Assembly (NCBI GenBank): GCA_002399235.1
Contig: DHDH01000040.1
Span: 18,592-82,591 of the forward strand
DNA length: 64,000 nt
Direction of reading: 5' to 3'
Source of the DNA: Firmicutes bacterium UBA4881
GTDB lineage: Bacteria; Bacillota; DTU065
Shown: positions 1-64,000 of the stretch, in pieces
Numbering within the stretch: the first letter of the stretch is position 1
How the letters are laid out: every line of letters begins with the position of its first letter
Position numbers and translations under genes: made by a program
The notes under the pieces: model-generated
The model's database searches: none
Seen by the model: only the letters and a program-made list of their open reading frames with translations
Told to the model about the DNA's origin: nothing

Positions 1-668
1 TAGAATGGGAGCCAACAGAGATCCTTTTAGCTGATAAAATAGAAGATTTAGCTAAAGATCACCGCTTTACTTCTACAGACGATTTCTATGCTGCTATTGG
101 ATATGGAACCATTACAACCGCCTCAATTGTTAAGGAACTTGTTGGTGAAGTCGTCTATAATACCCGTAAAAAAGAAATACAAGCTAAGCAACTGGCTAAA
201 AATACCGAGAAGCAGGTAGCTAGAGGAGCGGGTGTTAGTGTTAGCGGCACAGATGACATGCTCATTAAGCTTGCTAGGTGTTGCAGTCCTGTTCCTGGAG
301 ATCCTATAGTTGGCTACATTACTAGAGGTCGGGGTGTAACAGTTCATAGAATGGACTGTCCGAATGTAGCAGGGCTTGGCACTGAACGAGTAATAGCGGT
401 AAATTGGGACGAAGCTGATGCCGGTTATTATCCAGTGGAATTGCAATTAGAGGGTCTTGATCGACCTAATCTATTAACTACCCTCATGGCAGCTCTTGCA
501 GAGAGCAAAACAACAGTAGCTGCTGTTAATGCCAGAGCATTAGGTGATGGAAGAGCTAGTATTCAGTTGGTAGTAAACATTGATAATCTCGAGAACCTAG
601 AAAGTGTTATGAATAGATTAAGGCAGGTTAGAGGTATTAATTTAGTCGAGCGAGCTAGACCAACTTAA
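1..668 (+). CDS. relA: RelA/SpoT-family (p)ppGpp synthetase/hydrolase, C-terminal part (5' end lies outside the window)
   Basis: Frame 3 is open from the window edge to TAA 666-668. Translation reads EWEPTEILLADKIEDLAKDHRF...KLARCCSPVPGDPIVGYITRGRGVTVHRMDCPNV, followed by an ACT-like tail. dtd follows, as in Bacillus. Confidence 0.9.
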   Translation, partial: EWEPTEILLADKIEDLAKDHRFTSTDDFYAAIGYGTITTASIVKELVGEVVYNTRKKEIQAKQLAKNTEKQVARGAGVSVSGTDDMLIKLARCCSPVPGDPIVGYITRGRGVTVHRMDCPNVAGLGTERVIAVNWDEADAGYYPVELQLEGLDRPNLLTTLMAALAESKTTVAAVNARALGDGRASIQLVVNIDNLENLESVMNRLRQVRGINLVERARPT

Positions 669-692
669 TCTGAGAGGTGTGATATAGGCTAC

Positions 693-1139
693 ATGCTTGC
701 ATTAATACAACGAGTATCGAGGGCCAGTGTAACAGTGACAGGAGAGGTTGTAGCGAAAATTGGCCCTGGATTAATGGTACTTTTAGGTATTGTAGATGGT
801 GATACAAAAAAAGATGCTGAATATATTGCCAATAAGTTAACTGGGTTGAGAATATTTCCAGGTGAAGAAGAGAACCAAGAGTTTCACCTCTCGGTTAAAG
901 ATATCAAAGGTGAAATTTTGTTGGTAAGTCAATTTACCTTAGCTGGTAATTGCCAAAAAGGTAAAAGGCCAAGTTTTTCGTTGGCTATGAATCCTGGTGA
1001 TGCGTTACCTCTTTATGAATATACAGCTAGCTTACTGGAGGAAGAAGTTCCTACCAAAAAGGGCATTTTTGGAGCTCATATGGAAGTTGAATTAATTAAC
1101 GATGGACCAGTGACTTTAATGATCGATAGTAAAAAGTGA
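693..1139 (+). CDS. dtd: D-aminoacyl-tRNA deacylase
   Basis: 148 aa. Contains MLALIQRV, SQFTL and NDGPVT motifs typical of Dtd. GAGAGGTG Shine-Dalgarno (SD) sequence upstream. Confidence 0.92.
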   Translation: MLALIQRVSRASVTVTGEVVAKIGPGLMVLLGIVDGDTKKDAEYIANKLTGLRIFPGEEENQEFHLSVKDIKGEILLVSQFTLAGNCQKGKRPSFSLAMNPGDALPLYEYTASLLEEEVPTKKGIFGAHMEVELINDGPVTLMIDSKK

Positions 1140-1188
1140 TCATAATAGTTGGGGTTCGTTGAGCTAAAAAATATAATTTATTATGATA

Positions 1189-1216
1189 AGGGGCTGGATA
1201 ACAGTCCCTTTTTCTT
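1189..1216 (+). terminator. Intrinsic terminator after dtd
   Basis: Hairpin GGGGCTG-gataa-CAGTCCC followed by TTTTTC. Confidence 0.6.
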
Positions 1217-1358
1217 TTAAAGGATTTCTTCTGAAACTGATAAATTTACTCTCTTTCCAAGAGAGCAAGTTTACTGCGAGTTAAACTAGCGCAGATCTAA
1301 TCCTACTAATTAAAAAGAAATACTTAGGTAAACACCATTGGTTAAAAATTTCTGTACG

Positions 1359-1386
1359 AATCTAGAGAAGGCTCTAGATTTTTTTG
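1359..1386 (+). terminator. Second, orphan intrinsic terminator in the dtd / oxidoreductase spacer
   Basis: Perfect 9-bp stem AATCTAGAG-aagg-CTCTAGATT followed by TTTTT. No annotated ORF lies between this and the previous terminator. Confidence 0.6.
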
Positions 1387-1588
1387 CGCCCATTTTGTTT
1401 ATTGGCTAATTTGAAGTTTAGAGTTAAGCCTATGTTGTGGCAATTAATAGCGATTAGCTCTTAGCAAGGAAACAAAACTTTAATAAAAAATAATCAAATG
1501 GCGAAAACTACTAGCAACATAAATTGAGAGTTAGTTGATAGCTTAGTCTAAATAAAAAGCAAGAGAAAACAAGTGGAGGTTCGAAATA

Positions 1589-3154
1589 GTGGCTAACACA
1601 ACGTTGGATTTAGATGTGTATTCTAGTACTCAGGAACCATATTGGTTAGCATCTACCAAAAAGCCAGAATACCCAACTTTAGAAAAAGATATTTCTGTGG
1701 ATGTGGCTATAGTTGGCGGTGGAATGGTTGGTATAACTTCAGCTTATATTTTGAAAAACAAAGGCTTGAAAGTTGCTATCATAGAAGGTCATCGAATTGC
1801 CCAAGGAACTACAGGGCATACAACAGCTAAGATAACTTCGCAGCATGGGTTAATCTATGATAAATTGATAACCAAATTCGGCGAAGAAAAAGCTAAGCAA
1901 TATGCTAATGCCAACGAAGCAGCAATAGATTTTATAGCTAATTTAGTTCAAGAGAAAAATATTGATTGTGACTTTTCTAGGCGTCCAGCTTATGTTTATA
2001 CTCAGAGAGATGAATATGTAAAAAAGCTCGAAAAAGAAGTGGAAGCAGCTTCTAAGTTGGGCCTTAAAGCATCTTATGAAGCGACAGTTCCTTTGCCTTT
2101 TCAGGTAAAAGGTGCTATTAAGTTTGCAGACCAAGCTCAATTTCATCCCCTGAAATATCTGTATAAACTAGCTAAAGAAATACCTGGTGACGGTAGTTAT
2201 ATTTTCGAATTAAGTAAGGTTTTGGATATCGAAGAAGGAGAAACTTGTAAATTATTGACAAGTCATGGCCATAAAGTCACTGCTTCTCAGGTCATTATTG
2301 CTTCTCATTTTCCTTTTTATGATGGATTTGGAATGTATTTTACGAAAATTCATGTGGAAAAATCTTATGTACTAGGGGTTAAAATTAGAGATAAATTCCC
2401 TGAAGGTATGTTTATAACTGCTGAAGAACCAGGCCGGTCTCTTCGTTCCCAGAGATACAAGGATAGTGAGATCATATTAGTTGGCGGGGAACATCATAAG
2501 ACAGGTAGCGAAATACAAACTAATATTCATTACGAAAACCTAGCCAAATTTGCCCAGGAATCGTTTGATGTACAAGAGATATTATATAGATGGTCCACAC
2601 AAGACTGTACTACAGTAGATGGACTGCCTTACATAGGACATCTGACCTCAAAGACCCCCAATCTATTTGTAGCCACAGGATTTGCTAAGTGGGGGATGAC
2701 CAATAGCACTGTAGCGGCAAATATTTTAGCTGATTTAATTACCCAAGGGGAGAGCCCTTTTGCACCTGTTTATGACCCTGCCAGAATAAATATAATGGCA
2801 GCAGGTCCTACTCTAGTCTCGCAAAACCTTGATGTAGCGGTAAAATTTGTTAGTGGCAAAATCTCTTCAGCTCCACAAAATTTAGATATAAAAAGAGGCG
2901 AGGCTCAGGTAATTAAGGTAGAGGGTGGGAAAGCCGGAGCTTATCGTGACGAAAACGACGAACTGTTTGTAGTTGATATAACCTGTACACACTTAGGTTG
3001 TGAGTTGGTTTGGAATGAAGCAGAAAAAACTTGGGATTGTCCGTGCCATGGTTCTCGGTTTAACTATAAGGGCGAAAATATCGAAGGGCCTGCTTTTCTC
3101 AATTTAAAGCAGATAGATGAAGGTCCCAATAAAAAAGACCCAAATGTATTTTAA
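1589..3154 (+). CDS. FAD-dependent oxidoreductase fused to a C-terminal Rieske [2Fe-2S] domain (YhfW-like)
   Basis: GTG start 8 nt after GGAGGT. N-terminal dinucleotide fold VAIVGGGMVGITSA. C-terminal Rieske motif CTHLGCELVW...CPCHGSRF. Confidence 0.85.
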   Translation: MANTTLDLDVYSSTQEPYWLASTKKPEYPTLEKDISVDVAIVGGGMVGITSAYILKNKGLKVAIIEGHRIAQGTTGHTTAKITSQHGLIYDKLITKFGEEKAKQYANANEAAIDFIANLVQEKNIDCDFSRRPAYVYTQRDEYVKKLEKEVEAASKLGLKASYEATVPLPFQVKGAIKFADQAQFHPLKYLYKLAKEIPGDGSYIFELSKVLDIEEGETCKLLTSHGHKVTASQVIIASHFPFYDGFGMYFTKIHVEKSYVLGVKIRDKFPEGMFITAEEPGRSLRSQRYKDSEIILVGGEHHKTGSEIQTNIHYENLAKFAQESFDVQEILYRWSTQDCTTVDGLPYIGHLTSKTPNLFVATGFAKWGMTNSTVAANILADLITQGESPFAPVYDPARINIMAAGPTLVSQNLDVAVKFVSGKISSAPQNLDIKRGEAQVIKVEGGKAGAYRDENDELFVVDITCTHLGCELVWNEAEKTWDCPCHGSRFNYKGENIEGPAFLNLKQIDEGPNKKDPNVF

Positions 3155-3156
3155 TT

Positions 3157-3196
3157 AACAAGGTTCCTCTTTTGAGGAACCTTGTTAGTTTTTTTG
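3157..3196 (+). terminator. Intrinsic terminator
   Basis: AACAAGGTTCCTC-ttttg-AGGAACCTTGTT followed by a T-run. Confidence 0.8.
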
Positions 3197-3586
3197 AATC
3201 TCCCTAGGATAAAGTATAGGATTCAATCAATATTTAGCTAAATAATTGGGAAATGCTTGCTTTATCAGGAACATTCTACTAGGTAGGTTTTATTTCCGCT
3301 TCCAGCCTTGCCACAGTATAATTGTAAGGTGTTTCTGGAAGCTTATAGCCCCGATTATATTTCTTCTATTTCAGGGTTTATAAAGGATAAACCAGTTTTC
3401 TTATATTTAGTTCTTTTACTTTTTCATTTTGGAGCCACATTAATACTTAATTTGTTAAGGGGAATTACTTGCAAATTCATGTGGAGACATATACATTTGT
3501 ATTGTAATTGTCTATTAAACTTTACTTATAAAACATTAGGAAAGTCGAATTTTAAGCGTTTGGTAGTTTGGGGAGGAGGACTAGAG

Positions 3587-4198
3587 TTGGAAATTAAATC
3601 AATCTACACCAATTATGCTAATAGCTATCTTTTATGGGAAGAACAAATGGGTATCATAATAGATCCTGCCAGTGACATAAATGTTTTACAGGGTGTGCAA
3701 ATTATTAATTGCCTTGCTACCCATGGGCATGCTGATCACATTGTAAAGGCCAAATCGATTACGGAAAAATATAAAATACCCCTTACCTTGCACCAAGAAG
3801 ATGTTATTTACGTGCAAGACGATAGTTATAATTTAAGTAAATATATTTTAGGTGAAAGTCTTTCTCGGATCGATAACTTGCAGGTCATAAAAGATGGCGA
3901 TCAGATTGATTTTAATGGCCATAACCTTAGAGTGTTGCACACTCCGGGACATACACCTGGTTCTGTTATGTATTTACTAGATGACAAGTACCTATTTTCA
4001 GGAGACACTGTATTTAAAGATAGTATTGGACGAACCGATTTTCCAGGAAGTAATCCTCAGCAGATGGCAGACACCTTAGAAAAACTAATAAATATCGATA
4101 AAGATTGGGTAGTTTACCCTGGACATGGTGAGGTTACGACATGGTCTGAAGCGAAAAAATCGTTAAAGTACTGGAGGCAATTTGTTAATGCCCGATAG
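3587..4198 (+). CDS. MBL-fold metallo-hydrolase (about 203 aa)
   Basis: HGHADH and TPGHTPGS motifs. I place the start at in-frame TTG 3587, 7 nt after GGAGGAGG. The 5' 93 codons of the 3308-4198 ORF look non-coding (Cys/Phe/Leu-rich, no homology pattern). Confidence 0.8.
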   Translation: MEIKSIYTNYANSYLLWEEQMGIIIDPASDINVLQGVQIINCLATHGHADHIVKAKSITEKYKIPLTLHQEDVIYVQDDSYNLSKYILGESLSRIDNLQVIKDGDQIDFNGHNLRVLHTPGHTPGSVMYLLDDKYLFSGDTVFKDSIGRTDFPGSNPQQMADTLEKLINIDKDWVVYPGHGEVTTWSEAKKSLKYWRQFVNAR

Positions 4199-5627
4199 TT
4201 TAACACCTATAATTGAAGCACCAGCTGAACTAAGAACAACTATTCTAAGTGCTTTAAATATATTTCCTAGAAGTAGTGCTCGCTTAAGTGGCATAAAGAT
4301 AAAAGCAACTAAGAGAGATAATAGTGTCGAAGTAGTTGTTTCTGGAGTAGAAGGTGAGGCTGTTGGTATTGCTAAAGATCCATTTCCTACAGACAAGCGT
4401 TGGAGTACAAATGATATAGCTCGCAGGTGGGGAGAATTAGCCAAAACAGCTTCTGTAAAAGCGCTCTCGGTTTATACAGGAGAAAACCTTTATTGGGGCT
4501 CCCTTGAAGGTGTTAGGCCTAGTAATCTATGGCGTTTATTACGGCAAAGAGGTTTTAGTAATCAGGAAACAGAGTTGATATTAAACTCTATTTATGGAGT
4601 AGCAACTGAAAAAACCCAACTTCTTAAAGAACTTTATTTAAAGCAAGAAAAAATGGTATTTGCAGATAATAATTCTATCAGTCTCTATATTGGCATTCCG
4701 TTTTGTCCTACACGTTGTGCCTATTGCTCTTTTACAGCTTACCCTTTAAAAACACATGGCCATTTAAAGAAACCTTATTTAGAGGCTCTTTATTATGAGC
4801 TTGCCGAGTTACGAGATTATTTTGTCCAAAAAAGAGTAGCGGTTAAGAGTATTTATATCGGTGGGGGAACACCAACTGCATTGGAAGCCGAAGAACTGAG
4901 ACAAATATTCTCCTTATTACCAGAAACAGAGGAATTTACTGTTGAAGCTGGAAGGCCGGATACCATTGATCGAGCTAAGCTTTTGGTTATGAAAGAAGCT
5001 AAGGTAGATCGTATTAGCGTAAACCCCCAAACCTTAAAAGAAAGTACCTTAAAGCTAATTGGTAGGAAGCATACTATAGAAGATTTTTATAAAGCTGTTG
5101 ACCTAGTAAGAGAGATTGGCATACCAGTGATGAATATTGATTTAATTGCTGGCTTACCTGGTGAGAATGCTGAGGATATGGATAATACTTTAGAGAGGAT
5201 TTTAGCTTTAAAGCCAGAAAATGTTACTGTACACACATTAGCTGCCAAACGAGCCTCGACTTGGTATAAGGAGTTAGATAGGTGGCCTTTGCCATCTTCT
5301 TTGGAAACAGAAAAAATGGTGGTAAATGCTGCTAATAAATTGAACCAAGCAGGCTTACATCCCTACTATCTGTACAGGCAAAGACATATGGCTGCCAATT
5401 TAGAAAATGTTGGTTATGCTTTAGAGGGACAGGAATGCTATTACAACATTGTCATGATCGAGGAACTTAACACTGTGGTTGGAGCTGGGGCAGGTGCTTC
5501 CACTAGAGTTGTTAACCAAGCTATAGAGAGAATTGTCAACCCGAAATGTCCCGCAACCTATGCTAATCGAGTTGCAGATCTTCTCAATGCTAAAAAGAAT
5601 AACCTCGACCGCCTTTTTCTGGTGTGA
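4182..5627 (+). CDS. hemZ: Radical-SAM coproporphyrinogen dehydrogenase family protein, HemZ-like
   Basis: CPTRCAYCSF (CxxxCxxC) motif and HemN/HemZ-like length with an N-terminal extension. Start is TTG 4182 or ATG 4188, after GGAGG at 4173-4177. Overlaps the stop of the upstream gene. Confidence 0.75.
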   Translation: MLMPDSLTPIIEAPAELRTTILSALNIFPRSSARLSGIKIKATKRDNSVEVVVSGVEGEAVGIAKDPFPTDKRWSTNDIARRWGELAKTASVKALSVYTGENLYWGSLEGVRPSNLWRLLRQRGFSNQETELILNSIYGVATEKTQLLKELYLKQEKMVFADNNSISLYIGIPFCPTRCAYCSFTAYPLKTHGHLKKPYLEALYYELAELRDYFVQKRVAVKSIYIGGGTPTALEAEELRQIFSLLPETEEFTVEAGRPDTIDRAKLLVMKEAKVDRISVNPQTLKESTLKLIGRKHTIEDFYKAVDLVREIGIPVMNIDLIAGLPGENAEDMDNTLERILALKPENVTVHTLAAKRASTWYKELDRWPLPSSLETEKMVVNAANKLNQAGLHPYYLYRQRHMAANLENVGYALEGQECYYNIVMIEELNTVVGAGAGASTRVVNQAIERIVNPKCPATYANRVADLLNAKKNNLDRLFLV

Positions 5628-5691
5628 ATTGACAATTACTAATTTTTTCGGGTAAAATGAAGAAAGATTGCGGAGCAATTCTAAGGAGGGA

Positions 5692-7176
5692 ATGGCTTTG
5701 GCTTTAATGTCCAAACTTCGTGCCAATACTAAAGTCTTGTTTTTAGTATTAGGAATTATTCTTGTTTTAGTTACAGTTGCGGGTTCGTTTGCAGCTATTA
5801 GTTCGGGAAACAAAGCCCCATCGAAATATGTGGCTGAGGTTAATGGTATCAAATTAGAAAGAGAAGAATTTGAGCGGAATTTTTTCTTTGAATGGCAAAA
5901 TCAAAACCAGATGAATTACGGTCAATTAACTGGTATGGATCAAGAACCAATGAAGACTCAGTATTTGGTTAATATGCTTTTAAATGAAGCCCTCCTTGAT
6001 GAAGCCAAGAAGTTAAAACTTGACGCCACCAAGGAAGAAGTTGCTGAAGAATTAAAGAAAGTTGAAGAATCTGTTGGAGGCGCTGATGAATTACAAGCTC
6101 GTCTTGAAATGGTTGGCGTTTCAATTGATACATTAAACAGAGATATCAAAAACTCTTTGATATTTCAAAAGCTAGCCGAACATCTTACTAAAGATATAAC
6201 TATCGCTGACGATGATGTTCGCACTCAGTTAGAAGAGGTTAAAGCCAGTCATATTCTTGTCGAAGACGAAGAAACGGCTAAAGATCTCTATGCTCAACTA
6301 CAAAATGGTGCCGACTTTGCTAAATTAGCAAAAGAAAATTCCACTGATCCTGGTTCCAAAGATGAGGGCGGTGAGTTAGGCTTTTTCACTCGCGGTTCTA
6401 TGGTAGCTGAGTTCGAAACTGCTGCTTTTGCTTTAAAACCAGGCGAAATTAGCGAACCTGTTAAGTCTCAATTTGGTTGGCACATTATTAAGGTTGAAGA
6501 TAAAAAGAGTCCCACAGACGCAGAATTTGAAGAAAAGAAAGCCACCGCTAGCGAGGAGCTTTTAAATAAGAAAAAGACTGAACGTCTTATTGCTTACCAA
6601 AATGAGGTTAAGGGCAAAGCTAAAATTAAGATTTTTGATCCTCAGCTAAAAGCACGTTATGAATTGAACGAAGGCAAAATTGAAGAGGCAATCAAATCTT
6701 ATAACGAAGCTATTAAGAGTAAACCAAGTGATCCATACCTTTATGCTTCCTTGTCAGAAGCATATCACCGCAAAGGTGATTTAGACAAAGCTTGGGAGAA
6801 TATCTTAGAAGCTTCAGCTAAGTCCAATGATGCTGCCATTAAGATGAATTTGGCTATGTTAGGCCAAGTTAAGATGCAAAATATAGTTAACGCTAAGGAA
6901 ACCGAAGAAGAAAAGAGTTCCCAAGAATGGGCTAATGAAGATGAAAATATAAAAGCTATCTATGACGATGTAATTAAAGCTTTAGACGAAGCTGCAGCAA
7001 CTAACGAAGGCGACTTATGGTCCCATTTACAGATAGCTCAGATGTATAATTCTTTCGGTGAGAAAGAAAAAGGTCAAGCGGAAATGGACAAAGTAAAGGC
7101 TCTTGCCGAGAAGTTACAACAACAAAGTGGTGAAGAGCAAGACAACGAAACTACTGAAGAACAACCTGCAGAGTAA
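5692..7176 (+). CDS. Membrane-anchored PpiC/parvulin-type peptidyl-prolyl isomerase with C-terminal TPR-like region (PrsA/SurA-like)
   Basis: N-terminal TM segment [17 protein letters not shown]. Parvulin core ASHILV...GGELGFF...[10 protein letters not shown]. Start is ambiguous (ATG 5692, TTG 5698 or ATG 5707) after AGGAGG at 5684-5689. Confidence 0.8.
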
Positions 7177-7223
7177 ACAAGGCTGTAGAGGCAGATAATG
7201 CTGCTAAAACCGGAGTAGAAGTT

Positions 7224-7290
7224 AAAAGCTTAGGCTTTTTTGGCAATGGTATGTTGGGAAGTGGTGGCATTTGTCACCACTTCCCTTTAT
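7224..7290 (+). terminator. Tandem terminator hairpins after the PPIase gene
   Basis: AAAAGC-ttag-GCTTTT plus T-run, then GGGAAGTGGTG-gcatttgt-CACCACTTCCC followed by TTTAT. Confidence 0.6.
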
Positions 7291-7317
7291 AATAGGGGAG
7301 TGTTTGAGGTGATAAAG

Positions 7318-8559
7318 ATGATAGTTAGACCTAAAGGTACCAATGATATCCTTCCCCAAGATATTTGGCGCTGGCATAAACTTGAAGCTATGGTACATGA
7401 ACAATGTGCCTGTTTTGGCTTTAAAGAAATCCGCACCCCTATCTTTGAAGAGACTGGTTTATTTCAAAGAGGTATTGGTGAGGCGACAGACATTGTCGAA
7501 AAAGAGATGTACACCTTTGAAGATAAGGGTGGTCGCTCCCTATCACTAAGACCTGAGGGAACTGCTTCCGTTGTACGTGCATATATTGAGAATAATTTGG
7601 CCGGAGCCTCTTTACCGGTGAAACTTTACTACTTAGGACCAATGTTTCGTTATGAGAGGCCTCAATCTGGTAGATACCGCCAATTCCACCAATTTGGTGT
7701 AGAATGTTTTGGCACTTTAGAGCCAACTCTTGATGCCGAAGTTATTATGTTGGCTAACGAACTTTACCATAAACTCGGGGCTAAAAACGTTGTACTTAAA
7801 TTAAATTCAATTGGTTGCCCTGATTGTAGGACAAAGTATATTGCTAAATTGCAAGAAGAACTAAAAAAAGAGCATGATAAACTCTGTCCGAACTGCCAAA
7901 GACGGTCAACAACAAATCCTTTACGCGTTTTAGATTGCAAAGAAGAGATGTGTCAAGCAACTATTACCTCACTTCCTAAAATTAAAGACTATCTCTGTCC
8001 AGAGTGTTCAGATCACTACGAGAAGTTAAAACACATCTTACAGATCTGGGAGATTCCATATATTGAGGAACCTAGATTAGTGCGTGGTTTTGACTATTAC
8101 ACCAAAACAGTATTTGAATTTTCTGTGGAGTCCTTGGGAGCACAAAATGCTGTTGGTGGTGGAGGTAGATATGATAAACTCGTAGAAGAGATAGGAGGTC
8201 CTGCAACCCCAGCTGTAGGTTTTGCTATGGGGATAGAAAGGACACTGCTTTCTGTGGGAGAAACTTGGGAGAAAGCACCTGACTTAGATGTCTATATCGT
8301 GACAATAGGTGACGAAGCCAGAGAAGAGGCTCTGCTGCAGTTAATTAAGGCCCGCAAAAAGGGTTTAAAAGCAGAGATGGATATCCTAGGCAGATCAGTT
8401 AAAGCCCAGTTTAAGCAAGCTGGTAAAAGTGGTGCTCGTTTTTGTTTAATTCTAGGTAGTGACGAGTTAAAAGAAGGTAAAATCAAACTAAAGAATATGC
8501 AAAGTGGAGAAGAAACCCAGTTGCCAAAAGACGACTGGCTAGGGGGCGTAAATAAATGA
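7318..8559 (+). CDS. hisS: Histidine--tRNA ligase
   Basis: ATG 7318 lies 6 nt after GAGGTG. Contains [13 protein letters not shown] and [16 protein letters not shown] class II motifs. Confidence 0.95.
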
Positions 8560-10310
8560 TGAAGGATATTGACTGCGGTGCTTTACGAAAAGAACACGCA
8601 GGCAAGGTAGTTACTTTAAGTGGATGGGTACATCGCCGTAGAGATCACGGTGGCTTAATTTTCGTTGATTTAAGAGACCGCTCGGGTCTAGTACAAGTTG
8701 TCTTCGATCCAGATACTAGTAAAGATAACTTTGTTCAAGCTGAGAAACTAAGAAGTGAGTTTTGTGTTCAGATTAAAGGTGAAGTAAGCATTAGACCAGC
8801 TGGTTTAGAAAATAAAGAGTTAGCCACTGGTGAGATTGAAGTAAAAGCTAAAGAACTCAATATACTTTCTACTAGTCAAGTATTGCCGTTTGCTCTTGAT
8901 ACTAGAACAGATGTCGATGAGAACGTCAGACTTCGTTACCGTTATCTTGATCTAAGAAGACCAGAGTTGCAACAAAACTTTATTCTAAGACACAGAATAA
9001 CTAAAGCTGTTCGAGATTTCTTAGATCAGGAAGGATTTTTGGAAGTCGAGACTCCTATGCTTACCAAATCAACACCTGAAGGTGCTCGTGATTATCTGGT
9101 ACCTAGCCGAGTTAACCCAGGTACATTTTATGCTTTACCACAATCCCCACAGATTTTTAAGCAATTATTAATGGTTTCTGGTTTCGAAAAATATTTCCAA
9201 ATTGCTAAGTGCTTCCGTGATGAAGACTTGCGTAAAGATCGTCAACCAGAGTTTACTCAAATCGATATGGAGATGTCATTTATCGATACCGAAGATATAT
9301 ACAGTCTCATCGAAAGAATGTTTACTCATATCTTCGACAAGGTAATGGGTATTAAACTCACAACTCCTTTCCCCAGAATGACTTATGCTGAGGGTATGCG
9401 TCGTTTTGGTTCAGACAAACCTGATACACGTTTTGGTATAGAATTAACCGATGTCTCAGACTTAGTTAGCAACTGTGGTTTTAAGGTTTTTGCTGATACC
9501 GTAGCCAAAGGCGGAGAAGTTAAGGGTATTTGTGTTCCAGGCTGTGCTGACTATACCAGAAAACAACTTGATGATCTAACATTATTAGCTCAAGAACTCG
9601 GAGCTAAAGGTTTAGCCTATATGTTGGTTAAAGAAGAAGTTAAAAGCCCAATAGCTAAGTTCTTTACTCCCGAAGAGATTAAAGCTTTGTTAGAGAGAAT
9701 GGGAGCTAAAGAAGGAGATTTAGTACTATTTGTTGCTGACAAACCTACAACAGTAGCAGCTGTTCTAGGACGTCTCCGCTTAGATTTTGGTGCTGAGTTA
9801 GGGTTAATTCCCGAAAATCAATTGAATTTCCTTTGGGTTGTAGACTTCCCTCTTCTAGAGTGGAGCGAAGAAGAGAAACGTTATGTAGCAGTACACCACC
9901 CGTTTACTTCGCCTAAGGATAAAGACTTTGATAAAGATCCAGCTAACGCTGTAGCTAAAGCCTATGACTTAGTGTTAAATGGGGTTGAGTTAGGTGGAGG
10001 TTCGATTAGAATCCATGATGCTGAATTGCAAGCAAAACTTTTTAGTGTTCTAGGTATCTCTCCTGAAGACGCCGAAGATAAGTTTGGTTTCCTCCTCAAA
10101 GCATTTAAGTTTGGTCCTCCTCCTCATGGTGGTATTGCTTTCGGTCTAGACCGCATGATTTGGCTTTTGGCGGGTGCTGAGTCAATTCGTGATGTTATTG
10201 CTTTCCCGAAGACCCAGAAGGCTGTCTGCTTGTTAACAGATGCTCCTTCATTGGTTAGTGAGAAGCAACTTAGAGAGCTACACGTTGCCTCGACTGTAGT
10301 CAAGGAATAG
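8556..10310 (+). CDS. aspS: Aspartate--tRNA ligase
   Basis: ATGA overlap with the hisS stop. Contains [18 protein letters not shown] and GGGSIRIH motifs. 584 aa. Confidence 0.95.
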
Positions 10311-10332
10311 CCTGTTAACATTTTACAGGCAA

Positions 10333-10361
10333 TTGATGTAAGCTCATCAATATGCTATTAT
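10333..10361 (+). promoter_or_regulatory. Sigma-A-type promoter for the 6S RNA candidate
   Basis: TTGATG (10333-10338), 17-nt spacer, TATTAT (10356-10361). Confidence 0.5.
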
Positions 10362-10367
10362 AGGATC

Positions 10368-10591
10368 AAAAGGAACCCCTGCTGTGTACGTAGTCAAGCT
10401 GACAGTGTTATGAGCCAACACACTTTGATAGGGAGCCCGGACGTTTTGTTGTGGCTGCCAAGCCGTATGGCTTTGCTTAAATAACAAACAGGGCACCCAC
10501 CTGCTTTAGCAGGTTCATCAACATTCAGCGCCAGCGGCATGGCGGGGACCTTAATAAAATGGGAACCGGTAATACGGTTCCTGTTTTTTTT
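10368..10591 (+). ncRNA. ssrS: 6S RNA (SsrS/BsrA-like) with its intrinsic terminator
   Basis: GC-enriched non-coding block between aspS and tcdA. The 5' AAGGAACCCCUGCUG can pair with the 3' CAGCGG..GGGGACCUU (about 185 nt apart). Further pairing: GCUGA/UCAGC and UGUUAUGA/UCAUCAACA. There is an apical AAGCC-guau-GGCUU hairpin and a 3'-bubble hairpin CCUGC-uuua-GCAGG. Terminator GGAACCG-gtaata-CGGTTCC plus T8 at 10562-10591. Same position as bsrA in B. subtilis, as I recall it. Confidence 0.65.
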
Positions 10592-10603
10592 AGGAGGGTA
10601 GAT

Positions 10604-11293
10604 ATGCAATACTTAATGCGAACAGGTCTGGTCCTTGGTGAGGAAGCCTTAACAAGAATCAGGCAAAGTCGTGTAATTGTCTGTGGCTTAGGTGGCGTAG
10701 GTGGAGCAGCCGCAGAAGCTTTAGCGCGTAGCGGGATTGGCCATTTGAAGCTCATAGATGGAGATATAGTCGAACCGACTAACCTAAACCGTCAATTAGT
10801 GGCTCTCCAATCTACTATTGGTCAAGATAAATGTTTAGCAATGGCTACTAGGCTAAAAGAAGCTGCCCCTTTGACACAGGTGGAAGCGGTTAAGGTTATG
10901 CTTACCCCATTAAACCTAGTAGAGTACATTAAAGATACAGACTATGTTGTCGATTGTATTGATGATCTAAACGCTAAAACTGCATTAATTGTTTATTGTC
11001 TTAAAAACCAAATTCCCATTGTATCTTCGATGGGAGCTGGTGGTAGAGTAGATCCTACCCTTATTAGAAAAGGCGATATTTCTGAAACAAATACAGATCC
11101 CTTAGCTAAGGTAATGCGACATAGATTAAAAGAGCAAGGTATAGAAAAAGGCCTAAAAGTTGTTTATTCTTTAGAAAAACCAGTAAAAGCCAAGGAAGTT
11201 GCTGGTAAAATTACAATTGGTAGTACTGCTTTTGTTCCACCTGCTACAGGGCTTGCCTTAGCGTCACTGGTAATATTGGATTTAATAAAGTAA
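10604..11293 (+). CDS. tcdA: tRNA threonylcarbamoyladenosine dehydratase (ThiF/E1-like, YrvM/TcdA)
   Basis: ATG 10604 lies after AGGAGGG. Rossmann motif VCGLGGVGG. About 229 aa. The longer ORF from 10559 would run through the 6S terminator. Confidence 0.8.
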   Translation: MQYLMRTGLVLGEEALTRIRQSRVIVCGLGGVGGAAAEALARSGIGHLKLIDGDIVEPTNLNRQLVALQSTIGQDKCLAMATRLKEAAPLTQVEAVKVMLTPLNLVEYIKDTDYVVDCIDDLNAKTALIVYCLKNQIPIVSSMGAGGRVDPTLIRKGDISETNTDPLAKVMRHRLKEQGIEKGLKVVYSLEKPVKAKEVAGKITIGSTAFVPPATGLALASLVILDLIK

Positions 11294-11348
11294 TAAATAA
11301 AAAAACGTCAAGTAACGTGCGAAGGCTTGAGGACTAGTGTGCGAGAGA

Positions 11349-11393
11349 AAGTAGCCTTAGTTTTCCTCTAGGAAAACCAAGGCTACTTTTTTA
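11349..11393 (+). terminator. Intrinsic terminator after tcdA
   Basis: AGTAGCCTT...AAGGCTACT stem enclosing a second small hairpin, followed by TTTTTT. Confidence 0.8.
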
Positions 11394-11407
11394 TCTCATT
11401 TTCAACA

Positions 11408-11436
11408 TTGACTATAATTCTAATTTGTCCCATAAT
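11408..11436 (+). promoter_or_regulatory. Sigma-A-type promoter
   Basis: TTGACT (11408-11413), 17-nt spacer, CATAAT (11431-11436). Confidence 0.55.
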
Positions 11437-11442
11437 CAGTTC

Positions 11443-11507
11443 TCGTAAGGCTTTTTACGAAGGATTTTGCAGTTATGGGCAAGTTTCCTCTGCGATCCTC
11501 TTTTTTC
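11443..11507 (+). promoter_or_regulatory. Leader hairpins ending in a terminator-like structure upstream of the symporter gene (attenuator or short sRNA)
   Basis: TCGTAA-ggcttt-TTACGA, then GAAGGATTTTGCAG...CTGCGATCCTC followed by TTTTTT at 11501-11506. This lies about 105 nt before the start codon. Confidence 0.4.
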
Positions 11508-11613
11508 GTACCACAAAGGAGAGATATTTATTAAGGTTGTACGTTTTGCAAAAAAGGTCAAAGTGTTCTTTCAGTACAGTTAGGGATTTAATAAAAGGAG
11601 GACGGTCGTTTGA

Positions 11614-13116
11614 ATGAACAACATCTGGGTGATCGGTGGAATTACAGTCTACATGTTAGGAATGCTCTACATAGGGTGGAGAACTAGTAAAAACGTTAAA
11701 AACTCTGAAGACTTTATTGTAGCAGGCAGGAGGTTACCTCTTGGTCTTACAGTCGCTACCTTATTTGCTACCTGGTTTGGTGGTGGCACCTCAATGGGTG
11801 CTGCTGGCGAAGCTTATCAGAATGGATTTTTAGGGGCAATTGCAGACCCCTTTGGTGCTGGCCTTTGTCTCATATTAGGTGGCTTATTCTTTGTACGTAC
11901 TATGAGACGTATGAAACTATTATCTATATCTGATTTCTTTGCTATTAAATATGGTAAAATGAATGAATTGCTAGCATCGGTTATTACTATTCCTGCATTT
12001 GTAGGCTGGGTAGCTGCCGAACTTGTTGCACTCGGTTTTATTGTTCATTCAGTAACAGGTCTAACTCCAACCTGGGCTATTATAATCTCTGCACTTGTGG
12101 TTTTGTTCTATACCTACCAAGGTGGTATGTGGGCAGTAACCATCACAGACTTTGTGCAGATGATCATTTTAGTTGCTGGCTTGTTATTTATTTTTCCCAT
12201 AGTTTTACACGACGTAGGGGGATTATCTACTCTTCAAACACAAATCCCCAATGATATGTTTTATTTCTTTCCACGTAGCACTAAACCAATGGATTGGTTA
12301 TTCTATCTACAAGCATGGCTAATTGTAGGCTTTGGCTCTATTCCTGGACAAGATTTGATGCAACGTGCACTTTCGAGTAAAGACGAAGCTACAGCTCAAA
12401 ATGCTTCCTATATTTCTGGTATCGCCTACATTCTGCTTGGTATAATTCCAGTTACACTAGGGATTATTGGCAGACTTGTAGTTCCTAATATCGGTAACTC
12501 GGAAATGATTCTGGTGGTTTTAGCGCAAAAATATCTTCCTAATTTCGGTATTGCTTTATTTGTGGGTGCTTTATTATCAGCTATCATGTCTTCTTGTGAT
12601 AGCGCTATATTAGCCCCAGCAAGTATTATTACAAGAAATATTGCTCCTCATTTTAAGAAACTCGATTCGAAGCAGGAACTAGTTGTCGCTAGATATGCTA
12701 CATTAGGGATCACCATCTTGTCATTAATAATTGCTTTAAAGTTTCAAAATATCTATGACCTAATGGTAAGTTCTTGGGCCTTCCTATTAGTTGGCTGTTT
12801 TGTTCCTTTAATGTTTGGTATTTGGAGCAAAAAAGCCAATACACCTGCAGCGACAGCATCTTCACTTTCCGGTTTTACAGCTTGGATTATAGCTTCTGTT
12901 GTATCACCTAATACACCAAATGAACTTATTGGTTTAGCTGTAAGTTTTGTAGTTTTTGTAGCTGTAATGCTACTTACCTATAAAAAGGTGGCACCAAGAC
13001 CTCTTGTCGATATCTATGGTCAATCTATTGACCTTAAATGGAGAGGTCCTATCCAAAAAGGTTATTATGAACCATCACTAGATCCTGTTGTAGAAAAGCT
13101 AACAGCAAGAGAGTAA
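11614..13116 (+). CDS. Sodium:solute symporter (SSS) family transporter
   Basis: 500 aa with about 13 hydrophobic segments. N-terminal pattern EDFIVAGRRLP...ATWFGGG is typical of SSS/PutP/PanF-like carriers. Confidence 0.85.
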   Translation: MNNIWVIGGITVYMLGMLYIGWRTSKNVKNSEDFIVAGRRLPLGLTVATLFATWFGGGTSMGAAGEAYQNGFLGAIADPFGAGLCLILGGLFFVRTMRRMKLLSISDFFAIKYGKMNELLASVITIPAFVGWVAAELVALGFIVHSVTGLTPTWAIIISALVVLFYTYQGGMWAVTITDFVQMIILVAGLLFIFPIVLHDVGGLSTLQTQIPNDMFYFFPRSTKPMDWLFYLQAWLIVGFGSIPGQDLMQRALSSKDEATAQNASYISGIAYILLGIIPVTLGIIGRLVVPNIGNSEMILVVLAQKYLPNFGIALFVGALLSAIMSSCDSAILAPASIITRNIAPHFKKLDSKQELVVARYATLGITILSLIIALKFQNIYDLMVSSWAFLLVGCFVPLMFGIWSKKANTPAATASSLSGFTAWIIASVVSPNTPNELIGLAVSFVVFVAVMLLTYKKVAPRPLVDIYGQSIDLKWRGPIQKGYYEPSLDPVVEKLTARE

Positions 13117-13120
13117 ATTA

Positions 13121-13155
13121 AATACCCCTAAAGAGAAAATCTCTTTAGGGGTATT
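13121..13155. terminator. Bidirectional terminator between convergent genes
   Basis: AATACCCCTAAAGAG-aaaat-CTCTTTAGGGGTATT, a perfect 15-bp stem. Confidence 0.8.
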
Positions 13156-13158
13156 CCT

Positions 13159-14217
13159 TTATCTACAGACAAAAGACCAGCCATAAGTGTAGGTACGCTT
13201 ATCGCTGCCTAATATCTTTATCGTTAGATTATGATGTCCATAACCAAGATCAGGGGTTTCTACTACAATTCGCTGCTTTTGTTGATCAAATTTAGCATCA
13301 AGGACCTGGTTTTCTAGATCAGCATATACTTCAATAACATTTAATTCGGGAGGGAGTTCAACATCAGCTATAACTTTAACTGGTCGATAATTAATTACTT
13401 GAGCTTGGGATGGAACAGTACGTGTTACATTAAGTGGAGCACTTGCAACCTTACGGGCAAAATCTTCTAATGTATCTTTAGCATAGAGCATATGGCGTTT
13501 GAGTCTATAGGGGTTAGGAGTAAGGGTATTAGGCCCTTCTTCGATAAGGAAACATGAAGTAAAACCGACTTCTTTAGCCCAAGACTCAATTTCGTCTGTG
13601 TAAGCTCCATAAGGGTAAGCAAGGCCAGTTACAGGAGTACCTAAAAGTTTTTCTAGACGTTCTTTGTTATCTTTCATCTCCCAGACAGCACCACTTTTAT
13701 TACTTCGAGAAAATTGGCTTAAATCAGCGTGAGATATAGTGTGTGCTTGAATACTCCAACCTAATTTTTGTAATTCTTGGAGTTCGGAAACAGTTAAACC
13801 GCCTGGACTAGGAGAATTTTTAATTCGTTCGGAGTAGATAAAAAGTGTTGCTGGTAGATTATATTTAGCGAGAATTGGTGCGGCATTAGTAAGAGTTTCT
13901 TTATACCCATCGTCAAAGGTAATCAACACAGGTTTTTCTGGTAAAGTGTTCTTACCTTCTAAAAAACCTGTAAAGGTATTAAAATCGATTACATTATACT
14001 GGGTAGCCTTTAGCCATTGCAGGTGATTCTCAAATGTAGAAGTTGAGATATCGATAAAAGAAGGACCATTATCAATAATTCGGTGATAGGCCAGAATTGT
14101 GATGGTTGGAACTTGGCTTTCGGGAACAGATAAGGCCTCTAACTCGTTTTCGCAACCTACTAAGAAGATGGTCACAAAGAGAAAAATAACCAGAAAAACT
14201 TTCAGGTATCTTTTCAT
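13159..14217 (-). CDS. Polysaccharide deacetylase (NodB domain) lipoprotein with C-terminal beta-rich domain
   Basis: Lipobox FLVGC. NodB motifs ITFDDGYKE and AHTISHADL. Confidence 0.85.
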   Translation of the reverse strand: MKRYLKVFLVIFLFVTIFLVGCENELEALSVPESQVPTITILAYHRIIDNGPSFIDISTSTFENHLQWLKATQYNVIDFNTFTGFLEGKNTLPEKPVLITFDDGYKETLTNAAPILAKYNLPATLFIYSERIKNSPSPGGLTVSELQELQKLGWSIQAHTISHADLSQFSRSNKSGAVWEMKDNKERLEKLLGTPVTGLAYPYGAYTDEIESWAKEVGFTSCFLIEEGPNTLTPNPYRLKRHMLYAKDTLEDFARKVASAPLNVTRTVPSQAQVINYRPVKVIADVELPPELNVIEVYADLENQVLDAKFDQQKQRIVVETPDLGYGHHNLTIKILGSDKRTYTYGWSFVCR

Positions 14218-14241
14218 AAAATGCCCCCCTAAATATTAGAC

Positions 14242-15186
14242 TTATGGTTTAAGATGTTTAAGAGCAAATTCCATAGCTGCTCTAGTATAATTTTCGCCAC
14301 CACCATCATGACCACTAAAAGGAAATACAAGAATCTCTTTAGGTGCCAAGATGCGATTATAAGCCGCAAAGATACCTTTAGGCAGACAGACGGTGTCCTG
14401 CATACCGACAGACACTAGAACTGGACATTTTATTGCAGGAGCTAAATTGACATTATCAAAGTAACTGAGTGTTTTAAAGAAAGCTGGGGCTTTATCGGGA
14501 TAAAGTCTTAAATACTCGATAACTTCTTTAAGAGAACTTGTTGAATAAAGTACACCTTGTTCCATTAGGCACATATTAGGGACAGCCGCTACAGCAAGAG
14601 CAATATGCTCACTAAGAGCTGCAGTGGCTAAGGTTAGCCCACCACCTTGGGAGCCACCTTGAAGCATTATCCGCTTGGGATCGACATCAGGAAGACTTCG
14701 AGCTAGGTCCACCATACGTAGGGCATCAACAATTAAGCGACGATAATAACATTGGTAGGGGTTGTCTAGGCCTTGGGTAACCCATCCAGGTACATGGCCT
14801 CCTTCATAACCGCTATCCCCACTAGCGCCTACTTGACCTCTAAGGTCAAAGGCAAGTACACCTATACCGTTTAGCAGGTAGGAAGCAAAACTGCTAGGAG
14901 AAGAAGCATACCCTCTGTAACCATGGAAAAAAAGACATAAAGGGTAGGTCTTCTGGTCATTTTCTGGTAAAAGGTACCAACCTGAAAGAGGAGTGTCATC
15001 ATATCCTTTTAAGGTAACCTTAAAGATCCTTGCTTTCAGTGGATAGCTTACGGCTTCCATAGTGAATTCTAATTTTTCTTTAGCGAGTTCTTTAGTTTGG
15101 GTCCAAAAAGAGTCAAAATCATCTGGTTTGTAGATCTGAGGATTATAATCGTAGAGATCACTTGCCAGTTTTTCATAAAGAAACAT
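14242..15186 (-). CDS. CE7 acetyl xylan esterase / cephalosporin-C deacetylase family
   Basis: GGSQGG nucleophile elbow, LRGQ motif, C-terminal HDGG. 314 aa. Confidence 0.85.
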   Translation of the reverse strand: MFLYEKLASDLYDYNPQIYKPDDFDSFWTQTKELAKEKLEFTMEAVSYPLKARIFKVTLKGYDDTPLSGWYLLPENDQKTYPLCLFFHGYRGYASSPSSFASYLLNGIGVLAFDLRGQVGASGDSGYEGGHVPGWVTQGLDNPYQCYYRRLIVDALRMVDLARSLPDVDPKRIMLQGGSQGGGLTLATAALSEHIALAVAAVPNMCLMEQGVLYSTSSLKEVIEYLRLYPDKAPAFFKTLSYFDNVNLAPAIKCPVLVSVGMQDTVCLPKGIFAAYNRILAPKEILVFPFSGHDGGGENYTRAAMEFALKHLKP

Positions 15187-15290
15187 TGCGATACCTCCCC
15201 AAAAGGAATAAAAGTAATTTAATCAAAAAAGCTTATACTTTACCCTATACTAAGTTGGCTTGAAAAGCCCTGCACGAAATGTAAAGTTAT

Positions 15291-15328
15291 AAAAAAAGAC
15301 CAGACACTAAGTCTGGCCTCAAAAAAAA
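15291..15328 (-). terminator. Intrinsic terminator downstream of the beta-propeller gene
   Basis: Minus strand reads GAGGCCAGAC-ttagt-GTCTGGTC followed by TTTTTTT. Confidence 0.7.
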
Positions 15329-15332
15329 TCTG

Positions 15333-16202
15333 TTACTTTTTATAACTTCTTAAAACGCCACCAATATTGGTCTTTTCTTCGACAAGGAATAATTTTGACC
15401 CATCCTTATTAACTGCGATACCACCAATGTTGGAGGTGATGCCTAGTTCAGAACGGGTTAGTTCTGTAACCTTGCCATTTTCCCAAATAGAAACAGCTAC
15501 ACTGCCATCGTTATAATGAGCTACATAGATTCTGCCAGCATCGTCAGCTGCAGTAGCAAAACCACCACTAGCGAGGCTAGCTAGTTTAGTAACCTTACCA
15601 GAAGCCACATCAATTTTATATAGGGTAGAAGAACCAGTGTCAACTGCATAAATGCTATTTCCTTTTAAGTAAGGAAGACGTACAGGTCCAATATCAGCCC
15701 AACCGGTGTTGCCCCATTTTTCGTCTAGTTCAGGTTCGCCTTTACTTATTTTAATCTTATAAATACCACCGTTACCGGAACGGTCAGCTGCATAGATGTT
15801 ACCGTCTTTATCAGCGACAACACCTTCACAGTCGGTAATACCAAAACCACTGATATCAAAAGTATCCATATGGAAAAGATCACGATCGAGAAGGAAAACT
15901 TCTAAAACATCACTACCGGGAGCAAAAACTTCGCCTTTTTCATTGGCGAAAACCGCTTTCGCATAAGCACTTGCGTTTATTTCAGTGAGTTTAGCTTCGC
16001 AAACTACATCGCCAGATTTGGTATCAATTGCTAAGATTGTTCTATCTAGTAAAGCGCCCACATAGATAGTTTTTTCATCTGGACTTAGTGATGCTCCACG
16101 TGCGGTCTCACCAATTGGTATCTCTAAGTCGTCTTTGAACGCCAACACAGGAACCGTTGCCACAAGTAGAAAAGCTAAAAATGCTAACGTGAACCTTTTC
16201 AT
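15333..16202 (-). CDS. Secreted beta-propeller repeat protein (NHL/YVTN-like)
   Basis: ATG 16202 lies 7 nt after GGAGGG. Signal peptide MKRFTLAFLAFLLVATVPVLA. Repeated IYV/IYA...D...G strands. Confidence 0.6.
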   Translation of the reverse strand: MKRFTLAFLAFLLVATVPVLAFKDDLEIPIGETARGASLSPDEKTIYVGALLDRTILAIDTKSGDVVCEAKLTEINASAYAKAVFANEKGEVFAPGSDVLEVFLLDRDLFHMDTFDISGFGITDCEGVVADKDGNIYAADRSGNGGIYKIKISKGEPELDEKWGNTGWADIGPVRLPYLKGNSIYAVDTGSSTLYKIDVASGKVTKLASLASGGFATAADDAGRIYVAHYNDGSVAVSIWENGKVTELTRSELGITSNIGGIAVNKDGSKLFLVEEKTNIGGVLRSYKK

Positions 16203-17114
16203 GTTTTCTCCCTCCAAGTCATACCTAAATTGTTAAGGTTCTGTTAAGAAGTTCTTTCCTTAGATTACTTTTCCTGCAAAGAATATTAATAATCATAGTA
16301 ATAACTAGCACTTAGAAATATCTTAATCTCGCCACTAATATATTGGCAAGCATTTTTGTCTTGCTAACGAAATATAAGAAATTTACTTTGCTTAGGAGAT
16401 TTCTGTACAGTTGGTAGCGAAAATGATAGTTTTTCAGCAATTCTAAAGTTATTGAAGCAGTGGATTCTAGGAAAAACAACATAGCGAAACAAGAAAGTTG
16501 CAAGGAAAGGAAAATATGTGTCAAATTCAACGTTTGCGGGATTTATAATTTGGCTAAAGGCAGAGAAAAACTAATAATTTCTTTGGTGGTAGAGATTGCT
16601 AGCTAAATACAACCAAAGTAATTTTGGTACAAACTTAGGAAATTATCCTAAAATCTAGAGCTAATTAAGTTAAGCATATATTTAAGGGCCGGTAGTATTT
16701 TTTACTACTGGCCCTTAAATAGTTAAAGCTCGGGGGTATAGTTTTTATTAGCTGCTAACTTTGGGAAGGAGAAGTAGCAGATTAGAAAGATCACGTTGGT
16801 AAAAAGTTAGTTTATTGTTAATCATAGCCTGCAGGAAAGGCAGGTCTAGTTATAAAAACTAAGAAGGGGAGATTATCTCAAAGGATAAGACAACTAGTTT
16901 ATGATGATACCTAAGAAGACAAAAGTACTTGTTCTTATCATAGTAGTTAGGAGCAATTTCCCCAGTCAGATTACTTCTTGTTATATTAATTAAGACCAAT
17001 TAGTCCCTTTCGGGTTACTTTTTTGAAAATATTGTTTCTTAAGTAGTAGTCAAGTGATAAGATAAAAGAAAGAATGAAAAGCTCTGCTTGCTAAACTTGC
17101 TAGGGGGTGTAGAT

Positions 17115-17927
17115 ATGGCAAACTTAATAAATAATTTTGGCATCCTAGATATAATTGATATATTAATTGTGGCAGCAGTGATCTACCGTACGATGCTGTT
17201 TATTAAAGGTACAAGGGCAGTTTCCTTAATTAAAGGCGTGGCAATTATTTTTCTAGCAAGTATAGCAAGCCGTTTAGTAGGTTTTAAAACAGTTAATTGG
17301 TTAATTCAACAATTAGTTACCTTATTTATGGTAGCATTGCCAATTGTCTTTTATCCAGAATTACGTAAGACCTTAGAGCAATTAGGTCGAGGGAACTTCT
17401 TCCAAAAAGATGATCGGTTTTCAATTTTTGAGCGGGGACAATCACAAAAAGCCGTTGGTGAGCTAGTACGAGCTGCAGAAAAGTTTTCGGAAAAAGGTAT
17501 TGGTGCTTTAATTGTTCTCAAACGTGAAAGTGGTTTAATGGAATATGTGGAAACAGGTACTCTTTTAGATGCCATTGTTAGTGGAGCACTACTAGAAACT
17601 ATTTTCTTTCCTAACACTAGTTTACATGATGGCGCAGTAATTATAGAAGGAGATCGTGTGGTAGCTGCAGGATGTTTGTTGCCACTTTCAGATAATCTTG
17701 ACCTATCTAGAGAACTAGGTACTCGTCACCGTGCTGCTGTTGGTCTTTCTGAGATATCAGATGCTTTAGTTGTTGTTGTATCTGAGGAGACTGGTACTAT
17801 ATCGTTAGCTGAGGATGGTAAGCTACAACGCTATTTAACTCCTAAACAATTGCAAGAGAAACTACTTTCTAACCACCAAACTGTTGAAAAGTTTTGGCCT
17901 TTTGCACGGGGAGGGAAAGAAGCGTGA
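17115..17927 (+). CDS. cdaA: Diadenylate cyclase CdaA
   Basis: Three N-terminal TM segments. DAC motifs LHDGAVII and GTRHRAAVG. ATG 17115 lies after GGGGGTG. Confidence 0.93.
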   Translation: MANLINNFGILDIIDILIVAAVIYRTMLFIKGTRAVSLIKGVAIIFLASIASRLVGFKTVNWLIQQLVTLFMVALPIVFYPELRKTLEQLGRGNFFQKDDRFSIFERGQSQKAVGELVRAAEKFSEKGIGALIVLKRESGLMEYVETGTLLDAIVSGALLETIFFPNTSLHDGAVIIEGDRVVAAGCLLPLSDNLDLSRELGTRHRAAVGLSEISDALVVVVSEETGTISLAEDGKLQRYLTPKQLQEKLLSNHQTVEKFWPFARGGKEA

Positions 17928-18847
17928 AATTACGTATTAATAACAGGGATATCTATCTGAGAGGTCTAGCACTTTTAATTGCTGTGATCTTTTGGATCTT
18001 TGCTCAGCAAGATATGCAGGTGCCAATAATTAAGGAGAATGAGCATTACCAAAAGATTATGAAACCCGTTGTTTTTGCGAATATAGATCCTGATGTTTTA
18101 GTTACTTCACCAGCTCCAGAAATCTTTTTAGAGATATCGGGACCTTTTTGGCAACTGAATCAAAAACAAGATGAGATTGTTGTTGTTGCTGATCTTGAAC
18201 GAAAAGGGCCGGGACGTCATACTGTGAAGATTGAGGTAAGAGTTCCGGAAGGATTAAAGATAGATCAATATTATCCTGATAAAGTCGATGTAAAGTTAGA
18301 GAAAAAGGAGACTAGGAAGCTGAAGGTAGAGCCAGTTTTGTTGGGTACCTTACCAGTTGATTTAGCTATTTCTACAATTGATATAGTTCCTCAGCAAGTT
18401 GTAATTACAGGCCCCCAATCATATATCAGCCAAGCAGATAAAGCTTTCGTTGCTTTAGATCTGACTAGTCCACGGGCAGGTAAATATAAGCAGAATCTTA
18501 AAATACAAATAAAAACACATGATCAAAAGACTTTAGAAGGTTTAGCTTTAGAACCACAACTTGCTAAGGTAGAGTGGGATATAATAAAACAAGAAGGTAT
18601 AAGAGTGCCTGTTAAAGTGGTTATGAAGAAAAAAGAGGATAATTTAAATATAACCGTAAACCCACAGGAGGTACTTGTTTTTAGTAATAAGACTGATATT
18701 AAAGCGATTTTAACAGAACCTGTTTCTTATGATAAATTACCTTATCAAGGTGAAATAGCTCTAGTTAAACCTAAGGATGCAGAGATATGGCCTACATCTG
18801 TAAAAGTAAGTATTGAAAAAAATCACAATAATCAGGAGGCGAGGTAA
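17924..18847 (+). CDS. cdaR: CdaA regulatory protein CdaR (YbbR-domain protein)
   Basis: GTG 17924 overlaps the cdaA stop (GTGA) and lies 8 nt after GGAGGG. TM anchor plus repeated YbbR-like beta domains. Conserved cdaA-cdaR-glmM order. Confidence 0.8.
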   Translation: MKLRINNRDIYLRGLALLIAVIFWIFAQQDMQVPIIKENEHYQKIMKPVVFANIDPDVLVTSPAPEIFLEISGPFWQLNQKQDEIVVVADLERKGPGRHTVKIEVRVPEGLKIDQYYPDKVDVKLEKKETRKLKVEPVLLGTLPVDLAISTIDIVPQQVVITGPQSYISQADKAFVALDLTSPRAGKYKQNLKIQIKTHDQKTLEGLALEPQLAKVEWDIIKQEGIRVPVKVVMKKKEDNLNITVNPQEVLVFSNKTDIKAILTEPVSYDKLPYQGEIALVKPKDAEIWPTSVKVSIEKNHNNQEAR

Positions 18848-18850
18848 AAC

Positions 18851-20209
18851 ATGTCCAGGCTTTTTGGAACCGATGGAGTTCGTGGGATCGCCAATCAAGA
18901 ACTTACTATAGAACTTGTTATGAGGCTTGGTCGTGTGGCAGGCTTTCTCGCCACAAAAGAAGGACGAGGGAAAGTATTAGTTGGTAGAGATACAAGATTA
19001 TCAGGAGAAATGTTAGCTGCTGCATTAATAGCTGGGATTACTAGCTCAGGAGCCGATGTTTACGATTTAGGCGTTATTCCTACTCCAGGGGTTGCTTATT
19101 TGTGTCGTAGTTTAGAAGCTGATCTTGGAGCAGTAATCTCAGCTTCACATAATCCTTTTGACGACAATGGTGTTAAGTTTTTTGGTAGTGATGGCTATAA
19201 ATTAACTGATGTAGAAGAAGATCGTATTGCTAGTTATATAGTCGATAGTAAGGGTTCATCTATTGAAGATACTTTGCCACATCCTGTGGCAGAGAAAATT
19301 GGTCGAGTGCGTAAAATCGATGATGCTTGGCAGATGTATGCTGATTTTGTTAAATCAACAGCTAATTTTTCTTTAGAAGGATATAAGATTGCTTTAGACT
19401 GTGCCAATGGTGCCGCCTACCTTGCTGCACCCAACGTACTAGAGAGTTTAGGCGCAGAAGTGATATTATTAAATGCAGATCCTAATGGTAAAAATATTAA
19501 CCAAAGTTGTGGTTCAACACATCCTGATCAACTGAAAGAAGCTGTAATTAGAAGTGGTGCTCAAGTAGGTATTGCTCACGATGGTGATGCTGATAGAGTG
19601 ATCTTTGTCGACGAAAAAGGTGAAATAGTTGATGGAGACCATCTAATGGCTATTGTAGCTTTAGATCTTATGGAGAGAAATGAATTACCCAACAAAGGTA
19701 TTGCAGCTACTATATATTCCAATCTAGGTTTAAAAGATGTCTTAAGTAAACATGGTGGTACAGTTCATATCACCGATAACGGTGATCGCTATGTCTTACA
19801 AGAAATGTTAAAAAGTGGTCTAATATTAGGTGGAGAGCAATCAGGCCATATCATCTTTCTTAACTATAATTCAACAGGTGATGGGCTGATCTCCGCAATA
19901 CGCTTATTAGAAGTGATTGTGAGAAAGAGAAAACCACTTTCGGAATTAACTGCACAAATGTTTACTTTTCCGCAACTCCTTGTTAACGTTCGAGTTAAAG
20001 ATAAAATACTAGTTATGGAATCTGAACTAGTTAAGCAGGCCATTAAAAAGGCCACTGAAGAACTAGGCAAAGAAGGGCGTATCTTTGTCCGGCCTTCAGG
20101 CACAGAATCTCTCATAAGGGTAATGGGCGAGGCGAGAGATAGTGGTATGGTACGTAAGATAGTTAACGAAGTTGCGGCAGCGATAGCTTCGGTTGATAAA
20201 GATAATTAA
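18851..20209 (+). CDS. glmM: Phosphoglucosamine mutase
   Basis: MSRLFGTDGVRG and SASHNPFDDNG phosphoserine loop. 452 aa. Confidence 0.95.
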   Translation: MSRLFGTDGVRGIANQELTIELVMRLGRVAGFLATKEGRGKVLVGRDTRLSGEMLAAALIAGITSSGADVYDLGVIPTPGVAYLCRSLEADLGAVISASHNPFDDNGVKFFGSDGYKLTDVEEDRIASYIVDSKGSSIEDTLPHPVAEKIGRVRKIDDAWQMYADFVKSTANFSLEGYKIALDCANGAAYLAAPNVLESLGAEVILLNADPNGKNINQSCGSTHPDQLKEAVIRSGAQVGIAHDGDADRVIFVDEKGEIVDGDHLMAIVALDLMERNELPNKGIAATIYSNLGLKDVLSKHGGTVHITDNGDRYVLQEMLKSGLILGGEQSGHIIFLNYNSTGDGLISAIRLLEVIVRKRKPLSELTAQMFTFPQLLVNVRVKDKILVMESELVKQAIKKATEELGKEGRIFVRPSGTESLIRVMGEARDSGMVRKIVNEVAAAIASVDKDN

Positions 20210-20212
20210 ATT

Positions 20213-20252
20213 AAACTAGCAGGCAAGAAATATTCATGCCTGCTAGTTTTGG
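20213..20252 (+). terminator. Intrinsic terminator after glmM
   Basis: AAACTAGCAGGCA-agaaatattc-TGCCTGCTAGTTT followed by TGG. Confidence 0.7.
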
Positions 20253-20346
20253 CATTGATAATAGTTATATTGCAAAGGACAAAAAGAATACAAAAGAGAA
20301 CTATTAATAGACTTAAGTAACTTGTGAAAAAGGTAGGTGAGAGGCC

Positions 20347-20727
20347 ATGGCTATCCTTGGCCTCGGCATAGATTTAGTTGAACTAGACCATTTTCAAAAA
20401 AAATTAAGTAAACGATTTTTGACTAGAGTATATGCAGAGGAAGAATTAGCATATTGCTTACAAAAAAAAGATGCCACTCCCTCATTAGCAGCTCGTTTTG
20501 CAGCTAAAGAAGCAGTAATTAAAGCATTTGCCTGGAGATTGTTTAGTCAAAGTTTAAAAGATATAGTGGTTATTAAAGAAGAAAATCTACCACCTCGAAT
20601 CGAATTAAGAGGTAAAGCTCTGGAAAACGCTAGTAAATTAGGTAACTATAAGATATTTGTTAGTCTAACACATACAGAGAAATTAGCTATGGCTGAAGTT
20701 ATTGTTGCAGGTGGTGAGGTAGAGTGA
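20347..20727 (+). CDS. acpS: Holo-[acyl-carrier-protein] synthase
   Basis: 126 aa. Contains GIDLVEL and AARFAAKEAV motifs. Confidence 0.9.
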   Translation: MAILGLGIDLVELDHFQKKLSKRFLTRVYAEEELAYCLQKKDATPSLAARFAAKEAVIKAFAWRLFSQSLKDIVVIKEENLPPRIELRGKALENASKLGNYKIFVSLTHTEKLAMAEVIVAGGEVE

Positions 20728-22223
20728 AATTAGTATCTAAAAACGAGATGCAAGCTATAGATATTAGAACTCAGGAGGAGTTTGGCCTTCCCGGGCTTGT
20801 TTTAATGGAACAGGCAGGGGAAAGAGCAGCTTCTTTTCTTCTTGAGCGTTTTGGAACTAAGACCCGTTTCGTCATATTAGTGGGACCTGGGAATAATGGC
20901 GGCGATGCTTTAGTTGTTGCGAGAAGACTATTTCTAGCTGGTTGTAAGGTCTGGACTTTTCTAGCTGGTGAAAAAGACAAATTAACAGTTGCTACTCAAG
21001 CTAATTTACACATCTATGAAAAATTAGGTGGAGAAGTTAAATATATAGCAGTAGAAAAAGACAAGCTTCCCATGATTTTTATGGTAGCAGATGTAATTGT
21101 TGATGGTCTGTTAGGAATTGGAGCAGAAGGCTTATTAAAAGAACCATTATTAGAATTGGTCAAAGCTATAAATGAGGCTGAAGCCACAGTAGTCTCTCTA
21201 GATATACCAACAGGAATTCATGCTTCTACAGGTGAAGTATTAGGAGATGCAGTTAAGGCAGATTATACGATTACTTTTGGTCTACCAAAGTTAGGTATGG
21301 CTCTTTATCCTGGTGCTTGGTATGTAGGTGAGATAGTAATAGAACCAATCTCATTTCCACCCAAGTTGCTAACAGCAGAATCGATTAAAGGGCATTTAGT
21401 AGATCAAGGGGATTTGGCACCACTACCAAGACCTGTAGATAGTCACAAAGGGAGTTTCGGTAAAGGACTAGTATTGGCAGGCTCTTTGGGGATGTGTGGA
21501 GCTGCAGCTCTAACAGCAGAGGCAGCTTTAAAAACAGGCGCTGGGTTAGTGCAAGGGTTAGTACCCAAAGAAATAATTCCAATATTACAACAGCTCTTAC
21601 CAGAAATGACTTTAAAAGTATATGACCCTGCCCAAGAGATTGATTACTCAGAATACAATTGTTTAATGATTGGTCCTGGTTGGGGAGTGACTGATGAACA
21701 TAGGGATTATCTTTTATTAGCTTTAGAAGAGGCTAAAAAGAACGCAATACCAGTAGTTTTAGACGCAGATGCTTTAACAATTATCGCTAAAAATAATATT
21801 AGCCTCAAATGCCCAACAATTTTAACTCCACACCCTGGGGAAATGAGTAGACTTTTAGGTAAGAGTATCGCTAAAGTGCAAGAAAACCGTATTGGCTGGG
21901 CTCAGACTCTCGCCCGCGACACAGGAGCAATTGTTGTCTTAAAAGGAGCACACACAATTATTGCAGAGCCTGATGGACGTTTTTATGTCAATCCAACAGG
22001 TAATGCGGGTATGGCAACTGCAGGTAGTGGCGATGTTTTAACAGGAATCATAGGAGGGCTTTTACTCCAAGGTGTTCCTCTTGGTAAAGCTGCAGTAACA
22101 GGTGTTTATTTACATGGCCTTGCTGGTGATTTAGCGAGGGAGAGATTAGGTAGTAGATCACTTTTAGCACGTGACATTATTGTTTCGCTACCAGAGGCGT
22201 TAATTCGGATCTATGGAAAATAA
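20724..22223 (+). CDS. nnr: Bifunctional NAD(P)H-hydrate repair enzyme (epimerase + ADP-dependent dehydratase)
   Basis: GPGNNGGDA (YjeF-N domain) and C-terminal carbohydrate-kinase-like GSGDVLTG. Start overlaps the acpS stop. Confidence 0.9.
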   Translation: MKLVSKNEMQAIDIRTQEEFGLPGLVLMEQAGERAASFLLERFGTKTRFVILVGPGNNGGDALVVARRLFLAGCKVWTFLAGEKDKLTVATQANLHIYEKLGGEVKYIAVEKDKLPMIFMVADVIVDGLLGIGAEGLLKEPLLELVKAINEAEATVVSLDIPTGIHASTGEVLGDAVKADYTITFGLPKLGMALYPGAWYVGEIVIEPISFPPKLLTAESIKGHLVDQGDLAPLPRPVDSHKGSFGKGLVLAGSLGMCGAAALTAEAALKTGAGLVQGLVPKEIIPILQQLLPEMTLKVYDPAQEIDYSEYNCLMIGPGWGVTDEHRDYLLLALEEAKKNAIPVVLDADALTIIAKNNISLKCPTILTPHPGEMSRLLGKSIAKVQENRIGWAQTLARDTGAIVVLKGAHTIIAEPDGRFYVNPTGNAGMATAGSGDVLTGIIGGLLLQGVPLGKAAVTGVYLHGLAGDLARERLGSRSLLARDIIVSLPEALIRIYGK

Positions 22224-22254
22224 ATTCAACATCCCAAAATGGTTGGTGATATAA

Positions 22255-23379
22255 ATGGAGGATCTTAGAGCTTGGATCGAAGTTGATTTAGACGCGATTA
22301 TTCACAACTTAAAGTTGATAAAATCAATTGCGCCTAAAAGTCAGATCATGGCAATTATTAAAGCTAATGCCTATGGGCATGGGGCTATTTCTGTGGCTAA
22401 AACAGTTTTAGCTAATGGAGCCTCTTGGCTGGGTGTAGCTATGGTTGAAGAGGGTATAGCCTTAAGAGAAGCTGGCTTAGCTGCTCCAATATTAATTTTA
22501 GGGGTTGTACCAGAAGCAGAAGTACCACTTGCTGTAAAGTGGAATTTGTCTACTACTTTTACCGATTTCAAAGGGGCAGAAGTTTTAGCCAGAGCAGGTA
22601 AAGCACTAGGTAAAAAAGCATCAGGACAATTAAAAATTGATACCGGAATGCATAGGCTTGGTGTTTATCCGGAAAAAGCAGCCGAGCTTTTAAAAGCTTG
22701 TGAAAAATTAGACGGTTTAAAAGTAGAAGGCATGTTTACTCATTTGGCTACAGCAGACTGTGAAGACAATTCTTTAGCTAAGAAACAGGTTGAACAGATA
22801 CTTAATTTACGTAAAGAATTAGGTAATAAATGCCCACCACTAGTGCATTGGGCTAATAGTGCTGCTGCACTTTATTTAGCTGAGGATAGTTCCTTTATCA
22901 GAGCTGGTATTGCTCTTTATGGACTCAAGCCAAGTGCTGACCCATTTTGGGATAAGCTAAAGCCGGCTCTATCTCTCAAAGCACGCATCTCTCGAATTGA
23001 AAGAGTAGAAGCTAACCAACCCATAGGGTATGGAGCTAGCTATTACACCAAAGAACCTTGTCAGATTGTAACAGTACCAGTTGGCTATGGTGATGGTTAT
23101 ACCAGACGACTCTCTCATAAAGGTACTGAGGTGCTAATTGGTGGTAACCGCTACCCAGTTGTAGGGAATATCTGCATGGACCAATTGATGGTTGAAATAC
23201 CTCTAAAAAAACAAATTGACGTTACGGATGAAGTCACGCTTATAGGTAGTCAAGGATCAGAAGAGATCAGTGCTGAAGAATTAGCTATAAAAAGTGATAC
23301 AATTCATTATGAGATAATTACTGAACTTTCAATTAGGCTAGAACGCATTTATAAAAAAGGTTCCAGTAGAGTAAGATAA
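22255..23379 (+). CDS. alr: Alanine racemase
   Basis: PLP-lysine motif AIIKANAYGHG. 374 aa. Confidence 0.93.
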   Translation: MEDLRAWIEVDLDAIIHNLKLIKSIAPKSQIMAIIKANAYGHGAISVAKTVLANGASWLGVAMVEEGIALREAGLAAPILILGVVPEAEVPLAVKWNLSTTFTDFKGAEVLARAGKALGKKASGQLKIDTGMHRLGVYPEKAAELLKACEKLDGLKVEGMFTHLATADCEDNSLAKKQVEQILNLRKELGNKCPPLVHWANSAAALYLAEDSSFIRAGIALYGLKPSADPFWDKLKPALSLKARISRIERVEANQPIGYGASYYTKEPCQIVTVPVGYGDGYTRRLSHKGTEVLIGGNRYPVVGNICMDQLMVEIPLKKQIDVTDEVTLIGSQGSEEISAEELAIKSDTIHYEIITELSIRLERIYKKGSSRVR

Positions 23380-23398
23380 TATTTTAGGGGTGTATGTG

Positions 23399-24493
23399 TT
23401 GAAGTCAAGATTAGTAATAATGTTTGTTTTGTTGATGACGGTATTCGCTGCCGCCGCTGATTACAGTGGTTCCTTAAGTTTAACTTATGATACTAATCTT
23501 AAGTTACAACCAGAGTTTACAGCTGCGGCTTCTTTTTATGGTGGTCAGTTGAATGTAAAATTAAAAAAAGGTCTAACCAACTGGGATGAAGATCTACTTT
23601 TACCTAGTTTAGCTGTTGAGGCTAATCTTTTTAGCGGAAGCTACGATTTTATTTATAAACTGTTAGGTTTTGACTGGCGTTATGAAAAGCTACTATCTAG
23701 TTTGGGTGACCGACGTTATTTTGTCGCCCATCGCATTAAAGCTGCTAAGAACGATTGGCCAATATATTTGGATTTCTTTGAGACTAGTGTTTTGAAGGGG
23801 AACAATTTATGGTTAATGTATAACCCGGTACCTTTCTTACCTGTTTATTTGGTTCAACATATTGGCTTGAATAATAAAGAAGTTAATAACCGAGATATTA
23901 ATGTTGATATGGGTTTTAACTTAGGTTATCAGTTTAAAAATCAAGCTTTAACCTTTGTCGAAGTAATTGTCGACGATTTCCCCGCTATCCCCTGGATCGA
24001 TGTGCAGTTACCGATAATGGGAGTAACGTTAGGCTATAATAGCCCCGAGATAGCTAAGCATAATGGTACTATGCGTTATGCTTTGGGATATACAGCTAAT
24101 ACACGTTATCTCCATGCTCATTATGGTGGTTTAATGCGCTATACAAATAGTAATGAATTTCTTGGCGACGATTTAGGCCCAGATGCACAACGGTTCATGG
24201 TAGCTTTTAAGCATACTAGGGCAAATCTAACTGGTGGATTGAACTTAAGCTTTGAGCAACATGGTCCTGGTGATTTAACCGAAAATTGGCTACAGCTTGG
24301 AAGAGAAGAAGCGTTTAAACAGTTCTTCCTTAGTGAGATCGTGGAGAATAAGTTACGTCTAGGTGCTTCGCTAGAAAAAAACTTTAATAAACTAGTTTTC
24401 ACCACCAAAGTAGCTCTAACTAGAGTAATCCCCAAAGAAAGTGGAGCATTTACTGAATATAATGGTAACATTAGTTTAGGTTACCAATTTTAG
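23399..24493 (+). CDS. Secreted hypothetical protein, putative outer-membrane beta-barrel
   Basis: Signal peptide KSRLVIMFVLLMTVFAAAA. Alternating hydrophobic/aromatic strands. C-terminus ...NISLGYQF. Start is GTG 23390, GTG 23396 or TTG 23399, after TAGGGG. Confidence 0.5.
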   Translation: MKSRLVIMFVLLMTVFAAAADYSGSLSLTYDTNLKLQPEFTAAASFYGGQLNVKLKKGLTNWDEDLLLPSLAVEANLFSGSYDFIYKLLGFDWRYEKLLSSLGDRRYFVAHRIKAAKNDWPIYLDFFETSVLKGNNLWLMYNPVPFLPVYLVQHIGLNNKEVNNRDINVDMGFNLGYQFKNQALTFVEVIVDDFPAIPWIDVQLPIMGVTLGYNSPEIAKHNGTMRYALGYTANTRYLHAHYGGLMRYTNSNEFLGDDLGPDAQRFMVAFKHTRANLTGGLNLSFEQHGPGDLTENWLQLGREEAFKQFFLSEIVENKLRLGASLEKNFNKLVFTTKVALTRVIPKESGAFTEYNGNISLGYQF

Positions 24494-24496
24494 CTC

Positions 24497-24530
24497 AATG
24501 CACACCTAAATAGGTGTGCATTCTGATATT
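24497..24530 (+). terminator. Terminator-like hairpin
   Basis: AATGCACACCT-aaat-AGGTGTGCATT followed by a weak T-tract. Confidence 0.55.
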
Positions 24531-24603
24531 AAATAACTATTAGCAGGCTTTAAAAAGAGTAATGTGGAATTATTCCACCAGGAAGAAAAAAGGAGCTGGT
24601 TAC

Positions 24604-25554
24604 ATGTCATTAGTTCTGGACCGATCTCTTTATCCTGCAGTACCTGTAACCTTTAGACAGGATGGGGGTATCGATTGGGAGGCTCAAAAAGCTTATGCTA
24701 GGTGGATGGCAACCCAACCAATCTCTGGTGTAGCTCTTTGGGCACATACAGGTAGAGGACTCTTGTTATCTTCTCAAGATAGAAAAGCCGTATTCCAGGT
24801 TTGGCGAGAAGCATTAGGTACAAACAAACAGATTATCTGTGGCGTTGGTAGCCGGGGGGCAGATACAGCTGAGGGTTTTACTGAAGCAGCTTACCAAATG
24901 GGTATAGAAGCTAAAACACTAGGTGCTGATGGTATTTTATGCTATGCACCAGTCTATTTTCGTGGTAAAGAGAATCAAGACGAATGGATAGTAAAATATC
25001 ACAGTACTTTAGATAAATTAGGCTTACCGATGGTACTATTTTATCTTTATGAAGCTGCAGGTGGCATCACCTATAGTCTTGATGTTTTAAGAAAATTATT
25101 CACCTTGGAAAATGCTGTGGCCATCAAGATGGCTACCCTTGATTCTGTAATGACTTACCAGGATGTCTCTAACCTTTTACAACAAGAGTTTCCTAATAAA
25201 GTACTTATAACTGGTGAGGATCGCATGTTTGGTTATACAGTAGCTAGAGGTGCTAAAGGAGCTCTTGTAGGTATTGGCTCAGCTTTTCCTGCCTTACAAA
25301 AAGCAATGATTGACAGTTATTATGATGAGGATTATAAGAAGTTTGTCCAGTTAATGTTGTTGGTGGATAAGTTGGCGGAAGTTACATTTACTAGACCAAT
25401 GGAAGGTTATATCGAACGAATGCTTCATGTTCTGGTTCTACAAGGATTAGTACCACAGGAAGCTGCCTTTGATCCCTATGGTCCTGGGGTTACTAGTGAA
25501 GAAAAAGAAGCTATCGCTAGGGTGGTTCAGGAACTGGAGGGGGCAAAATGGTAA
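24604..25554 (+). CDS. DapA/NAL-family class I aldolase-like protein (dihydrodipicolinate synthase family)
   Basis: ATG 24604 lies 8 nt after AGGAG. Contains ISGVALWAHTGRG and AIKMAT (Schiff-base lysine position). TIM-barrel length. Confidence 0.6.
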   Translation: MSLVLDRSLYPAVPVTFRQDGGIDWEAQKAYARWMATQPISGVALWAHTGRGLLLSSQDRKAVFQVWREALGTNKQIICGVGSRGADTAEGFTEAAYQMGIEAKTLGADGILCYAPVYFRGKENQDEWIVKYHSTLDKLGLPMVLFYLYEAAGGITYSLDVLRKLFTLENAVAIKMATLDSVMTYQDVSNLLQQEFPNKVLITGEDRMFGYTVARGAKGALVGIGSAFPALQKAMIDSYYDEDYKKFVQLMLLVDKLAEVTFTRPMEGYIERMLHVLVLQGLVPQEAAFDPYGPGVTSEEKEAIARVVQELEGAKW

Positions 25555-26783
25555 AACCAACCTACTTTTTGCCAACCAACTTTACCTTACCCGAAGACAC
25601 TTATAAAGCTCTAAACGAGGATTACCACCAAACATTATTAGAACCTGAAGAGCATATAAAAAATCGTTATAGTATTGATGTATCTAGCTTCTATGGACCG
25701 TATAAAATACGTCATCCTTTTGGTAAGGCTTCTGGGCAATTATCAACTAACCAAGCTCAAGTTAAATCAGATCTAGAAGGTGGCCTAGCTTTTACAGTTC
25801 TAAAAACTGTTATTGCTGAAAGCGAAGATCATCAATCGGAGATGGAAGCCTGGAAGATCAAAGCTCCCAGGATGGAAGTGGAAAAAATTACTTCCCAAAA
25901 TGGCGAAGAAGGTTATACGGTAACTTGGAAGGGTAGAGGTTGGGAAAAAACCTTAGAAGAGTACTTGGAATTCTTAGAAGAATCCTTAGCTTTAGCGAAA
26001 AATTATCCTATCATTCCTAGCTGTAAATACCATCTACCACCTTTAGGGGAAGAGTACAAAGTCGATGAATATATCTATACAACCCAAAAGATCTACCAGA
26101 GTTGGCGGAAATATCGTGAAGAAGAGTTAGTTTTAGAAAAAGATTTTAGTGCTACTTTAGCTGGTACCGATCTAGCTGGAGCTAAAGAACAAGTTTTAGC
26201 TTGGTTAACTGAAGTCCCAGCCAAGATCAAAGAAGCGTCGGATGCTTCGATTTATCTGGGTGTCAAATTAATGAATACAATGCTTCCAGATGAATTCCAA
26301 AGAGAGATGGTTAAATTACTCTTAGGGCCAGATAGCAACTGGTTAGGTGATTATGCAGTTTGTTTTAACAGACTTTTTGATCCGAATAAAGGGTTTGCCG
26401 GCAAAATAGGTGTAGCTTATGGAGGTTATGATCTCTCTGATCGTAATTTGTGGGCCTTAGAAGAGTTATTACCTAATAAACCCACAAGACCGATCTCTGC
26501 TACTGGTAATATCTGTTCTGGTCGCCTAATGCTTGAATACGCCCTGCGTGGAGCTATTAATGGCCAATTGCATACTTTCTTTCAATTACCTCAAACTGAA
26601 TATGCTCCCATCGAGGGCTCAAGAACACAAAAAGCTATTCATGAGCTGCTTTTTAATCCTAGTAAGGGACTAGTAGCTGGTTTATTGTATATAAGAGATA
26701 AACTTAATAAAAACCAAGAACCGTTTTCATTTATCGAAGTAACAAAACTTAACCCTAATGAACTAAATGAGGTCAAAAGGTAG
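25548..26783 (+). CDS. Dihydroorotate/dihydropyrimidine dehydrogenase-like TIM-barrel protein (function unknown)
   Basis: HPFGKASGQLSTN...GGLAFTVLKTV resembles the DHOD/PreA N-terminal motif. C-terminal SATGNICSGRLMLEYALRGAINGQLHTFFQ resembles the FMN-phosphate loop. Overlaps the upstream stop. Confidence 0.4.
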   Translation: MVKPTYFLPTNFTLPEDTYKALNEDYHQTLLEPEEHIKNRYSIDVSSFYGPYKIRHPFGKASGQLSTNQAQVKSDLEGGLAFTVLKTVIAESEDHQSEMEAWKIKAPRMEVEKITSQNGEEGYTVTWKGRGWEKTLEEYLEFLEESLALAKNYPIIPSCKYHLPPLGEEYKVDEYIYTTQKIYQSWRKYREEELVLEKDFSATLAGTDLAGAKEQVLAWLTEVPAKIKEASDASIYLGVKLMNTMLPDEFQREMVKLLLGPDSNWLGDYAVCFNRLFDPNKGFAGKIGVAYGGYDLSDRNLWALEELLPNKPTRPISATGNICSGRLMLEYALRGAINGQLHTFFQLPQTEYAPIEGSRTQKAIHELLFNPSKGLVAGLLYIRDKLNKNQEPFSFIEVTKLNPNELNEVKR

Positions 26784-26792
26784 GTGTAAAAG

Positions 26793-27959
26793 ATGGATGA
26801 AAAAATCCGTATAGATAGTGTGGAACTCTATCAGATTGCTATACCTCTCATAGTCCCTTTTGAGATCTCTGGAGGTCGTAGCTATAACCGACAAAGTATT
26901 ATTATTAAGATGAAGTCGGGTAGCCTTATAGGCTATGGAGAATCTGCTCCCTTTGATGCCCCTTTTTATTCGAGTGAGACTATTTCTTCTGTGAAAGCTA
27001 TGCTAACTGAGTGGTTGATCCCCAAGGTTATTGGCCAAGAATTCTCTTCTATAGAGGAGTTTAATAAAACTCTAGCGGTGGGAATTAGAGGTAATAACTT
27101 TGCTAAAGCGGGACTAGAAAACGCCTATTGGGATTTAGTTGCGAAGAAGAATAACCTACGTCTAGTTGAGGCTATTAAAATAAAGCTTCGTGATCTAGGT
27201 GTAGATACTAAACATTTAGAGCATAAGGAGTACATTGAAAGTGGAGTTTCTGTAGGTATTCCTGAAGATCGTAGCTTAGATACCTTGAAAAAATGGGTTA
27301 ATGAGTATGTTGATGAAGGTTATAAAAGGATTAAGATCAAAATTAAACCCGGTTGGGATCTCGATGCAGCCCGAGCGACTAGGGAAGTCATTGGTAGAGA
27401 TTTTCCTTTCTGGGTCGATGCTAATTCAGCTTATGAACTAGAAGATGCACCTATTTTTCAAGCTTTAGATGAGATGGAATGTCTCTTTTATGAGCAACCA
27501 TTAAATCATGATGATATCCTAGATCATCACCGGCTAGCTAAACTCGTCAAGACACCAATCTGCTTTGATGAATCTCTAAAGTCACTACGAGTGGGTAGGC
27601 AAGCTGTGGAGTTAGGTTCGATTCCTGTATGGAATATCAAAATTCAGCGTATTGGTGGACTATTAGAAGGCTTAAAACTATACAAGCTTGCAGTGGAAAA
27701 GGGGATAAAACTTTGGGGCGGTACCATGCCTGAATCGGGGTTAGGTGCTATGCCTATCTTAGCTTTAGCATCGTTTAATGGTTTTGTTTATCCAGCTGAT
27801 GTTGAAGCTAGTGCCAGATGGTATGGAAAAGGCAAGGATTTAATCGAGATTGAGATGAGCCATGATGGTAAGATTGCTTTACCAAGTGGAGCGGGTATCG
27901 GTATTGAACCTAATTGGCACATTATGGAAAAGTATGGTAAGCCAATAGGAAGTTTTTAA
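26793..27959 (+). CDS. Enolase-superfamily enzyme, MLE subgroup: N-acylamino-acid racemase / o-succinylbenzoate synthase family
   Basis: Catalytic pattern KRIKIKIKPGWD (KxK), FWVDANSAY (Asp), YEQPL (Glu), ICFDES (Asp) and WNIKIQRIGG (second Lys). Confidence 0.8.
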   Translation: MDEKIRIDSVELYQIAIPLIVPFEISGGRSYNRQSIIIKMKSGSLIGYGESAPFDAPFYSSETISSVKAMLTEWLIPKVIGQEFSSIEEFNKTLAVGIRGNNFAKAGLENAYWDLVAKKNNLRLVEAIKIKLRDLGVDTKHLEHKEYIESGVSVGIPEDRSLDTLKKWVNEYVDEGYKRIKIKIKPGWDLDAARATREVIGRDFPFWVDANSAYELEDAPIFQALDEMECLFYEQPLNHDDILDHHRLAKLVKTPICFDESLKSLRVGRQAVELGSIPVWNIKIQRIGGLLEGLKLYKLAVEKGIKLWGGTMPESGLGAMPILALASFNGFVYPADVEASARWYGKGKDLIEIEMSHDGKIALPSGAGIGIEPNWHIMEKYGKPIGSF

Positions 27960-28069
27960 TAACAAAGGAAATTGATTTACTAATTAGAATAGCCTAGTAT
28001 TGGCAATTGGCCAACGCTAGGCTATTTAAAAAGAAAGCTCAAGTTATGAAGTAAGGAAGTGCTCCTAAA

Positions 28070-29221
28070 ATGGATTTTCAAGCAATATGGACCAAATATG
28101 AACGAGATATTATTGAGCTAAGGCGTAAGTTACACAGTTTACCAGAGCTATCTCGTAAGGAATTTAAAACAACAGAAATAATTGCTGAGTTTTTAACAGC
28201 TAGAGGAATTGAAGTGACAAGGCCACTAGCGACAGGTCTAGTAGCTAGTATTAAAAGAGGTTCTGGTCCAGTGGTTGCTTTCAGAGCAGATATCGATGCT
28301 CTACCTGTTAAAGAAGAGACCGAATTGCCTTTTGCCTCAAAAAATGAAGGTTGTATGCATGCTTGTGGCCATGATGGTCATGCTAGTATGCTTGCTTTAG
28401 GTCTACTTGCTTTTTTAGAAGATAAATCTTGGCAAGGAGAAGTAAGGGGAATTTTTCAACCATCAGAAGAGATGTATGGTGGGGCTAAACCAATGATTGA
28501 AGCTGGAGCTTTGGAAGGCGTAGATTTCATTTTAGCTTTGCATATTTGGCCAGAACTACCCCAAGGTGTGTTAGGTAGTAGGGTTGGAGCTATTATGGCT
28601 TCGAATGACCGCTTTAGTATCAAGGTTAAAGGGCAAAGCGCCCATGGAGCTGCACCTCATTTAGGTGTCGATCCGATAGTAGCGGCTTGCAATCTAGTTA
28701 CCTCCTTACAAACACTAGTTGCTAGAGAAATAGCTCCTTGGGATGGTGCAGTTTTAACTATTGGCTCTATCGAAGCAGGAACTGCGTATAATATCATCCC
28801 CAAAGAAGCGACAATGCAAGGTACGATCCGTACTCTTTCACCTCAAACTAGAGAAAAGATGGAAGCTAGTTTGAGAAGGTTATGCCATTATAATGCTAAA
28901 GCTTTTGGTACGGAAGCCGAGGTAGAGTATGTAGAACAGTATCCACCTACAATGAATCATCTAGAAGCTATCGAAACTGTCAAAACCAATCTACCCCAAT
29001 CACTTTCTTATCGGGAATTAGATCATTCTTCCATGGCTGCAGAAGACTTTGCTTATTATATCGAGAAGGTTCCGGGGGCCCTGCTATTTCTTGGTAGTGG
29101 TACTAAAGAATATAGTTACCCACTCCATCACAGTAAATTTAGTTTCGCGGAAGAGATCCTGCCAACTGGCGCTGAGGTTTTTTATAAAACAGGTAAAGCT
29201 TATTTAGTAAAAGATCAATAA
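28070..29221 (+). CDS. M20D-family amidohydrolase (N-acyl-L-amino acid amidohydrolase / hippurate hydrolase-like)
   Basis: MHACGHDGH motif, FQPSEE, LHIWPELP. 383 aa. Confidence 0.85.
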   Translation: MDFQAIWTKYERDIIELRRKLHSLPELSRKEFKTTEIIAEFLTARGIEVTRPLATGLVASIKRGSGPVVAFRADIDALPVKEETELPFASKNEGCMHACGHDGHASMLALGLLAFLEDKSWQGEVRGIFQPSEEMYGGAKPMIEAGALEGVDFILALHIWPELPQGVLGSRVGAIMASNDRFSIKVKGQSAHGAAPHLGVDPIVAACNLVTSLQTLVAREIAPWDGAVLTIGSIEAGTAYNIIPKEATMQGTIRTLSPQTREKMEASLRRLCHYNAKAFGTEAEVEYVEQYPPTMNHLEAIETVKTNLPQSLSYRELDHSSMAAEDFAYYIEKVPGALLFLGSGTKEYSYPLHHSKFSFAEEILPTGAEVFYKTGKAYLVKDQ

Positions 29222-29373
29222 TTGTAGCAGAGTAGAAGAAAACCGAAAACACTCTAAAAAAAGATGCCGAAATATCTTTCCTTTAGCGAAGAAACTAACA
29301 AATATATTTCTCTAGAGGACCTTTTTGCTGTGTTATAAGTGGTCTAAGAAATGTGTTTTTATAAAAGAGTCAA

Positions 29374-30330
29374 GTGAAAAAGTAATTGCTACTTTGTAAT
29401 GTTATTTCAACCCCTATTTTGATGGCAGTCCATCAGAGTAGGTAATCATGCCTAATGGTACTTTACTTTTTTAACAAAGTTGGTACTAGAGTAATTTATT
29501 CGTCAGGATGTGGTTTGCGTCAAATTTGTCAAGTATTTCTTCTCTCCGTAAAGAAAGCTGAAGGTTGAAAAGGGTGATAGATAATTTTTCTTTTTCTATA
29601 AAAATTTATGTGATTCGTCATAAGGTTTATATCATCTTGTGTGTATGGATCAAGGCATTTTCCTTTTGGAATAATTCTACGAATAAACTCATGGTTGTTT
29701 TCTGCCTGCCACCTTTCAGATGTGGAGACGATTTATCACAATAAAATATTCTAGTTCTACGGTTGTTCTGATCATCAAATTCTAGTTTTAGTATCTTAGT
29801 AAATTCGCAGTCATTATCCGTTAAGAAAACAGGAAATAGTCTTTGAAAGGTAGCGCTCATAATTTTTAGTATAGAGCATGAAATATATCGATAACACTTT
29901 GAGAAGTATTGGCATCTCTTAGAAAAGCTAGCATAAACAAAGTTTCAATAAAATGGAGTATCAATAAAACCTTTCCACCTTTAACTCTCTCTACAGTGAC
30001 CATCTTAACTACTGGCATGTCGGGGTTTCTTTCATAAAGGTTTTAAAGTCGTCATAGGTGCGACCAATTCTACAGCTTTTATCAACTTTAAAACAATCTT
30101 AAGCTTTCTTTCGCGGGCGAAACTTAACCTTTCGAGGAAGATTAATATTTCTGGCAGAGAAAGGTTTGGAGCCTATATAGTTAAATAGTTTTTTCGTAAT
30201 ACATGATAGCGTCGTGATTGGTTACATATATGTTTGGAAACGAAGATGCTTATCTACACTGGTGGCTTGTTCATGCTATAAATGGGAGAAAGAATATAAG
30301 AAATGCACAACTGAAGAACGAGTAAACAGA
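29374..30330 (-). mobile_element. Decayed IS30-family element remnant (left end and transposase C-terminal two-thirds only)
   Basis: Nucleotide similarity by eye to the 33355-34850 copy across about 29600-30235. The ORF fragment 29627-29860 reads FLTDNDCEFTK...RTRIFYCDKSSPHLKGG, against LTDNGSEFTN...RTRIFYCDPSAPFQKGA in the other copy. IR-like GTGAAAAAGTAATTGC at 29374-29389. The right boundary is uncertain. Confidence 0.6.
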
Positions 30331-30783
30331 GTTTAAATGTCTCATATGGATTTATGGCGACCTAGATAAAATGAAAGTTTGCTGAGGGTTAGCTTTTGTG
30401 CTACACGAGGCAAATGAGGTATGTCTAAATAGTTGGATTAAAAGTGCCAAGTTAACACGACCTCTATTCGCTGGATGTGTAAAGGAAGTTTTGCTAGATA
30501 ATTTGGCTTTATTCTTTGGTGATGCTGTTAGATGTATGATAAGTGTGCATAAGGTGTACGCTTTCAAAATTCTTCCATGAAAAAGAAGTAGATAGTTTAG
30601 TATGATTATCAACTTTAGAAGGAGAAATAATTGCACTGACGAATAATAAAAGGGAGGTTTTATACTACCACGTATGAAACCGATTGCAAAGCAATCTATG
30701 TAATTTAGAGGAGGGGTATTACGAGAAAAAGTAAGGAGTGGGGTTATATGGTGAGATTTCATTTGAATAAGGGGGATGTAAAA

Positions 30784-32322
30784 ATGAAAAACAAATCTTT
30801 GGTATGTGTTTTGGTTTTAGCATTGTTATTAACAGCAATGCCAGCTTTAGCTGTAAATGTCAATGTAGGTGGAGAAGTTAACTATATTTTTGTTGCTCCT
30901 ATTAGTACAAGAAAACCAAGTGCTAGTTCAAATTCAGAAATTAAATATAGTTTTAACACAACTATAGACAAAAAGTGGTTTTTAAAGGTAGATTATAATT
31001 TGAGTTTTTCAAAAAAAACACTTGATGAAGCTGCAAAGCTTAAACCTGAAGAAAGGATTTACATCGACACTTTTGTAGATAAAATTGAGATTAAGTATGC
31101 TGATAAAAATTTGAATTTTGCAGCGTATAAGAACCCAGGTGGAAGTATAGGTGAACTAAAAGACACACATAACTTGCTAGTATTTCCTACACCGTGGGGT
31201 GATCCTAACGGATATATGTTGAGAGGATCAGCAAAACCATTTGGTGTTAATATTGATTGTCAGGTTATTGATTCTGGTTGGTATGCATCTGAAATGAATG
31301 GTTTTTATATTAGAGGTAGTGCAGATATCAAAGGAAATACTTTAAATATTGCTGGTCGTACAATCAATGGTGAAAAAGGCGTATTTGATCTATATCAAGG
31401 TGCTTTACATGGTGCTATTCCTATAGGTAAGTTGAAATTGGAACCAGGAATAGGTTTGACTCAGAGAAATGACAAGAAAAAAGACAATATGGCCTTTGGT
31501 ATTAAACTTGCTGGACCTGTTGTTAAGGATCTTGAAATCGATGTCTCGACAAGATTAAGTCAAGCTAATTTTGAAAGTCGCTATTTTAATGGGGACTATT
31601 CAGAGCAAAAAGCTGCTGTGACATGGAAAAAAATGCTTAAAGTATCTGGAGAGCTTGTTGGTCCATTATCAGATTGGAAAACTCGTACTCTAACTCTTAA
31701 TACTGAGTGGAGAAATAGCACTTCAAATAACGATTTTGCTAAGCAGTTTGAAGCTGATAAATACTATACAAATAACGACTTTGGTCTAGGCTTAAAATAC
31801 ATTAGAGATAAAAAAAGCGAAGCAGATAATCCTGAAAACACTATTTTAGTAAGAGGTACTACTCCAGTATTGCCAAAGAAATTATGGGTATTAGGCAGTG
31901 CAACTTTAGTTGAAGACAAAGATTACCTAGAAAAAGGTATCTATACATCAACTAAAAAAATCAATACTTCGTTAAAAGCACAAGCAAAAGTTATTCCGAA
32001 GGTAACTATGGATGGCTACTTTGATTACAAAAAGGATCTTGACAGTAAAATAAGTGGTGAACCAATTAAAGTTGAATCAGGGGCTTTAGGACTTAGTGCA
32101 AAGTATGACTTTAATAATACGGTTTCAGTTGGCGGGAAGTATGAAATTAATAGTAACCGTTTTGGTGAAGGAAACACTGTTTTAGATACTGTTGGAGCTA
32201 ATTGGCTAATAAAGACAAGCGATAACGCTAAGTTTGAAATGGGATATCTTCGTACAAGAAATCTGCTAGAAAAAGAACCAACTAATCATTTGGTTTCTGC
32301 TGCTATTAAGTTGAAATTCTAA
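30784..32322 (+). CDS. Secreted porin-like outer-membrane beta-barrel protein (hypothetical)
   Basis: ATG 30784 lies after GGGGGA. Signal peptide MKNKSLVCVLVLALLLTAMPALA. Long run of alternating amphipathic strands. C-terminal ...VSAAIKLKF. Confidence 0.55.
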   Translation: MKNKSLVCVLVLALLLTAMPALAVNVNVGGEVNYIFVAPISTRKPSASSNSEIKYSFNTTIDKKWFLKVDYNLSFSKKTLDEAAKLKPEERIYIDTFVDKIEIKYADKNLNFAAYKNPGGSIGELKDTHNLLVFPTPWGDPNGYMLRGSAKPFGVNIDCQVIDSGWYASEMNGFYIRGSADIKGNTLNIAGRTINGEKGVFDLYQGALHGAIPIGKLKLEPGIGLTQRNDKKKDNMAFGIKLAGPVVKDLEIDVSTRLSQANFESRYFNGDYSEQKAAVTWKKMLKVSGELVGPLSDWKTRTLTLNTEWRNSTSNNDFAKQFEADKYYTNNDFGLGLKYIRDKKSEADNPENTILVRGTTPVLPKKLWVLGSATLVEDKDYLEKGIYTSTKKINTSLKAQAKVIPKVTMDGYFDYKKDLDSKISGEPIKVESGALGLSAKYDFNNTVSVGGKYEINSNRFGEGNTVLDTVGANWLIKTSDNAKFEMGYLRTRNLLEKEPTNHLVSAAIKLKF

Positions 32323-32349
32323 AATATACAAATAAGGGGGTTAAGTGGA

Positions 32350-32895
32350 ATGAAAAATAAATTTAAAAGCCTAATTTTAGTAACTCTTCTTGGAGTTATA
32401 ATTTTAACATTGTCAGGTTGTTTATTTAAGCCATCAGAGGGTGGAATTATATCAAGTGGAAGGCCCTACGAATATTTCAACTTTACTGTGCGTAACGATT
32501 ATACTGATACCAATAACGTAGAATTAACAGATGGCAAGACTGGTGATTATAGTGATCCTGGTGATGGTCCATGGGTGGGTCTTTGGAAAGGTGAAGAAAA
32601 AGAGATGCCAGGCACTGTTGTAATTGATCTTGGTAAAGCTCAACAGATTAGTTCTGTAAGTGCTTATTTCTTAAATGGTTCTTGGGGTATAAACGTTCCG
32701 GCGAAAATGGAAGTTTATGTCTCTAATGATGCAAAGACCTGGGATGGTCCATACACTTATGAGCCAGGTTCTATTACTGGAAAAGTAGGTGTTTGGTATA
32801 GTGCATCAGTGAATAAAGTTGGGCAGTATGTCAGATGCGACATGTTCTTTAATGGCGCCAATATTTGGGTTAGTGAGATTACTGTTATTCAATAA
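32350..32895 (+). CDS. Lipoprotein with discoidin (F5/8 type C)-like carbohydrate-binding domain
   Basis: Lipobox LTLSGC. Pattern LTDGKTGD...WVGLW...VVIDLG...ISSVSAYF...VYVSNDAKTW... Confidence 0.6.
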   Translation: MKNKFKSLILVTLLGVIILTLSGCLFKPSEGGIISSGRPYEYFNFTVRNDYTDTNNVELTDGKTGDYSDPGDGPWVGLWKGEEKEMPGTVVIDLGKAQQISSVSAYFLNGSWGINVPAKMEVYVSNDAKTWDGPYTYEPGSITGKVGVWYSASVNKVGQYVRCDMFFNGANIWVSEITVIQ

Positions 32896-32902
32896 AATTA
32901 TA

Positions 32903-32947
32903 AAAGAGAGGGAAATGCTTGATATCGAGCATTTTGCCTCTCTTTTA
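32903..32947 (+). terminator. Intrinsic terminator after the two-gene cassette
   Basis: AAGAGAGG...CCTCTCTT outer stem around a palindromic AATGCTTGATATCGAGCATT, followed by TTATTG. Confidence 0.7.
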
Positions 32948-33354
32948 TTGTCATTTCAAACAGCTTAACAAAAGTGAAATAGTACATTGCTTATCGAGAC
33001 TTTGTATAATCTAGCTAAGGTCAAATATGTTATCGTTTATTTAAGGTAATGCAACATCGACCGAATAAAGTTATTGGACTTTTAGCTTTTCCCAGTGATA
33101 GTGATTGAAGATTAGATTTCCTGATTTCCTGCCTTTAGGAAGGGTTTAGCCTTGAATAGTGTCGGTCAATTTAAAAGTTAAATTCCACTTTGTAAAACTA
33201 ACTTCCATGGTAACAAAGTCTAAAGGTCAGATTTTTATAAAAGATAACCTGAGCGTATAGTTTTTGTGTTAATTTTAATATAATTAAGAGCGAAACAAGC
33301 AGAATTAGCCTATTTTAGGGTGCACTGATCTAGAGGTGAAAAATAGCTCATTTT

Positions 33355-34850
33355 TTGAAAAAGTAAATTCCGCCCCTTTTTGTCCTTATTGGCCGTATTC
33401 AGCTACGATAATCCTGCCTGTTTTTGTTACTTTTTCAGAAGGTCTGGATGGATGATTATATCATTGCTTGGAATGCATTCAGCACCTAGCTTTGAGAGGA
33501 TATCGTCGCCATTCAGGAAGCTGAACACCGCAAATGGAGAGCGGTCGTTCAGCTTTTTCCTTCCGTAAGAGTTAATGTGATTCATCATGAGATCTATATC
33601 TTCTTGAGAATATGATTCGAGACTGCGTCCTTTGGGGATAATCCTACGAATTAATTCATGGTTATTCTCTACAGCACCTTTCTGGAACGGCGCTGAAGGA
33701 TCGCAATAGAATATCCGAGTTCTTTGTTTGCCTTGTTTATCAAACTCGATCGCTAAAGGGTTAGTAAATTCACTACCATTATCAGTCAAAATTACAGGGA
33801 ACAGCTTTTGAAAAGTAGTTGCTCCAATTCTTTCATAAAGATCCCCGAATACTTAAGTAACAGATTTTGAAGTGTTTGCATCTCTAAGGTAAGCCAACAT
33901 TAACTGGGTATTTACAACTTTCTCGCCTTTAACCCCTTCTAAAGTGTCCATTTGAATAATAGGAGTATCTGGATTTTCTTTCAGAAACAACATGAAATCG
34001 CCATAGGTGCGGTTAATTCTGCAATTTTTGTCAACCTTAAAACGGGTTTTTTGCAATTTCCTAGGACGGTATTTAACTTTCCTTGGTAGGTCGATGTTTC
34101 TGGCCGAAAATAGGTTGTAATCTACATAATTGTAAATAGTCTTTTCACTGCACATGATAATATCGAGGTTGTTTGCGCAAATATGATGAATTGATTGGCC
34201 TTTGCAAATAAGCGGGCTAATAGAAGCATTTAGACGAGCAATATTTTCTTCATCAGTATTTATCCCGCTTCTTGATTCAGAACGAACAAGTTCATATTCT
34301 TTTTGGGCATCTGTAGCGATATAAAGAGATTTTTCTAAAGTACAGGATTGCAATTTACTGCAACCGTTGCATACATATGGAGGTTTTGCTAATAAGGCAC
34401 ATTTTTCCATCTTAAAGTCTTTACATACAGTAGTACATTGAGAGCAAAACTTACACTGTTTCTTGTGGCAATCAGGATGCTCGCAAAGATGCGAATTAGT
34501 ACAATTCCAGCGATATAAACAATTATTAAATGCCCTTCCATATCCCCCAGATTTCCTGAAAACGATGTGGTTCTTGACCTCCCTTTAGAGACAAATGTGC
34601 AGTCTTTATTTAGTTCTCTACCAATGGCTTTAAATGAATAAGATGCTTTAAGCAAATTTTGAATTGTTATTCTATCATCTAGTGTGAAATGCTTGTGTTT
34701 AAGCATAATGAGCCTCCTGCCTAAGGCAGGAGTACCAGCTGAATACCTTGCTAAATAAGTATAGATATTTGTAAGACTAAAAGCCACCCCTTGATTTGTA
34801 AGATTAACTTCTACCCTAAGTAAGTTAAGGGGTGGAAATTAGTTTTGCAA
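33355..34850 (-). mobile_element. IS30-family insertion sequence (about 1.5 kb) with imperfect terminal inverted repeats
   Basis: Left IR is TTGAAAAAGTAAATTCCGCCCCTT (33355-33378). The reverse complement of 34827-34850 is TTGCAAAACTAATTTCCACCCCTT, about 20/24 identical. The element encloses a single transposase reading frame. Confidence 0.7.
33427..34706 (-). pseudogene. IS30-family DDE transposase, disrupted (one frameshift near 34595, one in-frame TAA at 33853-33855)
   Basis: ATG 34706 lies 6 nt after AGGAGG. N-terminal HTH FTLDDRITIQNLLKASYSFKAIGRELNKDCT. The frame switches at the G-run AAAGGGAGG to continue REVKNHIVFRKSGG...PPYVCNGC. ORFs 33853-34410 and 33427-33789 are in the same frame, separated by TAA. 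DDE region TDNGSEF...PFQKGAVENNHELIRRIIPKG. Confidence 0.7.
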
Positions 34851-34892
34851 TTAAAGCAAGTTAGGCCTTCAGGTTTTGTGATTTAAACCCTC

Positions 34893-34921
34893 TTGACAGG
34901 TAACTTTAATCCTGCTATTCT
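34893..34921 (+). promoter_or_regulatory. Promoter of the T-box/aroF-pheA operon
   Basis: TTGACA (34893-34898), 17-nt spacer, TATTCT (34916-34921). Confidence 0.5.
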
Positions 34922-34927
34922 TAACTA

Positions 34928-35211
34928 AATCGCAAAGACTGTGAAAGGGGAAAGTACCTTTTGATGGACTTAATAGAGAGCTGGGGTGGGTGGAAACCTA
35001 GCAGGAAATCATAAGCGAAGTTCTCCCTGGAGTTGCTTAGCTGAAGTAAGTAGGCTAGGACGGAAACTTCTACCGTTAAAAAGAAGCAGGTATCGGCTAT
35101 ATTTGACGATTGTATGTCATCGCCCGCACCTGATAAAGAGGGCTATATTTATAGCCAATTAGGGTGGTACCGCGAGTAAACCTCGTCCCTGTGGGGATGA
35201 GGCATTTTTTT
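34928..35211 (+). promoter_or_regulatory. T-box riboswitch leader (probable Phe specifier)
   Basis: AGAGAG box and GGTGGGTGGAAACC distal region. Canonical T-box sequence AATTAGGGTGGTACCGCGAG at 35157-35176. Terminator CCTCGTCCC-tgtg-GGGATGAGG plus T7 at 35181-35211. UUC sits in the expected specifier position (GCGAAG-UUC-UCCC). Confidence 0.8.
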
Positions 35212-35235
35212 ATTTAAAAAGAGGAGGCTGAAAAA

Positions 35236-36231
35236 ATGATAATTGTCATGGAGGCACAGAGTACTCCCCAAGATATTCAGGCAATCTGCCAAAAATTAGA
35301 GACTATGAGTTTAGAAAGTCATGTGATTAACGGTGTTACCCAAAGTGTAATTGGTGTTATTGGCGAGATAACCGATGAGCTTTGTGAGACAGCTAATCTT
35401 TGGCCCAAAGTAGAAAAAGCTCTGAGGGTTGGCAAACCTTATAAACTGGTAAGTAGAGAGTGTCAACCAAGTGGTAGCATAGTACAAGTGGGTTCTCTAG
35501 CTATAGGTAAGGATAAAGTAGTTATTGCAGGCCCGTGTGCTGTAGAGACCGAAGACCAGATGTTGCAGACTGCTAAAGCTGTTAAAAGCGCTGGTGCTAA
35601 TATGTTAAGAGGTGGTGCCTTTAAACCTAGAACCTCACCATATGCATTCCAAGGCTTAAAAGTAAAAGGTTTAGAACTTTTAGCTGAAGCTGGTAAAGCG
35701 TATGATCTCCCTGTTGTGACAGAAGTAGTCGATCCTCGTGATGTAGAGGTTGTAGCTCAATATGCAGATATGTTGCAAATTGGTGCTAGAAACATGCAAA
35801 ATTTCTCTTTGTTACAGGAAGTAGGCCAAACCAGAAAACCAGTGTTGCTTAAAAGGGGCCTTTCTTCCACTGTACAAGAATGGCTCATGGCAGCGGAATA
35901 TATCATGGCAGGTGGTAATAGCCAAGTGGTTTTATGTGAAAGGGGCATTCGAACCTTCGAACCCTGGACACGTAACACACTTGATGTATCAGCAATAGCT
36001 TTAGCTAAAGAGGTAAGCCATTTGCCAGTTCTTGCAGATCCAAGTCATGCTTCAGGTAAGCGTTCATTAGTGGAACCATTAGCTAAAGCGGCCTTAGCTG
36101 TAGGTGCAGATGGTTTAATAATTGAGGTGCACCCCAATCCAGATAAAGCACTATCAGATGGTCCCCAATCTTTGGATTTTGCTGAATTTGCCACCTTCAT
36201 GCAGCATTTGCAGCTAATTAAAGGGGCGTGA
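35236..36231 (+). CDS. aroF: 3-deoxy-7-phosphoheptulonate (DAHP) synthase, type I-beta with N-terminal regulatory domain
   Basis: GAGGAGG SD. Contains [12 protein letters not shown] and DPSHASGKR motifs. About 70 aa of ferredoxin-like N-terminal extension. Confidence 0.9.
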
Positions 36232-36237
36232 CCGAAA

Positions 36238-37032
36238 ATGATCTATTATTTAGGACCTGAAGGTTCCTATTCCCATGAGGCTGCTTTGCTAATAGATAAT
36301 AATACTGTACCTACTTTATCGATAACAGAAGTGTTTAAAAAGAGTCTCCATTCTCCTGGCATCGTTCCCTGGGAAAATTCCTTAGAAGGTTCGGTTTCCG
36401 AGACCTTAGATCTATTATTAGAGACTGAATTATCTGTAGTTGGTGAGTTGAATTTAGAGATCAGGCATTGCCTTTTAGGGTATAGAGAGAATAAACTTGT
36501 TTTTTCCCATCCTCAGGCTCTAGGTCAATGCCGCAATTATTTAACCAAACATGGTTTACAGCCTGTTCCTACTACCTCTACTGCGAAAGGTGTAGTTGAA
36601 GCTAAAGCAAATAAAGCTCTAGCTATTGGTTCTTTGCAAGCGGCTAAAGTATATGATATTCCTGTTCTTGATATAGGAATCCAAGATGGTCTAACCAATT
36701 ATACACGATTTGCCCTTCTAGGCCGCGAGTTGCCAAAGAGTACAGGTAACGATAAAACTAGTATTATCTTTGCCACTCATAATGATAGGCCAGGAGCCCT
36801 ATATCAAATCTTAGCGATCTTTGCGAGTGAAGGAATTAACTTAACGAGAATCGAATCGCGTCCCACCAAGCGATTTTTGGGCGAATACCTTTTCCACGTT
36901 GATTTAGTTAGCCACAAAGAAGATGAATTAACAGCTAAAGTATTAAAAGAAGTAGAAAGAACGACCTCGTTTTTAAAAGTTTTAGGTTCCTACCCCATAG
37001 GAGAGGAACCTAAGAAATCTTACGCGGTATGA
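36238..37032 (+). CDS. pheA: Prephenate dehydratase
   Basis: TRF motif (NYTRFALL). ACT domain with [11 protein letters not shown]. Confidence 0.9.
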
Positions 37033-37033
37033 A

Positions 37034-37067
37034 AGAGGCAGTAGACTACAGTGAGTCTACTGCCTCT
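37034..37067. terminator. Bidirectional terminator hairpin between pheA and glnA
   Basis: AGAGGCAGTAGACT-acagtg-AGTCTACTGCCTCT, a 14-bp stem flanked by A/T runs. Confidence 0.7.
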
Positions 37068-37096
37068 AAAAAAATTAATTTAGTGGTTTAGATAGC

Positions 37097-38422
37097 TTAA
37101 AATAAGGTCAAATACTTCTTGAGCTCCCAATCATGAACCTGGACTCTATATTCATCCCATTCAAGTTCTTTAGCTAGGATATAACGTTCATAAATATGAC
37201 TACCTAAAGCTGTACGGATAAGTTCATCGTTTTTAAGTTCCGCTACTGCCTCAGCAAGTGAAGTTGGCAATACCGAAATACCTGCTTCTTGCCTTTCTAA
37301 AGTGTTCATACTATAGATGTTTTTAGTTACTGATGCAGGTGGGTTGGTTTTTTTTGTTATTCCTTCTAAACCTGCTTCTAAGATGAGGGCTGAAGTTAAA
37401 TAAACATTACAGGATGGATCAGGAGAACGAAACTCTAAGCGAGTAGCACATCCTCTACTCGATGGTACACGTACTAAGGCACTACGATTGGCTGCTGACC
37501 ATGATATATACACAGGAGCTTCATAACCAGTGACTAGACGTTTGTAGGAGTTAACCAAAGGATTGGCTATAGCTGTTATTCCTTTGGCATGAGCTAGTAG
37601 GCCACCAATAAAGTGAAAAGCAATTGGGCTTAATTGATAAGTTCCATTTGGATCATAAAAAGCGTTTTCTAAGCCAGCGAAGAGAGAGAAGTTTACATGC
37701 ATACCAGAACCAGCCATGCCATGAATTGGTTTAGGCATAAAAGTAGCGTGCAAACCATGTTTTTGAGCAATACTTTTGGTAACAAATTTAAAGGTAGCTA
37801 CTCTGTCAGCAGAGACTAATAAATTATCATATTTAAAGTCAATCTCGTGTTGACCTGGTGCATTTTCATGGTGCGAAGCTTCTACTTCAAATCCCATTTC
37901 CTCAAGAGCCATAATAATCTCTTGTCTAGCAGCTTCTCCTTTATCTAAAGGAGCTAAATCAAAATAGCTAGCATTATCCTGTGTTAAAATAGTAGGAGAA
38001 CCGTTTTCATCTAATTTAAAAAGGAAAAATTCACATTCTGGTCCAGCTTTTGCTGAAAAGCCCATGGATTCTGCTTTAGCAATAGCTTTTTTGAGAACAT
38101 AGCGTGGATCACCGTTAAAATGAGTGCCATCAGCAGAATAGACGTCGCAAATTAACCTAGCGACTTTTGTATCATCTAGACTTTTAGGGAAGATGGTAAA
38201 CGTGGAATTATCTGGTTTTAGCAGCATATCTGATTCTTCGATGCGGGTAAAACCTTCAATAGATGAACCATCAAAACCAATACCATCTTCTAAAGCTCTT
38301 TTAAGTTGTTTGACAGGAATTGTGACATTTTTAGTTTGACCGAGGATGTCAGTGAATTGCAAGCGAATGAAACGGATACCTTCGTTTTTGGCAATACTTA
38401 GGATCTCTTCATTTGTAAGCAT
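37097..38422 (-). CDS. glnA: Glutamine synthetase, type I
   Basis: ATG 38422 lies 6 nt after [13 protein letters not shown]..., [16 protein letters not shown], and [10 protein letters not shown] region. Confidence 0.95.
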
Positions 38423-38539
38423 AGTGCGCCTCCACTTCATTGGAAAAGGCTAAAAACTTTATTTTTTTATCCTAGCACTGTGTTTTTAATGTGTCAATTA
38501 GATTTATAAAAAATAATCAAAGGAAAAGAGGGACGGAAA

Positions 38540-39862
38540 TTGGCAAATTTAGTCATCATTGGTGCAGGTCCTGGTGGTTATGCTGCCGCCTTAAGAGGTG
38601 CAGATTTAGGCTTAAAGGTTACTCTTTTAGAAGCTGATAAAGTAGGTGGGACTTGCCTAAATTGGGGTTGTATTCCTACAAAAACTTACTACCATACAGC
38701 AAAAATAACTCGAGAAGTTAAGCAAAGTAAGGAGATAATAGGCCAGGTTCAAGTAGACTTTCCTCAACTAGTTAACAAACAAGCAGGTGTAGTTAAACAA
38801 CTAGTTGGTGGCTTAGAAAGCCTTTTAAAAAGTGCTGGGGTGGAAGTGATCAACCAAAGAGGAACTCTAGCAGAGGGTGGTGTTAAAGTCGGTGAGGAAT
38901 TAATTCCTGCCGATAACATTATTATTGCAACCGGAGCAACACCTTTTACAATCTTAGGGATTGTTCCTGATGGTAAACGTGTTTTTACAGCCAAAGAGAT
39001 TTGGCAATTAGAGAGCTTACCAGAAAGTGTAGTTATCTTAGGTGGGGGAGTAATTGGTGTGGAATTTGCTACAATCTTCTCTGCCTTAGGTAGCAAGGTT
39101 ACTATAGTAGAGAAAGAAAAAAGCATTCTTCCTCAGTTTGCTCCTTCTGCTACAAGACTAGTTACTAAGAAATTGAAAGAACAAGGTGTAATAATAAAGA
39201 CTGGAGCTGCTGTCACAGGTTATAAAGATGGTGTTTTGCAACTCCCGGATGAGTCTTTAGAAGGAGATATTCTTTTAGTAGCTCTTGGTAATAAACCTAA
39301 TACAAAAGGTTTAGGCTTAGAGGAAGTTGGCGTTAGGTTAAATCAGCGGCAGGAAATTGAGGTTAATAATTATTTAGAAACCTCCCAAAAAGGAATCTAT
39401 GCTATTGGAGATGTTAACAACCTGCCCTATAAACTCGCTCATGCAGCCTCTAAGCAGGGTGCGCTAGTTGTAGAAAAAATTGCTGGCGCAGCTTATGAAC
39501 CATTTAATAGCAATCTAGTACCTAGAACAGTCTTTACCTACCCTGAACTAGCAGAAATAGGTACTTTAGAAGGTAATAAAAGCCGTTTCCCCTATAGTGC
39601 AAATGGCCGTGCCTTAGCAGGAGGAGAAGCAGATGGCTATGTCGAGGCCTACGGTGACGGAGAAAAGATAGTAGGAGCACTTATTGTCGGAGCTGATGCC
39701 TGCGAACTAAGTAACTTAGCCAGTCTAGCTATTAGTAGTGGGATGACTGAAGAAAATCTTTCTACTTCAATAATGACTCATCCTACTTTAGGTGAGGCTT
39801 TCCATGAAGCTAGCTTAGGCTTATTTGGTGCAGCAATTCACATCGTTAATAAGCGTAGATAA
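38540..39862 (+). CDS. lpdA: Dihydrolipoyl dehydrogenase-like pyridine nucleotide-disulfide oxidoreductase
   Basis: TTG start after GAGGGA. GAGPGGY FAD fold. Redox disulfide GGTCLNWGCIPTK. C-terminal HPTLGE. Confidence 0.8.
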   Translation: MANLVIIGAGPGGYAAALRGADLGLKVTLLEADKVGGTCLNWGCIPTKTYYHTAKITREVKQSKEIIGQVQVDFPQLVNKQAGVVKQLVGGLESLLKSAGVEVINQRGTLAEGGVKVGEELIPADNIIIATGATPFTILGIVPDGKRVFTAKEIWQLESLPESVVILGGGVIGVEFATIFSALGSKVTIVEKEKSILPQFAPSATRLVTKKLKEQGVIIKTGAAVTGYKDGVLQLPDESLEGDILLVALGNKPNTKGLGLEEVGVRLNQRQEIEVNNYLETSQKGIYAIGDVNNLPYKLAHAASKQGALVVEKIAGAAYEPFNSNLVPRTVFTYPELAEIGTLEGNKSRFPYSANGRALAGGEADGYVEAYGDGEKIVGALIVGADACELSNLASLAISSGMTEENLSTSIMTHPTLGEAFHEASLGLFGAAIHIVNKRR

Positions 39863-39865
39863 GCA

Positions 39866-39904
39866 AAAAGCCTACTAGTATTGTTTTGTACTAGTAGGCT
39901 TTTA
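39866..39904. terminator. Bidirectional terminator between lpdA and nadE
   Basis: AAAAGCCTACTAGTA-ttgtttt-GTACTAGTAGGCTTTT. Confidence 0.8.
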
Positions 39905-39929
39905 GTTGTGAAACTATATAAACAAAGAA

Positions 39930-40655
39930 TTAGTCCCTTATTACAGGGCCCATAGGTGGCATTTGCCGTTTATGGGTACTTCTTTTGTTTAGTTGTTCGA
40001 TTCTCTCTATGGCTTTAGGATCACCGGTTCTGTAGAGTAAAAAGTTATCGATATCCTTATAACTAATTCCTAACTCAGATTCATCTGTTTGGCCTGCCCA
40101 AAGTCCGGCAGTAGGAGCTTTTGTGATAATTTTTTCGGGAACGCCTAAAAGCTTACCGAGTTCCCAAACTTCAGCTTTAACTAGATGACCAAGAGGAATA
40201 AGATCAGCAGCTGAATCGCCAAATTTTGTAAAATAACCAGTATACCATTCAGATGCATTACTACTTCCAAGCACAAGATAGCCTAAATTTTGACCAATTA
40301 AATTTAATGTAGCTACTCTTAGACGTGGTTTTAAATTATGTGCTCCCATAGTTTTGGGTTCTTCGCCTGTAGTTTGAGTTAAATAATCAAAAGCTGGGGC
40401 TAGGTCAATCTCACGGGTTTTTATTTTCAAAGCTTCAGCAACTAAAAGAGCATCTTCTTTATCCTTAGGATCTGAATGGCAAGGCATAATAATACCGAGA
40501 GATGAGTTAGGGAAAGCCAGTTGAGCAAGACCAGCAATAACGGCAGAGTCAATACCACCGCTTAGACCGTATATAACGCCATTAGCTTTAGCACTCTCAA
40601 CTTTTTCTCTCATCCATTCAACTAAAAGATCACGGGTTTTATCAGCATGGAACAT
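39930..40655 (-). CDS. nadE: NH3-dependent NAD+ synthetase
   Basis: PP-loop SGGIDS. 241 aa. Confidence 0.9.
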   Translation of the reverse strand: MFHADKTRDLLVEWMREKVESAKANGVIYGLSGGIDSAVIAGLAQLAFPNSSLGIIMPCHSDPKDKEDALLVAEALKIKTREIDLAPAFDYLTQTTGEEPKTMGAHNLKPRLRVATLNLIGQNLGYLVLGSSNASEWYTGYFTKFGDSAADLIPLGHLVKAEVWELGKLLGVPEKIITKAPTAGLWAGQTDESELGISYKDIDNFLLYRTGDPKAIERIEQLNKRSTHKRQMPPMGPVIRD

Positions 40656-40742
40656 TCAATTGACCACCTTTCATTTGCTAAAAATACTTCTCTGTCACAT
40701 CTTCCGATCCTTCCGGTCATACTAACAATGGGGTGAGATTAA

Positions 40743-41417
40743 ATGATTGGTAATAGTCTATGGGATGCGTTATATAATCAAGGCGTAGCTGAGCGAGTAC
40801 ATAGGTTAGGGTTTGCCGGGCTTTCAGCGTCAGAATGTGGTCGGATTGGTAAACTGTTTTCTGGCAAAGGACCTGCCCAGACCGAGAAACAAGCAGGAGT
40901 CCCTGAAGTTTCAGAAGAAAGTCTTAGTATAATCACTCTCAAAAAAGAGCACATGCGCGAACGTGCTCGCACACTTAACCTACCACTACACTCGTATTCG
41001 TTAACTGGAATACCAGCTCCACCACCAACCTTGTGGGAATCAAGAAGAAGGGAGATGAGGCGTTGGTATAGGTTAGTAACCACTGATCCTTTTGCTAAGC
41101 TTTGGTCAGTAGAGTTAGCGGAAAATTATTTAGGGGATATCGATCTCTATGGTATAGGACAAGGACTTAATCGCTTTTTCTTTTATGTTGGTGCTACTGA
41201 ATTAAGAGTACCAGAATTTATTGCTCATGTATTAAAAATATGGCTAGTAAAGATGCCTTGGCAGGATTGGGGAATTAACATTCTTTCCACACCTATATTT
41301 ATTCAGGATGGCATAATGTTGACTGCATTGCAATCGTTGGGGTTTTTTGAATTAGGTACGAGCTTGTTAGGCGGCGAGTATGTACGTATCCTTGCATACA
41401 AAATACTTAATTCATGA
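40743..41417 (+). CDS. Hypothetical protein
   Basis: ATG lies after GGGGTGAG. 224 aa. No confident family. The C-terminal half is faintly GNAT-like (GIGQGL...LQSLGFFELG). Confidence 0.5.
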   Translation: MIGNSLWDALYNQGVAERVHRLGFAGLSASECGRIGKLFSGKGPAQTEKQAGVPEVSEESLSIITLKKEHMRERARTLNLPLHSYSLTGIPAPPPTLWESRRREMRRWYRLVTTDPFAKLWSVELAENYLGDIDLYGIGQGLNRFFFYVGATELRVPEFIAHVLKIWLVKMPWQDWGINILSTPIFIQDGIMLTALQSLGFFELGTSLLGGEYVRILAYKILNS

Positions 41418-41516
41418 AAAACTTGCGATATATATGCAGGAAATAGCTATTTATTTGCGAAATATCTATCCAATTCGCACTGGGTAGTGTATTATAGATA
41501 AAACTAGCCAAGAAAG

Positions 41517-42905
41517 GTGGATGGCCAATTGAAATTGGAAAGAACTGAGATGCCAAGAAGGGCGCCTGAGAAAAGAGCTAAAGACTTTCAGGAAGTAGCC
41601 CTTGGATATAATGAAGAGCAGGCTTTGGCCGAAGCCAAACGTTGCTTAAACTGCAAAGTACCCAAGTGCGTTAGTGGGTGCCCTGTAGAAACACCGATAC
41701 CTCGTTTTATACAAGCGCTTCGCTCAGGAGATTACCAGAGTGCAGCAGCTATTATCAAAGAAAAAAACTCTTTACCAGCTGTCTGTGGCCGAGTCTGTCC
41801 ACAGGAAGTACAATGTGAATCTCAATGTATCCTCGGCAAAAAAGGGACACCAGTAGCCATAGGAGCTTTGGAAAGATTTGTGGCAGATAAAGAGCGCGAA
41901 ATAGAACCTACAGTAAAAACTACCGCTAACAAGCTTGCTAAAGTTGGTGTAATAGGATCAGGCCCAGCAGCCTTAGCTGCAGCTGCTGATCTTGCTTTAT
42001 TAGGTTACCAGGTAACAGTCTTTGAAGCTCTACATGAACTTGGTGGAGTTTTACGTTACGGGATCCCAGAGTTTAGATTGCCAAAAGAGATAGTCGATTA
42101 TGAAGTTAATTATATTCACCAACTAGGTGTAGACTTCCAGACAAATGTTATTGTTGGCGTTACTGTTAGCTTAGAAGATTTAAGAGAACAAGGTTATCAA
42201 GCCTTTTTTATAGGTGCAGGAGCAGGATTACCTTATTTTCTCGATATTCCAGGAGAAAATCTAAACGGTGTTTATTCTGCTAATGAATTTTTGACCAGAG
42301 TAAACTTGATGAAAGCGTATAAGTTTCCTGAGGTAGATACTCCTATCTATGTAGGTGAAAAAGTAGCTGTAGTAGGAGCAGGTAATGTGGCTATGGATGC
42401 TGCTAGAACAGCCTTAAGACTTGGAGCTAAGGATGTTTATATAGTCTATAGACGTAGTAGAGAAGAGATACCTGCTAGACACGAGGAAGTAGAAAACGCT
42501 GAAGAAGAGGGAGTTAAATTCCATCTTCTAGAGAGTCCTGTAGAGATCTTAGGTGATGATAACTTCCGCGTTAGAGGTATTAAAAACCAAAAGATGCAAC
42601 TAGGAGAACCAGACGCTAGAGGCAGAAGAAAGCCAGTGCCTATGCCAGGTGAGTTTAATATTCTTGATGTTGATATGGCGATTATAGCTATTGGTCAAGG
42701 ACCTAATCCTCTAGCAACTAGGAACATTCCTGAGTTAGATATTGACGAGAGAGGGCTCATAAAAACTGACTCAAATGGTCAAACCAGTATTCCGGGAGTA
42801 TTCGCTGGTGGCGATATAGTGACTGGTGCAGCTACAGTTATCAAAGCTATGGGTGCTGGTAAAGCAGCTGCTAAATCTATCGATAATTATTTAAAAAGCC
42901 TCTAA
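41517..42905 (+). CDS. gltA: NADPH-dependent glutamate synthase, homotetrameric GltA / GltD-like small-chain family
   Basis: CLNCKVPKCVSGCPV and CPQEVQCESQC Fe-S motifs. GSGPAALAAA and VVGAGNVAMD dinucleotide folds. Start uncertain (GTG 41517 or TTG 41529). Confidence 0.85.
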   Translation: MDGQLKLERTEMPRRAPEKRAKDFQEVALGYNEEQALAEAKRCLNCKVPKCVSGCPVETPIPRFIQALRSGDYQSAAAIIKEKNSLPAVCGRVCPQEVQCESQCILGKKGTPVAIGALERFVADKEREIEPTVKTTANKLAKVGVIGSGPAALAAAADLALLGYQVTVFEALHELGGVLRYGIPEFRLPKEIVDYEVNYIHQLGVDFQTNVIVGVTVSLEDLREQGYQAFFIGAGAGLPYFLDIPGENLNGVYSANEFLTRVNLMKAYKFPEVDTPIYVGEKVAVVGAGNVAMDAARTALRLGAKDVYIVYRRSREEIPARHEEVENAEEEGVKFHLLESPVEILGDDNFRVRGIKNQKMQLGEPDARGRRKPVPMPGEFNILDVDMAIIAIGQGPNPLATRNIPELDIDERGLIKTDSNGQTSIPGVFAGGDIVTGAATVIKAMGAGKAAAKSIDNYLKSL

Positions 42906-43000
42906 TTACTTGGTAATAAAACCAGGGTAATGTCATACTTATCTAACTACTTAGTTAAGGTATGATCTATTAAGATTAATATAATTTGGGGGGATTACAG

Positions 43001-43405
43001 GTGGCTGTATATAGAGAGGATTTCGCCGTTGAGTCCCACCGGAGTAAGGAACTTTTATTAATTACAGATGAGGTAGAAAATGTACTGAGAAACAGTGGTA
43101 TCAAAGCAGGCATTTGTTTGGTTTATACACCACATACGACAGCAGCTATTAGTATTAACGAAGCAGCTGATCCTGATGTGAGGCAGGATATGATCTTAGG
43201 ATTTAACCGTCTTTCACCTAATTCAGTACAATATAGCCATAAGGAAGGCAACTCTCCAGCCCATCTACTAGCTAGCTTAATAGGGCCTTCTGAGAGCATA
43301 CCAATTATAGATGGCAAGCTTGATCTAGGTGTTTGGCAAGGCATTTATTTTTGTGAGTTTGATGGACCACGTGTAAGAAAAGTTTATGTTCAAGTTCTAG
43401 GTTAG
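43001..43405 (+). CDS. yjbQ: YjbQ/UPF0047 family protein (secondary thiamine-phosphate synthase-like)
   Basis: GTG 43001 lies 6 nt after GGGGGGA. Contains HTTAAISINE and NSPAHL motifs. Confidence 0.8.
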   Translation: MAVYREDFAVESHRSKELLLITDEVENVLRNSGIKAGICLVYTPHTTAAISINEAADPDVRQDMILGFNRLSPNSVQYSHKEGNSPAHLLASLIGPSESIPIIDGKLDLGVWQGIYFCEFDGPRVRKVYVQVLG

Positions 43406-43418
43406 GAGAGTGGGTTTA

Positions 43419-44609
43419 GTGGAGGTTTCGCAAAGAGCAAAAGGAATTGCACCATCAGCTACTTTGGCTATCACTAATAAGGCCAAAGTATTAAAAAGTC
43501 AAGGATTAGATATTGTTGGCTTTGGAGCTGGTGAACCAGACTTTGATACACCATTACACATCAAGGAAGCAGCTTGTGAATCACTTAAACAAGGATTCAC
43601 TAAGTATACCGCTACAGAGGGAATTGTACCTTTAAGAAAAGCAATAGCTGCTAAATTGAAAAAAAGAAATAATCTTGATTACAGCACTGATGAAATATTA
43701 GTTTCTTGTGGTGCAAAACATTCACTTTACAATGCCTTCATGTGTGTTCTCAACCCAGGGGATGAAGTAATTCTACCCCTTCCTTATTGGGTAAGTTATG
43801 ACGAACAGATCCGTCTTTGCGGAGCCAGGGTTATTGCTGCTAAGCCAGAGAGTAATTTGAAAATTACCGGCGATACCATCCGCCGCTTAAGGACTCCAAA
43901 CACAAAACTTTTAGTCCTTAATTCTCCCAATAATCCTACAGGTATAGTGTATTCTGAAGATGAACTCAGAGATATTGGTCAAGCTATATTAGAAACAGAT
44001 ATGGGAGTTATTTCTGATGAGATTTATGAAGATTTTACTTATGATGGTGTTAAAGTTAACTCTATTGTGACAGTTATGCCAGAGCTTAAAGATAGAACAA
44101 TTATTATAAATGGCGTCTCCAAAACGTACTCAATGACTGGCTGGCGCATCGGCTACGCTGCCGGTCCTAAAGATATCATCAAAGCTATGGGGAATTTGCA
44201 AGCACACTCTACCTCAAACCCCACTTCGTTTGCACAAGTAGCAGCTGTTCAGGCTTTAGAAGGTTCACAAGAAAGTGTAGAGATGATGAGAAATGCTTTC
44301 TTGGAGAGACGGGATTACATTGTTAAAGCACTCAACGAAATACCTGGAATTAAGTGCGATATGCCTGCAGGTGCTTTTTATGTATTTCCAAATGTATCTG
44401 GTTTATATGGCAAAACAACTTCTAAAGGTACCCTTATTAACGATAGTCAAAGTTTGAGTGCTACATTATTAGAAGAAGCTTTCGTAGCTGTTGTGCCAGG
44501 AGATGCTTTTGGTACTGATGAATATGTAAGACTTTCTTATGCCTGCGATCTTGCTTCAATTAAAAAAGGTATTAACCGTATTGAAGAATTTGTTAGAAAG
44601 CTAAGGTAA
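43419..44609 (+). CDS. aspC: Aspartate/aromatic aminotransferase, class I
   Basis: SKTYSMTGWRIGY PLP-lysine motif and NSPNNPTG. Start is GTG 43419 (10 nt after AGGAG) or GTG 43410. Confidence 0.9.
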   Translation: MEVSQRAKGIAPSATLAITNKAKVLKSQGLDIVGFGAGEPDFDTPLHIKEAACESLKQGFTKYTATEGIVPLRKAIAAKLKKRNNLDYSTDEILVSCGAKHSLYNAFMCVLNPGDEVILPLPYWVSYDEQIRLCGARVIAAKPESNLKITGDTIRRLRTPNTKLLVLNSPNNPTGIVYSEDELRDIGQAILETDMGVISDEIYEDFTYDGVKVNSIVTVMPELKDRTIIINGVSKTYSMTGWRIGYAAGPKDIIKAMGNLQAHSTSNPTSFAQVAAVQALEGSQESVEMMRNAFLERRDYIVKALNEIPGIKCDMPAGAFYVFPNVSGLYGKTTSKGTLINDSQSLSATLLEEAFVAVVPGDAFGTDEYVRLSYACDLASIKKGINRIEEFVRKLR

Positions 44610-45063
44610 TATATTAAAAGTACCTAAAGTATTTTATGAGTTATAAATGATTATTTAAAGGGAACCAAAGGTCGAGTGCACTCTATGTTTTAGCTGTGCC
44701 AAAGACCTTGGTTCCCATAAATTTCGTCTTTTTTCTAGTAGCTACACTTTGTTGGTTAAGGTTAAGCCAATCGAAGCTTAACAACTATCAAGATAGGCTA
44801 TATAAATGAGTAGATGATCAAAAAAGCTATACCCCTTCCAAAGCAATATGGACTACTCCAGTTGTCTGTGGTACTTTGTTTTTTGTAAATAAAGCATATT
44901 TCTAGGACCACTTTTGTTATCTTTTCTTAGGTAAAAAAAAGGCATCGCTAATAGGAAAGAGAATAATTACCTATTGGCACCCAAGAAATGGAAATTTCAA
45001 GGTGTAGAAATTTTCTGCTTGGTCATTATAGGTATGTGCCCATTATTTTAGGAGGTGAGAAAA

Positions 45064-46110
45064 ATGGATTTAGCTCAATTATTAAAAGATCTTTCCGAGA
45101 GCAGTGGTGTCTCGGGATATGAGAATATGCCAGCAGATATTATTACCAAAGCTTGGTCAGAGCTAGCTGACGAAGTTAGAAGAGATGCTCTAGGGAATGT
45201 CATTGCAGCAAAAAAAGGCAAAGGACACGGAAAACTTCTTTTAGCAGCTCACATAGATGAGATCGGTCTGATGGTAAAAAAGATCGATGAAAGGGGTTTT
45301 ATTCGTTTTGCCACTGTAGGTGGTTTTGATTTCCGTACTTTAGTTGCTCAAGAGGTTATAGTACATGGAAAGAAGCAACTTAAGGGAGTTATAGGTGCTA
45401 AACCACCTCATCTGCAAGCACCAAATGAACAAAAGAAAGCTTATCCAGAAGACGAATTCTATATTGATGTAGGCCTTACAGCGGACAAGGTTAAAGAACT
45501 GGTACGCATTGGAGACATGATCACTATAGAAAGAAAGGTACAACAACTAGCAGGTTCTCGTTATGCGGGTAAATCCTTTGACGATCGCGCTTGTGTAGTG
45601 ATGCTAACAGCATGTCTTTCTAGATTAGCTGAAGTTAACCACAACCTTGATGTCTACTTAGTAGCTACAGTTCAGGAGGAAGTAGGTACTAGAGGAGCAG
45701 CTGTTGCTGCTTATGGAGTCGATCCTGATTTAGCCATAGCAGTGGATGTTTGTCATGGTGAATTCCCGGGTGTAAGAGCTGATCGTGGTTTTAGCTTAGG
45801 TAAAGGTCCGGTTATTAGTATGGGACCTGATACACATCCTAAGATTTTAGATAAACTCAAAGAGATAGCTGATGAGGCCAAGATTTCCTATCAACTAGAA
45901 GCTTCTACTAGTGCAGGAGGGACAGATGCCTGGAGTATCCAAGTGGCCAGAGCTGGGATTGCTTGTACTTTAGTATCTCTGCCTCTACGTTATATGCACA
46001 CATCAGTAGAGACATTGGATCTGGCTGATATTAAAGAAGGCGGGCGTCTTCTCGCTGAATTTGCCTTGAAGGCAGATCGCCAGTTTGTGGAGGGATTGCC
46101 ATGTTTCTAA
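45064..46110 (+). CDS. M42 family metallo-aminopeptidase (TET/FrvX/YsdC-like), paralog 1
   Basis: ATG 45064 lies 9 nt after AGGAGG. Contains AHIDEIG, FDDRA and VQEEVGTRGA motifs. Confidence 0.88.
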   Translation: MDLAQLLKDLSESSGVSGYENMPADIITKAWSELADEVRRDALGNVIAAKKGKGHGKLLLAAHIDEIGLMVKKIDERGFIRFATVGGFDFRTLVAQEVIVHGKKQLKGVIGAKPPHLQAPNEQKKAYPEDEFYIDVGLTADKVKELVRIGDMITIERKVQQLAGSRYAGKSFDDRACVVMLTACLSRLAEVNHNLDVYLVATVQEEVGTRGAAVAAYGVDPDLAIAVDVCHGEFPGVRADRGFSLGKGPVISMGPDTHPKILDKLKEIADEAKISYQLEASTSAGGTDAWSIQVARAGIACTLVSLPLRYMHTSVETLDLADIKEGGRLLAEFALKADRQFVEGLPCF

Positions 46111-47126
46111 AAGAACTAAGCGAAGCTAGTGGCATATCTAGCCGAGAGCAAGAGATAAGGGATCTGATAAGAGAGTATGTAAAGCCTAATGTAGATGAGG
46201 TATTTACTGACTCTTTAGGCAATCTTTATGCTGTAAAAGGCAAAGACAAAGTAGGTCCCAAAGTAATGCTAGCAGCTCACATGGATGAAGTTGGCCTAAT
46301 GATTACCAATATCGAAAAGAACGGTCTCTTGCGGTTTAGTCCTGTAGGTGGAGTAGACCCTAGAGTTTTAGTATCCAAGCCAGTAGCTATTGGGAAAAAT
46401 AAGGTGATTGGTGTAATTGGTGCTAAAGCGATTCACTTGCAAAGACCAGAAGAAAGAAGTCAAGTTTTAGGTTATGACGACCTTTATATTGATATTGGTG
46501 CTAGTGATGACGAAGAAGCTAAAAAACTAGTTAAAACCGGCGATGTGGTAGTTTTTGCAACTAAGTTTCAAGAATTAGGTGATCTTCTTCTAGGTAAAGC
46601 ATTTGACGATCGAGCTGGGTGTACAGCGTTAATCGAACTGACTAAATGTGAATTCGCTTGCCCTGTTTACTTTGTTTTTACAGTACAAGAAGAAGTTGGA
46701 CTAAGAGGAGCTGGTCCAGCTAGCTACCGAGTTGCACCCGATGTAGCACTTGTATTAGAAGGTACCACAGCTTCTGATGTAGGTGAAACAGACGAAGCTA
46801 ACTATTCAACTACCTTAGGTGAAGGACCAGCAGTTACGATTATGGATCGTTCGGTTATATCACACCCGGGTGTAGTTTCGATGCTATTTAAATTAGCAAG
46901 AGAAAATGGTATACCTCTACAAATGAAGCGTACAATCACTGGTGGGACTGATGCAGGTAAGATTTCCCTTAGTCGTGGAGGCGTCCCTACTGCGGTAATG
47001 GCTGTACCTTGCCGCTATATACATTCACCAGTTACGGTTATGAATTATAACGACCTACAGCATATGGTTAAACTAGCAGAAATCTTTGTGCAGGAGATTG
47101 CTCAAAAAGGGGTGGAGTTGTCATGA
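46101..47126 (+). CDS. M42 family metallo-aminopeptidase, paralog 2
   Basis: AHMDEVG, FDDRAG and VQEEVGLRGA motifs. Overlaps the upstream stop by 10 nt. Confidence 0.88.
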   Translation: MFLKELSEASGISSREQEIRDLIREYVKPNVDEVFTDSLGNLYAVKGKDKVGPKVMLAAHMDEVGLMITNIEKNGLLRFSPVGGVDPRVLVSKPVAIGKNKVIGVIGAKAIHLQRPEERSQVLGYDDLYIDIGASDDEEAKKLVKTGDVVVFATKFQELGDLLLGKAFDDRAGCTALIELTKCEFACPVYFVFTVQEEVGLRGAGPASYRVAPDVALVLEGTTASDVGETDEANYSTTLGEGPAVTIMDRSVISHPGVVSMLFKLARENGIPLQMKRTITGGTDAGKISLSRGGVPTAVMAVPCRYIHSPVTVMNYNDLQHMVKLAEIFVQEIAQKGVELS

Positions 47127-48103
47127 AAGAGCTATTAGAAAAGCTGACTCAAGCTTATAGTCCTTCCGGATCAGAAAGAAGTATCCGTGAGATAATAAAA
47201 GCCGAACTAGCTAACTATGAAACTAAAACCGATGCTCTCGGTAACTTAATAGTTGAGAAAAAAGGTAACGGTAAGAAGATAATGTTTTCGGCTCACATGG
47301 ATGAGATCGGCATTATGGTGACCCACATCGATAAAGAAGGATTTTTACGCTTTGATTTTATCGGTGGTGTCGGTGCCTATAATTTACCAGGTGAGCGAGT
47401 AAGATTTGCTAATGGCACTTTAGGTGTTATTAGTGTGGAGAAACTAGACAAGATCGGTGACTTAAAACGAGAAAGCCTTTATATCGATATCGGGGCGGAA
47501 TCTAGAGAAGAAGCAGAAAAGCTGGTTAAAGTTGGCGATAGTGCTGCTTTTATCTCACCCTTTATTGATCTTGGTAATAGAGTTGTTTCTAAGGCTATGG
47601 ACAATCGATCTGCCTGTACAGTTTTGGTGCAACTTATGAAAGAACTCCCAGAAACAGACAACCATATCGTTGCTGTTTTTAGCGTGCAGGAAGAAGTAGG
47701 TCTTAGAGGTGCTACAACAGCTGCTTTTTCTGTAGCGCCAGATTATGGTATGGCTATTGATGTTACAGCTACTGGTGACACTCCTAAAGGACTCACCATG
47801 GAGGTTGGTTTAGGTAAAGGTGCAGCTATTAAGGTCAAGGATCGTTCTATTATGGTTCATCCTTATGTAAAAGAGAAGCTAATAGAATTAGCTGAAAAGA
47901 ATAACATTCCCTACCAAATGGAAGTCTTGGAGTTTGGTGGTACAGATGCAGGTGCTATTCACCTGAGCCGTTCTGGTGTACCATCTGGAGTACTATCAAT
48001 TCCTTGTCGTTATGTACACAGCCGTTCGGAAATGATCGATTACCGGGATTTGGAGGCAGTGCTCAAGCTAGCTAAAGCGTTTGCTGGAGCTGATCTCCAA
48101 TGA
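47123..48103 (+). CDS. M42 family metallo-aminopeptidase, paralog 3
   Basis: AHMDEIG, MDNRSA and VQEEVGLRGA motifs. ATGA overlap with the upstream gene. Confidence 0.88.
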   Translation: MKELLEKLTQAYSPSGSERSIREIIKAELANYETKTDALGNLIVEKKGNGKKIMFSAHMDEIGIMVTHIDKEGFLRFDFIGGVGAYNLPGERVRFANGTLGVISVEKLDKIGDLKRESLYIDIGAESREEAEKLVKVGDSAAFISPFIDLGNRVVSKAMDNRSACTVLVQLMKELPETDNHIVAVFSVQEEVGLRGATTAAFSVAPDYGMAIDVTATGDTPKGLTMEVGLGKGAAIKVKDRSIMVHPYVKEKLIELAEKNNIPYQMEVLEFGGTDAGAIHLSRSGVPSGVLSIPCRYVHSRSEMIDYRDLEAVLKLAKAFAGADLQ

Positions 48104-48855
48104 TTGTTGGTATTATAGGAGGTTCGGGGGTTTATGACCCCGACCTCTTTCAAACTGTTATGGACATTGTGGAGACCCCATATGGTCAAGTAACACTCTA
48201 TCGTGGTAAGTATGAGGGGCAAGAGGTTATTTTTCTGCCTAGACATGGCAAAGGACATAGTGTACCGCCCCATGCAATTAATTATCGAGCTAATATTGCA
48301 ACTTTAAAAATTGTCGGTGTAAAAAGAGTTCTTGCTACATCGGCTGTTGGCTCTTTAAAACCACAGTTACATCCTGGTAGTTTGGTTCTTCTTAACCAGT
48401 TCCTTGATTTTACAAAACGTAGGCCACTAATGTTTGATGAGACAATTGTCAAACATATAGATTTCACTGAACCTTATTGCCCTGACATTCGTAATATTCT
48501 AGCCAAAGAGCTCGATAAAAGAGGATTCAAGTTTAGCGAAGGCTGTTATGTTTGTACAGAAGGACCAAGATATGAGACACCAGCTGAAGTTAAAATGTTT
48601 GCCTCCTTAGGGGGCGATATAGTTGGTATGACCAATATACCAGAGGTTACTTTAGCCAGAGAAGCTGGTTTTTGTTATGCCTGTATTGCAACTGTTACCA
48701 ATTATGGTGCTGGGATCAGTTCTACGCCACTAAGGCATGAAGAAGTAATAGAAGTGATGAATGCTAATGCCTTAAGTCTACGGAAATTGTTAGAAGGGGC
48801 TCTACCACTTCTACAAACTAAAGCTAAAACCTGTTCTTGCCCTTGGGAGGTGTAG
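48100..48855 (+). CDS. mtnP: S-methyl-5'-thioadenosine phosphorylase
   Basis: IGIIGGSG, FLPRHG.GH and MTNIPE motifs. ATGA overlap with the upstream gene. Confidence 0.85.
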   Translation: MIVGIIGGSGVYDPDLFQTVMDIVETPYGQVTLYRGKYEGQEVIFLPRHGKGHSVPPHAINYRANIATLKIVGVKRVLATSAVGSLKPQLHPGSLVLLNQFLDFTKRRPLMFDETIVKHIDFTEPYCPDIRNILAKELDKRGFKFSEGCYVCTEGPRYETPAEVKMFASLGGDIVGMTNIPEVTLAREAGFCYACIATVTNYGAGISSTPLRHEEVIEVMNANALSLRKLLEGALPLLQTKAKTCSCPWEV

Positions 48856-48857
48856 TC

Positions 48858-49853
48858 TTGAAGCATATTCAATGGCAAGGGGATAAGCTGATCCTTTTAG
48901 ATCAACGTTTTCTTCCCTACCAAGAAACTTATGTAGAGTGTACTTCAGCAGGTGATGTTGCCAAAGCAATTAGAGATATGATTGTTCGTGGCGCTCCAGC
49001 TATTGGTGTTTCTGCTGCTTTTGGTTTAGCTTTAGCCGCTCAAGTAGGCGAAGATTTAGATAAAGCAGCAAATGTGCTTAAAGCAGCTAGGCCTACAGCA
49101 GTTAATTTAGCTTGGGCTGTAGATAAAGTTTTAGCAGAAGCAGCTAGTGGAAAGGCAGTATCTACCATAGCAGAAGAACTATTCCTAGAAGATATTAAAA
49201 CTAACGAAGCTATTGGTAGAGCTGGTTTAGAAGTGGTACCTCCTAAGGCAAGAGTATTAACTCATTGTAATGCTGGTGCTTTAGCTACTGCTGGTTTTGG
49301 TACAGCATTAGGGGTTATAAGAGCTGCTAAAGATCGTATTGAAATGGTTTATGCTGACGAAACCAGACCTTATTTGCAAGGAGCAAGATTAACTGGTTGG
49401 GAATTGGCAGAAGATGGCATCCCAGTAACAGTTATAGCCGACAACATGGCGGGGTATCTTATGCAACAGGATAAGATTGATCTAGTTATTGTTGGTGCCG
49501 ACAGAATTGCTAGTAACGGTGATACCGCTAATAAAATTGGTACCTATAGTTTAGCTGTGTTAGCACATGTCCATGGGATTCCATTTTATGTAGCAGCACC
49601 TTTTTCCACCTTTGATCTTTCCTTAGAAGAGGGTTCACTAATTCCCATCGAAGAAAGAACAAGAAAAGAACTGACAGAATTTAATGGGGTTAAGATTGTT
49701 GCAGATAAGTGCCAGGTATATAATCCTTCTTTCGATATAACACCTCATAGATATATTGATGGCATTATTACGGAAAAAGGTATTTTCAGAGCTCCTTACA
49801 AAATTTCGTTACAAAGTATTGTAGAAACTGGTTTAGAACAAAAAAATTCCTAA
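48858..49853 (+). CDS. mtnA: S-methyl-5-thioribose-1-phosphate isomerase
   Basis: TTG 48858 lies 5 nt after GGGAGGTG. Contains LDQRFLP, HCNAGALAT and GADRIASNGDTANKIGTY motifs. Confidence 0.9.
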   Translation: MKHIQWQGDKLILLDQRFLPYQETYVECTSAGDVAKAIRDMIVRGAPAIGVSAAFGLALAAQVGEDLDKAANVLKAARPTAVNLAWAVDKVLAEAASGKAVSTIAEELFLEDIKTNEAIGRAGLEVVPPKARVLTHCNAGALATAGFGTALGVIRAAKDRIEMVYADETRPYLQGARLTGWELAEDGIPVTVIADNMAGYLMQQDKIDLVIVGADRIASNGDTANKIGTYSLAVLAHVHGIPFYVAAPFSTFDLSLEEGSLIPIEERTRKELTEFNGVKIVADKCQVYNPSFDITPHRYIDGIITEKGIFRAPYKISLQSIVETGLEQKNS

Positions 49854-49859
49854 AAAGCC

Positions 49860-49888
49860 TTGACGACTAAGGAGCAATCTATTACAAT
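49860..49888 (+). promoter_or_regulatory. Promoter for the tRNA pair
   Basis: TTGACG (49860-49865), 17-nt spacer, TACAAT (49883-49888). Confidence 0.55.
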
Positions 49889-49920
49889 TAAACATGTCGC
49901 AAGAAACACGACAGATAAAC

Positions 49921-49994
49921 TGGAGGATCGTCTAGGGGTAGGACAGCGGGTTCTGGCCCCGCCAGCGAGGGTTCGAATCCTTCTCCTCCAGCCA
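49921..49994 (+). tRNA. tRNA-Gln (anticodon CUG), CCA encoded
   Basis: Hand-folded cloverleaf. Acceptor TGGAGGA/TCCTCCA, D stem GTCT/GGAC, anticodon stem GCGGG/CCCGC with loop TTCTGGC, T arm GAGGG-TTCGAAT-CCTTC, then GCCA. Confidence 0.85.
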
Positions 49995-50003
49995 ATAATT
50001 AAT

Positions 50004-50079
50004 GGCCCCATCGTCTAGTGGCCTAGGACACCGCCCTCTCACGGCGGTGACAGGGGTTCAAATCCCCTTGGGGCTACCA
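50004..50079 (+). tRNA. tRNA-Glu (anticodon CUC), CCA encoded
   Basis: Hand-folded cloverleaf. Acceptor GGCCCCA/TGGGGCT (G1-U72), anticodon stem CCGCC/GGCGG with loop CTCTCAC, T arm AGGGG-TTCAAAT-CCCCT, then ACCA. Confidence 0.85.
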
Positions 50080-50086
50080 TGCATGT

Positions 50087-50121
50087 AAACCTGCTAACGT
50101 TTAGTTCGCAGGTTTTTTTTC
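50087..50121 (+). terminator. Intrinsic terminator after the tRNAs
   Basis: AAACCTGC-taacgtttagtt-CGCAGGTTT followed by T8. Confidence 0.8.
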
Positions 50122-50155
50122 TCATTTTGCAAAGATATAGGAGGGAAGGGATATT

Positions 50156-50629
50156 ATGCTAGTAGAGGCGTTTGTGGAGATACCCAAAGGGGGACAAAAT
50201 AAATACGAATATGACACCAATAGAGGTGTTTTTCGTTTAGATCGGGTTCTCTATGGTTCAATTCACTATCCAGCTGAATACGGTTTTATCCCCGATACCC
50301 TTGCTGAAGATGGCGATCCACTAGATATATTAATTCTTTCAAATGAACCAACTTTTCCGGGTTGTGTTGTCGAAGCTAGAGTATTAGGCGCTTTGGAAAT
50401 GGCCGATGATAAAGGTCGAGATGTAAAAATATTGGCAGCTTTAGACAAAGAACCTCGTTTTGCCGAATTGCAATCTCTAAAGGATGTGCCTACACATATT
50501 CTAAGAGAGATAGAACATTTTTTTCGCATTTATAAAGAACTTGAAGGCAAGGAGACTGCAGTTGATGGTTGGCGTGATCTAGAATTTGCCAAACAGGTAA
50601 TCCAAGAGTCCCAACTATCAAAAGCTTAA
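50156..50629 (+). CDS. ppa: Inorganic pyrophosphatase, family I
   Basis: EIPKGGQNKYEYD and DGDPLDIL motifs. 157 aa. Confidence 0.93.
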   Translation: MLVEAFVEIPKGGQNKYEYDTNRGVFRLDRVLYGSIHYPAEYGFIPDTLAEDGDPLDILILSNEPTFPGCVVEARVLGALEMADDKGRDVKILAALDKEPRFAELQSLKDVPTHILREIEHFFRIYKELEGKETAVDGWRDLEFAKQVIQESQLSKA

Positions 50630-50637
50630 TAGGAAAA

Positions 50638-50680
50638 ATAGCCCCTCGGACTTAATTTAAGTTAGGGGCTTTATTTTTGA
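50638..50680 (+). terminator. Intrinsic terminator after ppa
   Basis: ATAGCCCCT-cggacttaatttaagtt-AGGGGCTTTAT followed by TTTTG. Confidence 0.75.
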
Positions 50681-50922
50681 AGATGTAGTATAAATAACTT
50701 AGGATAAACTATTCCTGCTTACCTTGCCTAACTAAACTTCTTCTTAGGTAGTTTAGTAAGGTTGTTTAACCTTACTAAATAATGTATTCTAAAATAAAGT
50801 GATAAAAAAATTTTCCTCTGCTCCCCGAAAAGGCAGAGACATTTTGCTTGTTTGTAGCTTGAGCTATTAAGTACAGAAATTAAAGTTAAATTGAGGTAGA
50901 TAGAAATAGGGAGAGATAGCTT

Positions 50923-52095
50923 ATGCAAAGACACTATTTATTAACTATACTTCTTGTTTTATCTTTGACGGTGGCTGTAGCAGGGCAGAATCGAGTTGCT
51001 GTATTAGGTGTGTTTGGCGAAGCTCCCTTAAACTATAAGCAATTTTTAGAAACACGTATAACCAAGGAACTTGTTTCTCTTAACCGTTTAGAAGTACTAG
51101 ATCGAACTCATGCCGAGCAGCTTTTGAAAGAAATTTCGTTTCAAGTAGCTTTAGGTGAGAATTCTGTTGGTGTTGGTAAAATGCTTGGAGCCGATATTGG
51201 ACTTTTAGCAACTATAGATCTACTTTACACAGAAGAAAATGAAAATACCTTTAATACTAAAGCAGAAATAACTTTAAAAACTGTAGAGATTGCAACAGCG
51301 AGGATCTTAGCAACTGCTACAGTTAAAGGTACAGCCGAAGCAAATTCCTTAGCTAGTGCTGAGATTATGGCTTTGGAGAATTGCCTTCTAGAAACCAATG
51401 CTACCCTTTATTCTCTATTTGGATTAACCAGTGAAATATTAGAAGTGAAAGGAAAAGTTCTTTATATTTTACCAGGTAGAGAAGCTCTTATTAACGGAGG
51501 AGTTTATAGTGTTATTCGTACTGAAGAAATTAAAGGTCACCCAATGGAGAGGGAGATTGGTAAACTACGTTACGAAGAAAGCAAAGATCTATCACGTGGT
51601 ATTGTTTTAGCAAAAACCGAAGAGATCTTAGAAAAAGACACAGTTGGCCATCTCAAAGCCAGATCAGGAAACTATCGGCTCTATTCGTTAGGGACTTTAG
51701 AAGGTCTAAAAGGTGGTTTAAGTTACTGGATAATAAAACCTTTTGAGTTAAGTTTTGGTGCTTTGGTTAATCTTAATATAGCTAAACCAACAAATTCTTT
51801 AGAATTGTATTTAGAAGTAGATAAAGAATTTGCTCTATCTCCCAATAACTACAGTGGAGTAATTGGGGCTGGTTTTGGAGGGGCTTGGTTAATCCAAAAA
51901 CTAGTAGATAAAAAGTATTTTGGTAAAAGTTTACTTTTTACAGGCAAGATAGGAATTCGTTTTTATAATACTACTAAAATGTACGAATTGGCCCTCGAAC
52001 CACGCCTTCCTTTGGTAACAAATTGGTCCGAAAGTGTTAATATCAAAAACAACCCTAGTTTATGGCTTACTCTAAGTTGGGGTAGTGTTGAGTGA
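50923..52095 (+). CDS. Envelope operon ORF1: secreted CsgG/LpoB-like domain + small beta domain + putative C-terminal beta-barrel
   Basis: Signal peptide MQRHYLLTILLVLSLTVAVAG with no lipobox Cys. NRVAVLGVFGE...LEVLDRTHAEQLLKEISFQ...LGADIGLLATI...TARILATATVKG. C-terminal Gly/aromatic alternating strands. Confidence 0.5.
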   Translation: MQRHYLLTILLVLSLTVAVAGQNRVAVLGVFGEAPLNYKQFLETRITKELVSLNRLEVLDRTHAEQLLKEISFQVALGENSVGVGKMLGADIGLLATIDLLYTEENENTFNTKAEITLKTVEIATARILATATVKGTAEANSLASAEIMALENCLLETNATLYSLFGLTSEILEVKGKVLYILPGREALINGGVYSVIRTEEIKGHPMEREIGKLRYEESKDLSRGIVLAKTEEILEKDTVGHLKARSGNYRLYSLGTLEGLKGGLSYWIIKPFELSFGALVNLNIAKPTNSLELYLEVDKEFALSPNNYSGVIGAGFGGAWLIQKLVDKKYFGKSLLFTGKIGIRFYNTTKMYELALEPRLPLVTNWSESVNIKNNPSLWLTLSWGSVE

Positions 52096-52110
52096 AAGTG
52101 AGGACTGCCT

Positions 52111-53355
52111 ATGAGAAAGTATCTAGCAATTATATTAATTGGGATCTTTATCATCTTACCTTTGGCTTTAGCCCAAGAAAGACCCCGAGTAGCTGTGTTA
52201 AGTAATTCTTATTCTAACTGGTCTGGATATGACCGTGAACTAGAAGCTAAGCTAACTGATCTACTTTTTAGCCTCGATAGATTCGAATTAGTTGAACGCC
52301 GCTATATTGATAATGTTTTAAAAGAACAAGCTTTACAACTATCATATGGTAGTCCAGATACTATAATAAGGGCGGGTCGCTTATTAGGAGCTACATATGG
52401 TTTTGTTATTCAACTTGATAATATTAATACAGTTTGGAGTAAAGATAGTTACAAAGCTGAGATAAAACTTTCTGTAAAATGTGTGGAGATTGAGACTGGT
52501 AAAATTATTGGTGCTAAACAAGCTAATGGTTATGGTTTTAACCGCTCAACCGATCTTGCGATCAGTGAAGCTATAGAAATGATCTTTTTAGAAGACCTTA
52601 CACCTGCAATCAAGAGCTGGTTTCGATTAGGTAGTTCTATTGTTAGTAGAAGTGATAATTTTGTTTATATAGCTTTAGGCCAAAACGCAGGTGTGAAAAA
52701 AAATTCTCGGTATTTAGTTTTCAAGGAAGTTGATTTAGGTATAGAAACACAAAGTCCAATTTTAGAAGAAGTGGGACTAGTTGAGATAAAAAATAGCGGT
52801 TATGATTGGGCCCAAGCTGTTATATTAAAAGAAAATGAACCGATAAAAGCTGGGTTTATAGTTTCTGAACAGGTTTTAGAAAACTATAAACTATTTAGTT
52901 TTAGTGGTGTCATAGGCAAGAACCCTGGTTTAGAAGTTTCTTATGGGTTTTACCGCCCTTGGAGCCATATGGCTAATGTTAGCGTTATTTTCGAAGCGTC
53001 GCCACAAATTTTAAATACTATTGTTGTGACAGAATATCTCAAGGAATTGCGTTTTACCAATAATCTCTCTCTATTCATTGGTGGTGGTTTGGGTTCTTCG
53101 TTAGGTACTCAAAGCGATCTTTCAGGATCTAGTATTAACTCGCTTTCTTATCTAGCCAATGGTCGAGGAATATTAAAATTAACTCTAGGAGATAGTTACG
53201 ATTTTCGGGTTGGCGCAGCATACTTTTTAGCTACAACTTATAATAATTGGTATTATGATTATTCGAAGATACCTGTTCCTAACTATAGGGTTACAGCTAA
53301 AGAATATAACCCGAGTGGTCTCAGACTTAATATAGGCATTTCCTTTTCTTTTTAG
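52111..53355 (+). CDS. Envelope operon ORF2: paralog of ORF1 (CsgG/LpoB-like + beta domain + C-terminal beta-barrel)
   Basis: Signal peptide MRKYLAIILIGIFIILPLALA. RPRVAVLSNS...FELVERRYIDNVLKEQALQ...LGATYGFVIQL...TGKIIGAKQANG. Ends ...GLRLNIGISFSF (aromatic terminus). Confidence 0.5.
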   Translation: MRKYLAIILIGIFIILPLALAQERPRVAVLSNSYSNWSGYDRELEAKLTDLLFSLDRFELVERRYIDNVLKEQALQLSYGSPDTIIRAGRLLGATYGFVIQLDNINTVWSKDSYKAEIKLSVKCVEIETGKIIGAKQANGYGFNRSTDLAISEAIEMIFLEDLTPAIKSWFRLGSSIVSRSDNFVYIALGQNAGVKKNSRYLVFKEVDLGIETQSPILEEVGLVEIKNSGYDWAQAVILKENEPIKAGFIVSEQVLENYKLFSFSGVIGKNPGLEVSYGFYRPWSHMANVSVIFEASPQILNTIVVTEYLKELRFTNNLSLFIGGGLGSSLGTQSDLSGSSINSLSYLANGRGILKLTLGDSYDFRVGAAYFLATTYNNWYYDYSKIPVPNYRVTAKEYNPSGLRLNIGISFSF

Positions 53356-53466
53356 GGTAACCGAATTGTGAATGATCTGTCATACTTTAGTAAGATCTCT
53401 AGCTAATATTCGCTAAACCATTCTTTGTTACTCCATCTGGAAGGGGGGAAAGAATCATCGTTGGCG

Positions 53467-54372
53467 ATGGTTCTCATTAACATGAAAAAAATTGTTATTT
53501 TGCTTTTAATAATCAGCTTAAGTGTTACTCTTTTTGCTAATTCATTACCTACAGGCTATCTAATCGAATCACATACTAGCTACAATGGTTCTATTAACTG
53601 GACTAAGCAAGATGTCGAAGTTATTGGTTATGGGGCTTTAATTGTCTCTCCAGATAGACCCTATTTCCAAGCAAAGTTGATGGCCAGAGAGGCAGCTAAA
53701 ACAGATGCATATAGGAATCTGGCTGAGATGCTTAAAGGTATTTATGTAACTTCAGAAACTACAGTACTAAACTTTATTACCGAAAATGATTTTGTACGAA
53801 AAAAAGTTGAGATGTTTATTCAGGGAGCAGAAATTATTGAAGAAAAAGAAATTGAAGGCGGTGGCTACGCAGTTAAACTTAGGTTAGCTTTAGGTGGACC
53901 TAAGGAAGGGAATATCGCCTCTGTACTCCTGCCAGAAGTTGCTAAAAACGATAGCGATGTTTTAACAACTAAAATTCAGTTTGGCTCAAATTACGAAGAA
54001 AAGCCTACCTATCAGGTACCTAAATCTACTAGCGATGTAACAGGAGTTATTATTGATGCTAGAAATTTAGAAGTAAGACCAGCCATGAGCCCTAAGATTT
54101 TTAGCTCTGACGGTAAAGAAGTCTTTGGCCCAAGGTATATTGATCCCTATAAAAATCCTGACTCACCTTTAGTCGCTTACACCAGGGATTTGGAAACAGC
54201 TAGATCATTGGCTCGCGTAGGCGAAAATCCAGTTATAATAAATGCAATTGGCGTGGTTGGGACTAATCAGAGTGATGTGGTTATAGCTAAAGCAGATGCG
54301 GATATTATTTTTGACCAAAACAAGCTAGGTGGCTTTTTAGCAGAAGGTCGTATTGTTATTATAATCAAGTAG
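53467..54372 (+). CDS. Envelope operon ORF3: secreted LPP20/FlgP-like domain protein with unknown C-terminal domain
   Basis: Signal peptide (MVLIN)MKKIVILLLIISLSVTLFA. YFQAKLMAREAAKTDAYRNLAEMLKGIYVTSETTV...GAEIIEEKEIEGGGYAVKLRL. Start uncertain (TTG 53461, ATG 53467 or ATG 53482). Confidence 0.45.
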   Translation: MVLINMKKIVILLLIISLSVTLFANSLPTGYLIESHTSYNGSINWTKQDVEVIGYGALIVSPDRPYFQAKLMAREAAKTDAYRNLAEMLKGIYVTSETTVLNFITENDFVRKKVEMFIQGAEIIEEKEIEGGGYAVKLRLALGGPKEGNIASVLLPEVAKNDSDVLTTKIQFGSNYEEKPTYQVPKSTSDVTGVIIDARNLEVRPAMSPKIFSSDGKEVFGPRYIDPYKNPDSPLVAYTRDLETARSLARVGENPVIINAIGVVGTNQSDVVIAKADADIIFDQNKLGGFLAEGRIVIIIK

Positions 54373-54383
54373 GGGGGGTTCCT

Positions 54384-55499
54384 TTGAGACTAAAAAAACT
54401 ACTTGCTGTTTTATTGGTTATATTGTTGGTAATACCTCAAGGAGTGTTAGCTCAGTCGCAAACGAACACCGATCATACAAAAAATGTCTTGATTGTAGCA
54501 GGAACAGTCACTGTGGTAGGACTAAGTGTTTATTTATATAATTCTGTTAAAACAAACCTAGAAGTTAAAAAACTTTACAATGACGCCGAAGAGAAAATTG
54601 TTCAAGGTGATTGGTTTGGAGCTTACGAAAAATTAAATCTCATTATGCACAAAAAGCATAATTATAAAGACGCTAAGAGTAAACTCGAGTTGGTTAAAGA
54701 AGTAGGTGCAAACTACTACACTGACCTTGGGGATAGACAAGTTGTAGAACAAAGATTGGAAGAAGCTGCCCTTAATTATCGTAAAGTTTTAATGATGAGC
54801 CCTAATAATTTAAGAGCTAGAGCTGGATTAGATAACTTAAATAGTAGACTAGCAGATATGTATTATAATCGGAGCTTGGGCTACTTTAGCGAAGGTGACT
54901 TTAAAGAAACAGAGCTAGAGTTAAATAAAGCAGTTGCCCTAAACCCAGATATGGATAAAACTTTATTAAAAGAAGTTCTAGCAATAAATCAAAACCAAAA
55001 ACTAACTAAAGTAGCTATCATTTTCCTAGGTAATCAAAGTTCAGTTTCTGGCATTGAAGCTATTATCATGCCGCGGTTGCAAGAATTTTTAGAACGGGAC
55101 AACTTGATTGTCCTCTCTCAACTAAAAGTGAGAGCATTTATGGATGAGCAAGGAAAGTATCTCTTTCCAACCTATGATACAAAAGCGGCTGTTGAAACTG
55201 GCCTTATATTAGGTCAAGATAAAGTCATTTATGGCGATCTAACTAAATCTCAGTTGACTCCTTTCAAAAAGCAAACTGGGAATAAGTTGCAGCAAAGTTT
55301 AACAGGGGAATTAGAATTTAAAATTAACATCGTTGATGTTAAAGCGACTACAATTCAAACAGAACATTTTCGTTATAAAGAAAGTGTAACTAGTACAGTT
55401 ACACCACTAGAAGCTGCTGTAACTGAGAATATGATGCTCCAGGAACTTTTACAAAATATCTCGCAAAAACTAGCTAGGGATATAGCAAGGAGGCTATAA
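54384..55499 (+). CDS. Envelope operon ORF4: signal/TM-anchored TPR protein with C-terminal CsgG/LpoB-like domain
   Basis: TTG start 5 nt after a G7 SD. MRLKKLLAVLLVILLVIPQGVLA plus a second hydrophobic segment VLIVAGTVTVVGLSVYLY. TPR-like YNRSLGYFSEGDFKETELELNKAVALNP. KVAIIFLGN...LIVLSQLKVRAFMDEQ...LGQDKVIYGDL. Confidence 0.45.
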   Translation: MRLKKLLAVLLVILLVIPQGVLAQSQTNTDHTKNVLIVAGTVTVVGLSVYLYNSVKTNLEVKKLYNDAEEKIVQGDWFGAYEKLNLIMHKKHNYKDAKSKLELVKEVGANYYTDLGDRQVVEQRLEEAALNYRKVLMMSPNNLRARAGLDNLNSRLADMYYNRSLGYFSEGDFKETELELNKAVALNPDMDKTLLKEVLAINQNQKLTKVAIIFLGNQSSVSGIEAIIMPRLQEFLERDNLIVLSQLKVRAFMDEQGKYLFPTYDTKAAVETGLILGQDKVIYGDLTKSQLTPFKKQTGNKLQQSLTGELEFKINIVDVKATTIQTEHFRYKESVTSTVTPLEAAVTENMMLQELLQNISQKLARDIARRL

Positions 55500-55503
55500 G
55501 CTT

Positions 55504-56583
55504 ATGCGAAAGCGTCTTTTACTGGTATTAATAATTTCCATGCTTTCTTTAGTTACTTTAGCCAATGAAGGACGCTGGATCGAAGCTAAAGGTGTTGCTA
55601 TAGTTATAGATAATCAGAAAGAGCTGGCTTATGAAGCAGCACTTAAAGATGCCTTAAAAAGAGCTGTAGAAACTGGAGTCGGTGTCTATGTGTCAGTCGA
55701 GACTAAGACTGAGAATTTTGCTTTAATATCGGACTCTATTTTGACCAAAGCTAATGGCTACGTAAAAGAATACACTGTGTTGAATACTAGCTTTACAGAC
55801 GATTACTGCCAGGTATTGCTAAAGGCTTGTGTAAGCCTTACTGATCTTAAAAATGATCTACAGGCCCAAGGGTTGATGATCAAAAGAGCCGGAGACCCGC
55901 GAATTATTGTCCAAATCGAAGAATATTCAGATGTTTCTTATCTTTCTACCTCTGTAGCCCAGGAAGTTGCTGAAAAAGCCTTGAAAGATAGAGGTTACAA
56001 CGTAATTAAATCGAGACCATTAGAGCAATATTTAGCTTACAAGACTAGAGAAGATGAATACTTAAAATTAGTTGATGCAGATATTTTAGTTAGAGGGAAT
56101 GCAACTGCTACAAGGTTATCAAGTATAGGTGGTATGTTTTCCTATGGTTCAACTGTTGTACTTAGTGTTTATCGGAGTGGTTCTCCACAGATCCTAGCTT
56201 CGGTGACAAAAAATGGTAGAGGTATTCATGTTTCTCCTCAATTAGCTACTGAACTAGCCATTAAGGAAGCTTTGAGCTCTGCCATTGAGGAGTTGAGCTG
56301 GGAAATTCTTACTAGTCTAACTGAACCTATAAAAAGGGTGCAACTTAAGGTCTTAGAGTTAGACTTTGCTCTATATAGCCAACTTTCTAGTAACTTACAA
56401 AGAATAAGTGGTGTTTCTCAGGTCTTTCCACGTAGTTATAGGAATGGAGAGGGGCTTTTTGATATTGACACAACTCAATCTTCAATGGCGATCGCTATTT
56501 ACTTAAGTAAAAACTTAGGTTGGGAAATTATCAGGCATACTGAAAATATTATTGAAACTAAGGTTGTTAAAACAAACAATTAA
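55504..56583 (+). CDS. Envelope operon ORF5: secreted FlgT-like protein (LPP20-like N domain + CsgG-like middle domain + C-terminal alpha/beta domain)
   Basis: Signal peptide MRKRLLLVLIISMLSLVTLA. WIEAKGVAIV...AYEAALKDALKRAVETGVGVYVSVET...NGYVKEYTVL. DPRIIVQIEE...VAEKALKDRGYNVI...DADILVRGNATA. Confidence 0.45.
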   Translation: MRKRLLLVLIISMLSLVTLANEGRWIEAKGVAIVIDNQKELAYEAALKDALKRAVETGVGVYVSVETKTENFALISDSILTKANGYVKEYTVLNTSFTDDYCQVLLKACVSLTDLKNDLQAQGLMIKRAGDPRIIVQIEEYSDVSYLSTSVAQEVAEKALKDRGYNVIKSRPLEQYLAYKTREDEYLKLVDADILVRGNATATRLSSIGGMFSYGSTVVLSVYRSGSPQILASVTKNGRGIHVSPQLATELAIKEALSSAIEELSWEILTSLTEPIKRVQLKVLELDFALYSQLSSNLQRISGVSQVFPRSYRNGEGLFDIDTTQSSMAIAIYLSKNLGWEIIRHTENIIETKVVKTNN

Positions 56584-56656
56584 CATTACAATAACTATGG
56601 GTTTAATTAATATTTTACTGGATCGAAGGGAGGTCGAGCGGTATTACCGCTAAAAC

Positions 56657-57217
56657 ATGAAAAAAAATAAAGCTTGGATTATTGTACTGGCAGTCTTAGT
56701 TATTATGTTGTTAGGGACAATAAGCAGTTATAACAAACTTGTTAATCTCAGTGAATCAGTTGATGCTCAATGGGGACAGGTGGAAAACCAGTTACAATCC
56801 CGTTATGATAAGATTCCTAATCTTGTAGCTACTGTTAAAGGTTATGCTAACCATGAAAAGGAAGTATTTGAATCATTAGCAGATGCTAGAGCTAAAATGG
56901 CCGGTGCTCGTTCTATAAATGAACAAGTTGAAGCAGCTAATGCAATGGAATCTGCTCTATCAAGATTATTGGTTGTTGTAGAGAACTACCCTGAATTAAA
57001 AGCAGATCAACAATTTAATCAGTTAATGTATGAGATTTCCGGCACTGAAAATAGAATAGCAGTAGAAAGAATGCGTTATAATGATTCTGTAAAGAGCTAC
57101 AACAGTAGAGTCAAACGCTTTCCTACAGTGATGTTAGCTAATATGTTCGGCTATGAACCTAGAGCTTACTTTGAAGCTGCCAAGGGTGCAGAGGTAGCGC
57201 CTAAAGTGGAGTTTTAG
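56657..57217 (+). CDS. lemA: LemA family protein
   Basis: N-terminal TM segment. YNKLVNLSESVDAQWGQVENQLQSRYDKIPNLVATVKGYANHE is classic LemA. Confidence 0.88.
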   Translation: MKKNKAWIIVLAVLVIMLLGTISSYNKLVNLSESVDAQWGQVENQLQSRYDKIPNLVATVKGYANHEKEVFESLADARAKMAGARSINEQVEAANAMESALSRLLVVVENYPELKADQQFNQLMYEISGTENRIAVERMRYNDSVKSYNSRVKRFPTVMLANMFGYEPRAYFEAAKGAEVAPKVEF

Positions 57218-57275
57218 GAATCTAGGTAAGATGGAGGTTAGTAAAGAAGTTAAAACTCTTTACTAAAGCAAGACT

Positions 57276-58013
57276 ATGAAAAAATTGGTTATGGTCCTTT
57301 TAGTGTTACTACTATCTTGTGGAGTATTAGCACTAACACCGCTACCTTTTACAAATATTCATGACTATGCCCATCTTCTTGGTAATACCAGAGATTTAGA
57401 TCAGCGAGTAGAAACATTATACGAACACACAGGTGTCGAATTAGCTATTGTAACAATAGCTAAATTAGAGAATCAAAGCATAGAGATGTTTTCTGTTAAT
57501 CTTTTTGAAGAATGGGGCATCGGCAGAAAAGGTGAGGATAAAGGTCTATTACTAGTCATTTCTCTTGACCCACGCGAAGTTAGACTAGAAACAGGTTATG
57601 GGTTAGAAGGGGCTTTACCTGATTCTTTTGTGGGGACTAAGTTAGATGAACTTGTTGCACCATCTCTCGCTAGGGGTAGCAATGAAGGACTAATTGAATT
57701 TGTTAATGCTATTGAAGAAAGAATTATTAGCCAAGGCGATGCTAATCCCCAAGCTAATTTTTATCTTGAATATGATTCAGATGATTCCATGGTAACTTCG
57801 ATTACTCGTTTGCCTTTTGCGAACTTAGGGTTTATAATCATCATCCTAATCTTAATCTTTCTCGATTTAAGATTCACTGGGGGTATGGTTTTAAGAAGTA
57901 TTCTCCGTGCCTCTGGTAGAGGTTACCGCTCTGGCGGAGGTGGATCATCTGGCCGTAATCGCTATGGTGGTGGAGGAAAAAGTGGTGGCGGTGGCGCCTC
58001 GACTAAATGGTAA
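57276..58013 (+). CDS. TPM-domain protein (YgcG-like) with TM segment and Gly-rich tail
   Basis: Possible lipobox LLLSCG. VELAIVTI...FEEWGIGRKGEDKGLLLVISLDPREVRLETGYGLEGALPD. TM LGFIIIILILIFL. GGGGSSG...GGGKSGGGG tail. Confidence 0.85.
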   Translation: MKKLVMVLLVLLLSCGVLALTPLPFTNIHDYAHLLGNTRDLDQRVETLYEHTGVELAIVTIAKLENQSIEMFSVNLFEEWGIGRKGEDKGLLLVISLDPREVRLETGYGLEGALPDSFVGTKLDELVAPSLARGSNEGLIEFVNAIEERIISQGDANPQANFYLEYDSDDSMVTSITRLPFANLGFIIIILILIFLDLRFTGGMVLRSILRASGRGYRSGGGGSSGRNRYGGGGKSGGGGASTKW

Positions 58014-58015
58014 AG

Positions 58016-58055
58016 TAAGAGCCTACAAAACACAGCGTAGGCTCTTTTTATTTCT
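58016..58055 (+). terminator. Intrinsic terminator closing the envelope operon
   Basis: AAGAGCCTAC-aaaacacagc-GTAGGCTCTT followed by TTTATTT. Confidence 0.8.
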
Positions 58056-58113
58056 CTAAGTAATATTTTGATTTAATTAATAGTCAAGGACTGTAATTTG
58101 TTTCCCAAAATAA

Positions 58114-58791
58114 TTATCTTAAGAAGCTCTGTAATTTAATACTATTTACGTTCAAATATTCACGGCAATCTTTATATCTAGGGCAATATTTAACAACTAA
58201 AGACCAGAATTGTTTCGAGTGATTCATTTCGCTTAGATGACATAATTCATGAATAATGACATAGTCTAGTACTTCAATTGGAGCTAGTATTAACCGCCAG
58301 CAAAAGTTGAGATTCTTTTTATTTGAACAACTTCCCCAGCGTTTTTTCTGATCTTTTACTTGAATGTTGTTGTATAGAAACCCATGGGTAGAAGCAATTT
58401 TAGCGACTCTAGTAGGAATAATTTTTTTTGCTTGCTGATAATACCAATTATATAGAGATTCTTGGTTTAAGTAGTGCTGAGGTATCAATAAGTCAGTTCC
58501 TATTAAGGTAAAAGCTAGAGATTGGTTGTTTTCTTTGAGCGTAATTGTTTCACCAAGAAAGGGAAGAGAAATCCCGTATTTGATAACATCTGGTAAGTAA
58601 TTAGATTCCGCTTTTTTAGCTAGAATTAGTTGTTGATCAATCCAAGCTGATTTAGTTGTTAACAATTCTTTGATTCGTTGATTAGAACAGTCTTTAGGGG
58701 CTTGAACAATCACTTTGCTAGCCGTTACTCTAATCGAGATAGTTTTTTTTCTTTTGGCAGAGCGGACAATTTCTAACTGGTAGGCTGCCAT
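58114..58791 (-). CDS. YgjP-like / DUF45 M48-type zinc metallo-hydrolase
   Basis: HELCHLSEMNH zinc motif near the C-terminus. I prefer ATG 58791 (9 nt after GGAG) over ATG 58800. Confidence 0.8.
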   Translation of the reverse strand: MAAYQLEIVRSAKRKKTISIRVTASKVIVQAPKDCSNQRIKELLTTKSAWIDQQLILAKKAESNYLPDVIKYGISLPFLGETITLKENNQSLAFTLIGTDLLIPQHYLNQESLYNWYYQQAKKIIPTRVAKIASTHGFLYNNIQVKDQKKRWGSCSNKKNLNFCWRLILAPIEVLDYVIIHELCHLSEMNHSKQFWSLVVKYCPRYKDCREYLNVNSIKLQSFLR

Positions 58792-58805
58792 TTTGAGCAT
58801 CTCCT

Positions 58806-60470
58806 TTGAGCATATTAAGCAGTAAGGTGTTAAGACGAAGTGAGAGGTTACTAAAACAAGCTCTGCTTATATTGATTTTAATAATACTAGGAAGGAGTAG
58901 TCAAGTTATGGAGCGGATTCTTTCATTAGGAGCACCATATGTAGTAACCCAAATGGCACCTGACTCTGATTTCACTCTAAAAGAACAAGCTTACAAGGAT
59001 CAAGGTAAATCATTAACAAATGGTGAAGAAGCTGATCCTTATGATTTAAAGAGTGGTTGGGTAGGCTACATGCGAGCTGAAGGTCGTCATATTACAGTGG
59101 ATTTAGGTTCTATAAAGAATATAACCGAGGTATCTGGGAGATTTTTACACAATCCTACAATGGGTGTTTTAATGCCAAGAGAGGTTCAGGTAAGCGCGTC
59201 TTTGGATAATATTAATTTTTATTTTATAGGTAGCGCTAATAATAAAAAACCACTTTTTACCCCTGGACCGTTGGCTGAGAAGTATATAATTAAAACAGAG
59301 CCAGTTCTTGCGAGATATGTGAGAGTTAGCTTTTTAACTGATGTTTGGACTTTCCTAGACCAAATTGAAGTGAGAGGTAATCTAGAGGGTGAGGGTAAAG
59401 CACTAAGCATTGTTAAGCCCATAATAAAAACCTTACCAAAGGAAGAAAGCCCTAAACCTTATCTAGCAGCTGCTACTGGTATGAAGCACCTAGTTCTTAT
59501 TTACTCTGGGGAAAAATTTAATTGGCAAAAGTCAGATTTTTTGCCTTATGTAGGTTATCTTAATCCGGAGACTTTGATCTCAGAAGATTATTTATTTGAT
59601 GGTTTTTTATTCCTTCCCTACGGCAAGACTATAGATGGTTATTCCTTTAATCATGCTGGCGAAAAACCTAGTACTTGGAAGCATTGGCAAAATTATCTTG
59701 ATAGCCTATTTAAGGAAGGTCAGAATTTAAGCGCCTTAGATTTAGCAGTAGGAACATTAAAAGAAAACCTCGACCTTCCTAATTACCGTGTTAAAGTGGA
59801 GATTGCTATCCCTTATCCCTCGCCCAAACAAAGTGGTTTTGGCGAACTCGCTGGTGAAGCAATATCTTTTAATCTAGAAGATCAAGATACCGCATTAAAT
59901 AATCGAGTTCAAGCTATTAAATTGTATATAGATAACACCTTAGAACGGTATAAATTGGCTAGTTATAAGAATCTAGAAATTGTAGCCTTTTATTGGTTAG
60001 AAGAAAACGTCTCTTATAGTTCTACACCTAAGGAAGCAGAACTTATTAGAAGGACAGCCGAGATAGTTCACCAAAACGGTTTTGCCTTTCATTGGATCCC
60101 ATTTGTACAAGCCGAAGGCTTTCGCGAGTGGCGGGAATTTGGTTTTGATTTAGCGATGATGCAGCCAAATTATTTCTTCCATCCTAATGCAAAGGAAGAA
60201 CGGTTAGAGAATAATGCCCAGTTAGCTCAAAAGTACGGTTTATCAGTAGAGATCGAGGTAAGTAACCAGGTCTTTCAAAGTGAAGATTATCGCCAACGTT
60301 TTAAAAAGTATCTACAAAATGCTGCCAAATATAACTTTACTAATAGTCTCTTGGGTTATTATCAAGATACGAACCTTTTTGGTTTGGCTGCATTAAGTAA
60401 CGATCCCCAAAAAAGGGAGATCTATGATTGGGTTTATCGGTTTGTGCGTCAGGGGAAAGCCCCAAGATAA
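58806..60470 (+). CDS. Discoidin-like domain + DUF4855-like protein, possibly N-terminally anchored
   Basis: LTNGEEADPYDL..GWVGYM...ITVDLG...ITEVSGRFL...VQVSASLD resembles the 32350 lipoprotein domain. Large C-terminal domain of glycoside-hydrolase-like size. The long form (TTG 58806) gives an anchor LLKQALLILILIILG. The alternative is ATG 58908, 10 nt after GAAGGAG. Confidence 0.55.
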   Translation: MSILSSKVLRRSERLLKQALLILILIILGRSSQVMERILSLGAPYVVTQMAPDSDFTLKEQAYKDQGKSLTNGEEADPYDLKSGWVGYMRAEGRHITVDLGSIKNITEVSGRFLHNPTMGVLMPREVQVSASLDNINFYFIGSANNKKPLFTPGPLAEKYIIKTEPVLARYVRVSFLTDVWTFLDQIEVRGNLEGEGKALSIVKPIIKTLPKEESPKPYLAAATGMKHLVLIYSGEKFNWQKSDFLPYVGYLNPETLISEDYLFDGFLFLPYGKTIDGYSFNHAGEKPSTWKHWQNYLDSLFKEGQNLSALDLAVGTLKENLDLPNYRVKVEIAIPYPSPKQSGFGELAGEAISFNLEDQDTALNNRVQAIKLYIDNTLERYKLASYKNLEIVAFYWLEENVSYSSTPKEAELIRRTAEIVHQNGFAFHWIPFVQAEGFREWREFGFDLAMMQPNYFFHPNAKEERLENNAQLAQKYGLSVEIEVSNQVFQSEDYRQRFKKYLQNAAKYNFTNSLLGYYQDTNLFGLAALSNDPQKREIYDWVYRFVRQGKAPR

Positions 60471-60495
60471 GTCAAAAGATGATAAAAGGCAATTT

Positions 60496-60530
60496 AAAGA
60501 GTACTTCTCTAAAGAGGTACTCTTTTTTTA
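60496..60530 (+). terminator. Intrinsic terminator
   Basis: AAAGAGTAC-ttctctaaagag-GTACTCTTT followed by TTTTT. Confidence 0.8.
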
Positions 60531-60658
60531 GAGATGTACTAGTAATTTGTCTTTTATAGTTACTAAAAGGCTAAGTACTTTGTTTTTACCATGTATAAAA
60601 AGGGCTTAATTGAAGGATATTTTACATAAGAGATTCTTGTGAAAGGCAGGTAAGAAAT

Positions 60659-62188
60659 ATGTGGCGTGCCAAAAAAAAGAAAGAAGAAGAAAATAAGAAA
60701 GAAGATTCTCTGCTATCTACAGTAAGCAAGAATCTCGAAGTGCTGAAAGAGAAATTACATAATAGCAGCGATTGTGTTTTTAGAGAGTTTGTTATCGGTG
60801 ATAAAGTTAACGCCGCTATGGTCTATATCGATGGATTAACAGATAAAAAAGTAATTCATGATGATGTAATTCGCCCTTTAATGTTTTCTTATGCTGCAGG
60901 TGAGTTGCCTCGAAAAAGTCTTTTACAACATATTGAAGATGGCTTATTAATTGCTTCTGATATTAAAGAAGTTAATACATTTAATGATATACTAGGTTCT
61001 ATTTTATTAGGAGATGCAGCAGTTATAGTTGATGGAGAGAAAGTAGCAATTATTGTCTCTTCGAAAGGGTTTCCTATTCGTAGTGTTACAGAACCCCAAA
61101 CAGAGTCTGTTATCAGGGGACCAAGAGAAGGTTTTACAGAAGCTATAAGAATTAATACAGCTCTTTTACGTCGAAAAATTCACGATCCAGACCTCGTTTT
61201 TGAGAACCTTGAGGTTGGTGTAAGGACCAAAACTAGTGTAGTCATTGCATATGTTAAAGATTTAGCTAAAGAAGAAACCGTCAACGAAGTAAGACGGAGA
61301 ATTAAAAGTATCGATATCGATGGCATCTTAGATTCGGGTTATATCGAACAGCTTATTGAAGATAATCCTTTTTCTCCTTTTGCCACAACTGGTTATAGCG
61401 AAAAACCTGATGTGATAGCAGGGAGGATATTAGAAGGGCGTTTAGCAGTATTTGTAGATGGAAGCCCTATTGTCCTGACGATTCCTATGCTGTTTATAGA
61501 AAACTTTCAAACTGCCGAAGACTATTATTCGCGTCCGTTTTTCATATCTTTTGTTCGTTTACTACGCTATCTTGGCTTTTTTATAAGTATTATTGCTCCT
61601 GCATTTTATGTAGCTTTAACTAGCTTCCATCAAGAACTATTACCAACACCACTTTTAATAAGTATTGCGGCTGCATCGGAAGGGACTCCATTTCCCGCGG
61701 TTGTAGAAGTTGGTGTTATGGAAGTTCTTTTTGAAATTTTGCGAGAAGCAGGTCTAAGAATGCCTAGGGCAATTGGCCAAGCTGTAAGTATTGTCGGTGC
61801 CTTAGTCATTGGCCAAGCTACAGTTTCGGCAGGATTAGTAGGAGAACCATTAATAATTGTTATTGCAATAACAGCGATTACCGCTTTCTTAGTGCCAACT
61901 CTGTACGAAGCTGGTACCTTATTACGCATAGGTTTTTATCTTCTTGCAGCTACTTTTGGTTTAATTGGTATTGGTGTTGGTTTCCTCGTTGTATTAGTTC
62001 ATTTATCATCATTGCATTCCTATGGGGTACCTTTCATGTCACCTATAATGCCCCTAGAAGCTGATAGTTTTCAGGATGTTTTGATCCGTTCACCGCTATG
62101 GACAATGAAAAGAAGACCACGAGTTTTTGGAGACGGCATTAGACAGGGAGAAAATCAGAAACCAGTGAAAGAGAGAGACATGCAATGA
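60659..62188 (+). CDS. gerAA: Spore germination protein, GerA family A subunit
   Basis: 509 aa. DCVFREF..., PQTESVIRGPREGFTE, C-terminal multi-TM region. Typical GerAA/KA architecture. Confidence 0.88.
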   Translation: MWRAKKKKEEENKKEDSLLSTVSKNLEVLKEKLHNSSDCVFREFVIGDKVNAAMVYIDGLTDKKVIHDDVIRPLMFSYAAGELPRKSLLQHIEDGLLIASDIKEVNTFNDILGSILLGDAAVIVDGEKVAIIVSSKGFPIRSVTEPQTESVIRGPREGFTEAIRINTALLRRKIHDPDLVFENLEVGVRTKTSVVIAYVKDLAKEETVNEVRRRIKSIDIDGILDSGYIEQLIEDNPFSPFATTGYSEKPDVIAGRILEGRLAVFVDGSPIVLTIPMLFIENFQTAEDYYSRPFFISFVRLLRYLGFFISIIAPAFYVALTSFHQELLPTPLLISIAAASEGTPFPAVVEVGVMEVLFEILREAGLRMPRAIGQAVSIVGALVIGQATVSAGLVGEPLIIVIAITAITAFLVPTLYEAGTLLRIGFYLLAATFGLIGIGVGFLVVLVHLSSLHSYGVPFMSPIMPLEADSFQDVLIRSPLWTMKRRPRVFGDGIRQGENQKPVKERDMQ

Positions 62189-63315
62189 AACAGCGCCTTT
62201 TGCTCGGCTTATTGTTAATTATCTTCTTTACAGGTTGCTATGACAGGCGAGAGCTTGATGATCTGGCTATTGTGGTAGGTTTAGGCGTAGATCTAGCTGA
62301 TGATGGTGATATCTTAGCAACAGTCGAAATTGTTAATCCCCAAGTATTAGGCAACAAAAGTGCAGGTGGAGGTGGCGAACCTGTTTGGGTCATTGAAAGC
62401 AAAGGCCAGACTCTCTTTGAAGCAATCCGGCGTATGATTCATCAATCACCAAATAAGCTGTTTTTTTCCCACAATCAAATAATTGTTATAGGAGAAGAGC
62501 TCGCTAATAAAGATATTTTTTTAGTAACAGATTTTTTACTGAGAGTTGAAGAACCTAGAGAAGATGCGTACTTAATTGTAGCAGAAGGTAAAGCTGGGGA
62601 TATTATCAGAGCGAAGATAGGGATTGGTAGTGTACCTGCTTTAGCTATTGAAAAGATGATTTCCTCAAATTGGGCCACCTCGCAAGCTCCAATGAGCCAG
62701 TTGATAGCTTTTGCTAAGCAGACTGTAGCAAAAGCACCAGGAGTAGTTTTAGGGCGAATTGCTTTAAGAAGCGAAAAAGAAGCTGAAATTAGTTTCAATG
62801 GAGCAGCAGTTTTAAAAAGAAATAAGCTAGTTGATTGGCTCACAGAAACAGAAGCTAGAGGTTACTTGTGGATTAAAGACCAGGTTAAGGGCGGTACCGT
62901 TGTTGTTAAAGATACTAAATATGGTGGTAATATTAGTTACGAGATCGCTAGAGAAAAAACAGTATGTCGCCCTAAAATACTGCAAAATGGTCAGATGAGT
63001 ATAGAAATAGATATAGCTGTTACTAGTCGATTTGCGGGCTTAACCGATTCTAGGGAAATTGAAAATCCTACTGCTTGGTCGGAATATGTATTAGATTTGG
63101 AAGAAGGAGTTAAAAGAGAAGTTAGAAGTGTTATCGATAAAGCACAGACATTACAATTAGACTTTTTGGATTTTGGCGCTCTGATTAAACAGTATTACCC
63201 TCAAATTTGGCAAAAGAAAGAATCTAATTGGGACAAAGAATTTCCCATGTTACCTGTAGCAATAAAGGTAAAGGCACAAATTAATAGTGTGGGTATGGTC
63301 AAAAGAAGCCGTTAA
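62185..63315 (+). CDS. gerAC: Spore germination Ger(x)C family lipoprotein
   Basis: Lipobox FFTGCYD. RRELDDLAIVVGLGVD is typical of Ger(x)C. ATGA overlap with the A subunit. Confidence 0.88.
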   Translation: MKQRLLLGLLLIIFFTGCYDRRELDDLAIVVGLGVDLADDGDILATVEIVNPQVLGNKSAGGGGEPVWVIESKGQTLFEAIRRMIHQSPNKLFFSHNQIIVIGEELANKDIFLVTDFLLRVEEPREDAYLIVAEGKAGDIIRAKIGIGSVPALAIEKMISSNWATSQAPMSQLIAFAKQTVAKAPGVVLGRIALRSEKEAEISFNGAAVLKRNKLVDWLTETEARGYLWIKDQVKGGTVVVKDTKYGGNISYEIAREKTVCRPKILQNGQMSIEIDIAVTSRFAGLTDSREIENPTAWSEYVLDLEEGVKREVRSVIDKAQTLQLDFLDFGALIKQYYPQIWQKKESNWDKEFPMLPVAIKVKAQINSVGMVKRSR

Positions 63316-63327
63316 TGGGAGGTTAAG

Positions 63328-64000
63328 ATGGTGCTAGAGAGGATAAATCTGGCTAAGAAACAAATTATCTATGTGGCAGCGCTTTTTATGCTTGGCCCCA
63401 CGTTCTTAATACCGCCAGCACAAGAAATAGGTTCTTATGGCTGGATAGCACTTACCATAAGTTATATGGGCTTTTTATTGTTATTTAGTCTATATCGGGC
63501 ACTACTTAATTTAGCCCCTGACAAGAGCCTCTTTGAAATATTGCAATTAGCTTTTGGGCGTTGGTTAGGTCTAGCTTTTTCGTTATTTTATCTTTTTTAT
63601 TTTGTATTTCTGCTAACATTAATTGTAGCTAATTTTGCTGACTTTATTGATAGCGTCGTTTTAATACATACACCAGAGTTAGTTATTACTATATTTCTGG
63701 TAGCTACAGCGGCTTACGCTGTGAGAAAAGGTTTTGAATCAATAGCTAGAATCAGCGACATAATTTTATATACTTCAGTAAGCATTGCCTTTTTGGTCTT
63801 TTTATTTCTAATCGATAAGATAAGTTTAGATGTATTTAGACCAGTATGGCCATCTTCTTGGAGCCCGATCTTTAAGTCAAGTCTAAGTGTTTTCGCTTTT
63901 CCTTTTGGTGAAACTGTGGTATTTCTTTCGATATTTAACCAATTAGGAAAACCACAAAAGACTATGCCTAGTTTATTGTGGGGGAGTTTGATCGCATTTA
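63328..64000 (+). CDS. gerAB: Spore germination protein B subunit (GerAB/APC-type permease), 3' end outside window
   Basis: Not in the supplied ORF track. ATG 63328 lies 5 nt after GGGAGGT and is open to the window edge. MVLERINLAKKQIIYVAALFMLGPTFLIPP... is hydrophobic multi-TM, like GerAB. Confidence 0.8.
   Translation, partial: MVLERINLAKKQIIYVAALFMLGPTFLIPPAQEIGSYGWIALTISYMGFLLLFSLYRALLNLAPDKSLFEILQLAFGRWLGLAFSLFYLFYFVFLLTLIVANFADFIDSVVLIHTPELVITIFLVATAAYAVRKGFESIARISDIILYTSVSIAFLVFLFLIDKISLDVFRPVWPSSWSPIFKSSLSVFAFPFGETVVFLSIFNQLGKPQKTMPSLLWGSLIAF

Follow-up and report, generated by a model that had tools for sequence, protein, structure and literature searches.

The proteins considered here share their folds with those that form rings at the curli pore, at secretins and around flagellar LP-rings. 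The hairpin region of FlgP has been tied to ring formation (Drobnič et al., PMC12222027), and the FlgP sequence of Acetonema, a diderm Firmicute, served Chaban et al. as a search query (PMC5758724). For an export function, analogues would be PelB-PelC and the type VIII secretion protein CsgG of curli, and CsgG-FecR-cyclase neighbourhoods are known from alphaproteobacterial-type curli loci (PMC9599517). The locus described here lies in a 64-kb stretch of DNA (the window) from a spore-forming member of the Bacillota which probably has an outer membrane; GerA and GerAC are encoded in the window, in agreement with the spore germinant receptors listed in the initial annotation. The scanned window ORFs of at least 120 aa include no member of a flagellar, curli, PBP or secretion-ATPase family, as had been claimed before for the 64 kb. 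No literature on the gene set was found.

Structure of the locus

The region 50923-58013 contains seven ORFs on the + strand, not eight as counted initially. The features are:

50641-50680, + strand, intrinsic terminator of the upstream pyrophosphatase (PPase) gene, left boundary of the unit
50752-50779, + strand, perfect palindrome of 28 nt (12+4+12) in the 242-nt leader 5′ of O1
50923-52095, + strand, O1, ORF of 390 aa
52111-53355, + strand, O2, ORF of 414 aa
53467 or 53482 (alternative ATG starts) to 54372, + strand, O3, approx. 296-301 aa; the ORF opens at TTG 53425
54384-55499, + strand, O4, ORF of 371 aa
55504-56583, + strand, O5, ORF of 359 aa
56564-56592, + strand, promoter-like site TTGTTA-17-TACAAT for LemA-TPM, from a promoter scan, with the -35 element in the last O5 codons
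56657-57217, + strand, LemA, ORF
57276-58013, + strand, TPM-domain lipoprotein, ORF
58017-58055, + strand, intrinsic terminator 3′ of TPM, between convergent genes

From O1 to TPM, the intergenic gaps measure 15, approx. 111-126, 11, 4, 73 and 58 bp. A hydrophobic scan detected a hydrophobic N-terminal segment in all seven products, consistent with the signal peptide or membrane anchor previously assigned to each. Both flanking terminators proposed earlier are upheld, as each consists of a hairpin followed by a U-run and none of 200 shuffles was as stable in either case. The left hairpin (50634-50684) folds with -16.7 kcal/mol (z -3.2) and precedes UUUAUUUUU, and the right one (58012-58058) folds with -14.8 kcal/mol (z -4.6) and precedes UUUUUAUUU. 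A terminator scan gave no convincing internal terminator on the + strand, and the two longer internal spacers did not fold better than shuffles, in line with the earlier reading.

The leader palindrome (-15.8 kcal/mol, z -4.75) overlaps a promoter-like site at 50766-50795 found in the promoter scan. In the 89% relative (L001), one T-A pair is replaced by C-G and one A-T pair by G-T, and pairing is preserved. An Rfam search of the palindrome gave no family match. We regard it as a possible operator or leader hairpin.

LemA and TPM are neighbours of a five-gene cassette

LemA and TPM are clearly recognized by Pfam (7e-59 and 6e-29, respectively), and the TPM protein is a lipoprotein with a C-terminal TM segment and a Gly-rich tail. 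The initial annotation had counted both as part of the system. Three related Bacillota (L169, L170, L171) share the same flanks, PPase-LemA-TPM-YgjP-DUF4855-GerA, and are devoid of O1-O5, and the promoter-like TTGTTA-17-TACAAT site 5′ of LemA is conserved in all three. Further, LemA loci were compared across many phyla of bacteria and archaea: 71 of 80 have a TPM homolog (39 of the 71 start at most 1.5 kb from the LemA end), and O1-O5 occur at none of the 80. No LemA or TPM gene adjoins the module in a second Bacillota lineage or at the distant loci described below. By these comparisons, LemA-TPM is an ancestral module of two genes which adjoins the cassette without belonging to it. Since it occupies the same site in relatives lacking O1-O5 and has its own conserved LemA promoter-like site, the real unit is the five-gene cassette, and the LemA promoter-like site is its likely right boundary. 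A single operon including LemA-TPM had also been proposed; the predicted signals point to separate transcription units instead, and a 7-kb operon is doubtful. That O1-O5 form a cassette which is present or absent among close relatives is apparent from the genome comparison; this variation had not been described in the initial annotation.

Domain composition of O1-O5

O5 exceeds the Pfam threshold for FlgT_N (36.4 bits; cut-off 28.8). Its AF2 model (60 sequences, pLDDT 76.9) matches FlgT best in Foldseek, both as 3w1e (E 2.4e-11, 377 columns) and within the Vibrio LPHT ring 8z5n (E 2.9e-11), followed by CsgG, PelC, GNA1162 and LptE. The O5 family profile also reaches FlgP 9hmf_C (2e-4). A signal peptide, an SHS2/FlgP-like N-terminal domain, a CsgG/PelC/LpoB-like middle domain and an α/β C-terminal domain follow each other; by sequence and model, O5 is FlgT-like over all three domains.

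O3 scores slightly below the cut-off for Pfam LPP20 (24.6 bits, 3.6e-5; cut-off 25.9), and phmmer recovered FlgP of C. jejuni (9hmf_C, 2.7e-6) and of Vibrio (2e-4). The alignment with FlgP runs nearly gapless through the hairpin insert, with one gap of a single residue, and the O3 family profile (A5) matches solved FlgP at 2.2e-18. The same profile matches residues 131-262 of T. pallidum Tp0624 (5jir_B) at 1.4e-12. O3 is thus composed of a signal peptide without lipobox, a FlgP/LPP20 SHS2 domain including the hairpin-insert region, and a Tp0624-like C-terminal domain, the last of which had gone unmentioned before.

O1 and O2 share 27% identity (BLASTP, E 1e-19) and O1 aligns with the O2 family along its full length; by sequence, the two are paralogs. 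O2 passes the Pfam CsgG threshold (24 bits; cut-off 20.8) with a match confined to the α/β core, which spans positions 36-150 of the 210 in the profile, and O1 stays below it (E 0.12). CsgG is recognized in 16 of the 21 members of the O2 family, FlgT_C in one of the 21. O2 carries a signal peptide without lipobox, a CsgG/LpoB-like domain (residues approx. 26-170) and a FlgT-C/TsaP-like small β domain (approx. 175-255), the latter matched by TsaP in a family profile search (E 2.5e-4). O1 has the corresponding order of signal peptide, CsgG/LpoB/FlgT-M-like α/β domain, small β domain and β-rich C-terminal domain. The O2 AF2 model (four sequences) is of moderate confidence (pLDDT 63), matches FlgT 3w1e best in Foldseek (E 1e-8, 284 columns) and CsgG next (E 1e-4), and shows eight long strands at residues 258-413. 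Gly, Ser, Tyr and Phe are abundant in the C-terminal domain, hydrophobic alternation is strong in its last strand, and the C-terminal residue is aromatic across O2-family relatives. Residues 258-414, ending with GISFSF, are therefore modeled as a probable 8-stranded outer-membrane β-barrel, although the O1/O2 family matched no solved β-barrel in sequence searches. This barrel-like domain of O1 and O2 was not part of the initial annotation. A second OMP-like protein is encoded in the window at 30748-32322.

O4 begins with a signal-peptide-like segment and a second hydrophobic segment (residues 33-53), followed by TPR repeats (approx. 60-200) and a CsgG/LpoB-like domain (approx. 205-325). The TPR matches fall slightly short of the Pfam thresholds; the best is TPR_2, with 26.3 bits for a cut-off of 27 and E 6e-6. 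The C-terminal half of O4 aligns in hhalign with the profile of a CsgG-like family (94.6%, E 7e-8), and the O2-family HMM detects the O4 ortholog in L248 (5.7e-10). The position of O4 is taken in other phyla by genes for TPR(+SLH) lipoproteins. By standard topology rules, the signal peptide and second hydrophobic segment would make the TPR repeats and the CsgG-like domain cytoplasmic. Overall, profile and structure searches recovered the CsgG, LPP20/FlgP, FlgT and TPR folds which had been read by eye: a CsgG/LpoB/FlgT-middle fold in O1 and O2, an LPP20/FlgP-like module in O3, an anchor with TPR and CsgG-like modules in O4, and a resemblance to FlgT in O5.

Distribution and genomic context

The order PPase-O1-O2-O3-O4-O5 is preserved in a 52% relative. 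In the second Bacillota lineage (three species), orthologs are arranged as O2-O5-O3-O4 in a different gene context, and no flagellar genes are recorded around this cluster. Lipoprotein versions of the module occur in Nitrospirota, Desulfobacterota, WOR-3, Calditrichota, Bacteroidota-labelled and other MAGs. At 35 distant O5-like loci, both flanks extend over at least 5 kb. Within 5 kb, an O3-like gene is present at 23 of them and a CsgG-like gene at 19; neither partner is nearby at nine, mostly from Planctomycetota. At 12 loci, a TPR lipoprotein gene lies between the O3-like and O5-like genes, and several O2-family members are partnerless singletons. The commonest neighbour families (123 ORFs at 14 distant loci) are FlgT_N, TPR, CsgG, LPP20, SLH and FecR, and the top 25 contain no flagellar family. 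Relatives thus keep CsgG-like, LPP20/FlgP-like, TPR and FlgT-like genes linked, and neither the locus in the window nor the related loci have a flagellar or curli context.

Possible function of the cassette

We lean towards reading O1-O5 (approx. 50.7-56.6 kb) as a self-contained accessory cassette for a non-flagellar, outer-membrane-anchored periplasmic scaffold. The uncharacterized outer-membrane-associated ring, scaffold or channel complex of the initial annotation is retained in general terms, without its eight-gene membership.

Alternatively, a CsgG/PelC-like periplasmic ring together with a TPR protein and outer-membrane barrels might form a gate exporting a fibre, polysaccharide or lipid. 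The CsgG matches of O2 and its family are compatible with this, as are PelC and PelBC among the structural matches of the O5 middle domain, the combination of TPR, PelC-like fold and barrel recalling PelB/PelC, and distant loci where a bona fide CsgG (E 1e-40) precedes FecR, joined by a CHASE2 cyclase in Nitrospirota. Nevertheless, such a gate appears unlikely: the cassette has no CsgA/B, CsgE, CsgF, glycosyltransferase or other substrate-pathway gene, the O2 match is limited to the CsgG α/β core, and the corresponding O2 strands, read by eye, do not show transmembrane-style alternation. The predicted barrels of about eight strands (approx. 155 aa) have the size of anchors rather than of polymer channels, as is the case for 8-stranded barrels like OmpA, OmpX or PagP. 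Moreover, relatives lose the entire cassette with no obvious linked pathway.

O3, O5 and O1/O2 could also represent FlgP-, FlgT- and FlgO-type H-ring or basal-disk parts that surround the LP-ring, the flagellum itself being encoded in another part of the genome. O5 and O3 do resemble FlgT and solved FlgP of Campylobacter and Vibrio, and accessory genes of Campylobacter-type motors are partly found outside flagellar loci. We consider this quite unlikely, however, given the absence of flagellar genes from the scanned ORFs of the window, from the records of the second Bacillota cluster and from the top families of the 14 distant loci. Carriers of the module also include MAGs with Bacteroidales, Bacteroidota or Lentimicrobiaceae labels (L046, L050, L061, L064); flagella are not known in Bacteroidota. 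Close syntenic relatives lack the whole cassette, O3 bears the extra Tp0624-like domain, and O1/O2 have predicted barrels and gave no FlgO match in Pfam or family-profile searches.

In a further reading, LpoB-like, TPR and Tp0624-like domains would act on PG synthases or hydrolases or hold outer membrane and wall together, possibly during sporulation, no ring being formed. For O2 and six of 21 relatives, LpoB ranks second among the families, an SLH wall-binding domain is present in the proteins that take the place of O4 in other phyla, one O2-family gene adjoins a TPR-SpoIID gene, the host sporulates, and Tp0624 was deposited as an OmpA-family protein. This is improbable all the same, since LpoB scores lie far under threshold, the cassette in the window has no PBP, hydrolase or SLH/OmpA-C domain, and the FlgP/FlgT-type domains with their ring-associated insert would be left unexplained. 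Finally, one seven-gene operon with LemA and TPM as subunits of the same envelope complex, as first assumed, agrees with the common strand, the short gaps before both genes, the missing internal terminator and the arrangement preserved in the 89% relatives, but is highly improbable in view of LemA-TPM in relatives and LemA loci devoid of O1-O5, the conserved promoter-like element retained here, and module loci with no adjoining LemA or TPM.

For the periplasmic scaffold, we infer the following arrangement. O1 and O2 would sit in the outer membrane by their small C-terminal β-barrels, with the CsgG/FlgT-M-like and FlgT-C-like domains hanging into the periplasm. O3, with its FlgP-like hairpin region and Tp0624-like domain, and O5 may oligomerize beneath the outer membrane, ring formation being extrapolated from homologs. 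O4, held by its hydrophobic N-terminal segment, might bridge or organize the assembly; a cytoplasmic placement of its domains, as expected from topology rules, would be a poor fit to a periplasmic scaffold. The product would brace the outer membrane on its periplasmic side or serve there as a platform, and may tie the membrane to the wall or encircle a further pore; the cassette in the window encodes no partner pore, substrate or wall-binding domain.

Four component types are linked in two Bacillota lineages and, as lipoproteins, in many other phyla, without flagellar or curli neighbours. The Lol pathway is practically absent from Terrabacteria (10.1101/2021.05.31.446380). While homologous CsgG-type proteins, FlgP and FlgO of Lol-pathway bacteria have lipid anchors, O1 and O2 have predicted barrels, which would replace N-terminal lipid anchors in this cassette.

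Gene content and boundaries of the locus

The initial annotation had described eight same-strand ORFs at 50923-58013, but only seven are counted on the + strand, i.e., five envelope genes (O1 to O5) directly followed by genes for a LemA and a TPM protein.

Genes of the envelope locus (window coordinates)
50923-52095, + strand, O1, 390 aa
52111-53355, + strand, O2, 414 aa
O3, + strand, ending at 54372; the ORF opens with TTG at 53425, but translation more likely begins at ATG 53467, the start called in relatives, or at ATG 53482
54384-55499, + strand, O4, 371 aa
55504-56583, + strand, O5, 359 aa
56657-57217, + strand, LemA
57276-58013, + strand, TPM

Both terminators that had been proposed to flank the genes are real. 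Each has a hairpin followed by a U-run, located at 50634-50684 on the left (fold -16.7 kcal/mol, z -3.2) and at 58012-58058 on the right (-14.8 kcal/mol, z -4.6); the O2-O3 and O5-LemA spacers do not fold better than shuffled sequences. A signal peptide or membrane anchor had been claimed for every product, and an N-terminal hydrophobic segment was indeed found in all seven, with an additional C-terminal one in TPM. Inspection of the sequences revealed no lipobox cysteine in O1, O2, O3 and O5; TPM has a lipobox (LLSC).

The leader 5′ of O1 contains a 28-nt perfect palindrome (50752-50779; TTTAGTAAGGTT-GTTT-AACCTTACTAAA) which overlaps a promoter-like site. In the 89% relative, one of its pairs changed from T-A to C-G on both sides and another one to G-T. 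The palindrome may act as an operator or form a leader hairpin; no riboswitch or known leader was matched in Rfam upstream of O1, including the palindrome.

Fold assignment of O1 to O5

Profile and structure searches showed that the by-eye fold readings of the initial annotation for O1-O5 were essentially correct. O5 is recognized by the Pfam model FlgT_N (36.4 bits, cut-off 28.8), and the models FlgT_M and FlgT_C gave no match in this protein. The best PDB matches of its AlphaFold2 model (mean pLDDT 76.9, 60-sequence alignment) are FlgT of V. alginolyticus (3w1e, E 2.4e-11, 377 columns) and FlgT in the Vibrio LPHT ring (8z5n, E 2.9e-11), with approximately 360-377 columns for both entries. 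CsgG, PelC, GNA1162 and LptE are the next structural matches of the middle domain. O5 (55504-56583) also hits the NCBIfam model for Leptospira LipL46 (E 5e-8) with 32 bits against a cut-off of 400, suggesting that LipL46 may belong to a broad FlgT_N-containing superfamily.

O3 stays slightly below the cut-off of Pfam LPP20 (24.6 vs. 25.9 bits). A profile built from 34 O3-like proteins matched C. jejuni FlgP (9hmf_C) with an E-value of 2.2e-18 and Vibrio FlgP with 6e-9, and the C-terminal half of the family matched residues 131-262 of T. pallidum Tp0624 (5jir; E 1.4e-12). In the pairwise alignment of O3 and FlgP, only one gap, of one residue, occurs through the β-hairpin insert, which has been tied to ring formation by Drobnič et al. 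(PMC12222027). Thus, O3 contains the FlgP-type domain with the insert region, but its signal peptide lacks the lipobox Cys and a C-terminal domain is added. The latter (C-terminal half of 53482-54372; family motif GLIIDARGLGxRPAMxPKIxDExG) is a domain conserved across many phyla.

The TPR repeats of O4 are just below the Pfam cut-offs (best TPR_2, 26.3 vs. 27 bits, E 6e-6). Its C-terminal half (205-324) was aligned with a profile of CsgG-like proteins by hhalign (94.6%, E 7e-8), and an O4 orthologue of another lineage is matched by the O2-family HMM (E 5.7e-10). O4 has a second hydrophobic segment at residues 33-53. Like its orthologues (e.g., L248:13499-14590 in a second Bacillota lineage), it shows a cleavable-looking signal peptide with the site between VxA and Q and, within the next 10-20 residues, a segment of membrane-grade hydrophobicity. 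By standard rules, this arrangement would place the domains in the cytoplasm, which conflicts with their periplasmic homologues.

The paralogues O1 and O2 share 27% identity (E 1e-19). O2 exceeds the threshold of Pfam CsgG (24.0 bits, cut-off 20.8), the match being confined to profile positions 36-150 of 210, and O1 is a sub-threshold match (E 0.12). O2 scores below the cut-offs for Pfam LpoB (12.6 vs. 22.3 bits) and NCBIfam TIGR02722 (19.7 vs. 110.6 bits). The FlgO family or chain was not matched by any cassette protein: at E-values up to 1, O1 and O2 hit only CsgG and LpoB in Pfam, and FlgO was not found when the O2-family profile was compared with PDB, which was expected to hold the FlgO/FlgP ring entry 9YDS. 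HMMER, run in full against 1.84 billion representatives, recovered 269 relatives of O2, several of which (430-500 aa) align end to end. In an alignment of 21 family members, CsgG is matched by 16, LpoB by six and FlgT_C by one.

The AlphaFold2 model of O2, built on four sequences only (pLDDT 63), consists of an α/β domain (26-170), a small β domain (175-255) and eight long strands (258-413); its best structural matches are FlgT (E 1e-8, 284 columns) and CsgG (E 1e-4). The middle domain of the family profile matches the ring protein TsaP (3jc8, E 2.5e-4). The CsgG match of O2 ends ahead of the second transmembrane hairpin region; no such hairpins were detected, and by eye the predicted strands of the CsgG-like core show no alternating hydrophobicity. 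A separate C-terminal β region is predicted to serve as the membrane domain instead. Gly, Ser, Tyr and Phe are abundant in this region, strong alternation is seen in its last strand (GLRLNIGISFSF), and O2 relatives mostly end with F or L; the C-terminus of O1 (...LSWGSVE) has no terminal aromatic residue. The C-terminal domain of O2 is probably an eight-strand outer-membrane barrel, a reading which is moderately supported because the family profile matched no solved β-barrel in PDB in the C-terminal domain of O1/O2.

Elsewhere, the O2-family protein P0133 of a Bacillota MAG (loci L254/L255) is encoded divergently from and adjoining a gene for a 688-aa TPR-SpoIID protein. Two other members, P0148 and P0160, are singletons with unrelated neighbors.

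Linkage of the components across lineages

Conservation of the gene neighborhood, which the initial annotation had proposed as a check, was confirmed, as the linkage of four component types is kept in two Bacillota lineages and other phyla. All seven genes and their flanks are kept in the 89% relatives, and the 52% relative (L164) retains the order from the upstream pyrophosphatase gene through O1-O2-O3-O4-O5 up to the contig end. A single-protein scan with the protein P0126 yielded three genomes. In a second Bacillota lineage (three GTDB species from anaerobic digesters), orthologues of O2, O5, O3 and O4 (E 1e-25 to 1e-37) follow each other in this order within an unrelated neighborhood; neither LemA/TPM nor flagellar genes are present at its locus.

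Searching GTDB genomes with O5 as a single protein revealed no relatives, and word-index searches returned seven matches for O5 alone and three for O2 alone; the lineage is, therefore, poorly sampled. An alignment-based scan of GTDB genomes detected O5-like genes in 80 loci, the titles of which name Nitrospirota, Desulfobacterota, WOR-3, Planctomycetota, Calditrichota, Gemmatimonadota, Marinimicrobia, Thermotogota and Bacteroidota-labelled MAGs. Database names for these proteins are restricted to “hypothetical”, “CsgG/HfaB family” or “FlgT N-terminal domain-containing”. Partners were counted in the 35 O5-like loci having at least 5 kb on both sides. Within 5 kb of the O5-like gene, an O3-like gene was found in 23 loci, a CsgG-like gene in 19 and both in 16; nine loci, mostly of Planctomycetota, have neither partner nearby. 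In 12 loci, a gene for a 380-430-aa TPR lipoprotein is situated between the O3-like and O5-like genes, i.e., in the position of O4, and its product has an SLH domain too in the one locus examined in detail. A lipobox is present in the TPR partner of all 12 loci and in some O3-like proteins of other phyla, and in none of O1-O5 in the Bacillota versions. Among 123 neighboring ORFs of 14 distant loci, the Pfam counts were nine for FlgT_N, eight for TPR_2, seven each for CsgG and LPP20, five each for SLH and FecR and three for GNA1162-like proteins, and flagellar families were absent from the top 25.

In other phyla (L002-L004, L032 and further distant loci), the module is accompanied by FecR-domain proteins and CHASE2 guanylate/adenylate cyclases as well as GNA1162-like (DUF799) and DUF4384 proteins and a TPR+SLH lipoprotein; in Nitrospirota it adjoins MlaEFD. 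These companions hint at a link to signaling, which is absent from the window.

This company bears on the idea of an export gate similar to CsgG or PelBC, as the CsgG-FecR-cyclase neighborhood of distant loci resembles alphaproteobacterial-type curli loci (PMC9599517) and similarities to both CsgG and PelC exist. However, substrate and accessory genes are missing, CsgG hairpins are lacking and the predicted barrels are small, and we consider a gate unlikely. A curli locus was ruled out, as csgA/B/E/F genes are absent. The initial annotation had noted the missing flagellar and curli context, and we likewise detected no flagellar family, csgA/B, csgE or csgF in the scanned ORFs (120 aa or more) of the window.

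Homology to FlgT and FlgP would be explained by a displaced flagellar H-ring or basal-disk set. Yet, none of the loci examined has flagellar neighbors, the module occurs in Bacteroidota-labelled MAGs, its proteins have extra domains and the cassette is missing from close relatives, making this origin quite unlikely. A regulator of wall synthesis or tethering would be in line with the LpoB-like and SLH links seen in relatives, but the cassette in the window contains no such domain or partner, and this function appears improbable.

O1-O5 behave as a cassette separate from LemA-TPM

LemA (198 bits, E 7e-59) and TPM (101 bits, E 6e-29) were clearly assigned by Pfam. A LemA scan identified three related Bacillota MAGs (L169, L170 and L171), whose pyrophosphatase is 77-82% identical to that of the window. 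L169 has the gene order of the window: three M42 peptidases, MtnP, MtnA, pyrophosphatase, LemA, TPM, YgjP (other strand), DUF4855, GerA and GerAC. L170 and L171 share it from the M42 genes through TPM, with MtnA not detected in L171. O1-O5 are absent from the shared locus in all three. The distance from the window is about the same for L164, which has the block, as for L169, which does not.

A promoter-like sequence (TTGTTA-17-TACAAT, 56564-56592) has its -35 element within the last codons of O5, and it is kept upstream of LemA in the relatives without O1-O5. Among 80 LemA loci of many bacterial phyla and archaea, 71 contain a TPM homologue (39 starting at most 1.5 kb from the LemA end) and none an O1-O5 homologue. 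Because syntenic relatives lack O1-O5, the promoter-like site of LemA is kept there and LemA-TPM is found without them, we conclude that O1-O5 behave as a cassette, its five genes being present or absent together. The LemA-TPM pair is an older neighbor, probably with its own promoter. The single operon including LemA-TPM, as initially annotated, thus has to be reduced to a unit of five genes; an integrated seven-gene operon is very improbable and was rejected as one functional unit, since relatives carry LemA-TPM at the same locus without O1-O5 and the pair has its own promoter-like site.

Long direct repeats flanking the block, a sign of mobile insertion, were not found, and there is no clear GC anomaly (block 35-38%, upstream 41-42%, downstream 34-40%). 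The 9-mer AAGGTTGTT occurs at both block edges (50758-50766 and 56560-56568); its right copy forms the -35 region of the LemA promoter, and L169, without the block, has one copy. The pair may be the footprint of an insertion or deletion, or due to chance. Further upstream, a tandem of three M42 aminopeptidase paralogues precedes MtnP-like and MtnA-like genes (45055-48103), an order kept in all relatives examined, and two tRNA genes (49921-50076) lie between mtnA and the pyrophosphatase gene.

Host envelope and other features of the window

The window comes from a Bacillota spore-former and contains CdaA-CdaR-GlmM, GerA and GerAC. Its AspRS shows no more than 62% identity to any GTDB representative, and the matches belong to mixed phyla. 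Based on the CdaA-CdaR-GlmM and GerA context and the related Bacillota MAGs, we could only say that the host belongs to Bacillota. The barrel-like C-termini of O1/O2, together with the product of ORF 30748-32322, are suggestive of an outer membrane, but are no proof. This protein of 524 aa starts with a signal peptide, matches the Gram-negative porin model Porin_4 below the threshold (E 0.005) and ends with ...AAIKLKF; judged from these properties, it is a candidate outer-membrane β-barrel and would support a diderm envelope. It is followed by a gene for a small F5/8 type C (discoidin) protein (32350-32895), and the same pair is found upstream in the relative L166. In a 502-aa protein (5668-7176), an N-terminal domain similar to SurA is combined with a parvulin PPIase and TPR repeats; it is possibly a periplasmic chaperone, which would bear on whether the host is diderm. 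Besides, a T-box leader (34932-35193) precedes the DAHP synthase and prephenate dehydratase genes, and a 6S RNA gene (10373-10552) follows aspS.

Interpretation

Based on composition, homologies, linkage of four component types, cassette behavior and context, we conclude that O1-O5 form an accessory, non-flagellar envelope module. Homology and gene linkage lead us to infer how it might be built: O1 and O2 would be anchored in the outer membrane via their barrels with the CsgG/FlgT-like domains facing the periplasm, O3 and O5 might oligomerize by analogy with FlgP and FlgT, and O4 may bridge or organize the assembly. The fused barrels would then stand in for the lipid anchors of homologous lipoproteins. 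Such a replacement agrees with a report according to which Terrabacteria practically lack Lol and have no lipoprotein subunits in their outer-membrane machines (10.1101/2021.05.31.446380).

Tentatively, the module could be a widespread, undescribed non-flagellar periplasmic ring machine of FlgP-, FlgT- and CsgG-like and TPR proteins, ranging from Nitrospirota, Desulfobacterota and WOR-3 to diderm Bacillota, and a free-standing relative of the flagellar H-ring and basal-disk proteins, which may even have evolved from it. On this tentative reading, barrels replacing lipoprotein anchors in Lol-lacking diderm Bacillota would be a second example, after OmpM, of attaching periplasmic structures to the outer membrane.

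The folds are already known. Literature searches on non-flagellar FlgP/FlgT/CsgG/TPR clusters, on CsgG/DUF799/DUF4810 and on the function of LemA-TPM revealed no description of the present system; an assembly with these components would be new, and any function given to it here is putative. If the ring machine exists, the ring folds of high-torque flagellar motors and curli pores also form a separate, widely distributed envelope module, and flagellar outer rings would have arisen by co-option of a pre-existing scaffold. The barrel-fused versions are candidates for fixing periplasmic structures to the outer membrane without lipoproteins in diderm Bacillota, and presence versus absence of the cassette in close relatives offers a natural comparison for function.

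Comparison with known systems

O6 (LemA) and O7 (TPM) are ordinary members of their families with the usual adjacency, but the pair is not specific to the cassette. TsaP, a periplasmic ring protein around an outer-membrane pore, is associated with the secretin of type IV pili. The small middle β domain of the O2 family matches TsaP and FlgT_C, a likeness of a single domain; in contrast to TsaP, O2 has no LysM domain, and no secretin or pilus genes are nearby.

Within the fold group of CsgG, LpoB, PelC, GNA1162, LptE and TolB-N, O2 exceeds the CsgG threshold, and O1, the C-terminal half of O4 and the middle of O5 share the α/β core. In distant loci, the module contains bona fide CsgG as well as GNA1162-like lipoproteins. 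Unlike curli CsgG, only the core matches, a lipobox and CsgA/B/E/F genes are missing, and the predicted anchor is a fused barrel.

O5 weakly resembles the Leptospira lipoprotein LipL46, scoring far below the cut-off, and the O3 C-domain resembles T. pallidum Tp0624; both are envelope proteins of non-model diderms. With Tp0624, only one domain is in common, and the cassette has no OmpA-C domain.

FlgP of the Campylobacter basal disk (9hmf) is the top sequence match of the O3 family (E 2e-18), aligned through the hairpin insert, which forms the β-sheet of the FlgP ring (PMC12222027). However, Campylobacter FlgP is a 171-aa lipoprotein encoded with flgQ, whereas O3, judged from sequence, would be non-lipidated; it measures about 300 aa, comprises two domains and has FlgT-like and CsgG-like genes as its neighbors.

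The H-ring of the polar sheathed flagellar motor of Vibrio consists of FlgT, FlgP and FlgO, which form concentric rings tied to the outer membrane. FlgT forms a 26-mer ring, and the FlgP and FlgO rings, both lipid-anchored, are 58-fold in the in-situ structure. In contrast, neither the cassette nor related loci have a flagellar context, and the partners FlgH/FlgI or MotX/MotY are missing. Unlike the small lipoproteins FlgP and FlgO, O3 lacks a lipobox and has an extra Tp0624-like domain; O1/O2 (390-414 aa) have a β-barrel-like C-terminus and no FlgO match, and the TPR/CsgG-like O4 is added. O5 has the three-domain architecture of FlgT, its top structural match, the O3 N-domain is homologous to FlgP, O1/O2 hold FlgT-M/C-like domains, and all are exported envelope proteins.

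Follow-up and report, generated by a model that had tools for sequence, protein, structure and literature searches.

Several outer-membrane lipoproteins, among them CsgG, LpoB, PelC and the GNA1162-type proteins, have an alpha/beta periplasmic domain placed under the outer membrane and are held there by a lipid attached to their N-terminal lipobox cysteine, CsgG also contributing hairpins to a 36-strand composite pore. OmpM has a porin-sized barrel and an SLH domain and tethers the outer membrane to peptidoglycan, and OmpA starts with its barrel and ends with its periplasmic domain. FlgT, built of domains N, M and C, attaches to the LP-rings with no membrane anchor described, and in Vibrio, FlgT, FlgP and FlgO make up 26- and 58-fold rings beneath the outer membrane (bioRxiv 10.64898/2025.12.02.691832). 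The diderm Terrabacteria are without Lol and without outer-membrane lipoproteins (PMC11784454; bioRxiv 10.1101/2021.05.31.446380), which leads us to ask by what means they position those proteins that other bacteria make as lipoproteins.

Here we consider two tandem genes, ORF1 and ORF2, in a 64-kb stretch of DNA analysed as a whole (the window). The evidence supports, for both, the fusion of a CsgG/FlgT-like periplasmic domain to a small OmpA-type barrel, and a literature search found no paper on such a CsgG-like/barrel fusion. We think it probable that the two products, paralogs of each other, are integral proteins of the outer membrane in a diderm spore-forming member of the Bacillota and that, together with the products of ORF3-5, they make up a scaffold of which they are the anchors. 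If so, the locus would be a concrete answer to the above question for one superfamily: a CsgG/LpoB/FlgT-type module joined to a minimal OmpA-class barrel, in parallel to Pal/OmpA and to OmpM. The contrast between lipid and barrel that separates Pal from OmpA is the same as that between the characterised CsgG-type relatives and ORF1/ORF2, with the order of the two parts reversed relative to OmpA. OmpM shares the design principle but differs in its SLH domain, which ORF1 and ORF2 lack, and these have an 8-strand barrel only.

The gene pair and its periplasmic part

50923..52095, + strand: ORF1, 390 aa; signal peptide, CsgG/FlgT-M-like domain, small beta domain, predicted C-terminal 8-strand barrel
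50923..50982, + strand: ORF1 signal peptide (aa 1-20), cut between AVA and GQ, without Cys; read from sequence
50986..51423, + strand: ORF1 alpha/beta domain resembling CsgG/LpoB/TolB-N (about aa 22-167), placed by alignment with its ORF2 counterpart
51424..51657, + strand: ORF1 small beta domain, FlgT-C-like (about aa 168-245), aligned to ORF2
51658..52092, + strand: ORF1 C-terminal domain (aa 246-390), 8-stranded outer-membrane barrel predicted by homology
52111..53355, + strand: ORF2, 414 aa; same layout as ORF1
52111..52173, + strand: ORF2 signal peptide (aa 1-21), cut between ALA and QE, without Cys
52174..52626, + strand: ORF2 CsgG/LpoB/FlgT-M-like alpha/beta domain (aa 22-172); Pfam CsgG, Foldseek
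52627..52875, + strand: ORF2 small beta-barrel domain, FlgT-C / F1-ATPase-N-terminal-like (aa 173-255); model strands 175-255, Foldseek
52876..53352, + strand: ORF2 C-terminal 8-stranded OmpA/OmpX-class barrel, predicted (aa 256-414); AF2, Foldseek

The original prediction described these ORFs, of 390 and 414 aa, as tandem paralogs with a three-part layout (signal peptide; CsgG-like and small beta domains; beta-rich C-terminus), and we could confirm both points, the two proteins being 27% identical over 261 aa by BLASTP (E=1e-19). A ribosome-binding sequence, GGGAGAG, lies 8 nt 5' of the ORF1 ATG. The proposed Ala-X-Ala cleavage sites are indeed seen, as assigned by eye, at the end of the N-termini MQRHYLLTILLVLSLTVAVA (followed by GQ) in ORF1 and MRKYLAIILIGIFIILPLALA (followed by QE) in ORF2.

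It had also been claimed that none of ORF1-5 has a lipobox, and the positions of the cysteines bear this out: the sole Cys is aa 154 in ORF1 and aa 124 in ORF2, so that neither has within its first 120 residues a Cys that could correspond to the lipobox Cys of the CsgG family; ORF3 and ORF4 have none and ORF5 only Cys 102 and 109. As every ORF was taken from the earliest start codon following a stop, no upstream in-frame start or lipobox was missed, and for ORF1 and ORF2 no overlooked lipobox or alternative start exists. The lipoboxes pointed out elsewhere in the window are real (IFLVGC in 13159-14217, LTLSGC in 32350-32895 and FFTGC in GerAC). Counting against lipid-free anchoring, the ORF1 ortholog of the MAG AS05jafATM_29 has a lipobox-like LLLSC motif.

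ORF2 matches Pfam CsgG (PF03783) with 24.0 bits, over the cut-off of 20.8, along model positions 36-150 of 210 only. ORF1 scores 12.1 bits, under the same cut-off, and its domain is called CsgG-like because ORF1 is paralogous to ORF2. Of the 74 long relatives, 66 match Pfam CsgG and 39 match LpoB. What did not stand is the choice of CsgG as the closest comparison: using Foldseek, the best match of the ORF2 periplasmic part was FlgT (3w1e, E=1.1e-8 over 284 columns), with CsgG (4uv2) at 1e-4 and further matches to PelC and GNA1162, so that FlgT, through its domains M and C, is the nearest structural relative. As in FlgT (3w1e, 8z5n), a TolB-N/CsgG-like middle domain is followed by a small beta-barrel, which in ORF2 matched both FlgT and the F1-ATPase N-terminal domains. 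Pfam FlgT_C is matched by 14/74 relatives and, at E<=1, by neither ORF1 nor ORF2 themselves, and FlgT_N is absent from the pair and located in the separate ORF5. By contrast with FlgT, which has no membrane barrel, ORF1 and ORF2 are without FlgT_N and carry a C-terminal 8-strand barrel, and no flagellar genes lie near them.

The matches to LpoB raise the question whether ORF1 and ORF2, like LpoB, regulate peptidoglycan synthesis or envelope spacing or serve there as adaptors, bridging the outer membrane and either the wall or a synthase, with ORF3-5 as unrelated envelope proteins. Relatives do match LpoB in Pfam and also NCBIfam TIGR02722 (31/74), and ORF2 itself matches weakly, but its 19.7 bits are far under the TIGR02722 cut-off of 110.55 and its 12.6 bits under the 22.3 of Pfam PF13036. 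Since ORF1 and ORF2 are also without the long disordered linker of LpoB, no PBP gene lies nearby and the conserved five-gene operon points to a joint function, we regard this role as improbable.

The predicted C-terminal barrel domain and its relatives

The C-terminal stretch had been described as about 130 strand-rich residues; it is strand-rich and longer than that (ORF1, 145 aa; ORF2, 159 aa). The AlphaFold2 model of full-length ORF2 was poor (pLDDT 63), so that no arrangement of the domains can be derived from it. Residues 256-414, modelled from a 30-sequence alignment, gave eight long strands (pLDDT 96.5, pTM 0.87), with periplasmic turns of 3-4 aa and one long outer loop between strands 7 and 8 (aa 375-402). 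Compared with the PDB by Foldseek, the best 50 matches of this model were all outer-membrane beta-barrels, the top ones (TM 0.6-0.8) being 8-stranded: OmpA 1qjp (TMt 0.79, rmsd 3.1 A), OprF-N 4rlc (TMt 0.80), NspA, OmpX, OmpW and Thermus TtoA. The region is thus modelled as a membrane barrel and not as a soluble beta-sandwich, and we predict from the model, with high confidence, that it is a closed antiparallel 8-strand outer-membrane barrel.

In the ORF2 strands one face is hydrophobic and the other small/polar (summed face differences 18.2 vs 10.5 +/- 2.75 in shuffles), and the protein closes with the beta-signal GLRLNIGISFSF, its end being the aromatic NIGISFSF already noted. An aromatic C-terminal beta-signal, a lumen of Gly and small residues and hydrophobic outer faces are shared with OmpA-N, OmpX, NspA, OprF-N, OmpW and TtoA, to none of which the ORF2 barrel has a significant sequence match. 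ORF1 ends in LTLSWGSVE, that is, with a last strand SLWLTLSWG followed by SVE, without a terminal aromatic residue; its C-terminus nevertheless aligns strand for strand with the ORF2 model and, in an hmmsearch with a barrel profile built without the ORF1 group, scored 30.0 bits (E=9e-9), whereas the highest-scoring of 400 shuffles reached 6.7 bits.

The barrel class is visible by fold comparison only, the barrel profile finding no PDB chain by sequence at E<=10. Pfam gave nothing at E<=1 on the isolated ORF2 C-terminal domain, and on isolated barrel domains Pfam and NCBIfam gave only sub-threshold matches to outer-membrane proteins, with weak Pfam matches among the C-terminal domains of relatives (OMP_b-brl 0.04; OMP_b-brl_2 0.014). 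Pfam OMP_b-brl (PF13505) was matched by three full-length long relatives, at best with E=3e-10. On these profile searches, the putative barrel is a domain family without a Pfam or NCBIfam model.

A search for relatives returned 2813 matches at E<=1e-3, for which an exhaustive search of representatives was required; a word-indexed protein search found 3 relatives with ORF2 alone and 9 with a 74-sequence profile. Long forms make up 96 of the 152 relatives examined, and F, W or Y is the last residue in 66/96 of them vs 4/43 short forms. The architecture that had been called unusual is so by comparison with characterised members, yet it is no rarity, as at least 96 clusters at 50% identity have the CsgG-like/barrel layout. 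The predicted barrel family thus occurs in roughly a hundred or more such clusters, so far unannotated. One cluster is from Fidelibacterota, a phylum expected to have Lol, in which case absence of Lol cannot be the sole reason for the fusion. In the neighbourhoods of three distant relatives no conserved partners were seen, the genes standing alone without FlgP-like or FlgT_N-like neighbours.

The barrel also bears on whether ORF1 and ORF2 could be true channels of the CsgG type that secrete a curli-like amyloid or some other exopolymer. The Pfam CsgG score of ORF2 and the Foldseek matches to CsgG and PelC would agree with such a channel, but the Pfam match is confined to model positions 36-150, a lipobox is missing from both proteins and no csgA/B/E/F or pel genes lie nearby (csgA/B/E/F: none among the window ORFs of >=150 aa scanned against Pfam). 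Moreover, a separate, predicted monomeric 8-strand barrel would be too narrow for a channel and is not formed of CsgG-type hairpins, and we hold this function to be highly improbable. The CsgG/LpoB/PelC type thus differs from ORF1 and ORF2, which are without a lipobox and have a self-contained C-terminal 8-strand barrel.

One membrane or two

An outer-membrane barrel supposes a diderm host. The window contains two further ORFs, 23390-24493 and 30748-32322, that combine a signal peptide with a C-terminal Phe beta-signal; they rank 3rd and 1st, respectively, for alternating hydrophobicity among 49 ORFs, and the ...IKLKF tail of the latter is kept in a 50%-identical ortholog. Neither has a PDB or NCBIfam match. 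A hydrophobic-x-hydrophobic-x-aromatic end is found in only 3/62 ORFs of >=100 aa, all three with a signal peptide. These two additional ORFs argue for a diderm cell. BamA, TamB, Lpt, Lpx and OmpM were all absent from the 64-kb window and from 10 kb on each side, and as no gene of outer-membrane biogenesis was seen there, a diderm state is what we infer from the sequence.

The same absence, together with the GerA/GerAC genes of the window and its operons typical of Bacillota (CdaA-YbbR-GlmM, a T-box), would suit an ordinary monoderm Firmicute, in which the C-terminal domains would be soluble or wall-associated, or would act in a double-membrane compartment specific to sporulation. The nearest named relatives of the AspRS (62-65% identity) belong mostly to monoderm Clostridia-type genera. 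Against a monoderm host stand the high-confidence barrel model with only outer-membrane barrels among its top 50 PDB matches, the beta-signal and the enrichment of C-terminal aromatics across the family, the two further ORFs resembling outer-membrane proteins, and the CsgG, LPP20/FlgP and FlgT_N domains, which to our knowledge have been characterised only in diderm envelopes. We judge a monoderm host to be quite unlikely on this evidence, and an uncultured Bacillota group from fermentation and biogas samples would thereby be flagged as probably diderm.

The host lineage consists of spore-forming Bacillota from fermentation and biogas metagenomes. An affiliation to 'Ca. Darwinibacteriales' (MBA03/DTU010, Limnochordia-related) was excluded on G+C content (59% vs about 38% here).

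The five-gene operon and a candidate ring scaffold

50640..50679, + strand: terminator-like hairpin, G+C stem then T-run, 3' of the pyrophosphatase gene; consensus match only
53482..54372, + strand: ORF3, secreted, FlgP/LPP20-like (Pfam LPP20, 24.6 bits), extended by a further C-terminal domain, without Cys; start uncertain (53425, 53467 or 53482)
54384..55499, + strand: ORF4, TPR protein (Pfam TPR_2) with a CsgG-like core near the C-terminus (aa 241-324)
55504..56583, + strand: ORF5, secreted, with an FlgT_N domain (aa 24-108)

ORF1-5 are a conserved operon: the five genes 3' of ppa are also found in relatives with an ORF2 89% and 52% identical, the intergenic gaps are of 4-15 nt, although that preceding ORF3 is wider (126 nt at most, according to which start is used), and RNA contigs span the ORF3/ORF4 junction. 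The hairpin (AGCCCCT...AGGGGCT, TTTATTTTT) probably delimits the transcription unit on its upstream side.

ORF3 has matches to Pfam LPP20 and, by sequence in the PDB, to 9hmf_C (2.7e-6) and to the solved FlgP chains 8z5n_2 and 9yds (1e-3 to 1e-4). It is without any Cys and so cannot be lipidated, unlike the FlgP/LPP20 lipoproteins, from which it also differs by the extra C-terminal domain of about 150 aa. The CsgG-like core of ORF4 was aligned with the family profile by hhalign (probability 73.5%, E=3e-5). ORF5 matches Pfam FlgT_N with 36.4 bits (cut-off 28.8), and its alignment with the family profile was not significant (hhalign probability 6%).

A repertoire of this kind could belong to accessory outer rings of a flagellar motor in diderm Bacillota, analogous to the Vibrio H-ring of FlgT, FlgP and FlgO or to the Campylobacter basal disk, ORF1 and ORF2 taking the place of lipid-anchored FlgO/FlgP as the membrane attachment. 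Structurally, ORF2 is closest to FlgT (3w1e) and next to the LPHT ring (8z5n), solved FlgP chains are matched by ORF3, FlgT_N is over its Pfam cut-off in ORF5 and ORF4 is a TPR protein; all H-ring folds occur within one operon. Repeat proteins of the TPR kind also include MotX of Vibrio and PflA/PflB of Campylobacter. In the Vibrio ring paper, MotX is described only as a fold of 11 alpha-helices (bioRxiv 10.64898/2025.12.02.691832). No flagellar gene, however, is present in the window or within 10 kb on each side, many LPP20-like and CsgG-like proteins belong to non-flagellar systems and the distant family members are stand-alone genes, which makes a flagellar role unlikely.

We favour instead a scaffold held by two integral outer-membrane proteins. 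On the reading of their N-termini, ORF1 and ORF2 would leave the cytoplasm through Sec, and signal peptidase I would then cleave them. The N-terminal two thirds would then be periplasmic, with a CsgG/LpoB/TolB-N-type alpha/beta domain and a small FlgT-C-type beta-barrel according to the profile and fold matches, and the last 145-159 residues are predicted with high confidence to fold into an 8-stranded barrel of the OmpA/OmpX class, which BAM may insert through the C-terminal beta-signal. As the number of strands is even, both ends of the barrel would lie on the periplasmic side, and the barrel would thereby pin the periplasmic module under the outer membrane. By comparison with the literature, it would replace the N-terminal lipid of CsgG, LpoB, PelC and FlgO/FlgP, and barrel anchoring would suit a lineage expected to be without the Lol pathway and outer-membrane lipoproteins.

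ORF1 and ORF2 appear to be co-transcribed with ORF3 (FlgP/LPP20-like), ORF4 (TPR and CsgG-like core) and ORF5 (FlgT_N-like), and the domain types of the five are those of large rings under the outer membrane of other bacteria. The operon probably builds an outer-membrane-tethered periplasmic scaffold; we infer that the five proteins interact and form a ring or scaffold, most likely an oligomeric one that ORF1 and ORF2 fasten to the membrane. Less probably, it may be a lipoprotein-free counterpart of the H-ring, the basal disk or another outer-membrane ring machine, its FlgT-M/C-like, FlgP-like and FlgT_N-like modules and TPR protein being attached through two 8-strand anchors in spore-forming Bacillota unrecognised as diderm. 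If true, this would reveal the form of such assemblies in bacteria without, or never having had, the Lol pathway. The compact five-gene operon would be a possible system for studying the assembly of outer-membrane-tethered periplasmic rings. Genome and metagenome scans for the loci of relatives recovered one AS05jafATM_29 contig and one near-identical contig, and ORF5 also gave a weak match to NCBIfam LipL46.

Gene models and export signals of the paralogous pair

The original prediction described two tandem paralogs that join a CsgG/LpoB-like domain to a C-terminal barrel, and both gene models were reproduced, with the same coordinates and lengths, in our ORF list, in which three further ORFs lie just 3' of ORF2 on the same strand:

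50923-52095, + strand: ORF1, 390 aa
52111-53355, + strand: ORF2, 414 aa
53425/53482-54372, + strand: ORF3, FlgP/LPP20-like
54384-55499, + strand: ORF4, TPRs and CsgG-like core
55504-56583, + strand: ORF5, FlgT_N-like

The paralogy of ORF1 and ORF2 was borne out (E=1e-19, 27% identity across 261 residues), as were their signal peptides: behind a basic n-region comes a hydrophobic core, and the cleavage site is of Ala-X-Ala type (…AVA↓GQ in ORF1 and …ALA↓QE in ORF2). The claim that none of the five ORFs has a lipobox cysteine also holds: ORF3 and ORF4 contain no cysteine, and the others have only internal ones (aa 154 in ORF1, aa 124 in ORF2, 102 and 109 in ORF5). Because every listed ORF begins at the earliest start codon that follows a stop codon, a missed upstream in-frame start with a lipobox is impossible; the lipoboxes cited at other sites of the window are real. 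An exception is P0005, the ORF1 ortholog of MAG AS05jafATM_29 (L007:1801-3069, L001:724-1992), which has a lipobox-like LLLSC within its signal peptide, where the ORF1 of the window has no cysteine. Lipidation is therefore not conserved, and to judge from the sequence it may occur alongside the barrel in the AS05jafATM_29 species.

Domain architecture and predicted barrel

ORF2 matches Pfam CsgG with 24.0 bits (cut-off 20.8) over model positions 36-150 of 210 and ORF1 with only 12.1 bits, while LpoB profile matches are weak; among long relatives, CsgG is matched by 66, LpoB by 39 and FlgT_C by 14 of 74. From an alignment of 4 sequences, AlphaFold2 gave a poor full-length model of ORF2 (pLDDT 63), whose Foldseek matches were nonetheless consistent: Vibrio FlgT first (3w1e, E=1.1e-8, 284 columns), then 8z5n, the LPHT-ring structure, through its FlgT chain, and, behind FlgT, CsgG, CT253, GNA1162, PelC, Cj1090c and LptE. 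For the small domain in the middle, the matches were the N-terminal beta-barrels of F1-ATPase subunits. On the strength of these profile and Foldseek matches, the N-terminal two thirds of ORF1 and ORF2 are assigned to an alpha/beta domain of FlgT-M/CsgG/LpoB type and, C-terminal to it, a small barrel of FlgT-C type, and the two proteins are members of the broader CsgG/LpoB/TolB-N-like superfamily. They differ from CsgG itself by the missing lipobox, the partial match and the absence of csg partners among the window ORFs of >=150 aa scanned against Pfam, and a CsgG-like channel, the function that the profile match of ORF2 would bring to mind, is very improbable. Nor do they belong to LpoB, for which the score is far under the cut-off; an LpoB-like role, at which the matches in long relatives hint, is improbable, if less so than the channel.

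An exhaustive profile search gave 2813 relatives at E<=1e-3, and long forms (380-620 aa), which carry the extra C-terminal domain, made up 96 of the 152 sequences examined. Many of them end in textbook OMP-type tails (e.g. GVDVRAGVSFTF, GLDMRIGVTYLF, GFGLRISLGLGF), and the last residue is F, W or Y in 66 of the 96 long forms but in only 4 of the 43 short forms (240-330 aa), which end after the small beta domain. ORF2 does end in NIGISFSF, as had been noticed from the sequence, and ORF1 in LTLSWGSVE.

For modelling, C-terminal domains were excised from the family alignment, and 30 of them, headed by ORF2 residues 256-414, were aligned anew. The AlphaFold2 structure has eight long strands (pLDDT 96.5, pTM 0.87; all five models >94), predicted periplasmic turns of 3-4 residues and one long loop joining strands 7 and 8. 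Using Foldseek against the PDB, the top 50 matches were all outer-membrane barrels, the best being 8-stranded: OmpA (1qjp, TMt 0.79, rmsd 3.1 Å; 1bxw), OprF-N (4rlc, TMt 0.80), NspA, OmpX, OmpW, Ail and Thermus TtoA. This high-confidence 8-strand model and its exclusively outer-membrane PDB matches favour the membrane barrel originally proposed over a soluble sandwich. Every strand is two-faced, hydrophobic/aromatic against Gly/Ser/polar (strand 8, LLIIF against GRNGSS), and the summed face differences of 18.2, against 10.5 +/- 2.75 when shuffled, were reached by 12 of 2000 shuffles. The strands of this model are matched one by one in the last 145 residues of ORF1. This ORF1 domain reaches 30.0 bits (E=9e-9) with a profile that leaves out the ORF1 group and 21.6 bits with one from distant members only, the best shuffled controls (n=400) reaching 6.7-8.4 bits. 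The barrel domain by itself has no significant match in PDB sequences, Pfam or NCBIfam; OMP_b-brl is matched by three full-length relatives (best E=3e-10). As modelled, the barrel is structurally of the OmpA/OmpX class, with no curated sequence family. The combination of periplasmic module and barrel is widespread in metagenomes and, where named, is annotated solely as 'hypothetical protein'; an incomplete literature search found no paper on the fusion, which is not proof that it is undescribed.

The host and its envelope

The window has a G+C content of about 38% and carries GerA/GerAC, CdaA-YbbR-GlmM, a T-box leader (Rfam, 34932-35193, 5' of the DAHP synthase gene) and a 6S RNA (Rfam, 10373-10552). 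Proteins identical to those of the window are found in NCBI MAG assemblies GCA_036734885.1 and GCA_002411305.1 and in 'fermentation metagenome' runs, and 'Bacillota bacterium AS05jafATM_29' has a contig with an ORF2 relative of 52% identity. AspRS shares 80-85% identity with that of Bacillota MAGs but only 62-65% with that of Zhaonella, Calderihabitans, Desulfofundulus, Moorella, Hydrogenispora and Thermincola. MBA03/'Ca. Darwinibacteriales', with a G+C of 59%, was rejected as host.

Neither the window nor its flanks, read for 10 kb each, showed an OM-biogenesis gene. The following features bear on the envelope:

5668-7176, + strand: membrane-anchored PPIase, 502 aa, with SurA_N-like, rotamase and TPR parts; partial PrsA, PpiD and SurA matches
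23390-24493, + strand: second extra OMP candidate, 367 aa, signal peptide, ends ...NISLGYQF
30748-32322, + strand: OMP candidate, 524 aa, secreted, ends ...AAIKLKF, top alternating hydrophobicity in the window
32350-32895, + strand: lipobox protein (LTLSGC) with F5/8 type C carbohydrate-binding domain, directly 3' of the preceding candidate

A hydrophobic-x-hydrophobic-x-aromatic end occurs in exactly 3 of 62 ORFs, all with a signal peptide: ORF2, 23390-24493 and 30748-32322. In a ranking of 49 ORFs by alternating hydrophobicity, the top place goes to 30748-32322 (z=4.7), with 23390-24493 in third place and ORF1 in fourth. Neither candidate has a family match (for 30748-32322, none in Pfam, NCBIfam or PDB). 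The ortholog of 30748-32322 in a close relative (L003:593-2050) is just 50% identical yet retains ...IKLKF, a pattern expected of a surface OMP that evolves fast. The ORF at 30748-32322 probably encodes a large outer-membrane barrel that lacks annotation. On the indirect evidence of the three OMP-type ends, the hydrophobicity ranks and this conserved tail, we consider it likely that the host is diderm, in which case the PPIase could be a periplasmic chaperone. The pairing of OMP candidate and F5/8 type C lipobox protein is also present in L003 and would be unexpected if the lineage were without OM lipoproteins.

The ORF1-5 operon and its possible role

Downstream of ppa, itself just 3' of two tRNA genes (Rfam, 49921-50076), a hairpin is followed by a T-run, and ORF1 is preceded by a good RBS. 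The intergenic gaps are 15 nt (ORF1-ORF2), 11 nt (ORF3-ORF4) and 4 nt (ORF4-ORF5), and the five-gene order after ppa is kept in relatives with ORF2 identities of 89% and 52%. Distant family members (P0153 from Fidelibacterota, P0154 and P0155) are stand-alone genes. For a food-fermentation metagenome, an oligo-dT RNA-Seq run gave short contigs covering 53613-53750, 54373-54730 and 57147-57304, that is ORF3, the ORF3/ORF4 junction, ORF4 and the LemA/TPM junction; they are weak evidence of transcription, and none lies on ORF1/ORF2, although such contig data cannot demonstrate absence.

ORF3 matches Pfam LPP20 and the solved FlgP chains 9hmf_C (2.7e-6), 8z5n_2 and 9yds. It has three candidate starts (TTG 53425, ATG 53467 and ATG 53482), with GGAGG at about 53440; ATG 53482 gives the cleanest signal peptide, and the relatives' gene callers choose a start yielding 301 aa. 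ORF4 combines TPRs with a core at aa 241-324 that resembles CsgG (hhalign probability 73.5%, E=3e-5), and ORF5 matches FlgT_N with 36.4 bits (cut-off 28.8). In ORF4, a second hydrophobic stretch (VLIVAGTVTVVGLSVYLY) past the signal-peptide-like segment (…GVLAQS) could be a transmembrane helix.

Three features of ORF1 and ORF2 are shown or predicted with good support: they are exported by Sec and stay unlipidated, their FlgT-M/C-like module is periplasmic, and at the C-terminus they carry an OM barrel of 8 strands with a beta-signal. The barrel would be inserted in a BAM-dependent manner with both termini on the periplasmic side, acting purely as an anchor. As the operon holds non-lipidated versions of ring-forming folds and two barrel anchors, its product is best explained as an OM-tethered periplasmic scaffold, in which, we infer, ORF1 and ORF2 would partner with ORF3-5. 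Vibrio FlgT assembles into a 26-fold ring, and FlgP and FlgO, both lipidated, into 58-fold rings beneath the OM (bioRxiv 10.64898/2025.12.02.691832). The FlgP and FlgT_N matches would suit a flagellar outer ring; ORF1 and ORF2 are nevertheless distinct from FlgT in having neither its N domain nor, across the window and its 10-kb flanks, a flagellar context, and we regard this role as unlikely.

OM lipoproteins of any kind are absent from diderm Terrabacteria (PMC11784454), a rationale for a scaffold anchored by barrels. However, the same fusion is found in Fidelibacterota too. Lol is present in that group.

A LemA gene and a TPM-domain gene (56657-58013) lie as a pair 3' of the operon in the window, and likewise in the relative of 89% identity; for the relative of 52% identity, the contig stops short of this position. 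On the other side, three tandem M42-family peptidase paralogs (45055-48103) have overlapping stop and start codons, an arrangement kept in relatives L003, L004 and L006.
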